Below, piece by piece: positions 1 through 64,000 of a stretch of 64,000 nt of DNA (position 1 is the first letter of the stretch; every line of letters starts with the position of its first letter). This DNA comes from Lingula anatina (lineage: Eukaryota > Animalia > Brachiopoda), in the NCBI GenBank assembly GCA_051362555.1, contig CM120641.1, forward strand, positions 22,258,001 through 22,322,000, read 5' to 3'. The position numbers and the translations under genes are program-made. The notes beneath the pieces were generated by a model. It worked only from the letters and a program-made list of their open reading frames with translations. It did no database searches and had not been told where the DNA came from.

Positions 1-802
1 TTCAACTAACAGTGTTTTAAACCATTCGTTGACTTGAAAGAGATGGCTGAAGTTCAGTGCACCGATATACGTGTTCGGATATATTTACGAAAAATGAAGA
101 AATTAGGTCATGTTCTATCTGTTACAACGGACAAGTTGTAGAACAGCAGTAAGTTTTGATTTCATGTATAAATAGATTAATGAGTTATCTGTTAGTCCTG
201 AACACGCTTTACCCCAAAGACCTGTGAAGATGAAGATATTGTCAAAAATAGAAGGGGGGTGTTCAAAGCATGTGGTTTGTAGGCCTGAGAAAAACGCTTG
301 GTTTGTTACCATGGAAACAAAGAGAGTGGAAAAAGTGTATATCATTTTAATCCCCTATCTTTAGGTTATAATATATCACCAAACTAAATCATTTGGTGAC
401 ACCTGTATAAACTTTAAGGCCAATCAATATAACCCTGTTTTTCAGAAGAATTTTTGGTTGATAAACCCCCCAAATTGTCACTGGCCATATCTCTGTAAGT
501 AGGGATTTTTTTCAGGAAATATTGCAGCCTCAGATATTGTTCATATAAAGGTTCAAACACACCAAATATGATGTAAATCCGTTCACCCCCACCTTGCCGC
601 ATTTTCTACATTTGGTTTGGTTTTCTCGTGGACACACACTTAAGTTCAAATAAGAGTTATAAATAGTACAACTGTGAAAAATTTGTAATAACATGTCTTT
701 TTATGTTTTAAATATTTCAAAAGCAAGGAATGATATTTCCAGGGTTACTGAAAGTAAAAGTCCACATGTCAACATTAGCAACAGGCAAAAGTATCTGCTT
801 AC

Positions 803-2561
803 TTTAGGTTTTGTCTTCTTGGTATACTTTTCATGATACTCTGCCACCTCCTTCACAGAGGCTGAAAATGCATAACTTCTGGCATCATTCGCTTTTATTT
901 TTCAAGATATATGAGATAAATAAACCACAAGTAAAAATGCATTACTGCAGGCGAAACTGTAAACATCTTTCAACAGCACTGTAATATTAGTCAGAAGAGC
1001 ACATTAACTCAGAGATTCGATCATAAAAACCAACTATTAAAAAAACGAAATGCACTGGAAAATCGAAAGATTGGGCAATGGGGAATAATCATGAAATGGG
1101 TCAGTATGATAGAAAACAGTGTATTATATTTTGCTTACAGTTGACACTGTCCTCAGCCCAGAGATCGTAGCCTATATTAGGGAGCTTGTTCCTGGTGATC
1201 CTTCTTATCTTAGCAACCTCAGCTGCTTTCTCTCTGTGTACTTTGCCCTCTCTTTCTCTTGAATTCAAAATGTTCTGCTCATGCTTAATTCTCCTTCGTT
1301 CTGATAACTTCTTGATATTATTGCTTTTGATATTTCTTGGTCTAAAATACAAAATACTTATGAGTAAACAAGAGTCCTATAGATAAACTAAATACTTGAG
1401 AAATTTTAGCAAATGGTGGGCAATTTATTCTGTTAGATAATTTGCAAGCATTTTGTTATATTCACCCATTTAGGTTATCAGTCAAAATGTATGAAGCTTA
1501 AAAAAAATATGCAAGTATGAGCCTGGAGGAATATGACTTGATGAAGAGGGGGAGTCATAAAATGGCTGCAAGTAGTATTTATGTAACAATAGTAACAAGA
1601 AAAGTGTTAAAATGTTTTTAAACTTACATCACAGCTGGTTTAACATCAGTGTTAGCATGTAGGTTACCATGACATCTCAATGGTTTTGGCTCTTTTCTTC
1701 TCCTCTTGGGCACATCTGGTAAGACATTACAATGTGACAAAAATGTCTGCCTAGCACAGTGTACATGTGCCCACAAAGTATGGAGCAGCATATATAGACC
1801 CCATGCAGAAGATATTATAACAATAAAAATTAATTAACATGTGGGTATATTTGCTGGTTAAAATTTTTTTTAAAAAAATGGAATATATTGAAAAAATAAA
1901 AAAATTAAGCTGATAATAGTTTTTTCTTTGCAATAAACCAACAACAATTACCATGCCCCTCAGGATCGGCTTCATCTTCCACAAACTTGTCAACAAAGAA
2001 GAGCTGTGCATCTGCCTTTTCAGCCACAAGACCACTGTAATTATATATAGACAAGCAAAATAAGGTAATTACCAGCCATCCTAAATATCAATTAATACTT
2101 TTAACTTTTACCTCGTTATAAGCATTTTAAAGACACCCAATATTCCAAAAAGTACCGCAAAATATTTTCGCCTACATTTTGTTACGTGTAATGTAGAGCA
2201 AACGTCATTAAATGCCACCTGCACTAGTTGTGGCAATCCAAACCCATTAAAAGACGTACTCTACATCAGCAGCAACATATATCTTATACACTCTTTCTCA
2301 GATGCTAATAATACATTTTTTATTCATTATCAATTAAAATTCAACGTTAATTCGTAATATACTTTCTGAACATGTATACTGTTGCTGCTCCTCTAAACGA
2401 TCAACTCTTACAGCTTATTTCTCCCATTTCTCTTACCCAGTTCTTAACTGAAGACGTTCATCTTCTAAAAATTCTTCTACGTCTTTGATATCCGAATGTT
2501 TTCTCCAGTTTTTCTTCTTATTTTTGCTTACACGTTTTCTTTTCCTCGTGGTCGTGTCCAT
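803..2561 (-). CDS. NOP53: Ribosome biogenesis factor NOP53 (GLTSCR2/PICT1), first five coding exons; gene continues off the left edge. Exons 2561-2437, 2034-1952, 1715-1628, 1341-1139, 861-803
   Basis: Spliced translation MDTTTRKRKRVSKNKKKNWRKHSDIKDVEEFLEDERLQLRTG/GLVAEKADAQLFFVDK...KPLRC...YDLWAED...YTKKTKPK matches remembered NOP53 N-terminal motifs (NKKxxWR, EFLEDxRLxxRTGG, LFFVD, YDLW). All introns are GT-AG with matching phases 2,1,2,1. Confidence 0.9.
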
Positions 2562-4131
2562 GTTTGATCTACTTTGATACCTCCTAATACAAAAGAGTTT
2601 AGAGAACTTCTTGTGTATCTAGTGGGGAATGATAATAATAATAATAATAAGTGATATGCTTGGTAACAAAAGTGTTTGTTCTATATAAAAGTTTTTAGCG
2701 AAAAAAGATATAGAAATATATTGGTTTTTCATAACTTATATTTTACCAAAGCAGAATATGCCTATAATGATATATATAATGATTATTTCATGTAGGCCTA
2801 TTGTACATGTATTTCATTGTGTATCTGATATATCTATAGGCCTACTTGCACACGCAAGGTAGGCCTGTGTGATAGTAATCACTGGATTCATAACACTGTC
2901 AAAACGCAACTTGAAACTCCGTAATCCGAGCAAAACCTGGTGCTGAGTGAGAAAAAACAATGAAAAGAATAAACCCTTCTTCTTTTAATTTACTCATCTT
3001 TCCATTATCTTTTTTAAGGGTTAGGCCTACATGTGCACTGGAGGAGCGGATCCATGATTATTTGAAGTGGGGGTCCGCGGATGCGAAGCCGACCCTCCCC
3101 CTTTGGCGTGGGTTCGGGAGGGCGGGTATTTTAGAGGGCAAACGGTGCCATTTGGTCGGTTTAGAACTATGATTCAGCTTATCAAAATTCTAATTTCAAG
3201 AGGAGTTGATTTTTGGATGATGATATGATTTTTTTCTTTTTCAGAAATCGACGGGGGGGGGGGGGGGTAAAGCCCCCCTGACCCCTCCCCCCCCCCCCAA
3301 AAAAAAAAAATACGCCACTGTACACTGTATGTAGGGGTTGAGGTGCACATACTAGTAAATGTAGGCCTACTGTACATCAAAAAATGTGTGTACATTGCAT
3401 ACTGGGGTAAATTTAAGCATCAGTTTTTCGAGCTCTTATTTTATCTATAGGTCCTAGTTATACTGTTAAATTTCTTTCGAAATTTGAAATTTTAAACATG
3501 TAATAAGGAGAATTGTCTCAACGTGTCTTTTGTAGAAAGAATTGCTCCAAATAGCGCTTCGTTCGTAAAATGGTCAAAGGCAAACAAAGCTAGCCTGGCC
3601 ATTGCTGATACTCTACTCTGCTCTTTTTTTACATCGATAAATGTTGCTAATTCATAACGCAAAGGTAAAGTGTAAGTAGCTATAATGGCATTAGCGCCCT
3701 CGCCGGCAAATTTCCGTAGGTATAATAAAGTGTTACCGAACAAAGGGCCATGTTGACAGTGGTAATGCATGCTGATAACACATCCTGTGTTGTTTGTCTA
3801 AGGGAACGTATAGATTTTCACTCTTTTGTTTCTGGGCAAGAAGTACTCGTAATAGTCTTGTTTGAGCATGTTTGGTTTCAAATTTGAACAGATTACATTG
3901 AATCTCTCTACAGATGATCGATACAACAAAGTGATGAAATCTTGACTTAAATACGCATGTAATGTGACGTTTCACTGCAGTGTGTTTTTGTCAACTTTTC
4001 TAAAATGTTACGGAATAAATGGCTAATTGTTCAGGCTTTTGTATATAAGCGGGATAACGATGGAACACATTGCGACGGTAATTAGATTTTGATGTGAAAT
4101 ACATGTACCCTTCAAACCCCTAACTTAGACC

Positions 4132-4338
4132 GCATTCCTACAGATTTTATATCGATCTATCCCCGTGGGGAGTCTCGCTAGATAACTGTCAGCTTAGCCG
4201 GCTTAAATGTCTGTCCTGCCTACTAAAAGCTGTAAGGGGGTAATTAACTTCCGTGCGCGCTCGGCTGACAGCAATTTAGCATGAACCCCAGGGAGTTAGG
4301 TCGACCCAGATGGATTGATCTAAATCTGTGGGAATGCA
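4132..4338. repeat. Small inverted-repeat element (MITE-like)
   Basis: GCATTCCTACAGATTT..ATC / GAT..AAATCTGTGGGAATGC. Confidence 0.6.
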
Positions 4339-4501
4339 TATTTCTTGTTACTGCATATTTCACTTTTTCTTCTTTCTACTAAGTGTTTTGATGCTTGCGT
4401 TGCTCTTGAGTGTAACTGATTTTTATGAGCCACAAAACGTTGTTGACACGTTGTGGCAATGGTGTTTTACAATATCACCCCCTAAAATATCAATCTTTTA
4501 A

Positions 4502-4826
4502 AGGGATAATAACTCTTCGTTTCGGCCAAAAAATGAATTTTCCTAGAGTAAACAACAATTTTCCCATACTTACCAATGGTTAATGAATCCATTTTTACAT
4601 CCAAAGTTAGTCCCTGGTTTTTTTCTAAAAAGTTTGGTTTTTTGTAGAGATTTTAACAGAGTATAGCTGTCAATGGAGGTCGCGTGGTCTAAAGACAAGC
4701 TCAGATATCAGAATAATAGCTATAACTGCCGTTTTTGTGGTAAAACAGAATATATTATATTTCTATGAGTTATTCACAATGTTTTTATTGTGAAATATAG
4801 ATCTCATACGAAGAGTTATTATCCAT
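4502..4826. mobile_element. TTAA-flanked MITE, family A copy 1 (Kolobok-like ends)
   Basis: ttaa|AGGGATAATAACTCTTC ... GAAGAGTTATTATCCAT|ttaa; homologous to 12818 and 42794. Confidence 0.85.
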
Positions 4827-5754
4827 TTAATCAAGTGCATTCTCTTTGTGGGGAAACATTTCTATTTTCTAATGCGTTATCTATCAACGCAACTTTTTTT
4901 CAATTAAAATCTGACGTATATTTACTGTAACAGATAAACACTGCAGGATCACATTTCCTCTGTTAAGTTTGATCCCCCTTCCCCCCCCCCCCCCAAAAAA
5001 AAATAATAATAAAATAAAATAATAATATGGGGGGGGGGGACAAATCAGATTTAGTAAATCTACAGGTGCTCAGGAAGTCAAATGAGTCGAAAGTTCAGGG
5101 ACAGGGCTTTGAAACAGCCAAAAAAATACGCTTGGTATGATACACATTTTTGTGTTTTTAAACAGGGCTTGGGTGTATAAAAAGACGGAAGATAAGAGTA
5201 AAGAAAGTGCTTTCCATTAAATTATATTGATCTTTGTCATGTTGCGTGAAAAACCGGAAAATGTGACGTTTGAGCCATTTAATATGAGCAGTCGCGAAGT
5301 CGATCTTTGGTGATCAAAGCTTTTAGAAACCTACCCATACGCTCGTGGAGATCCGTACAGTAGGCCTATATACATTGTTACGTCAACCAACTATCGAATA
5401 CCCTGTTTATTCTATAAATCAAAAGATGCGTCATTTAGCATCTTATAATATCTAATGGAGAGAAAGCAACAGAAGAGTAAGGACACATGGTTAATTTCGC
5501 ATTTTTTGGATTAATGAAGTGGCAAAAATGAAACAAAAAAGAAAGGGCTCATCAACGTGCATCCTCAGCGCAGTTTGTTCCGTTCAATCTACATTGAACT
5601 CCAGTAACTTGGTCTCAATTGACCAGGTTTTGCTAATAGGTTAAAAGTCTTAACTTTTGTTTTCGCACGATCAATATGGCGCCCCATATGTGTCCAAACA
5701 TTTTTGCACTTATCAGATAGGCCTATATACGGAATCTTATTCTATCCTGTAGAC

Positions 5755-5836
5755 ATGGAGTTCTCTGATTCGTCTACATATTTCCTACGTTTCGCTTTGT
5801 TCCAGCTCTACGTCTTCTTTCATGCAGTGGATGAAG
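5755..5836 (+). CDS. Signal-peptide exon 1 ([27 protein letters not shown])
   Basis: ATG, hydrophobic core, phase-1 donor G|gtaag; preceded by an acceptor-like ctgtag. Joins 6611 in frame. Confidence 0.75.
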
Positions 5837-8800
5837 GTAAGACCATGTAATGGTTTATGTCATTTCATACACGTATTCATTAAACATCTACATGTATAGC
5901 CGCGTACCTGCACAGTGAGTTAAAGGATTCTTAACATTATGTAATTGAAGTCTATATTACCTAGAACCATTTCTCTATTGGATATATTCTATAGTGAAAA
6001 TTATATCTGACATTGCAGCATGATAATGTTGCAAATATTCGTACTGTGTACTTGGTTCGTATTAGCCACTGTCATTTTGTAAATATTCAGATATAAACTC
6101 TTTCTCACTTGTACTACTTTTAGAATCGAAGCGGACTTGTTATTAATCATTTACAGTTTTCTATACATGTACATGCCACTCGTGTCCCCGGTTAGTGCGT
6201 TTATTTGGAGTAATCTGTCCCAGAATTAGGGGTACATGTTTCCGTTTTGCATATCGTATATTGAGATACTTAAATTAAGATTCTTTAATCTGTGAACACC
6301 TTCCTCTCATCTTAGATCTTTTTCATATCGTGTGTTCACTTATCTGTATCGAAACACATTATAAACTGGTCGTAACTAGCTCGGGGTTCCGTTTAGGTGA
6401 TTGTTACTTAACAGCCGGGGTAGTGCGTTTTCAATCTTCTCAATGCGTTTCGATACAGATAATAATGTGAAAATTAAGGGCCTTTTCTTTGATAGTTTCT
6501 TTGTAGTTTGCTATGTTGATTCCCTTCTGATTTCTGTAGACTTGTTTTGAAGATTTCTTAATTGGTATAAATGAACATTTGACCAGAAAGATGCTTGTAT
6601 GTATTCACAGTGAGGGGAGAGGTGCCGATCCCGATTGCAGTTTGGCCTTTGGAGCAAGGATTTTGCGGAGCGGATATTAGCGGCAATGGCCACCACCTTC
6701 AGCTAAACTCAGTGGAATTTAAGAACTCGGTTTTACATTCAGTATTTTCGGACAACTCTGTCGCGACAGTGACAATACCCGGGCCATTCGATGGCTTTAC
6801 GATTATTATGAGCATTGAACCTTTAGCTTTGCCTTCTGAACATCTTGGTATTTTGTGTGCGGATATGAGTGCATTTGTGGTTTGTGTCTATCAAAAGAAC
6901 GGGGAGATTAGAGGCAAAGTTATTGGCACCAACGATTTTGAATCGACGAACCAAATCTTGACTGCTGGCACTGAGGTGAAACTAGTCCTTTCATTTGAAA
7001 AAGAATCCAAAAGGCGAATTGACGTCTTTTTGGGAGATAGTTTAATTGAAAGACTAACGTATGGTAGTGGTAGATTGGACTGGGAAAGTATCCAAAGTGT
7101 TAACCTCAGTTTTGGCAAGAGAGGCTCTTTACTTGCAATGAGCAGTTACGTGGGTTCCGTTCACTTTTATGCAAAGGAACTAAGCGGGAATGACATTTCT
7201 AGCGCCTTATCTGCCTACTGGAATAACCAAGGCGCCCTTATCCTGGGGGATTGGACCGCCTTCCTTAACGGTAAGTTTCTACAGGGTGAATAAAAATATT
7301 TAAAATCTGTTGTAAATGCAAATAGGCACCCCTTACTATGACATAACAGACAAAACCCTGGTGTGTATATATACAGACTTGACATTTAATATGGAATATT
7401 TCAGTTTCGAAGGTATACCTAGGTAAAAATACGTTCTTTTTTAAAAAAACTCCGATTTCATATAAGATTTGTGAATGTAAAAGTATGCAGTCATGTGTGT
7501 CACTACCAATTAACTGACTTTCATGCATGTTGCGCTGCTACACTATGTAATTTGCAGTGATTTAATTGGGTAGTGTTCCTTTGGGCTGATCAAAGCTTGG
7601 CTTAGGCAAAGCTTGGTTCTGTCAAAAAAGTATCCATATTTCGGCAACTACTGAATAGAAAAATTTGAAATTTTGCATGCAAGCGGTCAGTTTTGCAGTG
7701 CGTAAAATGAGTCAAGAAGTGCATTACAAATTTGTTAATCTAAGGCAGAATGGCGCGAAAAAGACAGACATCACCAGACAGATCATAGCGCCTACGGAAC
7801 GGTCCCCACAGTTTTATAGAGTAATGCCCAGACTGATGTACCTACACAGAGGTCACCCCCAATGTATCAAAATTTTACCTACAGGGTACAGGACCCACTG
7901 TCTTTCGGGATACGCTGCTGCAACTAAACAAAAAACACTTAGTCCGTTCAGAACGAGGGGTAAATTGCCACTAAAATGCGTTTTTCAAAACCCTTAGCGA
8001 ACACCAAACTGGTTTTAGCAGGTAAGAACACCTAATGACCTCCGAGGTACCCACTGTATACAGCAAAACATCGTCGTCTGTTTCTCTAATGAATTGGGGG
8101 CCATGAACGATTCTGGGTAGAACACTGAAACTGCGTGGCTTTCTTTATTGAGGTCAGATTTCACCTGTACCGCCCAATTAATCAAAACAGAGTTTACAGA
8201 TATCCAGAAGAGGCCTACGACGAAGCATATGCCGGGTCTAAAGTGACAAGGGTGATTGACAGCGTCAGTAATTGGAGTAGATTCCACATTGGTGCCAAAA
8301 CACCAATGGTAGTCATCGACGAAAACCTGAACCAGATCAAATAAAGGGATAATCTCGGAACCACTTGACTATCATTTGATAGGGGGCACCTTAGGAACAA
8401 TTCTAGGTTGCACGATGAGGTTGCAGGTTCACACAGAGCACTTTTAATAGCAGATAACTTACAGAACCAAGGGAATGAGCAGCTACCCTGGTCATCAAAA
8501 TCGCCTCATTTGAACCACATAGACAATATTTCGGTAGACCATTACTCACCAATCAACTGCCTACATGTCCTACAACAAAACTGGACCAGATTGGACAATT
8601 TCAGACCGATGCCTAGAATGCTATTCCAGATTGAACTCTAAAAACCTACCCTCAAGAAATGCCTTGCCGCTTGAGAGCGCTGGCAACAGCCACGAAGAGG
8701 CCAGGCGTAACAACGACCATTACTGTGACTAGCAACTGACATGATGGTATTTTGTGGAGCGTATTAGCCTTTTACAGACGATAATTTGGAAACTATGGAG

Positions 8801-10365
8801 ATCCAAAATATCTCTTTTAATGGGAGTCGTATGACATAGAATAGACAATGTGTTTTTGTTTGTGTCTCTGGCGAATTCCATTAATGAACTGATGTCACAA
8901 TGACATCAAATAGATAATTTGAAGTTATTAAAACACGATTTTAATCCTTATTTTCATTTATCAGTCAGCAATATAGGAAAAAACTGATAAAAAATTATTT
9001 CGAAAAAAATATTCCATATTAAATGTCAAGTCTGTATATAAACACTGATTTATTCTTTGCGTAGATGCTCTCGGGTTGCAGAAATTAACCTAGGTGGAAA
9101 TATTCTTTACGAACATTAAAAACGACAGCTTTGATTGGTGCTTGTAAGAGACTATAAAATGCTTTAACTTCAGTATATTAATTAATCATTAGTTTTTATT
9201 ATTATTATTTTATTAAAATTGTGACTCTAACGCCGATACATTTTTTTTTATTTTGCAATTGTTGCACCATCTTTACCATCTAGACCTACTTACATGTACC
9301 GGGTACCAGTGTATGACATGTTAATGCATGTCATACACTTAATTAAATCCCCTGCTTCTGGTAGTTTTGAAATAAAAGAGCTCAAATGTTGCTGTGCTAA
9401 ACCTTCGTCTCTGTGTTCATAAGCTTAAAGCTCACCAGCGATATGTTCAGCAATTTCAAAGAGGTAGTGGGATTCTAGGAACCTCTTATTGTCTCGAACC
9501 TTCTCAATTTCGTTTTTTTTTTTTTTTTTAGATCATGCATAGGTAGGAAAACTATTTGTGTAGTTATCAAAATTAAAGTTCCTTCTCAGGATGCGACCTG
9601 TCATTGCGTGTCTGGTGGACTGTTTGTCCCTTCCTTTTAGAAGTTAATTTGTTAAATTTGAACAAAATCCACTTTAAGCACCAACGAAGCTACAAGTTCA
9701 GTTTAAATCAAATGCTGTATTTATCTGAAATGAGCTATTGTTTGCATCGTAAGAAATACAAAAAGTGTTCTCTCGACAGTTTTTGTGATTTCAAATATTT
9801 TAAAGACTTATTGATAAAGTTTTGGTGGTGATGAGATGCAAACACATTTTGAAAGACTGGGGATATTTTGTAATCATAAAAAGCAGAAAATAGTACATAA
9901 AATATACCAAAATTGAGACCTTAAAACTATCGTCTCTACTTTATTCTTCGCTGATTCCTTTATAATCGGATCAAAATGCTACCCCTTTTAACCTTTAATC
10001 TATGTAAAAATTTACATATACATATTTTGCCCTCGTTTCCTAAGACTCTCAGACCAACTGCAAGGCTGATCTAGAAGGTGCTGCTTACCATGGTGACATG
10101 GCAGTGACATTGACCGGAACACCGTGCCAGTCATGGGACAGCAACACGCCCCACAGCCACACGTATCACGCCTCTAGTATGTTTCCTGACAATACCATTG
10201 GAGAGGCGGGGAACTACTGCCGCAACCCTCTCCAGTATGGCCAGCATGGACAGTATGGTCCCTGGTGTTATACAACGAACGTAAACTCTCGGTGGGAATG
10301 GTGTGCTATCCCCGTGTGCCAATATCAGACCACCACTGGTGAGTAGAGCTGTATACATCTATATA

Positions 10366-10410
<45 letters not shown>

Positions 10411-13400
10411 CCCCGGGGTAACTTGGCCCCCCCCCCATCAAGTCTCTTTAATGAAGTTACTTTAAGATTCTAAATTATTTCATTTGGACTCACTACCGAC
10501 GCTTTCTTAGCACTGTTGGATACGGTCACTTTACAAAATGATGTGATCGATTCTTTTACCCCATAGTTACTTTGTCATAAATTGATGGGGGGCCAACTTA
10601 CCCCGGGGTCCAACTAGCCCCGGTCTCCCCTATATACCACTGTATCCGCCAGCGTCGTATTCGTCGTCGGTATCGTTGCCGTCCGACATAATTTTTTGTT
10701 CACCCTGTTGCGTCCAAATCGTTTTTGGTTGACCCTACATTTGATGAGTGACTGTGTTTGGTACAAAGACAGGCCCCTTAAGTAAATCAGCGTTTTAGCA
10801 TTGTTGTTACAAAAATGGTTGTTTAACATAGATTGCCTGATTATGTTAAAGTGGAGCAAAATGGGAATGTTTTTTTTTTCTGTAACGTGTCAGTATATTT
10901 GCCAGCTTTGTCTAGTTTAATATTTAAATATATTCTACTACAATCGAAGTTTAATTAGTTTCCTAAGCTTCAGAAGTGGATCTACGAGAATCCGTGAGAG
11001 TGCTAGTGCAAGTCTTGCAAGCGTGTCACGTGACGTTGTGCTTGACGCGTGTGGCGTGGCGCAACCTAGCGTCACTGTACTACATGTAGTACATTATCAA
11101 TTATACTCTATATAATAAGGTGTCCCGTCGATATCGTTTCAAACCATTTCCATTTTCGCAAGTGTGATTTTTGCTTACAGATTATGTTAAAAGACGTATA
11201 AACTAATGAATTCTGAAGGCCGTTAACCACACTAAATGTGCCAAATTCTCGGAAATCGTCAGTTAAAAGCATAACTCTTTGTCCTTTCGGAATAAAAAAT
11301 TTTCCTTGCAGCCAATAGGGAGGGCTATATTGCTGGTAATAAGGCTAAATTGACCTTGGCGTTCATGACGAGACTGCCTTGGTTGGTAAAGCCCCCTTTA
11401 CACTGGACGGCGTCCTTTCTGCATCCAGCAGTACGGCCCCATTTAAGAGTTAAAAAATTATAATACTTTACGTGCCGACAACTGGCCGATCATTGAGCAT
11501 TCATTCTGTTACAAAACCAATGCTCCTGCCTCCTTATTAAGACCACAGCGATGCCAAATTTCATGGTCGCAGAAAGGACGCAGAAAGGACGCCGTCCAGT
11601 GTAAAGCAGTACCTACTCGCTCTCTTTTCTTTCCATTGATATAGCAACGGTCAAGATCACAGGAGAGTAGGTGTCAATTTGACTATTCCTATTGGCTGGC
11701 CAATTCACCGCATTGATAGGGGAAAAAGTTCCAGCCTAAATGTTCAAATCGTGGCATATTGACAAGAAATATGAAGTAAACGAGCCCAAAAGTAATGACT
11801 TTGGGACATTTTGGAGTTCATAACACTCCCAATATTTCACATTAGCAAAAATGAAATAGATTGCTCATTTTTAAACTTATTTCCCGGTCAGACCTTATGC
11901 ACTATTATTCATGTATGTACGTTGTGTGATCATTTGCTATCAATTTTCTGTGTATATTTATGTGAAAAAGGTGCTTACCCCTTCCTTTCCCTGATGGTAT
12001 GTTTAAAGAATAAGTTAATTAAGGCCTGTTACAGAAAAACGTGAGTGCACCTTTTATAAAATAAAAAATTAAAATAAATTTCGAGAAATGATAAAGAAAG
12101 TTTAATGTTTAGAAAACGTAAGCAAATCATAATTCATATCAACTAGGTTATCACGTAGATCAACCAGTTTGTGTCTTCAAAAAGTTTTGGTTCTGCCCAA
12201 AATGAAAGATCACAAGCTTAGAATTTAAGGTAAGAATTTGGTCAAACTAAGTGCTCGGGAAAAAAGATGTGTCATATAATCACAAGTTATAAACTGAAAA
12301 GGGTTACCTGATTTTATCCCCTTTGATCTCAATCAATCAGTATCGGCAAAACGCTGTACTCCACTTGGTGACCGTTTGCTTATATTAATAAGATCGTCGG
12401 TAAAGAGAGTATTCAGCTAGTGGCGAACTGCTTACATATGTAGGGTGCCAATTATTCATAAACGGGATTCAAATTGAAAAAATCAAAGTGTTGCTTAAGT
12501 TATGAACATCAGTGTATATGTATAGGCCTACATACCAAATGTTGTTATATAGACTTGGAAATGACGCTCGTGTCGTACGCACCTTTCTTCAATTGCAAGA
12601 ACAGAACTGTACAACCTCGACTGAAATTTGTCTTTAAATGTCAATGCAGTTTTCTTCTAATTGAATTGATTAATAACAGATGTAAATTCATTTATTGGTG
12701 TTACATGCATTCTTTACAGTAGCATCACTTCCGTGTTTCTGAAAATTGAATTTGGTTGCATTTCCTAATTCAGCAAATAACTTTAAAATATATTAACTTT
12801 CTTATTAAAGTATTTAAAAGGATAACAACTGTTCATTTTGGAAAAAAAAAAGAATTTTCCTGAGGTAAATAACAATTTGTCCATACTTACCAATGGTTAA
12901 TGAATCCATTTCTACATTCAAAGTTAGTCACTGTTATTTTTTCAATAAAAAGTGTTTTTTTTTCTTAAGAGATAATTACAAAGTATAGCCATCTGTGGTC
13001 ACATGGTTCGATGGCAAGCACAGATTTACGAATAATTGCTATAACTGCCGTTTTTGTGGTAAAATAGAATATATTACATTTCTTTGAATTGTGTACAATG
13101 TATTTATTGTTAAATATAGATTTCATACGAAGAGTTAATTGTTATCCCTTTAACGAAACGAAGTTTCCTCCTTTACGTGTAGATGAGCATCATTAGGGCT
13201 TTTTCCGGTGATTAATTGTTTCTTCGTGAATAATTTAGAAGGTAAGTGATATGACTGAAAGGTTTCTACAGTGAAGTTGCAAGAACAGAACTGTACAACC
13301 TCGACTTCTAAGTGTCAACGCAGACTTCACCTTATTCAATCGATTAATGAAAGGTTTCAGCTACTTTATTGATTTTATATGTATTCAATACAATAGCATC

Positions 13401-16368
13401 ACCATTATATTTATGAATGTTGAATTTGGTTGCATTTCCCAGTTCAACAAATACATTTAGAAGATATTGTGAAATCTTGCGTATATATGTTGCACGGCAC
13501 GTGGTTTCCTTAATTACGTGGAGGTGAGCATCTTAGGACTATGTCCGATGATTGATTGTTTCTTCGTGAATAATTCAGAAGTAAAGTGAAGTGGTTGGAG
13601 AGTTTCTTTCAAACAAATACGGTTATATCCTAGAACTAGTAGCTAGGACAGGATGAAAATGCGTGGAAACTTGTCGTTTTGCATGTAATCTCCACTACGG
13701 TTTATTGTGGTGATTGTCGCTAAAATGTGGTATTATGGGGTGGGAGAAACAACTACATGTAAAGCGTATATTTCCTGATGGATAAACTACCTATGTTGAG
13801 TTTGGAAGGAACCACATAAGGGCGACCATTGACAAACGGCGTATTTGGAGAGTACCAACAAAACAGATATGCTGCTAAGATTACAGACTGTGTTGACCTG
13901 CCTATTGCATGGTGTTCTCGGAGGTAAATTATAAAATTAACATAAAACTGGTTCAGTGATTTTATTACTTGTTAGTCAATGACTTCAGTTTTCTAGATCC
14001 TAGATTCAAACAGGATATAGATAAAAATAATTGCAACTTTTAAATTACATGCACAAAGTCTGTTTAGAATTTTTCATGCAGCATTACTTTAAAGGCTTGA
14101 TATTAATTACGAAATATGATTTTGATTCAGTTGAAGAAATCCTAACCACCAACGGCATACCTTGCGTTTTCCCGTATATCTATCTGGGTATTAGCTACAG
14201 CACTTGTATCTCTTTGGACTACCACGTGCCCTGGTGTGCAACCACCGCTGATTATGATTCAGATAAGAAATGGGGAATTTGCGTACTAGGTAAAAACCCA
14301 GTTTTTATACTATAATTGGACAGTTGTAATGTCCTTTTTATGCCTGCTTTTTTACTGCAATTCACCATATCTATTCGCTATTGCGTGACCTCATTTCTAG
14401 GCCTATGATTGGGCAGTAACAAAGACTTATTCAAATAAATTTTTTGTATGAAAGTTGTCAACTGTTACATGTATATATCCTAATTAGAATTTATTTTGAC
14501 TCTTGACTGATATAAAGTTTTTAATTTTTAAACAAATATTCCAGTTGTAAAAAAATCACCAATCACATGTACGATGAATAAAATGAAAATGAGTCACCAA
14601 AATCGAAAGTTGTCGTTCCTTCATACCTTGGTGGACAATCGGTATAATTAAACACATAGACTGTTTGATTGAGATTGATATACGCTATGCTTACATTTTA
14701 AGGGTACATGAGTACATGTAAGTTATAAATATACTACTCAGAAGAAGTAAGGGAACGCCAGCCATTTATGATGCAAAAGTTTGAACCATGCCTACTGTTA
14801 TTAAATTTTGGGAATTCTAAGACAAGGTAATCATCCTGTATAAGATGACATTTTTAATTTAATGTTGCAATAAAAAAATTTGCACTCGTTAAAAGTAATA
14901 ATCATGATTTTTGAGGGGGGATGAATAAAAAGCATTCTTGCAATTATCCATGTGAATTGTCATCGTGAGAATCACACTACAGAAGCGTTCACTGACACGA
15001 ACTCTAGCCGTGCTCCAACGCCGTGGTTTGTCATAGAGGAAAAGGGGAGAAACATAACATGCAGATACATAAAATGCAGATTTTGGTAAACAAGACACTG
15101 CCAGAAGATTAGATGCATGTCTTGCAGCAATAAACAGGCTGAACCATTGGAAAACAGGGGGTTAGCTAACAGACTAAGGACATTTCGACCTTGTACCACA
15201 ACCCCAGCTCATTTTCCATATTTATCTGTCATGCGGAACCTTACTGTCACTGCCAGAATACTACAAAGATCCTCCAGTGACCAAACTATCAAAAGCCGTT
15301 TAAGGGAGTGCAACCTTTGTTTAAGACCCCAGGCAGTGTGACCAGTCCTACTGGCAAAGGAAACTAGTATGGCACGGACGAGTTGCATTTAATACTGGTT
15401 TCAGATTTTACAACCCAGAACAGCAGAACGGGCGAGTTCAGATAGACGCAACCTTAAGCGAGCGCAACAGGTTTGTTGGTGGCAGTAAAATGCTTTGGGA
15501 TTGGTTTTCATTTTCATTTACAGACATACCCATTTACATTATTTATGGCAATCTTACTGGAATCTACTACAGGAATGAAACACCTGATATAGCTGGAAAT
15601 GCCATTACTCCGTAAGATATGTCATGCAACCATTCTACAATTTGACAACGCTCGATTTTACCGCGGAAGAATTCAAAAGGTTTTTTATGCAGCATATTAT
15701 TAATATTTGGATTTTTTTTCGAGATAAATATGGGATATGCAACACGTGTTTTTATAGGGTTGACACATACTATAAAACATCACGTTCTGTTTTCGAAATG
15801 CTGGAAAATGAAATGCTGGAAACTGGGAAGCTCAAAATATCCTGGTGCTTAAAACGTCTCAACACGACTATTGCGCATGCAAGCCATCGGGCACGGGTTC
15901 GCATCATATGGGTTTTTAAAACTATGGTTTTGGCGAGACGATGGAAAGTAATTTCACCATATCAAGCCTTGTGCAATTTACAGAAATTTCACGAGCACTG
16001 TAACTGTCATAAGGATCACTATAAATTGAAGGCGCATACTATCATTAGTATAGATGAAGCGGATAGATTGTAAGGATGGTGTGGATTAATTTGAAATGTT
16101 GAACTTTGGTTACTTTTTTCCATTTTTTTCTAGTAGATTATCTCACCAACATAAATGGATAAGTAATTGATTGCAAAGTGAACAGAATAAAGTATTAACT
16201 TAAAAGGAGTGGAGAAATTATGATAACAATTATGGGTTTTTTTTTTTAACTACCGGATGACCCTACTAGATGAGTGCAGGATGTCGAGGATCCGTTATAC
16301 CCACGGTTATTTATTAAATGGTCATTGATAAAATGCAGTGTAATAAATTGACATTACAAGCATCAATT

Positions 16369-16419
<51 letters not shown>

Positions 16420-19400
16420 ATTTCTATTATACGCAATTAGCATTATCATGTTCAGGTTCTCAGATATACCAAAACTTACCCGGTATGGTGACGATTTGAT
16501 GATAATTAACCTTCTAAAATTGCCAAAGGCGAAGTTATTTTCTAAAAGAAATGGACAGAAAATAAGGAGATCAAACATGAAGCAGTTTCCTTATTATGCC
16601 AAATATTGTTTTATCCAACTTTGTAAGGCATTATTTAAGATGCCCGGTACATGATGGGCTGTGACCTGGTATTATTTCGGAGATGTCTAACTCTGTTCAA
16701 ACCTTACTTCTTGAGTAATTAAACTTTGGAGAATACAAATGTTTGGTGCAATCACTAGGACATGTTTATTGTTATTAATCCATATTTTGTTCCCTTTAAT
16801 CCTTCTCTTTTGCGTGTCGATAATTCAAACCCTTTTAAATGTGCCCAACTAAAAGTTCAAACTTCCTGTGCCATTCAATTTGAATTGATTATTAAATGTA
16901 CATTGACTAGCGTATGTTGTGATGTTTTCGTACACTTAATATAAAATCATTTAGAAGGTCATTGTAATTGTGGATCTTTATGTATAACTTTCACTTTATC
17001 CACAGTATGACCAGCTTGATAGCATCCGACGATTGATTGCCCCTTTTAGTTACCATGTTAATTGTATAACATATTTTAGGGGAAACAAATGTTATAAGAT
17101 CAGTGACTAGACAGGGACATTATAGATTGGAAGAGCATAAATGGCGTTTGGGCACATTCCAGGAGATTTGGTCCCACATGAGACTCATAACATATGAACG
17201 TGAAAAGGACGGTCTTGGCTTGATAGATGCTGACACGTTCAGACCGTTTTAAGCAGGGGGAAGAAACTCGATTGTGGCCCCTGCCTTGTAATCCTTCCGC
17301 GACCCCACCCGCCGCCAACGTGTTGGTCGTCTTGTTGAAAACGTACAGAGCAGAATACATATTTGGGGTGAAACCATGTATCTGTTTCCTCAAGTTGAAA
17401 CCAAAACGTCTTAGACGCTCTTTCCCAAGGACTTGAACTCTCCCTCACATAGTACGCAGCTTTGGAGGATCTGTCTGAGTGGTGTTAAGGCCTTTCCGGA
17501 AAGCAGATATGCAGCTAATAATACAGATTGTGCCGTGTTTTGTATACCTCTTGTATGGTATTCTCGGAGGTAGGAACTAAGATGAGATTACGATAACTAT
17601 ATATGAATACCAGCTGTTAAAGTTAAAAGTTTAAGTTACATATTGTTTAAAATCGTGTTGATTATGTTTTACAACTCTTACATTGTAAATCTTCTTGTCC
17701 GCTCCAGTTGCACATCCTTTTTGCCAAAATTTCTTATATTGATGTCAACCATGTAAAAGTTGCAAATAGTTGAATAAATTGAAATATGTTCACGGTCAGA
17801 AGTAGAAATTTAAATTTAATCGGTAATTTTGAATTAATTTATAACCTATTGCACTTCCAATGTTACGACCCTAGAACAAACGTATACAGAGAGCTTTAAG
17901 AAAATTTGATAAGAAATGAAATTGTCTTCAAATTATTCATGCGTGCGGCTCCTTTCGATTAAGTTGAAGCGGTGCAAACAACCAACGGCGGAACGTGCGT
18001 TTTCCCATTCATCTACCAGAGCAATAGCTACAGCACCTGTATCACCCTTGACTTCGGCTATCCTTGGTGTGCCACTACATCCAGTTATGATCGAGATTAT
18101 CAATGGGGAACATGTATATTAGGTAATAACAGTAGGTGATAACTTTAGGTGTACCTATTCCGCCATTAGCACTAAAGTAAAGATGTATGGGACAATACAA
18201 GTATGACCTTAGTTGAAATGGACAGGGTGTCTGAGTATAAGTGTGGCACGTATTCACAATTATAAATATAAACCAAACAAGAAAAGCAATAAAACTTTGG
18301 ATTTCCTAAATGCTGAAAAGATGGCAATTGAGATGAGTCTTCATTTTGTACCTCTCGTTAAAAAATCAATCTTTACAAGACACGCTAATGGCATATTGGA
18401 CTCCAAATGACAAAAGCTCGGACTGCGTCCACATTCTCACCTTCGCAGTCAACTTTCGACAACTTGATGATGGTTGCCCTTTCTTCTTCAGTGTTCGAGT
18501 GTCCTTAGTTTTTTTTACCCAGCGGGTAAATTTTTGTTCCAGATAGAGCATTACACAAAATGTTTTTCCTTTGGTTAGCCATACCATTTCCATGGATAAT
18601 TTTGAAATGCTGTTCTAATTCTCTATCAACCCTGAAAAAAATTTAATTAAAATTAAAATAATTAAAATTGGCGGAGATATAAACCTCGAAATGGACCATA
18701 TTGTAACACTCTGTTATTTAAGTAGCCTTGGCGCTAATTATTTGAATCAGAATTTTGAAAAAAGGGGTTTGTTTTAATGAATAGAATTGAATGCTGGGGA
18801 TTTTGTCGGTATGTAGATAGGAGAGAATCATGTGAATCAACATATTCATTCTTAATATGCATGTATATACATATAGATAATTTAGAATATTTCAGTTGTT
18901 AATGTGTTTACAATGTTTTCAGCAGTCTTTTGAAATCCATTCATTATGTTGCAATGATACTAATTTATTTATTTTATTTTGCGTTCTGGATCAAATACAC
19001 TATGGGATAACGATGCGGATAGGCGTTGAATATGGCGAATAGTGTAAAGTAATGATTTGGATAAGGCCATATTCACTGTGTAATGATGCCAAGAATAAGC
19101 TTCTTCCAGTTGGGTGATGTAAGTGATCAAAGAGATTTCTTAATTTCATATTTTCCGGATAATGCAATTAAATTTTAACCTTTACGACGGGGGCATGTCT
19201 TCATCAACAACATACTCTATACATCAGTCAAAATCATTTCAGTTTCCATTTCTACTTCACCTAAATCGATACTGCTCAAGAATTGCAGACGTTTTGACCA
19301 CTGAGTGACCGTTCCATTGCAGACAGGAAGTATAGATATGATGGCTATAATGTATAATGTAGAGTTTCATGTTACGCGCAAAACCCTTCAAATTTGCAGT

Positions 19401-22400
19401 TTAATGACGTTTTAATATGCGAAGTGAATATGCTTTCCTCTTCAAAGCCAGGGCTGCCTTAAATCAATTTCTCCTTCCAGAAGCAAATGTAGCTGCTCAT
19501 ATTTTAGCAAATTAAATGTTTTGAGTTTACACCTTAGATGGCTTTAAGGAAGATTTAGTGTTGTTATAAATAACGGAATAAGAATTTCATTGCTTTATTA
19601 ACCAATGAAAAGTTTGTCTACTTTTTATATCTCTGCATGTGCAATTTAACTATCACTTTGTCTGTCTACCTATTGTCGGGGTGAATTGAGTTCCAATATT
19701 AAATCTTGCATTATATCACAAAATCCTGCAGATATTGATCGTTAATAACACATTTGACCCCGCCACTTTAATGAAACATCAATTGTTTGGGTATGCTGTG
19801 TTGGTTTATCAATTTCATATCAACTTCACTTTTTTTTTCAAATTCCCCAATGATGCGAGTGTGCGCTACACGTTGAAAAAAGAATTATCGATTTTAAAAT
19901 GACGGGTGTATGTTATTTTGTTTAGCAATGCTACAATATACTTTAGGCAAGGGTCAAAAATGGCAAACATATAATGGGTTTTATTGATTGATTGATTCCT
20001 AGCTTACGCTGAGAACTCTTGGAATGTAAGCAATGTTATCAAATTATGATACACATGTAACATTGAAGGTGATCTTTCGGGTTTCAGTGTGTTAAGTTTT
20101 GGTTACTTGAAAACAAAATCATAATAAGAAAAAACCGGTTAGGGAATATATAGGTCTTTAAATGTTACTTAGAACAAAACGTCTTATCAGTAAGTAAATG
20201 TAGCAACAGTTTAATTTCATTGCATTCCTCCCATTAACTCATGGTATGCCTAAGATGTAACCATCTTTAAATTGATAGAGCCGTCTATATACGTTGACAC
20301 ATTCGATTCATAGTTGTAATCAGGTGCGCTTACTATTGTCTTTGCTCGGTAATTGCTCTTCTGTTTTGCATATTAAATGTAACAAATGCGATAGAATGAC
20401 GAGCACTCAAATTCAACGGTTAATACTGTCGTTGCTATTGATGCCAATCTATCTAGGATTCTCTTTCACTTTTCGTTACTTTATTTGCAGTAGCCCAACT
20501 AGAATTGATAAATTGATTACCTTGTTGCACGCTGTGATAGCGCACTTTGTGTGTGAGAAGATGACAAGCCAAACAATAGATATTGTTATTGATAGGAATG
20601 TAAGCGAGGCGCAACGGCCAGCGCAGTAGCTGACAGTACGAGCTTCAATACTAGCGTATTTGCTAGACCCGGACTGGAAATGTATATCTTGATTTTTCAC
20701 AGGGTTTTTGCTTCCTTTATTTTCATGTTTCTTGTCGCAGTACCCACTACAACCACAACCACAACCACGACATCTACGACTCCATTTCCAGGTGAGTTTT
20801 TATAAGATTTTGCTTTTTCTCTTAATTCTCATTTTCAAAAACATCAGATCGCAAAGGGGAAGATGTTTTTAAATCTATGAGACCGCATTTTAACTAACGT
20901 ATCGTTTTTATTTTATTTTATTTTATTTTATGTTGCAAAAGATTGTTTACTATACTGTGCTAACATTCATATAAATCCATTGTTACCAAAAAAGCAGTGA
21001 TGATACATATCATGTTTAGCTTGTCACAAATAAACAAAACTCTCACGGACGCTATATTTTAAACATTAAACAACCTATAGTCCAATGAAATACCATTATT
21101 CTGACTAAGTGTACTTGTGGTAACGTTATTTAGTTTTTTTAATCAGTATTTCAGTAATCAAGGCCACATTTCAGGTTTCTTTTTTACACATTCATCTTGA
21201 CAAGAAAATGGCAAGGACTAACGTCAAATAATGTTACATAATAAAATATTTTTTGAGGTACATGTACAAAGCCAAATAATAAACCGACATATCAGATGAC
21301 AGATGATGACAATTACATCTCTAGATACATAGGGAAAATCAAGATTGCAACCTGCTCCGCAAGAATTATAACATATGCATATAGTGTAAAGCTAGTCGGT
21401 ATTATTGCAAAGATAATATCAGGTTCTTAAAACCAATACCTGTAACCTAACCTGCAGGGAGGACACTGTGTACAATTTATTCGCCAGTTATATGAAGATT
21501 GGAAAATTAAATCGATTGTCCACTTGGATTAGTTAACGTTAGACGTATTTATTACGTAATGTACATGGTGTGTGGAAAAGCGAAAATTGAACGGACTGTC
21601 CATGTACTTGTCGCTTCCTCTAACCATTGACGTCATCCATTTACCGCGAGCCACACAGGAAACAATCCGCGGTATAGTCCTCGTGACAGAAGAAAATATT
21701 GGCCACTTAATTCACATCTTAATTTTGATGTTAATCAATTTATCTAAAATAAGGGATTAGATATTGTAGTTATCGTTTTTGGCCTTTGCAGGCCAACCCA
21801 ACAACCAGACTCGGCACATAAGGATCCTGAATTAACCGGTATATCGGACCACATTACCCGTTTTCAAGGTGTGTGTCAGATCGCATTTCGGAGTATCAGT
21901 CAGAACACCGACAGGATAAGCCCGCGGTCGTTTGTTCTGGGGTATGATACTCCGAATCCTTATGTGCCGAGTCTGGTAGTTGGGTAGGCCTGCTTTGGTT
22001 ATTATTTTTTTTCTGAATTAGGTGTCTTTTAATGAAGCGTACAGTTACCATAATGATATTTTAGTGAATTTGCAAGTTCTCTATTTCTCATAGTAATGGA
22101 ACACACTACATTTTGGGCACAATTTTTTTACCGATTAATGTGGGAACAAATTAAAGTGGGAACGATTACAAACACCTTTGGTCAAACACCTTCTGAGAAC
22201 GTTTGGTCTATGGGCTTTAATGGACTCTTCATTTTTTGTTGTTTTTTTTTATTTAAGCACAATAGCTTTGGTCGCGAAATATATGTAAAATCACTTTATT
22301 ATCATGGATGGAACCATGTCCAGAACCATGCTCCTTAAATAATATTTTAACTCAATATACGCTTAAATTCCTTGTTAACATTTATTTTAAATCCAATTAT

Positions 22401-22608
22401 AATTAATCATGGCTGCTTCTACATGTTACAACCCCACGTGTGAAAAGTGTTAATGTCAACTTTCCCCTAGATACCGCAAAGAAGTTTCGGTAAACAATAA
22501 CGCCTAACAATCCTTACATGCCATATTGTAAAAAGAAAAAATAAAATAAAAGCCACAATTAATAACATTCATAAATTATTCATAAAGTATTTTATTTTAT
22601 TATTATTA

Positions 22609-22644
<36 letters not shown>

Positions 22645-25600
22645 TTGTAACTTTACCGATGATCGATTCCTTTTACCAAATATTTCAGGATGTGATGAGT
22701 ACATAGACGCCGCAAGCGGCACTCTCAGCACCCCGGGTACCACGTACCCCGCATCTATCACGTGCACGTATGTTATCAACTCAACCCTACCTGACGGGCT
22801 CATCGAGCTGAAGTTTAACGGTGCACTGGATATGGAGCATGGTGGTGCTTGTCGAGATTATCTCCAGGTACGCCGAGAAACTATTTGTTTTCTTGTGTTT
22901 CTTTTAGTAAGTTTTTTTTCAAAATTGTGCATTTTTATGATTTTTTTGCTAGATATATGTGCGGATGTCACGGTCATATTGCACTGAACCGAAAAGAGAG
23001 CAATTTTCAAACTAAAACATGATGACCTTTATTTACTTTTCTGTCATTTGCCTATCTCATAACTGTGCGCTCCTTCAACTCGGTAGAAAAATACGTTTTA
23101 ATTAGTATTGGCACCCCCTTGCAGATTTGAACTTATTTACAGGAGTAGTTGTAGCAACAACAACTATAAATCACCACTTTTTCTAAAAAAGGCATTGTTT
23201 TTTAGATATACGTGATCCCGGAAAGTGGTTATTCAGATGGAGTTGAAATCTTCAAGGGCGAATATTGTACTGGAATACCGGGACCTTTTTACGCTCGAGC
23301 CTTTCGCTTGGAATTCCTCAGCGACACGGTTGACGATGGTAATATGGGGTTTACAGCCACATACAGTAATGGTTAGTACCTTATATCCATTTAAAATTTT
23401 ATTTATTGCTGCCTGCTACCAATGGGGACAAATTACGCCTTTGCTGAATTCAACGTGTCCTTTTCATTGATAATTCTAGTTATCCTGGTATTATAAATAT
23501 CATATATCAGCGGTTGTTTCTTTAGACGTATATTGACAGATACAAATAAATAATCTATTATATTTGTAAAAAAACAGAACTCACAGAGAAATCTTGAATC
23601 ATTTCTGTACGTAAGAACCGGGTAGAGGTTAGAAACCACGTCTGTGGTGCACCAGATACTAATGGTGGTAGGGGCCTACATGTAGTTTCAAAAACTTTCA
23701 AAATTTGCAGAATGGTATATTTAAAGGCCCCTATTGATATCCTGAAGATGTATGATTAAAAAAAAGTTCCACTTGCAATGTTTCCATGCTTTTACTTAAA
23801 TCTTTGCTAGCTTTTTGTTTTTAAATTAAAACAGTATCTGTCGAATACAACGAATGGATGACGTGGAGCCCCTGTGACGTCTCATGTGGACACGGGACTA
23901 GCGTTCGAGAGAGGTCATGCAACGTCACAAGCGTAACGCCGCCAGTGGTACACCAAGCCTGTGACACTGAGACAGGACCGTGTACGGCCTTCATGGATAT
24001 ATGTCCCATAACAGGGAGCAATGGTAAAGCGTTGTTGAAAACCTTAAAATGGAATTTCTAGTCGTTCAGATACAGTTTTAATACATGTGTGTGAAATGTA
24101 TGTCGTCAACCGCACAAGGGTTAAATTGTACAAAAATTAAATTTTGTGGCGATATTTGGATTTGTAACAAAGTAATTCAGTTCGTCAACACTCAAAAGAT
24201 AATTATTTTCATGTATTTGGCATCTCTCATTAGGAAGAACTGCAAGCATGCATGTTTTGCATGTGGTATTAAGAAATACTGATTCGCTGACTGTTTTATT
24301 TATTTAATTTATATCGATAGGAATTTGAACAAGATAATTTTTATTTGAATTCCGTGCGCTGTCAACATTGTTGCATGTTTGAAAATCACTGGAGCAGGCA
24401 ACCATTTTTGTATGTTATTTCATTAACTTATTAACCGGAAATTATCCCCCAGACGTTGTGTTAAATATTATTCTTTTCTGCAGGTTGCGACGCAGTCTAT
24501 ACATCCAAGAATGGCTATGTAACTTCTCCTAACTTCCCTGCTGACTACAACAATAATATGGATTGTAATTACACCATAATTCCTCCGTCCAACGGCAGCG
24601 TCTTAAAACTGAATTTTACTGCATTTGTGGTCCAGTACGAAGCAACTTGTTATTACGATTATCTCACGGTAAGTTAAATTTAAAAAGAGGGAAGTAAAGT
24701 CGTTAGCTCTCTGAATGTTTCACTTTCCATACATGTACCCGTATTTCTATTTGAATGTTCAAACATTTAATCCTGATTTCAAACTGTGAGATTAGCCTAC
24801 ATGTACGTACATGTGAAATTGAATGCAGTTGTCTGATATTTATGGTATGCTCTTTTGATCCATTGCATGTTTTTTTCTATTTGTATTCTATATTTATTGA
24901 CTATCCACATACATGAACATGCGGTAGCAAAACAGTAAAGGCTCTGGCGCTGGAAATAACCACTTCGTATGTACAAGGGTGTAGTTGGACGGTGTTTTGA
25001 ATGTACCGTAATTTAAAATAACATTAACGCAACTTTGAACGAACATATTGTATTCATTCATTTGTTTTAGGTACAAGATTTGGGAGATTCTACCAGCCCG
25101 CCAGAGAAATTTTGTGGCAGTTCGAATCCTCATGATTTTTACGGGACGGCGTTTGAGCTATTATTCCATTCCAGCTATGCTACCACGTACTCAGGGTTTA
25201 ACATCACATACTATAGCTGTAGGTTGCTTGTCCATTTAAATTATTGTTTGTTTGGCTACTGTTATTTCCTAAGATCATGCAAAATGTTTTAATAAATTAG
25301 CAGGCCTAGAGTGTTTTGAAAATAGGAATGTTTTATCTGGTAGTAAACGTTACACAGGAAATATTCATTTTTCTATTAGGTTTTCATCATTCAAGGTTAT
25401 GAAATTTTCATAGCTACATGTATATAAGAGGGGCAGTAAGAGGGATTTTAGTCGGGTGAAACGAAAAACATAAGGTTTAAAGCACACTTTTTTAACGTCG
25501 TGTATGTCTCTATGGACCTGCAAAGCCCCAAATGCTATACTTTCCATTTTAATGTATTACTGATAAATTATTTTCTTTTAGTGACAAATATCACGTACAG

Positions 25601-28600
25601 TAATTGGGGACCCTGGAGTTCGTGCAGTGTCACGTGTGGGACAGGCACGCGCTCTCGTCTGCGTACATGTTACGTCACCGATTCCGACAGCACGGTGGTG
25701 TACCAATATTGTGAGGACATGGAGGAGACAGAAGCCTGTGATGGATTCATGGCGACGTGCCCCGTCTTGGGTGATAGTGGTACAGCTTTGTCATACTATA
25801 ACATTATCCACATTTTATTGGCTTGATGTTAACTCGTTTCAGATATGGCTATTTAATTTACAAAGCAAACAGACAATGGGCTAAACTTACACCTTGTTCC
25901 ATTATGCAAATATGCCTTATATCAATATTGCTTTCAATGATTGTCAATTGAATTCTTTATGGGTTAGATTGGATTCAAAGTTTGGTTTTGGTTTCAATGT
26001 GCGTTTTATTCTTCATTTGGGTGAAGTGATTTAAGTGACATTATAATTATTTAGGTAAATTAATGTTTGGTCCAATGGCTTTGACAAACAAACTTTTATT
26101 TGTCTGTGCTATTGTTTATCATCGATTTCACATTAACGTTTATGGCAATGGTCCCTTTATTGACTCGCTGCCATGACACCAGCTTCTTGTTTTTGGTGTC
26201 ATTGTCCTGAGGAATGGATAGTAGCAATGTCTCATTAATTATATATAGCCTGATAACGTATCATTTACAAAGTGCAAGACCTTGCGTTGTAGAGATTATG
26301 GCTCAAAGTTCACTCTAAACGCAAAATAAACTTACCAATCCGTTGCATCCAAAAATGTTGAACATCAGATATTTATGCATTTTATGTTCATTTTATATTG
26401 CGAAACACAAAACAAAGTTACTACCTCTGAGTAGATCTTATACTCAGTTCCAATGAAAAGGTTGAGAACTGTTCGCATTTTGTTCTTCATAGGTTGTGGT
26501 GGTCTGTACCAGTCGTCTCCTGGTCTCCTGATGTCTCCTAATTACCCAAATAACTACCCTAACGGACAAGACTGTAACTACACAATCGTGCCCCAGCAGG
26601 ATACCCTGTTACAGAGGCTCACCTTCGTGGCTATGTCGATTCAGGTGCACGCGACTTGTTATTATGATTGGGTTCAGGTGAGTTACATTACGTGCCTAGA
26701 TTTTTTCTTTTTATATTTTAAAAAAGGTTCTCTTCAAATTCTACAAAGTTAAATACTGCCTTCTGGACGAATACTTAATGGTTAACTGTATCCTGGTTTC
26801 ACTGTCAAAACCAAATTCAAATAGTTTACATTTCTTCTTTATTTTTCAACTTTCAGCCAATTAAAATAGGCCTAATTCAAAATTAGTTTTAAATTATTTT
26901 TTCATAAAGTACCACAATTGTTCGTCGGACATTTTAATTAATGTTGGTACTGTCACCAGTTCGTTGTTAGGGATATTTACAGCCAAACATACGATGGCAT
27001 ATTACCAGACATTAAGTAAAAACTTAGTGGCAAAACCACTCTTTTTGCATTTAACGTTTTGTTCATATGAAGATTGAACACTTGGATTTAGTGCACATCA
27101 CTTTCAGGTCAAAATAATTGGCGAGCCCCCGTTCAAAGAGAAGTACTGTGGTGCCACATTACCACCCGATATCTATGGCGCTGGCTTTGAGGTTTTGTTT
27201 CATTCTAGCTCCTACACACAGTCCACTGGCTTTCATATCATCTACTATCAAGGTATGTGATACAGTTGTTAACGTCATAATGTTGTGTATTTTTGGTTTA
27301 TTTTAATTGATGTCATAGAGTTACTGTTGTTAGTGATATTGATCACTTTGGAAAGGGGAGTTACGCGAAACAGCAACGCCAGGCTGAATGTTCACAGGTA
27401 GTTGGGTGTTGGTTGGGAGATTGTTGGCCTCACTCGGAAAGTAACACCCAAAGGCCTGTGTACACTCACGATGCTCTTGAGACATGAGCGAAACGTTGCC
27501 TTTTTGCATTATTCTCCATTCCAAAGTAAGTGGTCAACATCACTAAAAACAGTAGCTTATTCTAACATGGTATACAACATGCTCGTGGTCGCACCCCCTT
27601 ATGTTATATCCAAACTAGGAAAGCACTTCGAGAGCGCAGACCTCCGCTAAGGCAGCAATGTCTCCACCCAATGCGGTTCACCCCTAAAATTTTGATTCTA
27701 TAATGATTTAGTTTTTTTTTTAATTTTTGATTATTGATTAATTATTGATCTGGATCACCAACAACAACTAATCATCTGTTCCTTGGCCCACTTCTGTCAG
27801 TTCCTGAAAATTTAATCAAAATCGGTCTATAACTTAGTTTCTTTTATTTTTGATTATTGATCCAGATCACCACCAAAAACCTACACTTCTAAGTTAACCC
27901 ATTTCTGACCTACCCTGAAAATTCCATCAAAATTCATCCATTACTTTTTGATTTATGTTGATGACAAACAGACAGACAGACAAACAAACAAACTTGGGTG
28001 AAAACATAACCTCCTTGGTAAATATTAAATAGGTAAATATTATGCATTTGACTTCTTTCTTGAAACAGATATTGTCATTTTAGTGCCCATTAGAATCCAT
28101 TTGATAAGATTAAGTTTGAATAAAGAATCTCTGTGGGATATGGGCGTCCTCATCCATACGGTACTCACTCATCCTTTGGTGCCTTTTTGGTCGTTTTCCT
28201 TCATCAAATGTAACTCCTCCATCATGCAAAAACAAAGCTACAGACGTGTATTTTACCATTGGTAGTTGGTATCGGCCTCGAGAAGTTGTCTTGAAATAAG
28301 TTGCAAGTCAATTAATAAAGATTGTTCCTTCATCGTTTCAGTGGAAAATATCACTTACAATGAGTGGAGCTCGTGGAGCCAGTGCAGTGTCACATGCGGA
28401 CCAGGCACGCGACAGCGGACGCGAACTTGTAATGTGACAGACACCGCGTCCACTGCGGAGTTCGTGTCATGTGGAGCAAATAGCACGGACACCGATATAT
28501 GTCAGGGATTTATGGAAACTTGTCCCGTGCCTTTTCCGAATGGTAAATCTGCTCAAATACATGTAGCTTTTGTTTTTTAACCAGTACCTTAACAGTATTA

Positions 28601-31307
28601 AATGTCAATTGAAGATAATTTTTGTGTCAGTTTAAATTGCCAAGTGTAAATCTTTATAGTCTTTTTTTTTTTTTTTTTTGCAAATGTTTAAGACGAGAAA
28701 ACTTACATCATGGGTGTTATTGTTATTCATGTATATGATTTGAAGGTCATTAATATTTTCTTTACCTTAATTGCCATTGAGAATTAAATGAATGTACATA
28801 ATTAATCTGCGGCCCTGGTAGAGGGAAAGGGTGATGCTGGTGGCATTATCCCCTGCCAGAGCGGCAGTCATTAGCGCAAGAAGCAGAAGTGGTTTAGGGG
28901 AATCCCCCTACCTGTCACTACCGTGTATTTCATTTCGGAATGGTGACACTCCTCCCACAAACATTATTTTAAACTTTAAGTTAACCAGATGATTTTTGGA
29001 CATGTGTATCCTAGTTGCTACTATGCTCTGTCCCAATGGATGGAGTACTCCTAGTTATTTGTTCTCTTTCTGTTCTTCATAGGTTGTGGTGGTCTGTACC
29101 AGTCGTCTCCTGGTCTCCTGATGTCTCCTAATTACCCAAATAACTACCCTAGCGGACAAGACTGTAACTACACAATCGTGCCCCAGCAGGATACCCTGTT
29201 ACAGAGGCTCACCTTCGTGGCTATGTCGATTCAGGTGCACGCGACTTGTTATTATGATTGGGTTCAGGTGAGTTACATAACGTGCTTGAATTTCTTCCTT
29301 TTTGTGTATTTACAGTGTTACAAAGTGAGGTTTTGCCTTCGACACCTCTTTTCACCTACATAATTTACCTAAACCCCCTCACACTGGAAGGCGTTTCTTG
29401 TGCGACAAGGAAACTGACCAGGGCCCCATAACTCGATAGCATCACGCATTGCGACAGAGCGCAAGCGTCTCGATTCCATAACTCGCCCATACTCATATAA
29501 AACATTGTAGCCTCTGTGTGATATCACTATTCGCAATACGCGATGCTTTCGAGTTAATTACGGGGACCTGGCCGCCGTTGGACAGAAGCAATGTAACAGC
29601 ACTCTCATGGAAATCCTTGTCAACTAAGCCAACTTGTTATATTATTTATTGTTTATTGAAACATAAACCATGGGTTTTAGACACATAATATGAGAATCAC
29701 GCTGATGTCATCACTTTTAGGTAAAAGTCATTGGCGGGGTTGCGTTCAAAGAGAAGTACTGTGGTGCCACGTTACCGCCCGATATCTATGGCGCTGGCTT
29801 TGAGGTTCTCTTTCATTCTGACTCCTACACGCAGTCCACTGGCTTTCATATCATCTACTATCCAGGTATGTGACACAGCCGTTATTGTCATAATGTTGTG
29901 TGTTTTTGGTCATTGTAATACATGTAGGTCTCAAATGATCTCGATATATTGTGGAACTCTGTAACCACTGCGCTGTGTATCCCAAAGAAATGTATGTGTA
30001 ACTTGAGTGTGTACCGTGAAGAGTGACGAGCTAAAGTGTTCAGTACAAACAACACCACGAAGTCCCCCAAATATCTTTATTTGTGTGCATTAACTAGTTA
30101 AAAAATATCAGTACAGAGAAAATTACAACTGGGGGGTGGGGGATTGGAGGTGGGGTAGGGGGTGGTGATTGTGTACGTGTACCTGGAAACGCGCAACTTT
30201 CCTTATTAAATTCAAATTATTATGTACTTGACTTCTTTTTTGTCATTTTTTTTATCCATCCGAATCTATCTGATAAGAGCCAAGTTTTAAATTAAAATCT
30301 TTGTACGCAATTGGATCCTTCCCCATCCGGTTCTCTCCCAATCTTTTTTGCCCTCTGAGTCATTTTCTTATTGCAACAATCCTTATTCAAACCAAGTTAC
30401 AACATGAAAACTACCGGCAAGGTATAATATCGGTACATATAGTCCACTATAAGTTGCCTTAAAATAATTCACAAATTCACAAGTCAATAGATTGAGTGAC
30501 AGCGCTGCTTCATCGTTTCAGTTGAAAATATCACTTACAATGAGTGGAGCTCGTGGAGCCAGTGCAGTGTCACATGCGGACCAGGCACGCGACAGCGGAC
30601 GCGAACTTGTAATGTTACAGACACCTCGTCCGCTGCGGAGTTCGTGTCCTGTGGAGAAAATAGCACGGACACCGATACATGTCAGGGATTTATGGAAATT
30701 TGCCCCGTGCCATTAGGAAATGGTAAGTCTGTGGAAATTAACATTTTATTGAAGCAAAACATTTGTACATTAACTTAACTAACCGTCAATTTCAGGTTAT
30801 TTATTTTCTTTTTAAGTTTAAATTGTACACTTTAAAACTTTATCGTCCTTATACCCACGGATTTAGATTAATATAAGATTAATGTAAAATTAATTGTTAT
30901 TTATATACTAGAAGATTAAACATTATTTATTTAGCCAATATCATTTGAAAACCCGATAGATTTTCTTTATCTTGCCCATATACTATCTACAGGGTGCGGG
31001 GCCTTGTACATGTCAGTCCCAGGCCGAGTGACATCTCCCGGCTATCCCGGGAACTATCCTTCGTACAGCGACTGTACATACACCGTGCTGGCCAATCACA
31101 GCGCCCCTCTGCTCAGGCTGACCTTCACCTCCATGCACATTGAAAGTTCCTACTCTGGGGCTTGCAATTATGATTACGTACAGGTATTATAACGTGTATC
31201 TGCACCAGAATCATCATTTGTTCTCAGAGTTCGAGAGCATAAAAACACAATAAAAAAACATTGGTCTGCACCACAGATGAATCTCTTACTTACCTTTTTA
31301 TGCACAA

Positions 31308-31346
<39 letters not shown>

Positions 31347-33197
31347 TAATAAATAAACACCGTTACCAATCATTGATGTTTGTGCTCTGTTTATGATATC
31401 TTTTAGGTTCGTGTTTTAGAACCAAATGGAGCCTCTACAAAGCTATGCGGCACAAGCCTACCCGCTGATATATACGGTCCTGGTTTTGAGCTGACTTTTG
31501 AGTCAGATTTTGGCACACAATATACTGGGTTTGAAGCCTTTTACTACCCCGGTACGTAGACATTGATGGCACGGTGAGGTTATAATAATTTGGCATTGCG
31601 CACCAAACGGCGGCAAAAGAAATGTCTGCGACATTTGTTGCATGTACTCTACCCGGTATTGGTTACATGCACATAGTTGTTGTTCTTGTACGAAAAAAAT
31701 ATATATTAACTGAAATGTGTGTTTTGAAAGTAAATATTTACGTCCCAAATTTATTGTACGTGCCAAAAAATCAGTGGGCGTAAAGGCAAATAAACATTAG
31801 ATATGACCAGCACGAACAGATTGGATTCTATATTGATACATAAAGCATCCATTTCCGTTCCTAGTGCGTCGACACCTTATATCCATTGACCATATTTATT
31901 GCTGTTTTCTAGTTGAAAATGTAACGTACAGTGAGTGGAGTAATTGGAGCACTTGTAGCCAAAGTTGCGGAGTATCCACACAGACAAGAAGCAGGACCTG
32001 TGACGTGCCTGGTTATACTTCCACTCACTGTACCAACACCACAGACACCAAGAGCTGCACCGCCTTCATGGCGCAATGTCCTGTTGGTGGTTCAAATGGT
32101 GAGTATTGTGAATGAGCAAAAATGAAAAAAGAAAAAAAAAAGACTCAACAGACATGTACGGCCAAAACGAATTTATCGCATAAGCTCTGCTGTATAAAAA
32201 AACACTATTCTTAGAAATGAATAAGCGAATATGTTTTGATATGGTGAATACAAATGGTTCTGGAATCAAGTTTTTGTTGATATTTTTGTTGTCCATAGGT
32301 TGCGGAGGAATGTATTTCTCTGTCCCCGGAATAGTGCAGTCCCCCAATTTTCCCGGTACATATCCAAGCAGTCAGAACTGCTTGTACACCATTCAGGCTG
32401 AAGTCTACGGGACATTACTAAACTTGTCGTTCTCAGATTTTCAACTTGAAAGCAGTAGTGTCTGCCGTGACCGCCTTGAGGTTAGTTTCATTCATTATCG
32501 AATATAATATAATATAATATAATATAATATAATATAATATAATATAATATACGTGTATGATACAGGCTATAGAAAATACATGTTTTGTAAGCAATGTTCA
32601 TCTCTTTACCTTGATCTTGTAACCTCCGCGGTGTATTGATCTCATGACATCATGTTCCTTTACACATCACGTCACTGGATCCTCTCGGATTTCAGAAATT
32701 TTCATGACATCCTTACGGATTTTTAGAAAAAAAATCATTGCATCATGTTGTTTTACACACCATGTCTTAGTGCCCTCCCGGCTCCCGGTTAGAAAATATA
32801 ATGACATTATTTTTATTTACAGATCATGCCACAGGGTTGTCCAAGGTTTTTAAAAATCTTACGACATCACATTCCTTTACAGATCATGTCTTTGGATCTT
32901 CTCGGATTAAAAAAAGTTCATGGCATCATGTACCCATACAGATCACGTCACTGGCTCCTCCTGGATTTTACAAAATCTCATAGCATGATGTTTTTTTTTA
33001 CAGATCATGCCACTGGATCCTCCTGGAACACCGCAAAGTTACTGCGGTACAGACACGCCCCCGAACCTCGTTGGTTTTGCATTTCAGCTGAATTTTATCA
33101 GTGATTCATCTGTGAATAAAAATGGTTTTAGAGCCATATACACAGAAACCAGTAAGTAAACAATATTAAACATCTTTTGAAAGTGGAGCAATAAGTG

Positions 33198-33274
<77 letters not shown>

Positions 33275-33697
33275 ACATGTGTATGTGCACAATACATGTA
33301 TAGAAGTGTTTTGCTTTTTGGTGGTCGTTGTGCTTATTGTTTCTTAGGAACATTTCAATGATTAATTTCAAATGTTGTTAGATATTTGTTTGCAGTCATT
33401 TCAGGTTTAAATTTTAAGTTATTTGAGGGCTTGATGTTGTCAAACATAGCTTTACATACCGTTTCATGCCGTTTAAACAAAATCCGAACGAGGACGGGTT
33501 TCACGGTTCTTGTATATATATGCTAAGCACGTGTTGTCTATTTAGATATTTCTTCATGGGAGGCTTGGGGGAGTTGGGAAGGGTGCTCACTGAACGGCAC
33601 TCGTTCTCGCACCAGGCAATGTCAGCCATCACCGGGACTGTGTAACGGAACATCGGTAGACGTTAGTGATGGATGCCGTAAGTTGTAAAAGCTCTGA

Positions 33698-33741
<44 letters not shown>

Positions 33742-36700
33742 CATTTTTCGTTATAAACAGTCTTTATATAACCATGTGCTTTACATCACGTTGCTTTCCC
33801 TCATGCACTTCTTTTTACCTGATTATTCATTCTTTTATCTTCCTCTTACAGCGTGCGACCGGAACATAACAAGTGTGCCTTATTGGCTGTCATCGCCAAA
33901 TTTTCCCGATCACTTTCCTCTCGGTCTTCGGTGTGTGTACGCTGTAGACACATCGGCGGGGAACATCACTGCAGAATTCTTCAACTTCAGTCTGGGAGCC
34001 AGCGGATCTTGTCACGAGACCAACCTATCGGTAGATAAGAAATTACTTTCTATCTTTTATCTTTAGCGTTAAACAATACCAAAACCTTATGATTATATCA
34101 AACGCACTAATTTAGTTACATATAATAGGGGGCCTATGATAGCCCCAAGCAGCCGATACTGGTGCGATATGTGACAGAAATATATAGTTGAAAAAGTATC
34201 GAGTATGACATAACGAACATGATTTTTAAAATGTCGTTACCATTTTACTCATATATATATAGGAATTTGATCTTTTCATCGTTCTCAGATATGGAAAACC
34301 AACCCTGACGAATTCCTGGGGGTGTTCTGTGGAGACGATATGCCGCCCAGAATGGACGGGAGCTCTTTTCGTTTGGTATTCACGACAACTGTTTCCGGCA
34401 CCGGCCCGTACAATGGGTTCGATATGTATATAAACATTGGTGAGAAACTGTTGTTAGAAGATCAGTGTGCAGAAAGCATATAAGTTTGTGTAAACGTGCA
34501 TATTTTATCCAAATATCACTGATATATATAAGACTGTAGAGTTGATATTGATTGGCACCCAGCGTTCATGGAGTAACCTCAATGCAATTGTATGGTCAGT
34601 TTGATAGCAAACGTTTATGTTATACAGTGTATGGTGCTTCGAAAAATAATTTTAAAAAACTTAACTAAATAAACGCATGTCTGTAAACAACACAATCTAT
34701 AGAAAAATTACGTTGAGCATCACTGCATGATTTATCTGATGATTTCAGGAAACATTGACATGGTACACTCCATGTACCTTCCAATGAAGGAAGTGGCAGC
34801 AGACAATACCATATACGGCTCAATTAACGGTCACTATGCTAGATTTCACGGTGTCCCGGAATACAGCTCTAGCTCTACAAGTCGGTACAACTTTCTAGAC
34901 TTTCACAAAAGCAATGGATAGAGATTTAAAGATACAGGGTTGCTACTTAATATGGAATATTTTTTATCATTGTTATTTTTGAGTGCTGATTAAATATTTT
35001 TTGGCTTGATTCATCAAAAAAGTATATCATTGAGTGAGAAAAATATCCAGTCTTCCATTGTGAGATATTTTGGTCAATAATATCAAATCTGACATAAGAT
35101 GTCATTCAAAAGAAAAGAACACCCCCCCGAAAACCATATCAACAGTTTGATGTCAGTATTAACTTTAAGCTAAGATATTAAAGAAAATGATAGCCTCCGG
35201 ACAGTGATAAGTTACACAGTCAAAGAAATCATTACAGTAAATCATGAAAAGTCATCAATAGCGGGTATGACCTCCAGCAGCCGCTTGCAGCGCCCTCATC
35301 CTACATGCCATACCCTGTGACAAGTTTTTTAGAGTTTGGATGTTGATATCATTCCACGCAGTGATATTTGCCTGTCGCATTTCATCACTATTTACCGGCC
35401 GATGACCATAGCTATTAATTCTCTGAGTTACTTCCGCCCACAGATTTTCAATTGGGTTCATTACTGGGGAGTTTGCAGGCCAGGGCAGTTGCTGAACCTA
35501 CTGGTTTTGAAGAAAAACAGTGATTCTGCGAGCTCGATGTGGGGTTGCACAGTCGTCTTGGTACACAAAGCTGTTCCTAAAGATGACTCTTACAAATCGA
35601 AGCATTGTTTGCTGTAGAATGTCTCTGTAGGAACCCTGGTTGAGGTTGCCTCCCAGAAAAACCAACTGGTTCTGGACACCGGCATGGAATGCTCCCCAAA
35701 CAGAGACGTTACCACCCCCTGCTTGCACCCTAAGTAGTACACAATCATTGTTTTATGCCTCTTGTACACATCGGCGGACACGGATTCGACAGTCAACCCC
35801 CAAAATTCCATATCTGACCTCGTCACTGAAAACGACGTGATTCCAGTGTTTTGGCTGCAAAAGCACGTGGTCCCCAGCCCATTGCAGACGTCGCTGTATA
35901 TGACCTGCTGTTAACAGTGGTTTACGTACTGGTCTTCGTGCAAAATAACCAGTTTGCTGTAATCTTTTGTTCACAAGGGACCTTGAAACGGCCCCGGGCG
36001 TTTGAAAGGCATTCTGCCACTCTTTTTTTAGGACACTGGTTGTCTTTGTACGACCAGCACGGCGCACTCTAAGGAGAAGGCGATCCTGTCTTTTTGGTGT
36101 GGTACGCGGACACCCTGGTGGAAGTATTGGAGTAGGTGCCCCTGTTGTAGCATTTGTTTGGAGGACTTTATTAACGGTTCCTGAAAAATGTTGAATTGTC
36201 TGGCAATGGCTATCCGTTTCTAGCCATTTTCTCTGAGAGCAAGAATCCCATAGTAAGCTGCGTTGCTTAGCTGTCGAACCATATCTTCTCTAAGGTAACT
36301 GACAAGTTTCAGAGCGATCCCTTTGTTGCTTCTCTAAATACACTCCAAAGATTGACCAAACCCATGCGCTTTTATACAAGGGCAGAAATTGCCGAAAAGA
36401 CCACCCCTCACATTTCTGACCACAGAACATGCAACTGCTTACATTAATTGTTTCGAAAGTTGCATGGTAATTAGGTAACACACCTGGCTACACATAGAGT
36501 GACACCTCAGTTTTGGATTTAAAATAGTTGGAGAGAAATTAAATATTTTGTAGAACATTTTCTCGACAAAAAATAATATTCCATATTAAGTGGTAACCCT
36601 GTAGTTTTAGAAATAATTTTTTCACAGGGAGATGTGTGGTAATTTGTGATTAAGGGTTAAGCGGATGTTGTTTTAATTTTCTCAAACAGGATGGGATTGG

Positions 36701-39020
36701 GAAGTCTCCAACAGTAAAAGTTTATCCAATCAAAACCGGAACAGCCCCTAACACGCTGTAATTCCATATCTAACTCATTAATCGATTTATTATTATACCT
36801 TGCAGGCGACGCCCTTTCTCTTGACGGTCAGAACACATACATCACTGTGTTTGACGGCCTTAATGGATACCAAGAAAACCATTGTATTAGTAATCCCGGT
36901 CAATGCCACGCGGGTTACACAATGACCTTTAGATTGAGAATGCCGTCTCTGACCTACGACTGTTCCATAGGTATGGAGTGATGTCTTACTTCCTCGATTT
37001 TATGCTGAATTTTCAGTAAAAATGATTTTTTCTGGTTTTAACACTTGTGCTCATTTGTTTTTTTCAGAGACAGTAACCTGTGCTAGTACATACGATGACG
37101 AAGAGGCCTACTGTTACGGGAGCACCTGTCGGTAAGTATTGGTGCAACCAAGCAATTGAAAATCACATATACTTAAAAACGACCACAGTAAAGTTCGGAA
37201 GATTTTCGTAAATTCTAAGATTTATCAGCAGAATCTGTGTTTTACAGTTTATTTCACCCTTGCCCATTGATAGAAAGTTAATGTGTCAGCAGATTTGCTT
37301 TTTGGATATTTTGTAATAATAGCATGATGATCCCGTAACCGTGGAGCTGGTCTAACATGTCCTAATACATGCCGTAAGTAAAAAAAACTCTCTATTCGAA
37401 CATTATGTTTGAATGTACCAAAATGTTATAAAGCGGCGAACTCGCAATTCGAATACAGTGTACGTGTCAGATGTCTTTCTGGAAGCCATCTATTAACATA
37501 TATATCATATATAGCGGTTAAAAGTATATGGCATCTACTTTCTTTGTACCTCAGATTTGTCTGTCCGCCCGGCTGTAGTACCCATAGCGGAGGTGTTGTC
37601 GGTTCCAGCGAGCAGTTTTATGTGAGTTCATTTCCAAATTACGTTTTGTCCATAGAAAGTTCCAAGATGGGTTTGTTTATGTGCTTAGCTACTTTGCTAT
37701 ATTCAGATCTCTTTTTATAGTTTGACTTGGCTGTCACAGGGGCGGATCGAGACCGTTTTCTGGGTCTTCCAAATAATCTGGACCAATTCCGCCACGCTGT
37801 TTAAAAAGAATGGGACAATATCCCACAAAACAGAATTTTAACCCTTGTTGAAGGCTTGTCGCGCCGCCTACAGGAGATAATTGCAGTACGCGGTAGACAC
37901 ACACGCTATTAGGCACGTGACCTTTAAAGAGCACACCCTCACGCTAATTGTGTGTAAATTTGGTGACATTTGATGGACTCTTTTCAATTTAATAGATATT
38001 TCTTTACATCTGTGGAGATCACAGTGAAACATTGGATTTGAGGGGGTACCTGTTATAAATTTGACTAAATGGTATAAAATGTGCATTTTTTCACCACTAT
38101 TTTGTATTTTCTGAACCATTAATCATGTTAGACATGGAATCTGGAATAAAAAGCACCGTTTATAGCAAATTACATCTGTGAGGGGATCATTTGTAAATAT
38201 AAGTACATGGAAATGGGGGTGGGACAACGTTTTGGACCAATGTTGTATATATGCTGATATTTTCCTTTTTAGTACAGCTCCTCAATCTGCGTTGCAGCTG
38301 TATTGGACGGAGAGATCCGTGCGAGCGTTGGCGGAGTTGTAACCCTTGAAGAGCTAGGATGGAAAGACAACTTCACGTCTGTTGATCAAAATGGCGTAAC
38401 ATCTCAGAAGTACGTTTGTGTCTTATGGTGCTGTTGACAGTGCTGTTGGGGTTATCATAATTTTGAATGTAACTTTGTAGCTGTATCACTCACATTATAC
38501 ATGTTAATTACCAGGGGCCACTTCAATTGGGGATAACTGTGGATAACGCAGTTCACTGGGTAAAATTGTTATGCTCTCGACGGTGATCCTGAAAATAACA
38601 GTCATTTTCACTAGTGCATAGCAATATCACTATCAGGGACAAAGGAGAATCCACCGTTTTGGAAACATCATTTCACCATTAAACTGCCCAGAGGATAACA
38701 ATAGGATAGCGCTACCCTACTGTGTTGTTACTGGGCCCAGTACTGAAAATTTTGAATTTAATATTCGAATCGTTTTACACGAAAGAAAAAGATATTTTCG
38801 CAAATTTGCTGCCATGAGTTAACAGTGCAGAATGGCCAAAGTATTCATTTTAATACTGATCAGGACGTTCTGAATGACGATGGTCGCTGTTGTGTGTCTA
38901 AGTCATTTCGTGCAGGAAAGTAGCTTAATATACTGGTATTTATCTCTTTTCAGTCGCACAAGTAGAGGACGAGCGTTCCGATTTGTGGCTTCAGGTAAAA
39001 GCTGCTCTTATCAGACAACG

Positions 39021-39055
<35 letters not shown>

Positions 39056-40138
39056 ACCAACAATACATGAAAGCCTAATTAGTTTGTCTGTACTATCTGT
39101 TATATTCATTTACGTGTTGGAACAGAAAAAGACTTCTGAAAGACTGGAAGAAAGGGAAAGGCTTACATTAAGCCCCCCTCACAAAAATGTTTCCAAATTA
39201 CTTTAATGAAAAGGCACATTGTCAAACTAGGTGCGTGCACGCTTACTTTTGAAAAGCTGAACTAAAATACTTCCATTTTACAATTGAAATAAAATGATTC
39301 AACAATCATCTTAAATAGAATCAATTCTGTCCGCACTTGTGTGTGTGCGTGCGTGTGTGCATGTATGTTTGTGTGTGCGTGCTGGCATCCGTGTGTGTTT
39401 TAATGGTATAACGCAAGGAATAATTCTGTTGTGTTAATATCTTTCAGTACCTGTGCTAAATTGTCAGTCTACGTTAGATGACACATATTGCCCGAGTTCT
39501 AGCGACCTCAACTGCACGTAAGTAACAATACTTTTAAGTATTTAGAAATACTGGTAACTGTAAGATTGACCCTCTCAGATTTTGATGAAAATTGGTGAAT
39601 TTACATGATCTTATTGTTTCAAACCAACACGATTGATATTTTAATTTTTTTTATAACGTCATGGTAACAGCACTGTTACGCTCCATAATAAATTCTATAA
39701 AGTGAAAATAGTTAAACCATTGTTAAGGCTAGCTCATGTTTAACGAACGTAAAGGTAGATAAGGAATGTGAGTATAAATATAAGTTGACTTGAGTTTGTC
39801 ATTATACAGTACAGCAGTAAATGAAGACACATATATATTAATAATGGTGAGCGTGATTAACTAACAGTGTACCCGCTGAGCAACACGTCAGTCATATCAA
39901 TCTCTATTTCCACTTAATCTATAGTGAATAATCTTATTTCAGATTTATTTGTCCTGCTGGTTGTGAGAATGAACCAACTTATATATACGGCACATCGGAG
40001 TATTCCTATGTAAGTAATAACCATTATATCAGGTAACGGAAATACAAAATTTAGTTACAACAGCATACGTTAAAATATTCTTGGGTGTGAAAAAGAAGAA
40101 TGTACATTATTATTGGGACAAAAAACACCAAGTTATTC

Positions 40139-40172
<34 letters not shown>

Positions 40173-43100
40173 GTTGAATCTCCTTTAAATGATATACGTC
40201 AAGATAGATCATCAAAATATGTATAACTTGAAAAATAATTTCTAATAAGTCGAAAATCGTCTGCTAATTTTTGGTTGCTTTATTTCATGTCAGTCTAAAA
40301 TGTACGTCGATAGTCGTATATTACACATTGTAGCAATACATAATGTATATAATCAGTAGAAAAAAACTAGAAAGATTCAAACTTACTTTCAAGGACTGAT
40401 TTCTACCGTCAAGTCGTTTCGTTTTGATTCTTGCGTGCTGCTTCATACAAAAGACCAGTTTGTTAAAAAGTCGTTGAGGTATCGGCCAACCAATTGTAAT
40501 TCATCTTTTTTTTAAATTCAAATAATAATGATAATATTGCGTCCATTCTAGGATTCTCCAATCTGCAAGGCGGCCTTACACCATGGTCCTAGTGACGGAT
40601 TGACAGTGGGGCAGACGGGCAAAGTGGTAGTCCAGAAGGCCGGTAATCTGACAGAGTTCATGTCCAACACAAAAAATAATATAGATTCTTACACGTAAGT
40701 GTCAAGTTCTAGTGTTATGTGGTGATTATTATAAATTTGTATCATCTTCTCCTAAAATTGAGGTATCGGTTTGTTTAATTTCAATACGGATGTACAGTTT
40801 GTATATGTGACCAAAAATGCTTACTAGCTTACTAATATAAAAATCTTGTTATCTGCTATATGATATATTCATTAGATAGACCCCTCATTAGAAAGATGCT
40901 ATCATGAATATTTGTGAAAAGATCAAGCCAACAGACGTCTGGTGTGGGTATATTAACAGCCGAATTTTACCAATATTTCAGAAATACTATTGGGGGACCT
41001 AGCTATCGTTTTATTCCGGTCTCTTATCAGACAGGTAATTCAGTTTGTACACCTTTGTCTAGTTACATGTAAATGTATGAAGCAAGTGTGAATATTAAGA
41101 AATCGGCATCTTATCCTTTATTTTACTTAGGTAAACGTTCAAGACGATTTGCCTTTTTCAAAATTTATTTTTATCTTGACTATGGAAGAAAATTGCCTTA
41201 TCAGTCACTTTTTGTTTTCAAAAGTTAATTCAATTTTATTTTCATTTTGCTGCAGTCGAGAAGACGACATTAATATGGAGTGGGCCAAATGGCCTAATAC
41301 AGGTCTGGATGGAGGGCCAGACGCTTAAGGCCCACTTCATGACGGTGAGGGATGAGAATTCCACCCAGATGAACGGTAAGTTGAAGCAAATGCGATTGCA
41401 GTAATGCTCATTTGACGTTATATAGTGTTTAAAACACTTTTCTTCCTAAACAATGTTAATGATTACAATAGCTTTGCAAAATATGTAAGTATGATTGACC
41501 ATCTTATCTAGAACATGCTGAAAATAGAGCTTGGAAATTATGTCAAAAATTGAACATAAAATCAGTAGCATATCGCTTGAAAACTGTTCAGTATGTAGTG
41601 AACTCCGACGGAACTGGTACAGATGTAGATAGAACCTTAGCGAACAGATATGGATTATGGATACCAAATAAATGTGGCCATAAACGTTTTTATTCCAGTC
41701 GATAAATGGGAGGTTCAATATTCAGGATTCCCTTTTGGGACGTGGATGAACATAGCCATATTATGGGACACCGTAGACTTGAACCTGTACGTTACGAGGA
41801 CGTTGGTGGATACAGGAACCAAGTTTGCTACAACAGAAATGAAACCATCTGGAGATACTTCGTTCACTATTGGTAAAGCTCAGCGGAATCCAAGTCGCTG
41901 TCACAACCTCGAAATGTATGATTTCTATTATGAAGACCACTACGTGCCTTGGGCAGAGATCTTGGTTTTGCAGACAATAAACAAATGTAAGGAGACGATG
42001 TTTTTTGTTTTAATTTTAATTTCAGTGCATTTTTCAGTCATTATAACAACATTGTAAATATTGTAGAACATATATATTCTTTACACGTTCGTCGGTTAAA
42101 AGCAACGAAGTTTAACACGAGTATCGAAAATACAGTTCTTACATGTAACACATACATTTACTCGCATGAGTAAGACAACATACCTGGTAAACTTACATGT
42201 ACCGATTTGTTTTAGTCAAAACATTCATTGTAACTCCAAAATATGATAGTATTCACATCGTTTTGTATCTTGCGGTCTGAACAAATCCCACTGCATTGAT
42301 TTTAGTTCGTTAAATCTGAACTAAAATCAACCAAAGTACCATTCCTCTTTTCATCACCCCCCTCAAATGCGCGAACGTTAGAAAACATTGCTTCGGGATG
42401 TAGATACACGAATGCATGTTTATTTTTGATTTCAATACAATTATACCTACTTTTCATCATCTATATACTGTACAAATGCATGTTTGTCCGTACTAGAAGA
42501 TCCTACTCCTATTTGGGTACACAATGCTTCCACGTGTTGAAAAATAAATGGCAGCTTCTCGTAATTTCAGTTATTGACCCAGACTACTTTTATCTTCCCA
42601 TGGACTCTACAAACCTCGAAAACCCTAGTCACGTACGCACTACAAAATATGCCCATTTATCCGTTGAGGAAGGGGTATTTGGTAAGTTTCATTTGTTTTT
42701 TTTTCCTTGTCCCACTTACTATTTATGACCCTGCTATAGACGAAAAATTAAAAAAAAATATATGTCTCAAAAACCTTTAACACGATAAGTTAAAGGGATA
42801 ATAACTCTTCATATGGGATCTACATTTCACAATAAAAACATTCTGAACAACTCATAGAAATATAATATATTCGGTTTTACCACAAAAATGGCAGTTATAG
42901 CTATTATTCTGATATCTGAGCTTGTCTTCAGACCACGTGACCTCCATTGATGGCTATACTCTGTTATAATATCTTAAGAGATTTTAACAAAAAACCAAAC
43001 TTTTTAGAAAAAAACCAGGGACTTACTTTGAATGTAAAAATACATTCATTAACCATTGGTAAGCATGGGAAAATTGTTGCTTACTCCAGGAAAATTCATT

Positions 43101-46100
43101 TTTTGACCAAAACGAAGAGTTATTATCCCTTTAAATTTAAAAAAATGTTAAATTCTCTTTATTCCATTTGATTACTATCAACACGAGAACTTGCTTTAAC
43201 AGAGTCATCCATATTCTCCTTTGAAGTTGCCGTGTATAAATGATGGACGATTTAGCCACTGTCCCGTACCCATGTGTACCACGAATTACCTCAATGCGCA
43301 ACATACCTTTAAGTAAATGTTTTTTATTTAATGCGACGTGTATTACAGATATTTATACATGTAGATTGCATTCTCCTTTTTTTACACAGGCAACGCCGTT
43401 TGGCTCGGGGGTTGTGAATATGCAGAACTGACAGACACGGTAGATTTGCCTAATTGCCTGGGAGACCTCTCCACCTGTACAGAGGGGTTCACATTCTCCT
43501 TTTGGATTAAGAGAACTGAAAATACGTCGTCGTCGCCAGGTGAGTCGTAGTGCGAGTCTCTTGCAATATGCATATACTTACAAAGATATACGCGTTTATA
43601 TTAGTTTGTACGCGTTAAACAGATACCGATTTTGCTGTAGTTGCCTGGTATTTGTTATATAAAGATAATAGAATTTTTGATATATGCATATTTCATATTG
43701 ATTCAAACTTTGACATGAAAAGTTACAACGTTTAAATTTTAACTTTAAAATAGAATACAATAATTAATATCTCTGAACAAGATGGGTATATTTCCTAGAT
43801 CTATATTTTCTAAACAAAAAAAAAAAAAAAAAAATGGTGAACTAAAGAAGTGAACCAACATTATAGTAGTTCGGCGGTTACTGGTTAGAATGCCAATGAT
43901 TGTTTCAGTCAGTGCAGTTGTCCTCTCCAGTTTAAGAGGGTTCGATGCTTGTGACAACCCAGGCAATGCAAACGGTTTCTTCATTTGTTTGAACTCGCAT
44001 CCAAGTCAGGGGATTCACCTTTGGGTCCACGTACAGCGCCAAGATAGTACGTATGAGTTCCAAATGAATGTTTCTTAACTAATAGACATAATGCTAGTGT
44101 TTGAATGCTTAGAACTGTTTTGTGTTTACATTTGGTTCCTTTACCCATATGGCCGAGAAACCTTTTGCCAAGCCTTTGTTAAATAGAGTTTTTTAATCGT
44201 TTTGACTAACACACACACTCACGCGCGCACGCACAACACACACACTCACTCACACACACACACACACACACACACCATTCACAGAAAATTGCCGAATCTT
44301 GTATTTCTACTCCGTTTATGCAATATTCTAGAGGCATGGGAAAATCTGTAGGCGCAAAATACCACGTGAAACGCTTTATGATCGCATTCTAATTTTTTCT
44401 TAGTGTCCTTCGTCCCTTCCATCATAGTTTTGCACTCAACACATCTCCATTGACTATATCCTCTCTTTCATATGCCTCTCAAATTTTGATGTTTTTGTTG
44501 CAATTTTTTCTATAATATGGCATACTTTAATTATATAATGGTTACCAAGCACACAGTTGGCTTGGGTTCTTAAGGAAATAAGCAAAAATATTCTCTTTAC
44601 ATTTGAATTGGGCCTATTTCAAGTGCTATGATGAGATCATTTATTCGTTATAATACAGGGGCGGAAAATATGAGTCTTTATTTACTAAGAGCGCATTCAG
44701 AACAGAGGCCTAACATATATGGCGACCCACTAAAAAGCTTGTCCCTTAATTCCCGATTAGTCACTGAATAGACTCCTCGCGGGGATTACGCAACAAACAT
44801 TCAAGTGGGTCGGCCATATTTGATCCGTCTGTTAGTCCGTTGTTCTGGATGCGCTCTAAGACTCTGCATAAACGAATAAATGCCAAGTTTAGGTATAAAC
44901 ATAGATATATATTATTAAACCTTTTTTATAACTCTCAGATGCCTGGGTATTAGAAAGCCACCAATTACAGCCGGACGCGTGGCATCACGTGATGGTCATG
45001 TGGAGCCTGGAGTCTTTGCTGTTGTCTGTCAACGGAACCAGGCAGACGCAAGACGCACCTTTCTCAAAGTTGACGTCAACGGGACAGACTATAGTTCAGC
45101 TCGGCGGTGAAGCGTCCATGGTTTGTGATTGCTATTTAGACATTTCTTGTGGTGCCTATCTCCTGGACGACCTTAGATACTGGGGTTACAGACTAAATGA
45201 ATCAGATGAGCAAATACTTAAAGGTACTTAACCACCATTGGTTGTATTGTGTAAAGAAGCTCCAGTAAACCTTGCCAAACAGCGTAATGAATTAAGTGTT
45301 ACTTGTAACTGCTTCACTTTATAAAGAAATCTTTTTATACAAGGAAAATTCAGATATTGTGGCAAAATGTTTGGCCGTATTAAATAGGCTGAAGGTTCAA
45401 ATATTGTGGCAAAAATGTCGGTACTTTTGTAGTATACCCCCCCCCCCCCCACCCTGTAACTTTAGCTTTTCAAATAGTTTTTTACAGTTTTTTTACATTT
45501 TCTTGTTCATCTATGTCAAAACTGTTTAAATAAAATGTTTTTGTAATTACCTGTGGTCTTTTTCAAGTTTTAATCAAGTTTAATCCAGCCCATTGAAATA
45601 CAATGTGAGAATCTACCATGCATCTTGCAGTCAATAACTTGCCGCATTTTCATTGGCTAACTCTAAGGTTACATGACTTTCAGTTTTGACTTGTACTATA
45701 GACAGTGGGGAAAACACATTTGAAAATTGTTTTAAAGAAATTCAGTAAATATTAAAAGGATTATGAAGCTTCTGTAATGTCCCACCATTATAAAACATTT
45801 TGTTTTCTCAATGGAAATAAAAACTTGAAGTCAACATCAGTCCCTTTTTATTATTCATGTTCTTTCTTAACATAATCAGATTTATACATTGTATACTTGG
45901 ACTTCCTCTGTGAAATTTGTTAGCTTCTTGTTCACATGAAATCATTTTCACATAATAGGGATGATAAGTACAAAACTTGAGTCTGGCAAGTCATGTAGCC
46001 TTAGAGTTAGCCAATGAAAACGCGGAAAGTTATTGACTGCAAGATGCATGGTAGATTCTCACAATGTATTTCAATGGGCTGGATTAAACTTGATTAAAAC

Positions 46101-49100
46101 TCGAAAAAGACCACAGGTAATTACAAAAGCATTTTATTTAAATAGCTTTGACATAGATGAACAAGAAAATTTAAAAAGCTGTTTGAAAAGTGAAAGTTAC
46201 AGAAAGTTACAGGGTGGGGTGGTATACTACAAAAGTACCAAAATGTCCTCTGTTTGCAAAATGTTTGAAGAAGATTGAATGTACGACCTATAGACCTGGT
46301 TGACTATGCCGGTGAGTTTCACTTATAAAAATTACAATTTTTTTCTTATAGGGTATACGTGTCTGGATAAAAATCTAGTCATGACTGGAGCCCACAGTGG
46401 CAAATGCTATCTCGTGTCTCCAACAGTAGCATCATCTCAACACTCTGGATCTTCAAAGTAAGCTAACTTGGTGTTTATTTCAATAAAATATTTTATCATG
46501 TTTCATTTTTCTTATGACAGTTGTGTTGAAAAGTTACATTTCGTGGTTAAATGTGTGGATATAGCTGATTATACGATACTCTATCATGATCTAAGTGGTT
46601 TATTTCATTGGTTATCGTTTTAAAAAAAATGACTTTTCAAGTATTTTACCTTCATTTTCATTTTTCAAGGTGTCAAAATGAGGGGTTTTGTGGTTACCTA
46701 GCAAAGATTGGAACACTGCAGGAGAATTCTTTTGTATACAGTCTGTTGTAAGTATATATATACTTGGCTTTTTAATCATAGTTTTTAATTCAAGTCAAAT
46801 TGTCATACCCTGGACTCAGTACATCTTTATGGATAATGTTACTTTACTGGCTTAATTCTAAGAAATTAACTTCTAAAGATTTATTTCAAAATATGAGGCA
46901 TAGAGGTTGATGTTTCATTCGTTGGTGGCGTAGAACAAAATATTCTACTTGTAAAATTAAATCGATCTCTGGAAACCTGCTAGGTCGCCAAAATATATAA
47001 AAAGTGTGTGGATTATTGGAGGCACGAAAATCGCTGGTACAGTTATACGGATCAATAGTAATTTCTCATATATATGCCTATCAGGGTTTGGCGACCATTT
47101 AACCTTAGCCTTTCATGGGTGGTAAAAAAGTAGCAGTGTTCTGTAAATAAGGCCAAATTAAAAATATCGAAAATTTGAGAATGATGTTATTAATCAAATT
47201 AATACCCTTCCAAGCATGACCCCTACGTACACGCAATTCCAGGAATGCTTCCGGCTCTTCATACAAGGACTACTGGATAGCAAATCCATCCACCTATTCT
47301 TATTATGCGGCTGGCGTTTCCCGTTCTGGTGGCGAATGCACGGTGAGCGGCAAACGACACGGCGGAGTTTGGCAGACTAAAAGCTGTGCCTCCACTGATA
47401 CACGCTATGTTTGTGAGAGAGATGGTAAGTAAAATACAAAACCCCTGCAATAATCTAAAGGATATGTAAGCGAGGCTAATTGGCCAGTTTGTATCAATTG
47501 AAAAACTTTTAGCGAGAGATTAAATGAACTTCTGTTAAATGGTGCAATGGTAGAAATGTTACCTTGATGATAATTGTATCCCTAATTATTTTCCATCATT
47601 TTAGAAGGAGTGAATATGCAATCGATAATAAAGAATAAGACGTAATAAGGTCCACAATCATAAGTCTCACGCTGACAATTTGCTTCTTAAAATACCCTCT
47701 CTTTACAGGCTACCCTTGCCTTAGTGCTCCGACGATGCCAAACAATGTAGAGTATTCTGTTCAATATGGCGACGATGTGAACCACAACAACTGCTATCCC
47801 TCGGGGACTGTGATAACTCTTCTACGATGTAGGACGGACTACGTGCCAGGGCTAAATGACAGCGACGTTCTCTCAAGTGTTTGTTTGGCAAACGGCGTTT
47901 GGTCTCATCAGTTTCCTACCAGTTTGGCATGCCAGATATACAGTAAGTCGTGTACAAATTGTGTATAATAAAAAGGCTATTGTGCGAGTAAAAAATTGCC
48001 ACAGTATCATTTAAAAAGGTATCTTTAATAACCCCAAACAATCAGTCCATAAAGAATCAATCGCTGGTTCAGGTTCCCGTAAATAGCCAGTATCACTTCT
48101 GGAACATTTTCAGTTCTCCACTTTAGTTATAAAGTACAAATGGAAAACGCATTTTTTTTCTTTTCATTTTTTTTCAATGTTAACCGATCTTATTATTGTC
48201 AAAATGCATAAATATCTAGGTTTGAAATGCTCTTTATCTATTCAAATCAGCCTCTGTATTCTCAAAACAGTAAATTGTTCAATATCGACCACATCATCCA
48301 TTGATTTCTTAATGCCCAGCACATGCAAGGATTATCGATCAAAATGATACTCAAACGTCTTTTTTACGCGAACGAAAGGTTGTACATAATTCTTCATTAT
48401 TTTTTATTTTTTTGTTTTGATCCTTGTTTTGTGCACGGATCAACACGATCTACAATAGGCCCTATAAGTAATGATTTGATATCGAAATGACGGCTTTTAT
48501 GGCAATTTCTGAATTCCACCCAGTATTGAAGTTTATTGGTGGTTTAATTGATTTACATAAGTATTATAATGTGCAAAATATTTTAGGTCCCGCCAACAAC
48601 GACACTACAACAGTTAGCAGTATTTTATCAAGCACCGCCGGAACCAGTGCAGGAGGTGGTGGCGGAGGAGTTGGCAGTGGTGGCGGAGGAGTTGGTGGTG
48701 GCGGAGGAGTTGGCAGTGGTGGCGGAGAAGTTGGCAGTGGTGGCGGAGGAGGACTGGTCACGAACATCTTGGCCGAGGACAGCACACTATCAAGTCTTGG
48801 TACGTCTATTTGCATGTTCTTCAAAGATTATTTTGGTTACTATTCTCACAACTTGCAAGGATGGATAGATGACAGGTATTTGGAAGTGTACTCGTTATTT
48901 TGCTCGGACGATTTACAATGCTGTCAGGTATGGCGGTATGTGTATTAATATTTCAGTTTAAGTTTCAATTGTTTCAGAGATGACATCTTCGAGCAACTAC
49001 GTTATCTTCAGCACGACGGGGTCCAGCTACCACCCATTTAGCCAAAACCCCACAACAACAACAACCACAGCCCAACTGAATACTGTTAGCACTCCGTCAA

Positions 49101-51843
49101 GCATAGGCGCCAGTTCATCATACAGCACCAGCATCGGTGAGACCACTGGCACCACTGCACCCTCAGGTAATTGAAGAATACGGAATGATGTCTCAAACAG
49201 AATTTCAGCGGTTGACCACGTTTTAAACCAACTGGTTGTCCGACCATTTGATATTGGGTGCCCTTTTGTAATAGTGCGATTTTCTGTGGTGTTTAAGAAG
49301 TGCCCAGTAACTAGAAAAGCATCTAGAGAGAGCAGACCTCTACCAAGATTTCTCAATTATCTATGTTACGCAATCGGTGCGAATTATTTTCCACAAAGAA
49401 ATAACGACTCTATCTAGAAAAGCCATTGTTTCAAAATTTTCATCAAACTAAAAACAACATTAAAGACTTGCAATCATTTAATATAAAATATATTTAGATC
49501 GCACAGTGTAAACCATATGCCTATCTTTGCAACAAATGATCCAGGTACGAATTTCTTTTTTTGTTCCAGACTTCCAAACAAGCACAGAAACTACCTCATT
49601 CACAACCCAAACTGCGACCACGACCCAGGATCCCACCCTATGTCCTTACCTACACTACACCAACGCTACAGTAAACACGCGCTTTAGGATGGTGGGCACG
49701 GTGGCCATTGTGACATGTGTCCAGGGGTTCCTCTTCCCTGACTTCACTCTCGAGAAGACATTAACTTGTGGGGCTAGTCGGCAGTGGGAGCCACCTGCAG
49801 TTGACTGCCAACGTAAGTTTTTCAGATCGCACGCTCTTTAAATTTGAAATAAATTTTGAATTTGAAATTTGACCATCCATGCAAACTACATGTAACTTAT
49901 ACACAACTCAGTTTGAATGGGCCGCAATATCGAGGGACTGACACTGTTGGGGATGCTAAAATTATTGAACGCTGACTGCAGGTTGGTCACATTTACAGAC
50001 TCCACGCTAGATTGTTTTTAAACATATACTTTATTTATGCATAATTACGATGTGTCAGTTGGAATTAGATATCGATTTTCAAATAAAATAAAAATTTGAC
50101 TTTATTTTCAAAATTGTCACAGAATTTAAGCTAGAAGACTACAAGATCTCACTATATTCTTCAAGTGTAGTAAATATATATTTTCTTGGCTCCCCTCGTT
50201 GTGCTGTACAATATATATATATATATAGTAGTGTTATAAGAACGGTAGTCCTAGGAATTCATGTCAAGTGAGGATCGAATGTTTTTAGCACAGGGTTAGT
50301 CGGAGTATTGGGGTAAATATATGGGGAGAAATGTCACCTGTACAAAGTAAAGGGGAACTAACTAATGCTACATGTATTAGTGGACTACCATTCCTGTACC
50401 ATGGGCTTAATGTCGTTATTGTATGTCTGCAGGCTACTGCCCCCCTATCGCCGCCGACCACACCATACCCAGAGTGAACTACACCGATCCTGGGGTCAGG
50501 GTTAGCTTCCAATGTGAGATCTACCATACATTTCCCAACGTCTCTCTAAGACATGATATAACATGTGGGTATGACGGGACATGGAATGATACGGTTCCTG
50601 CTTGTGCTGGTGGGTTACATTAACAATATATATATATAATAATCAATAATGAAGCAATAAAAACATGTTATTTATCTAATACAGACTGTCAAAACTGCTA
50701 CAATGATAAAGTACATAATGTTTTATTTTGACAGATAAGGTCCTTCCCAATACATCATTGCACATAATTACATGTATACATTGAATGATGTGAGAATAAG
50801 GGCTGTAACAGATTGTTCATCATTGCTGTATATTACTCTTAAATTATGCATTGAACTGAATTTTTAATTTAATTGTACATGTAGCACAAACGTTTAAGTG
50901 CAGAGACCAACTTTCGTGTACATGTTGTATGTAATAAGTGATAGCATAATCAACACGTAGTGTTTCGAGAAAATAGATAATCAAATCCTGCAACTTCCGT
51001 AAAATTCAAGAACAAGCCAACTGAGTTCCAGAATCTGATTTATGTCTATTCCTGATTTCAGTTCTACTGGATGATTAAGAACATTCAGTAATTCAGCAGC
51101 TAGTGATAAATGCCACAGATAACTTGTCATTTGCTGAAATTCTTTCGGGTTTTTTATCACTTTTCAGAAATCACCAACTGCCCTGTCTTACCGAACATCA
51201 CCAACGCTGTTCCTGTCTCTGACAACACTTCCGTCGGTGTCACTGTTCAATACCAATGTCTGAATAACATGACATTTGCTGATGATCTACCCACGCGATC
51301 CACCTCTTGTGGCAGAGATGGGAAATGGCATCCGAAACTGGTGGTTGGTTGCTCTGGTAAGTATTTCCTATGTCTTCTGTTTTTTAAAAGTAATTCTTTG
51401 GCAGTTGGACATAATTTCCGTTTACTGATTAGGTCACCGTTGTATTACGTATACTCTATGGTTTCATGAGGAATACATGTACATAACAGACTCCCACATT
51501 TACAGTTACGGTCGAAATTCTTTCAAGTATCCTTGATGCACTTTTTCATATTTACGGACTAAGATGTGTATACCCCCACGCCCTATAAGATTTTTAAAAA
51601 ATACAAATTATTAAATGATATCATGACATATTTGTAGGGGAATCGTTCAGGTTTGTGCCTCGATCCAGGAAGCACGCCATAGACCCTGTGGAGGCGCCCG
51701 GGGCCCCGGCTATAGGATCTTTGGGAATTATATTCGTGGTGACTTTGCTCGTGGGGATCGTCCTTTTGGATACTACGACGCTATTCAAACAATTACGTTT
51801 GATGAAACGAAACCTTAGTCGATTTTTGATTAAAAAGAGATAA
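5755..51843 (+). CDS. Large mosaic type-I membrane protein (SP-LamG-kringle-FN2x2-(CUB-TSP1)x6-CUB-LamG[LCCLx2]-LamG-CTL-sushi-stalk-sushi x3-TM); 52 coding exons, ~2,897 aa if all are joined
   Basis: Hand-built chain of GT-AG exons with consistent phases, summing to 8,694 nt from ATG 5755 to TAA 51843. Domains were recognised from Cys/Trp motifs. The donor at 34880 is weak, and the 5' exons may be used as alternatives. Confidence 0.8.
6611..7270 (+). CDS. LamG/concanavalin-A-like domain exon
   Basis: [16 protein letters not shown] start and [12 protein letters not shown] end are typical of LamG-3/ConA-like domains; ttcacag| acceptor, |gtaag donor, phase 1-1. Confidence 0.75.
7374..9034 (+). 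mobile_element. Decayed Tc1/mariner element (~1.66 kb)
   Basis: TIRs CAGACTTGACATTTAATATGGAATATTT / AAATATTCCATATTAAATGTCAAGTCTG flanked by TA; remnant [16 protein letters not shown] corresponds to the Tc1 WPxxSPDLNPIEN motif. Confidence 0.85.
10045..10338 (+). CDS. Kringle domain exon
   Basis: [42 protein letters not shown]; phase 1-1. Confidence 0.95.
10406..10613. repeat. Small inverted-repeat element (MITE-like), next to (CT)n
   Basis: TTGGACCCCGGGGTAACTTGGCCCCC / GGGGGCCAACTTACCCCGGGGTCCAA. Confidence 0.7.
11396..11606. repeat. Small inverted-repeat element (MITE-like)
   Basis: CTTTACACTGGACGGCGTCCTTTCTGC / GCAGAAAGGACGCCGTCCAGTGTAAAG, perfect 27-bp arms. Confidence 0.75.
12594..13610 (+). 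repeat. Diverged tandem duplication (~330-bp unit); first copy interrupted by the MITE at 12818
   Basis: TGCAAGAACAGAACTGTACAACCTCGACT at 12594 and 13278; TGAATTTGGTTGCATTTCC and TTGTTTCTTCGTGAATAAT occur in both copies. Confidence 0.75.
12818..13149. mobile_element. TTAA MITE, family A copy 2 (more diverged)
   Basis: Shares internal sequence (CCATACTTACCAATGGTTAATGAATCC, CTATAACTGCCGTTTTTGTGG) and TTAA flanks with copy 1. Confidence 0.85.
13869..13923 (+). CDS. Alternative signal-peptide exon 2 ([18 protein letters not shown])
   Basis: ATG plus 18 codons, hydrophobic, V-x-G cleavage pattern, phase-1 donor G|gtaaa. Splices in frame to the FN2 exon at 14131; paralogous to 17509-17569. Confidence 0.75.
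14131..14289 (+). CDS. Fibronectin type II domain exon A
   Basis: [43 protein letters not shown]; 159 nt, phase 1-1. Confidence 0.93.
15050..15780 (+). mobile_element. Highly decayed Tc1-like transposase remnant
   Basis: Scattered Tc1-like peptides: [37 protein letters not shown]. Ends not defined. Confidence 0.55.
16371..16416. repeat. (AT)n microsatellite; others: (CT)n 10367-10405, (ATT)n ~22590-22643, (AAT)n ~31309-31345, (AATAT)n 32501-32550, (AT)n(GT)n ~33201-33274, (CT)n(CA)n ~33699-33740
   Basis: Directly visible simple repeats. Confidence 0.95.
17509..17569 (+). CDS. Alternative signal-peptide exon 3 ([20 protein letters not shown])
   Basis: ATG plus 20 codons, hydrophobic, I-x-G end, phase-1 donor G|gtagg. 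Shares cagatATG...TTCTCGGAG|gta with exon 13869. Confidence 0.75.
17964..18122 (+). CDS. Fibronectin type II domain exon B (missing from the ORF track)
   Basis: [53 protein letters not shown]; 159 nt, phase 1-1. Confidence 0.92.
   Translation: MKRCKQPTAERAFSHSSTRAIATAPVSPLTSAILGVPLHPVMIEIINGEHVY
20741..20791 (+). CDS. Thr-rich linker exon ([17 protein letters not shown]), probable first constant exon
   Basis: Strong polypyrimidine tract, gcag| acceptor and |gtgag donor; phase 1-1. Confidence 0.8.
21788..21993. repeat. Hairpin MITE-like element
   Basis: GCAGGCCAACCCAACAACCAGACTCGGCACATAAGGAT / ATCCTTATGTGCCGAGTCTGGTAGTTGGGTAGGCCTGC, with an inner CGGAGTATC..CAGAACA / TGTTCTG..GATACTCCG stem. 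Confidence 0.72.
22689..24023 (+). CDS. CUB1 (exons 22689-22867, 23206-23371) + TSP1-1 (23835-24023)
   Basis: [27 protein letters not shown]/..YC..FLSD..GFTATY; [22 protein letters not shown]. Confidence 0.9.
24484..25779 (+). CDS. CUB2 (24484-24668, 25071-25218) + TSP1-2 (25582-25779)
   Basis: [28 protein letters not shown]/..KFCG..GFNITY; [22 protein letters not shown]. Confidence 0.92.
26493..28542 (+). CDS. CUB3 (26493-26677, 27108-27252) + TSP1-3 (28342-28542)
   Basis: [25 protein letters not shown]/..[18 protein letters not shown]; [22 protein letters not shown]. Confidence 0.93.
27613..28018. mobile_element. DINE-1/HINE-like (Helentron-associated) repeat; 5' fragment recurs at ~49309-49347
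   Basis: AACTAG..GAGAGCGCAGACCTCCGC..AAGG start, internal GATCTGGATCACC duplication, (ACAG)n/(AAAC)n microsatellite, GAAAACATAACCTCCTTGG end. Confidence 0.6.
29083..30722 (+). CDS. CUB4 (29083-29267, 29721-29865) + TSP1-4 (30522-30722); duplicate of unit 3
   Basis: Same exon lengths (185/145/201) as unit 3 and very high nucleotide identity. Confidence 0.93.
29417..29572. repeat. Hairpin MITE-like element
   Basis: CCAGGGCCCC..AACTCGATAGCATCACGCATTGCG / CGCAATACGCGATGCTTTCGAGTT..GGGGACCTGG. Confidence 0.6.
30993..32098 (+). CDS. CUB5 (30993-31183, 31407-31551) + TSP1-5 (31913-32098)
   Basis: [27 protein letters not shown]/..LCGTSLP..FESD..GFEAFY; [22 protein letters not shown]. Confidence 0.92.
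32299..33677 (+). CDS. CUB6 (32299-32480, 33004-33151) + shortened TSP1-6 (33546-33677)
   Basis: [57 protein letters not shown]; [22 protein letters not shown]. Confidence 0.88.
32643..33026 (+). repeat. ~60-bp minisatellite whose last unit supplies the CUB6b splice acceptor
   Basis: Recurring TTTACA(G/C)ATCAYGYCACTGGATCCTC at ~32659, 32752, 32816, 32876, 32936 and 32998. Confidence 0.8.
33852..34439 (+). CDS. CUB7 (33852-34030, 34289-34439)
   Basis: [29 protein letters not shown]../..[15 protein letters not shown]. Confidence 0.88.
34749..36970 (+). CDS. N-terminal half of LamG/pentraxin-like domain A (exons 34749-~34880, 36806-36970)
   Basis: YLPM..; [31 protein letters not shown]. Parallels exons 42571 and 43390 of domain B. 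The donor at 34880 (A|gtcggt) is weak. Confidence 0.7.
34935..36601 (-). mobile_element. Tc1-family DNA transposon with frameshifted transposase (~1.67 kb)
   Basis: TIRs CAGGGTTGCTACTTAATATGGAATATT / AATATTCCATATTAAGTGGTAACCCTG with TA target duplication; fragments [49 protein letters not shown]. Confidence 0.93.
37068..38994 (+). CDS. LCCL domain 1 (exons 37068-37131, 37555-37621, 38273-38409, 38954-38994)
   Basis: [25 protein letters not shown]....[21 protein letters not shown]; internal phases 2,0,2. Confidence 0.88.
39448..41034 (+). CDS. LCCL domain 2 (exons 39448-39517, 39943-40009, 40552-40694, 40982-41034)
   Basis: [46 protein letters not shown]; same intron pattern as LCCL1. Confidence 0.9.
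41256..41986 (+). CDS. C-terminal half of LamG-like domain A (41256-41375, 41699-41986)
   Basis: [15 protein letters not shown]../[26 protein letters not shown]; homologous to the [16 protein letters not shown] exon of domain B. Confidence 0.75.
42571..45223 (+). CDS. LamG/pentraxin-like domain B, uninterrupted (42571-42681, 43390-43539, 43909-44046, 44939-45223)
   Basis: YLPMD../[26 protein letters not shown]../..[24 protein letters not shown]. Confidence 0.82.
42794..43130. mobile_element. TTAA MITE, family A copy 3 (inverted)
   Basis: Reverse complement of copy 1 with intact AGGGATAATAACTCTTC TIRs. Confidence 0.87.
44689..44857. repeat. Hairpin MITE-like element
   Basis: AGAGCGCATTCAGAACA..CTAACA / TGTTAG..TGTTCTGGATGCGCTCT. 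Confidence 0.6.
45420..46239. mobile_element. Foldback / Mutator-like non-autonomous element
   Basis: ~270-bp inverted arms (GGTACTTTTGTAGTATACC... / ...GGTATACTACAAAAGTACC); 8-bp direct repeat AAAATGTC at 45412-45419 and 46240-46247. Confidence 0.85.
46352..47424 (+). CDS. C-type lectin-like domain (46352-46457, 46670-46747, 47243-47424)
   Basis: GKCYLVS../[21 protein letters not shown]/..YWIA..ECTV..WQTKSC..RYVCER; internal phases 2,2. Confidence 0.85.
47709..47942 (+). CDS. Sushi/CCP domain 1
   Basis: [33 protein letters not shown]. Confidence 0.8.
48587..49166 (+). CDS. Gly-rich (48587-48799) and Ser/Thr-rich (48978-49166) stalk exons
   Basis: (GGGGVGS)n followed by a mucin-like S/T run; both exons phase 1-1 with good splice sites. 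Confidence 0.8.
49570..51356 (+). CDS. Sushi/CCP domains 2-4 (49570-49812, 50433-50609, 51168-51356)
   Basis: [29 protein letters not shown]; [23 protein letters not shown]; [25 protein letters not shown]. Confidence 0.92.
51638..51843 (+). CDS. Terminal exon: transmembrane helix and short basic tail
   Basis: ..[50 protein letters not shown]; AATAAA at 52005-52010. Confidence 0.88.
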
Positions 51844-54800
51844 GCAAAACGAACCATTTAAAACAGTGTTGGTTAAAAGCATGTAGTTATTGAGTAGGAA
51901 AAAAATTTTTTGAAAAAAAGAAAAGAGAATATAATCAGGTTTTGGCACTTGAATGTTAACACCGGATTCTCCTTGTATAATGGCATTAACAATTTCACAT
52001 TCTGAATAAAAATACGATTTATATTAACAACAATAACTGTCTTTTTCGTTCGAGTGGTTTCCTTGAAATGTTGACGTCGACCCTCTTGAGTAACAGTGTC
52101 GTTCATAACTGAATACCGTTTAGTATTCCTAACATTAGACGTATATACGCATGCATACATGCACACATGAAAAGGAGTAGTTTGTGTGGGTGCTAAATCT
52201 TCCCTGTGACATTTATTGCTTTATTAATTCTTTAAGCCCTCGGTGTGTTACATGCCAGGTTTTAGGTGAGGTTAAGCATGTCCGGACAATGATGTACCGG
52301 TAGTGAAATATAATGAAAAAAGTAGGGGCTCACCTGCTGCAACCACACAGTATCACAAAGCTCTGTTTGGTGTATAGAAGATCTATTTATAAAAAATCAT
52401 TAAACCCACAGTCCTTTTACCTTATAATCCGGTTGTGATTTTTGTGTGTAATAATATCGAGGGCAACTCAGCCGTAAACGCTGTTATCAGTTTCATTTTC
52501 GTACATTCTTCATGTTCTAGCAAACAAGTATACAAACAATTACCTCATGATAAACGGTGAGTTTGCCACTAGTGAAAGAGGGCGTGGAAAGAACTATTGC
52601 AATTATCGAATCAATTTATTGAATACGCTGTAATATATGCACGGGGGAGAATCCCCGGCACCCATCTGATCCAAATCTCCTACGACTTTAGTGCCGAGAC
52701 AACTTACAACTGCCAGACTTATCATTATGGTTTTTCATAGCAGCCGTTTTCTTGATCTTATGAACTGCATTGTACCTTCCGGCTTTACAAGGTTCAATTT
52801 ATTCACTCTAGATTCTAAGTAACATGGAATTCTATATTTTCCGCGAATGTTATGGATTCAGCGTATGTACCAAATGGAACAACATATTTTCCTGGAAACT
52901 GTAAACAAGAATAACTACGCGCGTTGATGAAACAAGAGCTATCTCCGTTTTCCGCGGTATTGATCCACATTAATGACGCAATGGTTTAAAAGTAGGGCAA
53001 ATATCGATCTTTTGATGGAATGCAATCAGCCAAGTATGCTCCATAGAGCACGGAAAGCCCAGTGTGCTTGAAAAACGTGATCATCGTTGCCTGCGGCTTA
53101 TAATATATTTATCATAAAATGCATGGGAGGTAGGCCTATGCAAACAACCGGGGATGCGCGTATGCAGTGCTAAAACAATGGCATCAGACTAGTTTTTACC
53201 TCATTGTAGCAAATTCGCCACAAAGGGACGTTTCTATGGTACTATCAATCTTGTTATTAAGTGCCACTAGCGTATTTGACATCCAATGAGACGCTGCATC
53301 ACAGTGCACACAGTACAGATGTATGTTCATCGGAATTGGTGCAAGTCAACCACAATGTCTATAAAGAACTGGATGACAAAATCCCTTTCAATAAGTACAT
53401 AAGTAAATAATGAAGCTAAAAATTCCTGGAGGGATTTGTGCTTGCATGCAAATAAATAATAGCCCAGTCCTTTCCGAGAATAATGACTGAAACAAGCATA
53501 TGTGTCTATCTCTGTCATTAGAGGGAATATCTAATGATATTAATAAATTTTGTATATTAGGAATAGATAGCAAGCAGTTCTGCCAACTTTTTGCCGTAAC
53601 GTTTTGTAATGAATTACAACATTCTATGAATACAAAATAGATATTTGTAGGTTTGACAGTTTGCTAGTATTGAAGGAATTAAAAGAAAGAATTAATGATT
53701 TCAGTGCATTTTATCCCCATGCGTTGTTGTTGTTGTTTGTTATGATTTTATGCTTGTGTGGGAATACATATATTTACCAGTATGTATGTCGTTGCGAATT
53801 ACAATGTCGACAACACTGTTATATTATGTAGTTAAAAATCCTCATAATCAAAAAGAAGTTTGCAAAGCTGTTTAAATCGGTTGTCAATAAAGAAAGATAC
53901 GTGGTAACGCTTTATCAACTTGTCAGGACCTAACAGACTCAGTTTTATTTATATGGGCCAAACCGCCACACCATTCACACTACTTTGTCGACCTTAATTC
54001 CCACATCAATGACATAATATGATTTTAATAAACTACACAAATGTCAAATTTTATTGTGGTAACGCTTACCTAAAGCTGACCCTCAACACAATGGAACGGG
54101 TCGTGTTTCTCACTCAGAACTTAAGGATTTACATCAGCCCTCATCAATAAATTCTTATTTGAAATTCAAGGGTTAAATACTAATAATGTATGTTCAATTA
54201 GAATATTTACGAAAGGAACCAAATATAGAAGACCAGAGGGTAAAAAATAATACTAATACTACTAATAATAATAATTATTTACTCTTCAAAAAATTGCACA
54301 ACACATGCACCTCAGTGCTTCTTTCATGAAATCATTGACACATTAAGAACCTTAAATTTGAATGAAAATTAATATCAGTATAAAACTTCAATTTTACGTG
54401 TAATTAAAATATCCCATAGAAATAAATATTTCATACTTTTCATCATAGTTGATTATTCAATTTGTTCACACTTAATAGATGAATGCCATTGACAAAGCAA
54501 AAGACAACTGAATAGAACCGATGGTTCTCTCTTATTTTCTGGCATCCTGTGTAGCATAAAATTTTCTATATTTCTATGTGGACATAAATATCTAAAAACG
54601 AAATTGCATAAAATTTAACATATGGCAACTATATGCAATCTTTACAATTGAAACTACTAAAAGAAGAATTCTACTTTTCACACACTTTTTTAATGATCAG
54701 AACATTTAAAAATTAAAAATTAAACGATTCAATACACATTAAGTACAATGAAGATATATTAACTCAACAATGCTACCTCCCTCGCATGTTCCTGTAGTTT

Positions 54801-56849
54801 TTAATGTGAATGACAAACGTTAGGGCCTACATGAAAAGTTACAGGAAAAGAAAAAAAACTATTTTGAGAAGTCCTATCATTCTGTATTGTGAAGCTAACG
54901 GACATTGTGGTCATTGATACTTTGCAATATAATGGCCAGTAAACAGATACAGCATGCAAAAGGCGAAATTTTGAGTTAATTAGGGCCTGAATGTCAGTTC
55001 ATTTTATTTATAAAAAGTTATAGTCTATGTAACCGTAGTGTCATTGGAAATTTGCAGTAATGGATGCACGCGGTGTCACAAAGCTTGGATTCATACAGGT
55101 GCTTCTGATGTGACAATTAAAAGAAGCTTATGTTTCAGGCAACAGCATCTACCTGTAACTATGTGCATGTAAGCATGGTCAAGATATGTGCCGGTTATTC
55201 TGCAAGCTGCATGCGTGTTTATTTCATTACCTTTGAAAAAATAACCGTGTTCACTGACACATTTGTTTGTATACTGCATTGTGCACTGGAACCTACATTC
55301 AAACCTAGTTCAAACAAATAATGTAAGATAATATTGATAATGACACTTTATATATGTTTGAGCTGAATTCTTGGAAAATTCAGCCAGAGGTTTTGTTTCA
55401 TAAGTTTCTAAGAACTCCGTTTATAATTAAGTTTCATATATATTCTGTCCATTGTTGGCATCCAATCCTTTGTATATAGAACATTGCTTTTGGTTTTACA
55501 TTTTTCGAACTAGCTTGCATTTGCGTTTTACATGGAGGAAAGTACGACCACCATAAAAATAATTACTTAGATGCGTATTTTCATAAAACTGATAGAAAAA
55601 CGTGAGAGTGTTAGCACAAATGAAATTAAAAAACCTAGTTTAGGCATGAATACGTAAAAGGCTCTGGATAGAGCTATTCTGTAACATGTATTTCAAAAGA
55701 AAGCGTCTTTAAAACAACAACAAAAACAAAGAATAAAGAGGTTATCAAAACTCGAAAGTGAATAAACCAGTGTGTTAATCAGGAGATAACAAAAGCACAT
55801 GGTAAATTCGTAAAGAGAGGATCAGTACAATCGTTTTGACCATTGCGTAGAGATTAGGAAGTGGCGAATCAACCTCCCACTCCCCTCTGCCAAACATTTC
55901 AAGTAAAATAACATCTGGGAAAGTTATCGACATCCAGCTCTTCAAGGACAAAAAAAGGGATCAGTGAGACTCTCCTTGCAAAGGGTTACCTCGGCAAGCA
56001 AGAAAGCTTTTGTTACTATACTACTAGTGTTGATTTTATGAAGACCATAAAATGATTTAAAAAACGCCAATCCGGACGCTTGATAAACAATTTCTACCAT
56101 GCGCACTTTTGTCTTGAGTGACGTCAGAAAATGCACCGAGTACGTGTCCTCAAGCGTTTGAAGGTCAAAACAGAATTGCGCAATTATACAGACAAGGCGG
56201 TCAATATTGACCTCACGCAACCTGTTTAGGGTCATTGCCAGGGTAGTAGGTCTAAGAGCGCTGCCTAAAACACCGCATTGATTATTTCAACCTGGCCACA
56301 GAAAGGTTGTTTACAGCATGCAATACAGGCCAGTGCCGGCTGCTTCTTTATTCCCCAAAGGCTTATTCATGCCTAATGCCTCTCCACGCTGCAATACTGA
56401 ATATGCGCAAGGTAGAGGGTCATGGCCTACATATATTCAATGCTTGCGTACTAAATAATTGTGTTGATGCAGCTGGCACGGTCTTCGATTAATACTCTTG
56501 GCAACAGAGAAGAGTATTTTGCTCTTAATGTTATCATTCCGAAACCATATATCTAATTATGCGCTTTAATATGTGTCTATTTCTGACCAGATGACCCTGA
56601 CTGAACTTAACATTTTACTACCTTGCGTTGAACTTGGTATTTGTAGTTTATCTCACCGTACCAAACATCCATGACTAAGGTGCCTTATTAATTCCTATAA
56701 AAACTCTACGATATTGAAGTAATCGACAGTCTTGTCCAATAATCGAACCAAGCATTCGCAGAGACAATTAAACAACATAAAAAAAAACAAAACCTTTTTT
56801 TCTTCACGATTCGGTTATTGACCGAAATCACAAACAATCATATTTCACA

Positions 56850-57335
56850 GATGTTCTGACGCAAGTCATTTGCCACAAACACGTCATGGTTATTCCCATT
56901 TATGACTACTAAGCCTACAGAAGAACATTGCATAATGTTATATTTACACATTTTCAGGCTTTTTTTTAGGTCAGGGCAACTTAAATGATAGCGAGGCTAT
57001 GAACTTTTGCCCTCACGATAAAACAGCAATGTCCTTACGTAACCTCGCAAATAGAGGATTCTAGCCAATCAAAAAGTCCGAGACAAGGAGTGACGATGAG
57101 CTCTGCTACGGAACGTACACATAAAACACGCTATTGGATACCTAATTTTGGATTACGTGAATGAACAGTGTACTTACATGGAAAAGCTGACCACAATGAA
57201 GACGTCATCTCGGGCCAAGTGAACGGATCGGGTCGACCTAAGTTAAAACATCGGACAACAACTGAACACTGGTCATCCAACTGACGACTAGGAGCACAAG
57301 TCGCGTTCTGAGGGTCACAAACGCGCCATACACAG
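56850..57335 (+). promoter_or_regulatory. Probable promoter and non-coding first exon of the bZIP gene
   Basis: CCAAT (~57064) and ATTGG (~57133) boxes, CATAAAA ~57120, TTACGTAA 57035-57042, donor cag|gtaaaa at 57335 pairing with the acceptor at 57935. Confidence 0.55.
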
Positions 57336-57950
57336 GTAAAATGATATTATTTCCCTTATCATATCCAAAGTTAATGAAATTGTTCAAATTCTTTGTCTGA
57401 AATATATTTCTCGACAAGATTAACGACTTGGTGCTGGAGTGCGATAGATTAAGTGTTTATTCCTTTTTCTCGGATCTTTTCAATTAATATTTAATTTTTT
57501 GTAATGCACCGGTAAACTAATAAATAAAGAATACCAAAATCGAATAAAACTCTCTTGGCTTGGCAAAATATTTGTATTTAGATACTTCAGAGGGGTAACA
57601 ATAATTTTACTCTTCGCCTTCGCTTTGCAATTTGGTTTAACGTGTTTTGCGCAGAGCCGTGTATACATCTGACGCGCACAGGAGGTAGGGAGGTTAGCCG
57701 AAAATTAAATAACTTTATCGATACTTTTCGTTAAAAATCGGTGGAAGAAATGCACTCATAAATTAACCATCCGTTCAGTGCACTTTTAATACCAGGAGGT
57801 CATATGGGTGGGGTTTCTTTGAAAGAAAAATGTATTCACTTTCATCCGCTATTAAGGACATTTCAAGAGCATGGCCAAAATGGCGGTCAGAGGAAGAGAA
57901 ACTGGGGTTTCTTATTTTGATCCCTTTTGTTTCAGACTAGCTTGTTGTGT

Positions 57951-58949
57951 ATGCCCGCTATCACAACCGTATCAATGAGAGGTAATATGGACGGTCAAGA
58001 ACACATACATGGGGTGCCGGCAGAAATCAAGCAAGAGCCCCCGAGTGCGCTAGATCAAACTACTATACAAAGTGACATATACAATGGGATAACAAACGGA
58101 CATGCAGACGATGAAGCGGATGAAGGGCCACTGGACTTTTCTATGAAAAAAAGGCACCAGGAAGAAGAAATTGAAGATATAGCATGTAATATTAAAAAAG
58201 AACCTCAGGAAAATGGCATCTCAGGGGAAGAAAACTGCGCTTCAGTCTACAGTACGGACTCGGAGTATCACTCAGTTCTGGGTCAACCTCAAACGGCGCT
58301 CCCGGGGACCGTTCCAGTGACGGGCTATCCGGCGTTCCACGGGTTTCCAGGGAGATTCCCTGTGAATGGGTTTCCACCAAATATGATGCTGCCTGGATCA
58401 CCTTTGTGTGTGCCAGACGCAGTTATAGAAGGGTCAAAGTCGTCCAGACCGTTCAAGTCATACCCCAAGGATCCGCTCTCTCTACCTCTGGGCTACTATG
58501 GCATCCCGGGCATGAACGGGGCACCTCCAGGATTGGAAGGTATCACGGCTACCTCTGAAGAATTATTTAGACTTTACCGGAATAGCGTATTACAGCGTAA
58601 AATAGATGACGAAGATGATCATGAATCGGGAGACAAACCACCCCCCTCCTCCCCCACGTCCTCCATCTCATCCACTTCATCATCTCCCCACCTTCCCATT
58701 AATGCTACTCACAATAACCGCAAGAAACCTCGGACACTCCCTGAGGGACAGAAAGACCAGGCGTACTGGGAGAGACGTAGGAAGAACAATGAGGCAGCCA
58801 AGCGGTCAAGGGACGCAAGAAGAGCCAAAGAGGACGAGATTGCGATCAGGGCAGCATTTCTCGAGCAAGAAAACCTCAAATTAAGAGTAGAGGTTGCCTC
58901 GTTAAAAAATGAGACTGCAAAACTCCGATGCATGTTGTATAACAGCTAG
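57951..58949 (+). CDS. gt: PAR-related bZIP transcription factor, giant/CES-2 type (332 aa, single coding exon)
   Basis: b[44 protein letters not shown], giant-type [11 protein letters not shown] motif and CtBP-type PLDFS motif. The ORF-track start (TTG 57927) lies in an intron: acceptor ttcag ends at 57935, first ATG is 57951. Confidence 0.88.
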
Positions 58950-61900
58950 ACATTTATCGAGAGAAGACGCCCAGTCTTTACAGTGCTACAGCTCAGGAAT
59001 ATAGATATTCCCATTCCTACATCAGGTACGCTGCGATTGACTCCATGACACGGTCATGTTCAGAGGGGGTGACTTCAGGGACGTAAACCATAAATACCTC
59101 ACTGTATACACTAACATTCTCTTTTAGGACCAGAATCAAAAATGAATCTTTACAGATGTCATACAACTGTGAATTTATTCAGGACGTCTTCTACTAGTTA
59201 ATTGGGTAGGTGTAATATTTAGTATTTTAATTTTTTTCTTTATGTGTACATTATTAGTGTTATGTCTTTTTTACAGTTATTTAACAGTTACCCCGGTTTT
59301 AAAAAGTGGGTCATATTTTTTTAATTCAGTTGTCTGTTGTTTAAGTATAGAATTAGTATATTTTACGCACTGCTTTTTTAAAACTAATTTCAAGCCAGTA
59401 CAAAATATAAGCCACAAAGTAAAAATATATTTACACACCCAAACATAAGTTGTGTCTTTGTGTTTATCAAGTTTAAGCCAATAGAACATGTAGGTTAAGG
59501 TGTGTAATATTTTTACCCAGCCAAATATGTAGATATATATCCGTTTTAATAGGTTTAGACCAGTAGGACATGCAAGTTCTAGACTGCAAATATGTAGATG
59601 TGCATTTGTGCAATGGGGTTTCCTCGTCTGATTTCTGAATTTAAAATATTACGGTTTATTTTTACCTTTTTTCTTGAGTATTTTACAAGGAGTTTCAAAA
59701 CATTGATAATGCAATGGAACACTGAACATTTAAAAACAGTCGTGAGATTTCTTTTACGAATTTATTTTAAATTTTTTTCGTGTTATTCAGAGAACGAGTA
59801 ATGTGAAGAAAAGGTAATTTCCGTTTTGCTTCAAATAACAATTGTTTTCTTCACATATACCAGAATGTTACATAAACATTGTCTTGGAAAAAAATAAATA
59901 AAACCGTGACCTTAATTCAACAATAATTAAAACACAAGTAAATATTATACCTAAATTTCAATATTAACCAAATGTCATAATTATTATGAAATGTCTTCTT
60001 AATATTCCAGGCCAAAAACTAAAAAAAAATTCCACCGGTCACTTTGAACCCTCTACATTTTTTCTATCATTTAAATAAATCTATAAAAAGCAGTAAAAAA
60101 GAATCCCAGTGAATTCTATTCCAAACTGAGCACAACGTCAGTCCATGTGCATCAATTAAGAAAAAAAAGATGTAACCTAAGTGTCTATGGCAACATCTAA
60201 CTCACCGAGGCCAGTAAATGTGTGTGTGTGTGTGTGTTTGCGTGGTGAAGTTATTAATATGGACATGTTGGCAAAACGGCCCTCTGAAACCTCAAATGAC
60301 CTGAATATATATACCCAGTGGAGGCAAGCACTGAACCAGGCGTCACGATCAATGTATGGTCCCTGTTGCCGAGCCTATATGAATAGGGCTAGTTCATATA
60401 CGGTCGGGTCAACACCAGGTAAATAATATGCTTGGTGTCAAACATGGTTGAATTGAGATTACTCACTGTCAACCGATATGGTCCTGGACGTGTTATTTCT
60501 CGCTCTGTATTTTTATGTTTTACGCACTTACACCGCATACACAAACATACATTAACCCACACATCCGCCAATAAACCCACTACCTCACTACTGTGCTAAA
60601 TAGTTGACCAGCTAGCCAATGCTTGACGTGTTGGTATACACCAATATAAAGCTTTTGAGAGAGAAGGTCATTTGGGGTCAGTTCTCATAATGCAAATAGC
60701 CAGGGAACGTTGTGTCAATATGATTGTACACCAAGTTGAGTGTAACCTCAGGACTCTGGCGCTTTCCAGTATGGCGCCATGAAGGGAGACATAAGCGCAC
60801 TACCTTGTTGTTGGTGGTTGGAGGGGGTCCTTTTAAACACATTCGAACAGTATCGCTCTGAGGCACAGCGGATAACAGAACTACCTCGTGTTAATCTCCT
60901 TTGTGCTCAGGTTTTTGTTTATAAGTTGACAGGCATAGTGGGCGGATTTTTCTGGTATCAAAATTAAGTTTATCTTATGATTGATAACCATACCATGATT
61001 GAAATGACCCATATTTTAATGACTTCATTGGCTGAAATTGAGATCACACGCAAGGACTTAAAGAGGCAAATGCCGGTAATGATTCAACATGGGAAACGTG
61101 TTTGAATTTAGTGCTCTGAATGAATTAATGAGATAACGTTCATATAGGGCAACATATGTAAAGTAGCGAGGATAAAGTGAAAATCAGTTTCGATGAGTAT
61201 TTTTGGCCAAAAAATCGCCCACGCATGTCTTTAAATGTAATGGAAATATACATGTATATATTTTTTGGGATTTCCAGCGGTTATGATGTTTTATGTTGAA
61301 TATGAAATATACATGTACATGCCTGCTGCTCTAAATCACATTTAAATTCATACATTTTCGACTTGCCTTCTTCTCTTTATAGTTGTTGTTTTTAATATTT
61401 GTTTTTAAAACATCATTTTAGATTACAGTAATAATATTAATTTGTCTGAAATGAGACAGTTCTGTATAGTATTCTGTATAACCAACCATTTCTGATGTTT
61501 TGAACCTCCTTGCTTGACAGAAAATCAGTTTTATTTTCGAAAGACTTGGAAACACACTATGATGACATTTCTCGTCAAAGTCATCAAAGAGCAGTTTCAG
61601 CGAACAAAACTGAAAACTGAATCTTTTATCACTGCATTTATTGCAAATCAAATAAGATATAAGAAGTGTTGATGAGGAAGGGAGTTGGGGTACCACAGAT
61701 TTACTAGCCCTTGTTATCACTACGGAGCATACGGGTTGTAATGTACAGAATTTGACATGATATTGAAGAAAATGTTTCTCAGCTGAAAACATTTAGTCTG
61801 TTTTGTTTCTGTTTGTTCTTAGAAACACAAGTTCTCAATGTGCAGGGATGTTTACTTGAGCTTTCCAAAAGTAAGATTATTTTCCAAAATTAAGGTTTTA

Positions 61901-64000
61901 AACATATGTACACAAAACTTGATGCCATTTTTGTTTGGAACATTAATAATCAAAATGTCCGTTAATATTCAAAAACACGTTCTGTTTGTTTTAGACGTGA
62001 TCTGCAGTTGATTAACAGATTTTTTCGTGAAGACAGTGCCATATTTTTGTAAATAATTTAATATATTTGTGACTCAATGCGTGTGGTGTATTGGTAGATT
62101 TTAGGACCAGGGTCCAAGTACGTGCAGATTGATTTCACACAAAGATTTCGACATGGTCAGGTTTCATCTTTTTATTATTTGCTTTCACTGCATTGTTATT
62201 TTTCTGTAGGTAATATGGAAACTTAGTACCGTATGACAACCTTGGCGTTACGTGTTACTTATACGAAAATTATATAGAAGGCATATGTACACAATTATAA
62301 TAATTATTTTTCGTTAATGCAGATGGAGCCATTAGTTGGGCAAGCTGTTAAGATATTTCACTCTGTTGTAAGACTGTGCAGATTTGTTATCTTTAGTAAT
62401 TGCAGGTGTCTTTAAAGTAATAAACAAAACTTTTCAGGGATTTTCAGAAAAAAATGTTCTAGTACGTGTAAAAAACGCCACCTTAACTTCTATTATTATA
62501 TTATGTGTATAAAACAGATTTCAGCTTCGTAATATTGGTTTTCATTTTCGGTTTCACGTGTCGAGTTACACATTCGCTTTACTGTGTGCGGGTTGTGGCG
62601 TTGCTCTTTTTTCAAATTTGCACGAATTCTTTATGTAGGCTGAAATGGGGGAAAGCTCAATAAACAGATGTGGTTTAACTGTCGAGTTTCCCGTGTGTTA
62701 TACATATATTAAAATGCTCGTTCGGTTATGAAAGATCATGGTTCGATATGGATGCGTTTGTTTATCTAAGCGGAAAATACATATACCGGGTGGTGGCAAT
62801 TTATTTTCCATCATTTGCTTTCGAATCAACATGATTATTTATAAATATTAAGTTTGTGTTGAATTCGATGAAAATCTCCTCAATATTAAATTTTACACTG
62901 ATAGAATCGATTTTGATTAAATGGGTGGCAACATCTAGTGTTTCTTCTTTCTGATCAATATGATATCGAGATCGTGAGTAAGAGATTATTTGAACATGAC
63001 AAAAAGATCAAAATATCGCTATGTGTTCAGGATATCTAGGAAAAAATGCTTATCCTTTTGTAGTAATGCATGGACATGAATGACCAGAAAAATAGTAAAA
63101 GATAATTTATTAATTATATTTGTTGCATAGAACGGGTAAAGCTACATTCACCTGGCGTGATAAAAGGAAATGCTGATTTTGCACAATGAAGTCTATCCCA
63201 AGGGTTACATGGTTTAGAGTAAAAAATACATTATTCAAAGAGGAAATACTATATAGGAAATAATATATGATACAACCATTACTATTCGCCTTGCCATTAA
63301 ACATCACTCCAGGCGCGAATGGCGTTCAAATCCCTGTTAACATTCAACTGGCTTCTCTGTTCACCAAGATGGAACAATGACTTTATCTTCTTTGGCACAT
63401 ATATGACCTGCTACTATGATAATTGGCAGATAAAAACTTTATGAACTATCTAAAGAAACAGGCACTGCGCTACGTGTTCCTGCATGGTACCCAACGGCTG
63501 ACTTGAACATAGTGCCGGTGGTCATTATTTTTTAATGTTCTGCGACAATATGTTTTGATTCTGGCAAATCTCTAGACGGTATGTACATGAATGATTTATA
63601 CTGCATATAAAAAGATCCACTTGACACTAAACTGGTATTGCTGGGGCTGCTCTGAAAAAAAAAGAAAAAAGGCATATCAAGACGATTACTACATACAATA
63701 TGCCCGTAAAGGCAATTTCTGACATGTGAGTTCTTTCAAAAGAAAACTAAGCAGTAAAAAATCCCAAAATGCTTGTTAAACAAAAAGTAACTGCCAAAAT
63801 AAAAAATGCTTCAAATGGCTGTGAGCCAGGAGATACACCAACTTGATAGAATATGTAGCGCATCTTAAAGGGCGTTACTAGAAGAATTAAGTGGCAGCCA
63901 AGTAAAGCAATTTGGTTGTATTACGTGCTGCAATTGCAACAAAGCAATTAATGGCATGCTTTAAAGATCTAAGGTGAATTTGGAATGGAGTGTAAGATCA

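What the first reader, a model, noticed from the sequence alone, without database searches (positions are those of the whole stretch)
5755..20791. Three signal-peptide-led 5' cassettes feeding one constant receptor body
Seen: besides SP1 (5755) ahead of LamG + kringle, two further ATG-initiated hydrophobic mini-exons sit in what look like introns: [18 protein letters not shown] (13869-13923) and [20 protein letters not shown] (17509-17569). They are paralogous (cagatATG...TTCTCGGAG|gta), end in phase 1 and lack a good upstream polypyrimidine tract. Each lies directly before its own 159-nt FN2 exon. Kringle, FN2-A and FN2-B all end in phase 1 and can each join the Thr-linker exon at 20741. Established: tandem variable first-exon cassettes spliced to a constant region define clustered protocadherins, UGT1A and chelicerate short Dscams. 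Inference: promoter choice swaps the distal tip (LamG-kringle, FN2-A or FN2-B) of a ~2,450-aa constant receptor. I do not know this arrangement for a CUB/TSP1 protein.
Basis: partly seen in the sequence, partly recalled or inferred. Interest (0 to 1): 0.9.

Follow-up and report, generated by a model that had tools for sequence, protein, structure and literature searches.

The report
One receptor gene, three front ends
A marine-invertebrate-type gene for a large predicted cell-surface receptor carries three separate signal-peptide-like start exons, so it likely makes versions with different outer tips on one shared body, a known gene design newly seen in this protein and not yet seen in RNA.

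Summary
Three ATG-led, hydrophobic, phase-1 mini-exons lie ahead of a 45-exon, about 2,357-aa type I membrane body: SP1 before a LamG-like and a kringle exon, SPA before FN2-A, SPB before FN2-B. Only 5 mini-exons on both strands of the window pass a leader filter, and three are these. SPA+FN2-A and SPB+FN2-B are an old tandem duplicate (FN2 dS 0.86, dN 0.28). Both leaders kept ATG, frame, hydrophobic core and donor, which neutral decay keeps in 10% or fewer of simulated copies. SPA and SPB have no usable acceptor beside the ATG; SP1 has one and is probably exon 2. Alternative N-termini are therefore well supported (about 0.85). Whether upstream starts skip the downstream FN2 exons (swap) or keep them (nested ladder) is open, because every route is in frame. 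Four RNA runs put no reads on any of the six exons laid, and no orthologue was found. The layout matches chelicerate sDscam-alpha two-exon cassettes: a new member of a known kind, with only three cassettes.

The parts
5753..5836 (+). SP1 leader exon (ATG at 5755; MEFS...AVDE). Has an acceptor 2 nt before the ATG, so probably exon 2 behind an unlocated non-coding exon; weaker leader than SPA or SPB
   Evidence: acceptor 6.5, donor 9.7; no 19-residue hydropathy peak >=1.5
6611..7270 (+). 660-nt phase 1-1 exon, LamG-like (weak assignment)
   Evidence: no Pfam hit; N-terminal 33 aa match a profile of 13 Lingula LamG repeats, 19.1 bits against a best 6.3 in 500 shuffles; single-sequence fold unusable, pLDDT 35
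10045..10338 (+). kringle exon, phase 1-1
   Evidence: Pfam PF00051, 74.2 bits
12661..13558 (+). region upstream of SPA holding three short words that recur, in the same order, only upstream of SPB (16880-17039); possible remnant of a duplicated promoter
   Evidence: words picked after seeing the alignment, and the region's overall score is not exceptional (52 of 798 and 3 of 794 real-sequence windows reach it)
13869..13923 (+). SPA leader exon, 18 codons, ends phase 1, no usable acceptor beside the ATG
   Evidence: (donor 8.7; acceptor -2.7, below all 37 training acceptors)
14131..14289 (+). FN2-A exon, phase 1-1
   Evidence: Pfam PF00040, 61.7 bits
17509..17569 (+). SPB leader exon, 20 codons, ends phase 1, paralogue of SPA
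   Evidence: donor 6.4; acceptor -3.7; 54 of 67 aligned nt identical, one 6-nt gap
17964..18122 (+). FN2-B exon, phase 1-1, 62% protein identity to FN2-A
   Evidence: Pfam PF00040, 62.8 bits
20741..20791 (+). first shared exon, Thr-rich linker, strong splice sites
   Evidence: acceptor 11.1, donor 11.3
22689..51356 (+). 43 further shared exons: 7 CUB and 5 TSP1 repeats, 2 LCCL, LamG-like segments, 4 sushi-like, Gly- and Thr-rich stretches
   Evidence: hand-built model open from end to end; Pfam run on a subset of exons, some hits below the curated cut-off
51638..51843 (+). last exon: single predicted transmembrane helix, short basic tail, stop
   Evidence: 19-residue hydropathy peak 2.84; no Pfam hit

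Best explanation
The gene has three leader-bearing front cassettes (SP1+LamG-like+kringle, SPA+FN2-A, SPB+FN2-B) in frame with one shared 45-exon membrane-protein body, and each cassette likely has its own transcription start and is likely spliced straight to the linker exon, which would swap the outer tip of a predicted cell-surface receptor. Shown: exon anatomy, reading frames, paralogy of the two FN2 cassettes, lack of an acceptor beside the SPA and SPB start codons. Inferred: (1) a leader+FN2 unit was duplicated in tandem long ago and both leaders were kept by selection; (2) transcripts start just upstream of SPA or SPB, or at a non-coding exon upstream of SP1; (3) the weakly bordered FN2 exons are recognised mainly through the short intron from their own leader (207 and 394 nt) and are skipped by transcripts from further upstream; (4) the tip, a kringle-superfamily module in all three forms, sets what matrix or cell-surface ligand is bound. 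Ligand and tissue are untested. Products would be 2,703, 2,429 and 2,431 aa.
For: Leader filter: 5 sites on both strands of 64 kb, three of them these, and SPA and SPB each lie just before an FN2 exon. The AG 2 nt before the SPA and SPB ATGs scores -2.7 and -3.7, below all 37 training acceptors (lowest -0.3). FN2-A vs FN2-B dS 0.86, dN 0.28; leader exons 76-78% identical while the 290 nt upstream do not align (298 of 300 shuffles score as high). Leader identity exceeds that at FN2 synonymous sites, p=0.004; a neutrally decaying copy keeps all leader features in 0.3-10% of runs, both copies in under 1%. Spliced in internally, the leaders would add hydrophobic peaks inside the ectodomain. FN2 exon borders are weak: FN2-B acceptor 4th lowest of 37, FN2 donors 4th and 6th lowest, linker acceptor 11.1. 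Introns between cassettes are 2.6-3.8 kb against a body median of 453 nt. Kringle and FN2 are two families of one superfamily (PMC8373733, passages).
Against: No transcript evidence: 4 of the 9 listed runs were laid (6-25% of each read) and none put reads on kringle, SPA, FN2-A, SPB, FN2-B or the linker; since the shared linker was empty too, this does not separate the models. Nested routes are all in frame, and FN2-A has an ordinary acceptor (6.0) 3.8 kb from the kringle donor, against 10.4 kb to the linker. The intron behind the leaders also still aligns (82 of 119 nt), so the leaders' excess identity over it is only p=0.06. Within the leaders dS (0.15-0.3) is below dN (0.34-0.45), not the usual sign of protein-level selection, though only about 14 synonymous sites are compared. 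No clear shared promoter motif, and no docking-type RNA pairing above controls. SP1 is a weak leader and has an acceptor. SignalP was not available.
Confidence: 0.5

Rival explanations
1. Nested ladder. The three starts are real, but upstream transcripts keep the downstream FN2 exons, giving LamG-kringle-FN2-FN2-body, FN2-FN2-body and FN2-body: progressive N-terminal truncation, not a swap. A mixture with the swap is possible.
For: All these routes are open (2,809 and 2,482 aa). Both FN2 exons must have working acceptors, and FN2-A's is ordinary (6.0). Splicing between cassettes occurs in sDscam (PMC4835542, passages).
Against: FN2-B acceptor and both FN2 donors are among the weakest of 37. 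Kringle and FN2 are related modules at the same position before the linker, which suggests substitution (inference).
Confidence: 0.27
2. One promoter (or a trans-spliced leader RNA) with alternative 3' splice sites: a shared non-coding exon is joined to SP1, SPA or SPB. The proteins are the same, but the choice is made by splicing, not by promoter.
For: All three ATGs have an AG 2 nt upstream. SP1's is a normal acceptor (6.5), SPB has a 5.4 site 114 nt upstream with no ATG in between, and a top-scoring donor (12.3) lies 628 nt upstream of SPA.
Against: The AGs beside SPA and SPB score below every training acceptor; SPA's nearest fair acceptor is 290 nt up with 8 ATGs in between. The trans-splicing lineages named in PMC12460157 (passages) do not include annelids, molluscs, nemerteans or brachiopods, the groups of the best named hits.
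Confidence: 0.12
3. SPA+FN2-A and SPB+FN2-B are small separate genes for secreted one-FN2 proteins, nested in the long kringle-to-linker intron and ended by read-through of the donor and intronic polyadenylation.
For: Read-through stops within 5-8 codons, and AATAAA follows at 14434 and 18288. Small secreted FN2 proteins exist (PDC-109 among the hits).
Against: Both FN2 exons keep a phase-1 donor, 7 of its first 8 intron bases shared, while the read-through tails differ. AATAAA occurs 1.1 times per kb in this window. No further exon was found between the cassettes.
Confidence: 0.06
4. One or both FN2 cassettes are dead relics or chance look-alikes, and only the LamG-kringle form is made.
For: No reads on the cassettes in four runs. 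Neighbouring intron DNA still aligns, so some similarity persists without selection.
Against: FN2 dN/dS 0.33 with all four cysteines kept. Neutral simulation leaves a leader intact in at most 10% of runs. The kringle and linker exons had no reads either.
Confidence: 0.05

Closest known systems
Chelicerate sDscam-alpha and sDscam-beta6 (PMC4835542; abstract and passages seen)
   Same: Tandem 5' cassettes before common exons of a single-pass surface protein. The alpha cassette has two exons and encodes a leader and one domain. Beta6 has only two cassettes.
   Different: No Ig or FNIII domains were found here. Three cassettes, of two unlike kinds. Promoters and junctions were tested there and are untested here. 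No evidence of homophilic self-recognition.
Vertebrate UGT1, GCNT2 and clustered protocadherins (PMC1885805; passages seen)
   Same: Variable leader-bearing front ends joined to constant exons; GCNT2 also has three.
   Different: In UGT1 and protocadherins each variable part is one large first exon, so (my inference) there is no internal acceptor to skip. Here each cassette has internal acceptors. The variable exons there are all paralogous.
Collagen XVIII (PMC5761888; passages seen)
   Same: Two promoters, different signal peptides, three N-terminal forms on one body.
   Different: Secreted collagen, unrelated sequence, no tandem duplicated cassette. Neurexin alpha/beta and neuregulin 1 are similar cases recalled from memory, not checked.
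Lingula LamG-repeat proteins XP_013404145.1 and XP_013421969.1
   Same: Share the start motif of the LamG-like exon (about 35 aa, 36-40% identity).
   Different: Tandem LamG repeats without kringle, FN2, CUB or TSP1 hits; not orthologues.

Membership tests
Variable 5' cassette / constant region loci (sDscam, UGT1, clustered Pcdh layout) | Tandem front cassettes, each starting with its own ATG and leader | tested here: met
   three leader-like exons in tandem; by hydropathy and residue rules, SignalP not run
Variable 5' cassette / constant region loci (sDscam, UGT1, clustered Pcdh layout) | Every cassette ends in the phase of the first constant exon and gives an open frame | tested here: met
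   2,703, 2,429 and 2,431 aa, no internal stop
Variable 5' cassette / constant region loci (sDscam, UGT1, clustered Pcdh layout) | Cassettes are paralogous duplicates | tested here: inconclusive
   met for A and B; not for the SP1 cassette at sequence level, although kringle and FN2 share a superfamily
Variable 5' cassette / constant region loci (sDscam, UGT1, clustered Pcdh layout) | Each cassette has its own promoter | tested here: inconclusive
   no acceptor beside SPA or SPB; three shared upstream words, weak overall; no start-site data
Variable 5' cassette / constant region loci (sDscam, UGT1, clustered Pcdh layout) | Each cassette is spliced to the constant region in mRNA | tested here: inconclusive
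   no reads on any of six exons in 4 of 9 runs
Variable 5' cassette / constant region loci (sDscam, UGT1, clustered Pcdh layout) | Cassette number varies among relatives | not testable with these tools
   no genome held; no orthologue
sDscam protein family | Ig and FNIII ectodomain homologous to Dscam | tested here: not met
   Pfam on the exons scanned gives kringle, fn2, CUB, TSP1, LCCL, LamG and sushi, and no Ig or FNIII
Fibronectin type II domain (PF00040) | Score above Pfam's curated cut-off, four cysteines | tested here: met
   61.7 and 62.8 bits against 22.2; four cysteines invariant
Laminin G-like (PF13385) for exon 6611-7270 | Profile or fold match over the domain | tested here: inconclusive
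   no Pfam hit; only the first 33 aa match a home-made profile; fold unusable

The most novel reading that the evidence does not exclude
A lophotrochozoan receptor has independently evolved an sDscam-like cassette locus in which promoter choice exchanges structurally related but sequence-unrelated binding tips (LamG+kringle against two FN2 variants). The downstream FN2 cassettes would be skipped through weak exon borders alone, giving cell-type-specific ligand choice on one giant CUB/TSP1 stalk.
Probability: 0.35. Interest if true: 0.6.

Novelty: new member of a known kind. Interest (0 to 1): 0.42.

Why it matters
It would add a spiralian CUB/TSP1/LCCL/sushi membrane protein to the genes that change their outer end by choosing among leader-bearing cassettes. 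With three cassettes of two kinds it is small enough to test directly how downstream cassettes are skipped or kept, which is hard in large protocadherin or sDscam arrays. It also bears on annotation: a gene predictor would likely chain LamG-kringle-FN2-FN2 and drop the two leaders (inference). The principle is known and the repertoire is tiny, so interest is moderate.

Tried and rejected
Own genome: none held. Run search on 13860-23400: no RNA holder listed; exons are only about 6% of that stretch's words (my estimate) and a holder needs 5%; 9 raw-read runs were offered. Orthologue searches failed: LamG-like exon, 385-2000 aa, 0 of 3453 candidates; FN2 pair, 92-2000 aa, 43 of 124 candidates, mostly MMP9, none above 57% identity; the predicted proteins are longer than 2000 aa, outside both ranges. 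LamG-like exon against 1.84 billion representatives: 3 hits, one a bacterial repeat protein I set aside as spurious, two from Lingula. 41 metagenome loci with FN2 were distant (best 54% over the domain; three short 27-48 nt matches ignored); only L008 also held CUB exons, on both sides of its FN2. No fourth or decayed cassette by tblastn or nhmmer. A candidate exon at 21792-21983 was rejected as an inverted-repeat element. Single-sequence AlphaFold of the LamG-like exon: pLDDT 35, not searched further. The bacterial promoter scan is irrelevant to an animal. Docking-type pairing between cassette donors and the linker acceptor: -22.5 to -23.1 kcal/mol, inside the range of 20 controls. The protein atlas did not complete. 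Earlier-findings look-ups by place and by sequence were empty. Paper searches listed nothing on this gene or on such cassettes in a CUB/TSP1 protein; only listings were seen except for five papers, and no supplements were read.
Full report
What the window is. AT-rich animal DNA (GC 33-43%) with one large plus-strand gene from about 5.75 to 51.84 kb and a giant-like bZIP gene at 57.9-58.9 kb. The best named relatives of the bZIP protein are from an annelid, nemerteans and molluscs at about 40-46% identity over most of its length, so the animal is probably a lophotrochozoan. No whole genome is held.

The observation. Kringle and both FN2 exons pass Pfam's cut-offs (74, 62, 63 bits). I chained 45 shared exons from the linker (20741) to the stop (51843) into an open frame of about 2,357 aa with one strong hydrophobic peak near the C-terminus. 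A few borders in the 3' half are my best choice without RNA. Pfam was run on a subset of body exons and gave CUB, TSP1, LCCL, LamG3 and sushi, some below cut-off. The LamG label for 6611-7270 is weak: no Pfam hit, and only its first 33 residues match a profile of 13 Lingula LamG repeats (19.1 bits; best of 500 shuffles 6.3).

Are the leaders more than chance? Splice-site matrices were trained on 37 exons of this gene. A filter for ATG, open frame of 46-91 nt, clean hydrophobic 8-mer and phase-1 donor passes 4 sites on the plus strand and 1 on the minus strand; three are SP1, SPA and SPB, and with a small-residue rule at -3/-1 only SPA and SPB remain. The thresholds came from SPA and SPB, so the informative number is the background of 2 other sites on both strands. 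Each of SPA and SPB lies 207 or 394 nt before an FN2 exon. SignalP was not available.

Are they functional? FN2-A and FN2-B differ by dS 0.86 and dN 0.28, so the duplication is old and both domains are under purifying selection. The leaders are 76-78% identical, with a single in-frame 6-nt gap, while the 290 nt upstream do not align (298 of 300 shuffles score as well). Against FN2 synonymous sites the excess is p=0.004. Against the best-aligning part of the following intron (82 of 119 nt) it is only p=0.06. Within the leaders dS is lower than dN on about 14 synonymous sites, which does not look like ordinary protein-level selection. The stronger argument is retention: in simulated neutral decay at 0.2-0.43 substitutions per site, a copy keeps ATG, frame, donor, hydrophobic core and cleavage residues in 0.3-10% of runs, and both copies do so in under 1%.

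First exons or internal exons? All three ATGs have an AG 2 nt upstream, which would make each an in-frame phase 1-1 exon. For SPA and SPB this AG scores -2.7 and -3.7, below all 37 real acceptors (lowest -0.3). Internal inclusion would also put two hydrophobic peaks inside the ectodomain. For SP1 it scores 6.5, a normal acceptor, so SP1 is probably exon 2; a TATA-like word lies 342 nt upstream, untested. SPB has a 5.4 acceptor-like site 114 nt upstream with no ATG in between, whereas SPA's nearest is 290 nt up with 8 ATGs in between. Three short words occur in the window only upstream of SPA and of SPB, in the same order, which hints that the duplicated unit included upstream DNA. They were picked after the fact, and the region's overall score is reached by 52 of 798 and 3 of 794 real-sequence windows.

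Swap or ladder? Unlike the single variable exons of UGT1 and protocadherins (PMC1885805, passages), these cassettes contain internal acceptors, so a transcript from upstream can take in FN2-A and FN2-B. All such routes are in frame, and sDscam shows splicing between cassettes (PMC4835542, passages). Favouring the swap, by inference: the FN2-B acceptor is 4th lowest and the FN2 donors 4th and 6th lowest of 37, the linker acceptor is strong, and kringle and FN2 are two families of one superfamily (PMC8373733, passages) that sit at the same place before the linker. No docking-type RNA pairing was found.

RNA. Nine raw-read runs with the same species label were offered. Four were laid on 9230-20895, reading 6-25% of each. 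Reads fell on intronic repeats, mostly as partial matches from other loci. None fell on the kringle, SPA, FN2-A, SPB, FN2-B or linker exons, and no splice joint appeared. Because the shared linker was empty as well, this says only that the region was not detectably expressed there. The rest of the body was not in the stretch.

Relatives. No orthologue turned up in the protein collection (both stop at 2000 aa, shorter than the predicted products), among cluster representatives or in metagenome contigs. No further cassette lies in the window.

Comparison and verdict. It works like a variable-cassette/constant-region locus, closest in layout to sDscam-alpha (two-exon cassette with leader and one domain) and, for unlike N-termini from separate promoters, collagen XVIII (PMC5761888, passages). 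It is not an sDscam, protocadherin or UGT by sequence. Eight paper searches listed nothing on this gene or on this layout in a CUB/TSP1 protein; the library lacks most subscription papers and no supplements were read. Unchecked notes of this scan describe three-front-end genes in three other genomes, which suggests the layout recurs but is not evidence. My odds: alternative leader-bearing N-termini about 0.85; separate starts with a swap 0.5; nested ladder 0.27; shared first exon 0.12; separate mini-genes 0.06; relics 0.05. New member of a known kind; interest 0.42.

Noticed in passing
window 26493-27252 vs 29083-29865; 28342-28542 vs 30522-30722: Recent internal duplication in the body: CUB3a and CUB4a differ at 1 of 183 nt, TSP3/TSP4 dS 0.12, CUB3b/CUB4b dS 0.23. 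Repeat number may vary, or the copies are being homogenised.
   Followed up: partly
window 35258-36289 (-): Broken Tc1/mariner-type transposase in the longest body intron (HTH_Tnp_Tc3_2 51 bits, weak DDE_3).
   Followed up: partly
window 57921-58946 (+): Single-ORF giant-like bZIP gene; used only to place the lineage.
   Followed up: partly
window 12593-13267 vs 13277-13607: Tandem duplication of about 340 nt upstream of SPA, with a repeat (12813-13153, also at 4497-4830) inserted in the first copy. A top-scoring donor at 13241 lies in the first copy and is altered in the second.
   Followed up: partly
window 21788-21993, 11396-11606, 7363-9045: Elements with terminal inverted repeats (43, 31 and 39 nt). 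The 11.4-11.6 kb and 12.8-13.1 kb repeats are abundant in all four RNA runs.
   Followed up: partly
window 5413-5490: TATA-like word 342 nt and CRE half-sites 326-491 nt upstream of the SP1 ATG, and a modest donor at 5489 (4.7): candidate non-coding first exon.
   Followed up: no
window 15325-15612 (+): 96-codon open stretch in a GC-richer patch between the two FN2 cassettes; no Pfam hit, no reads.
   Followed up: partly
window 48587-48799 (+): Exon with a long Gly-rich run in the membrane-proximal stalk, between sushi-like and Thr-rich exons.
   Followed up: no
window 51638-51843 (+): Transmembrane exon with a short basic tail. It resembles a C-terminal motif of lophotrochozoan mosaic membrane proteins (recalled, from no call); no Pfam hit.
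   Followed up: no
L008:321-11119: Metagenome contig from another source with an FN2 exon among several CUB exons; 27-53% identity, not an orthologue.
   Followed up: partly
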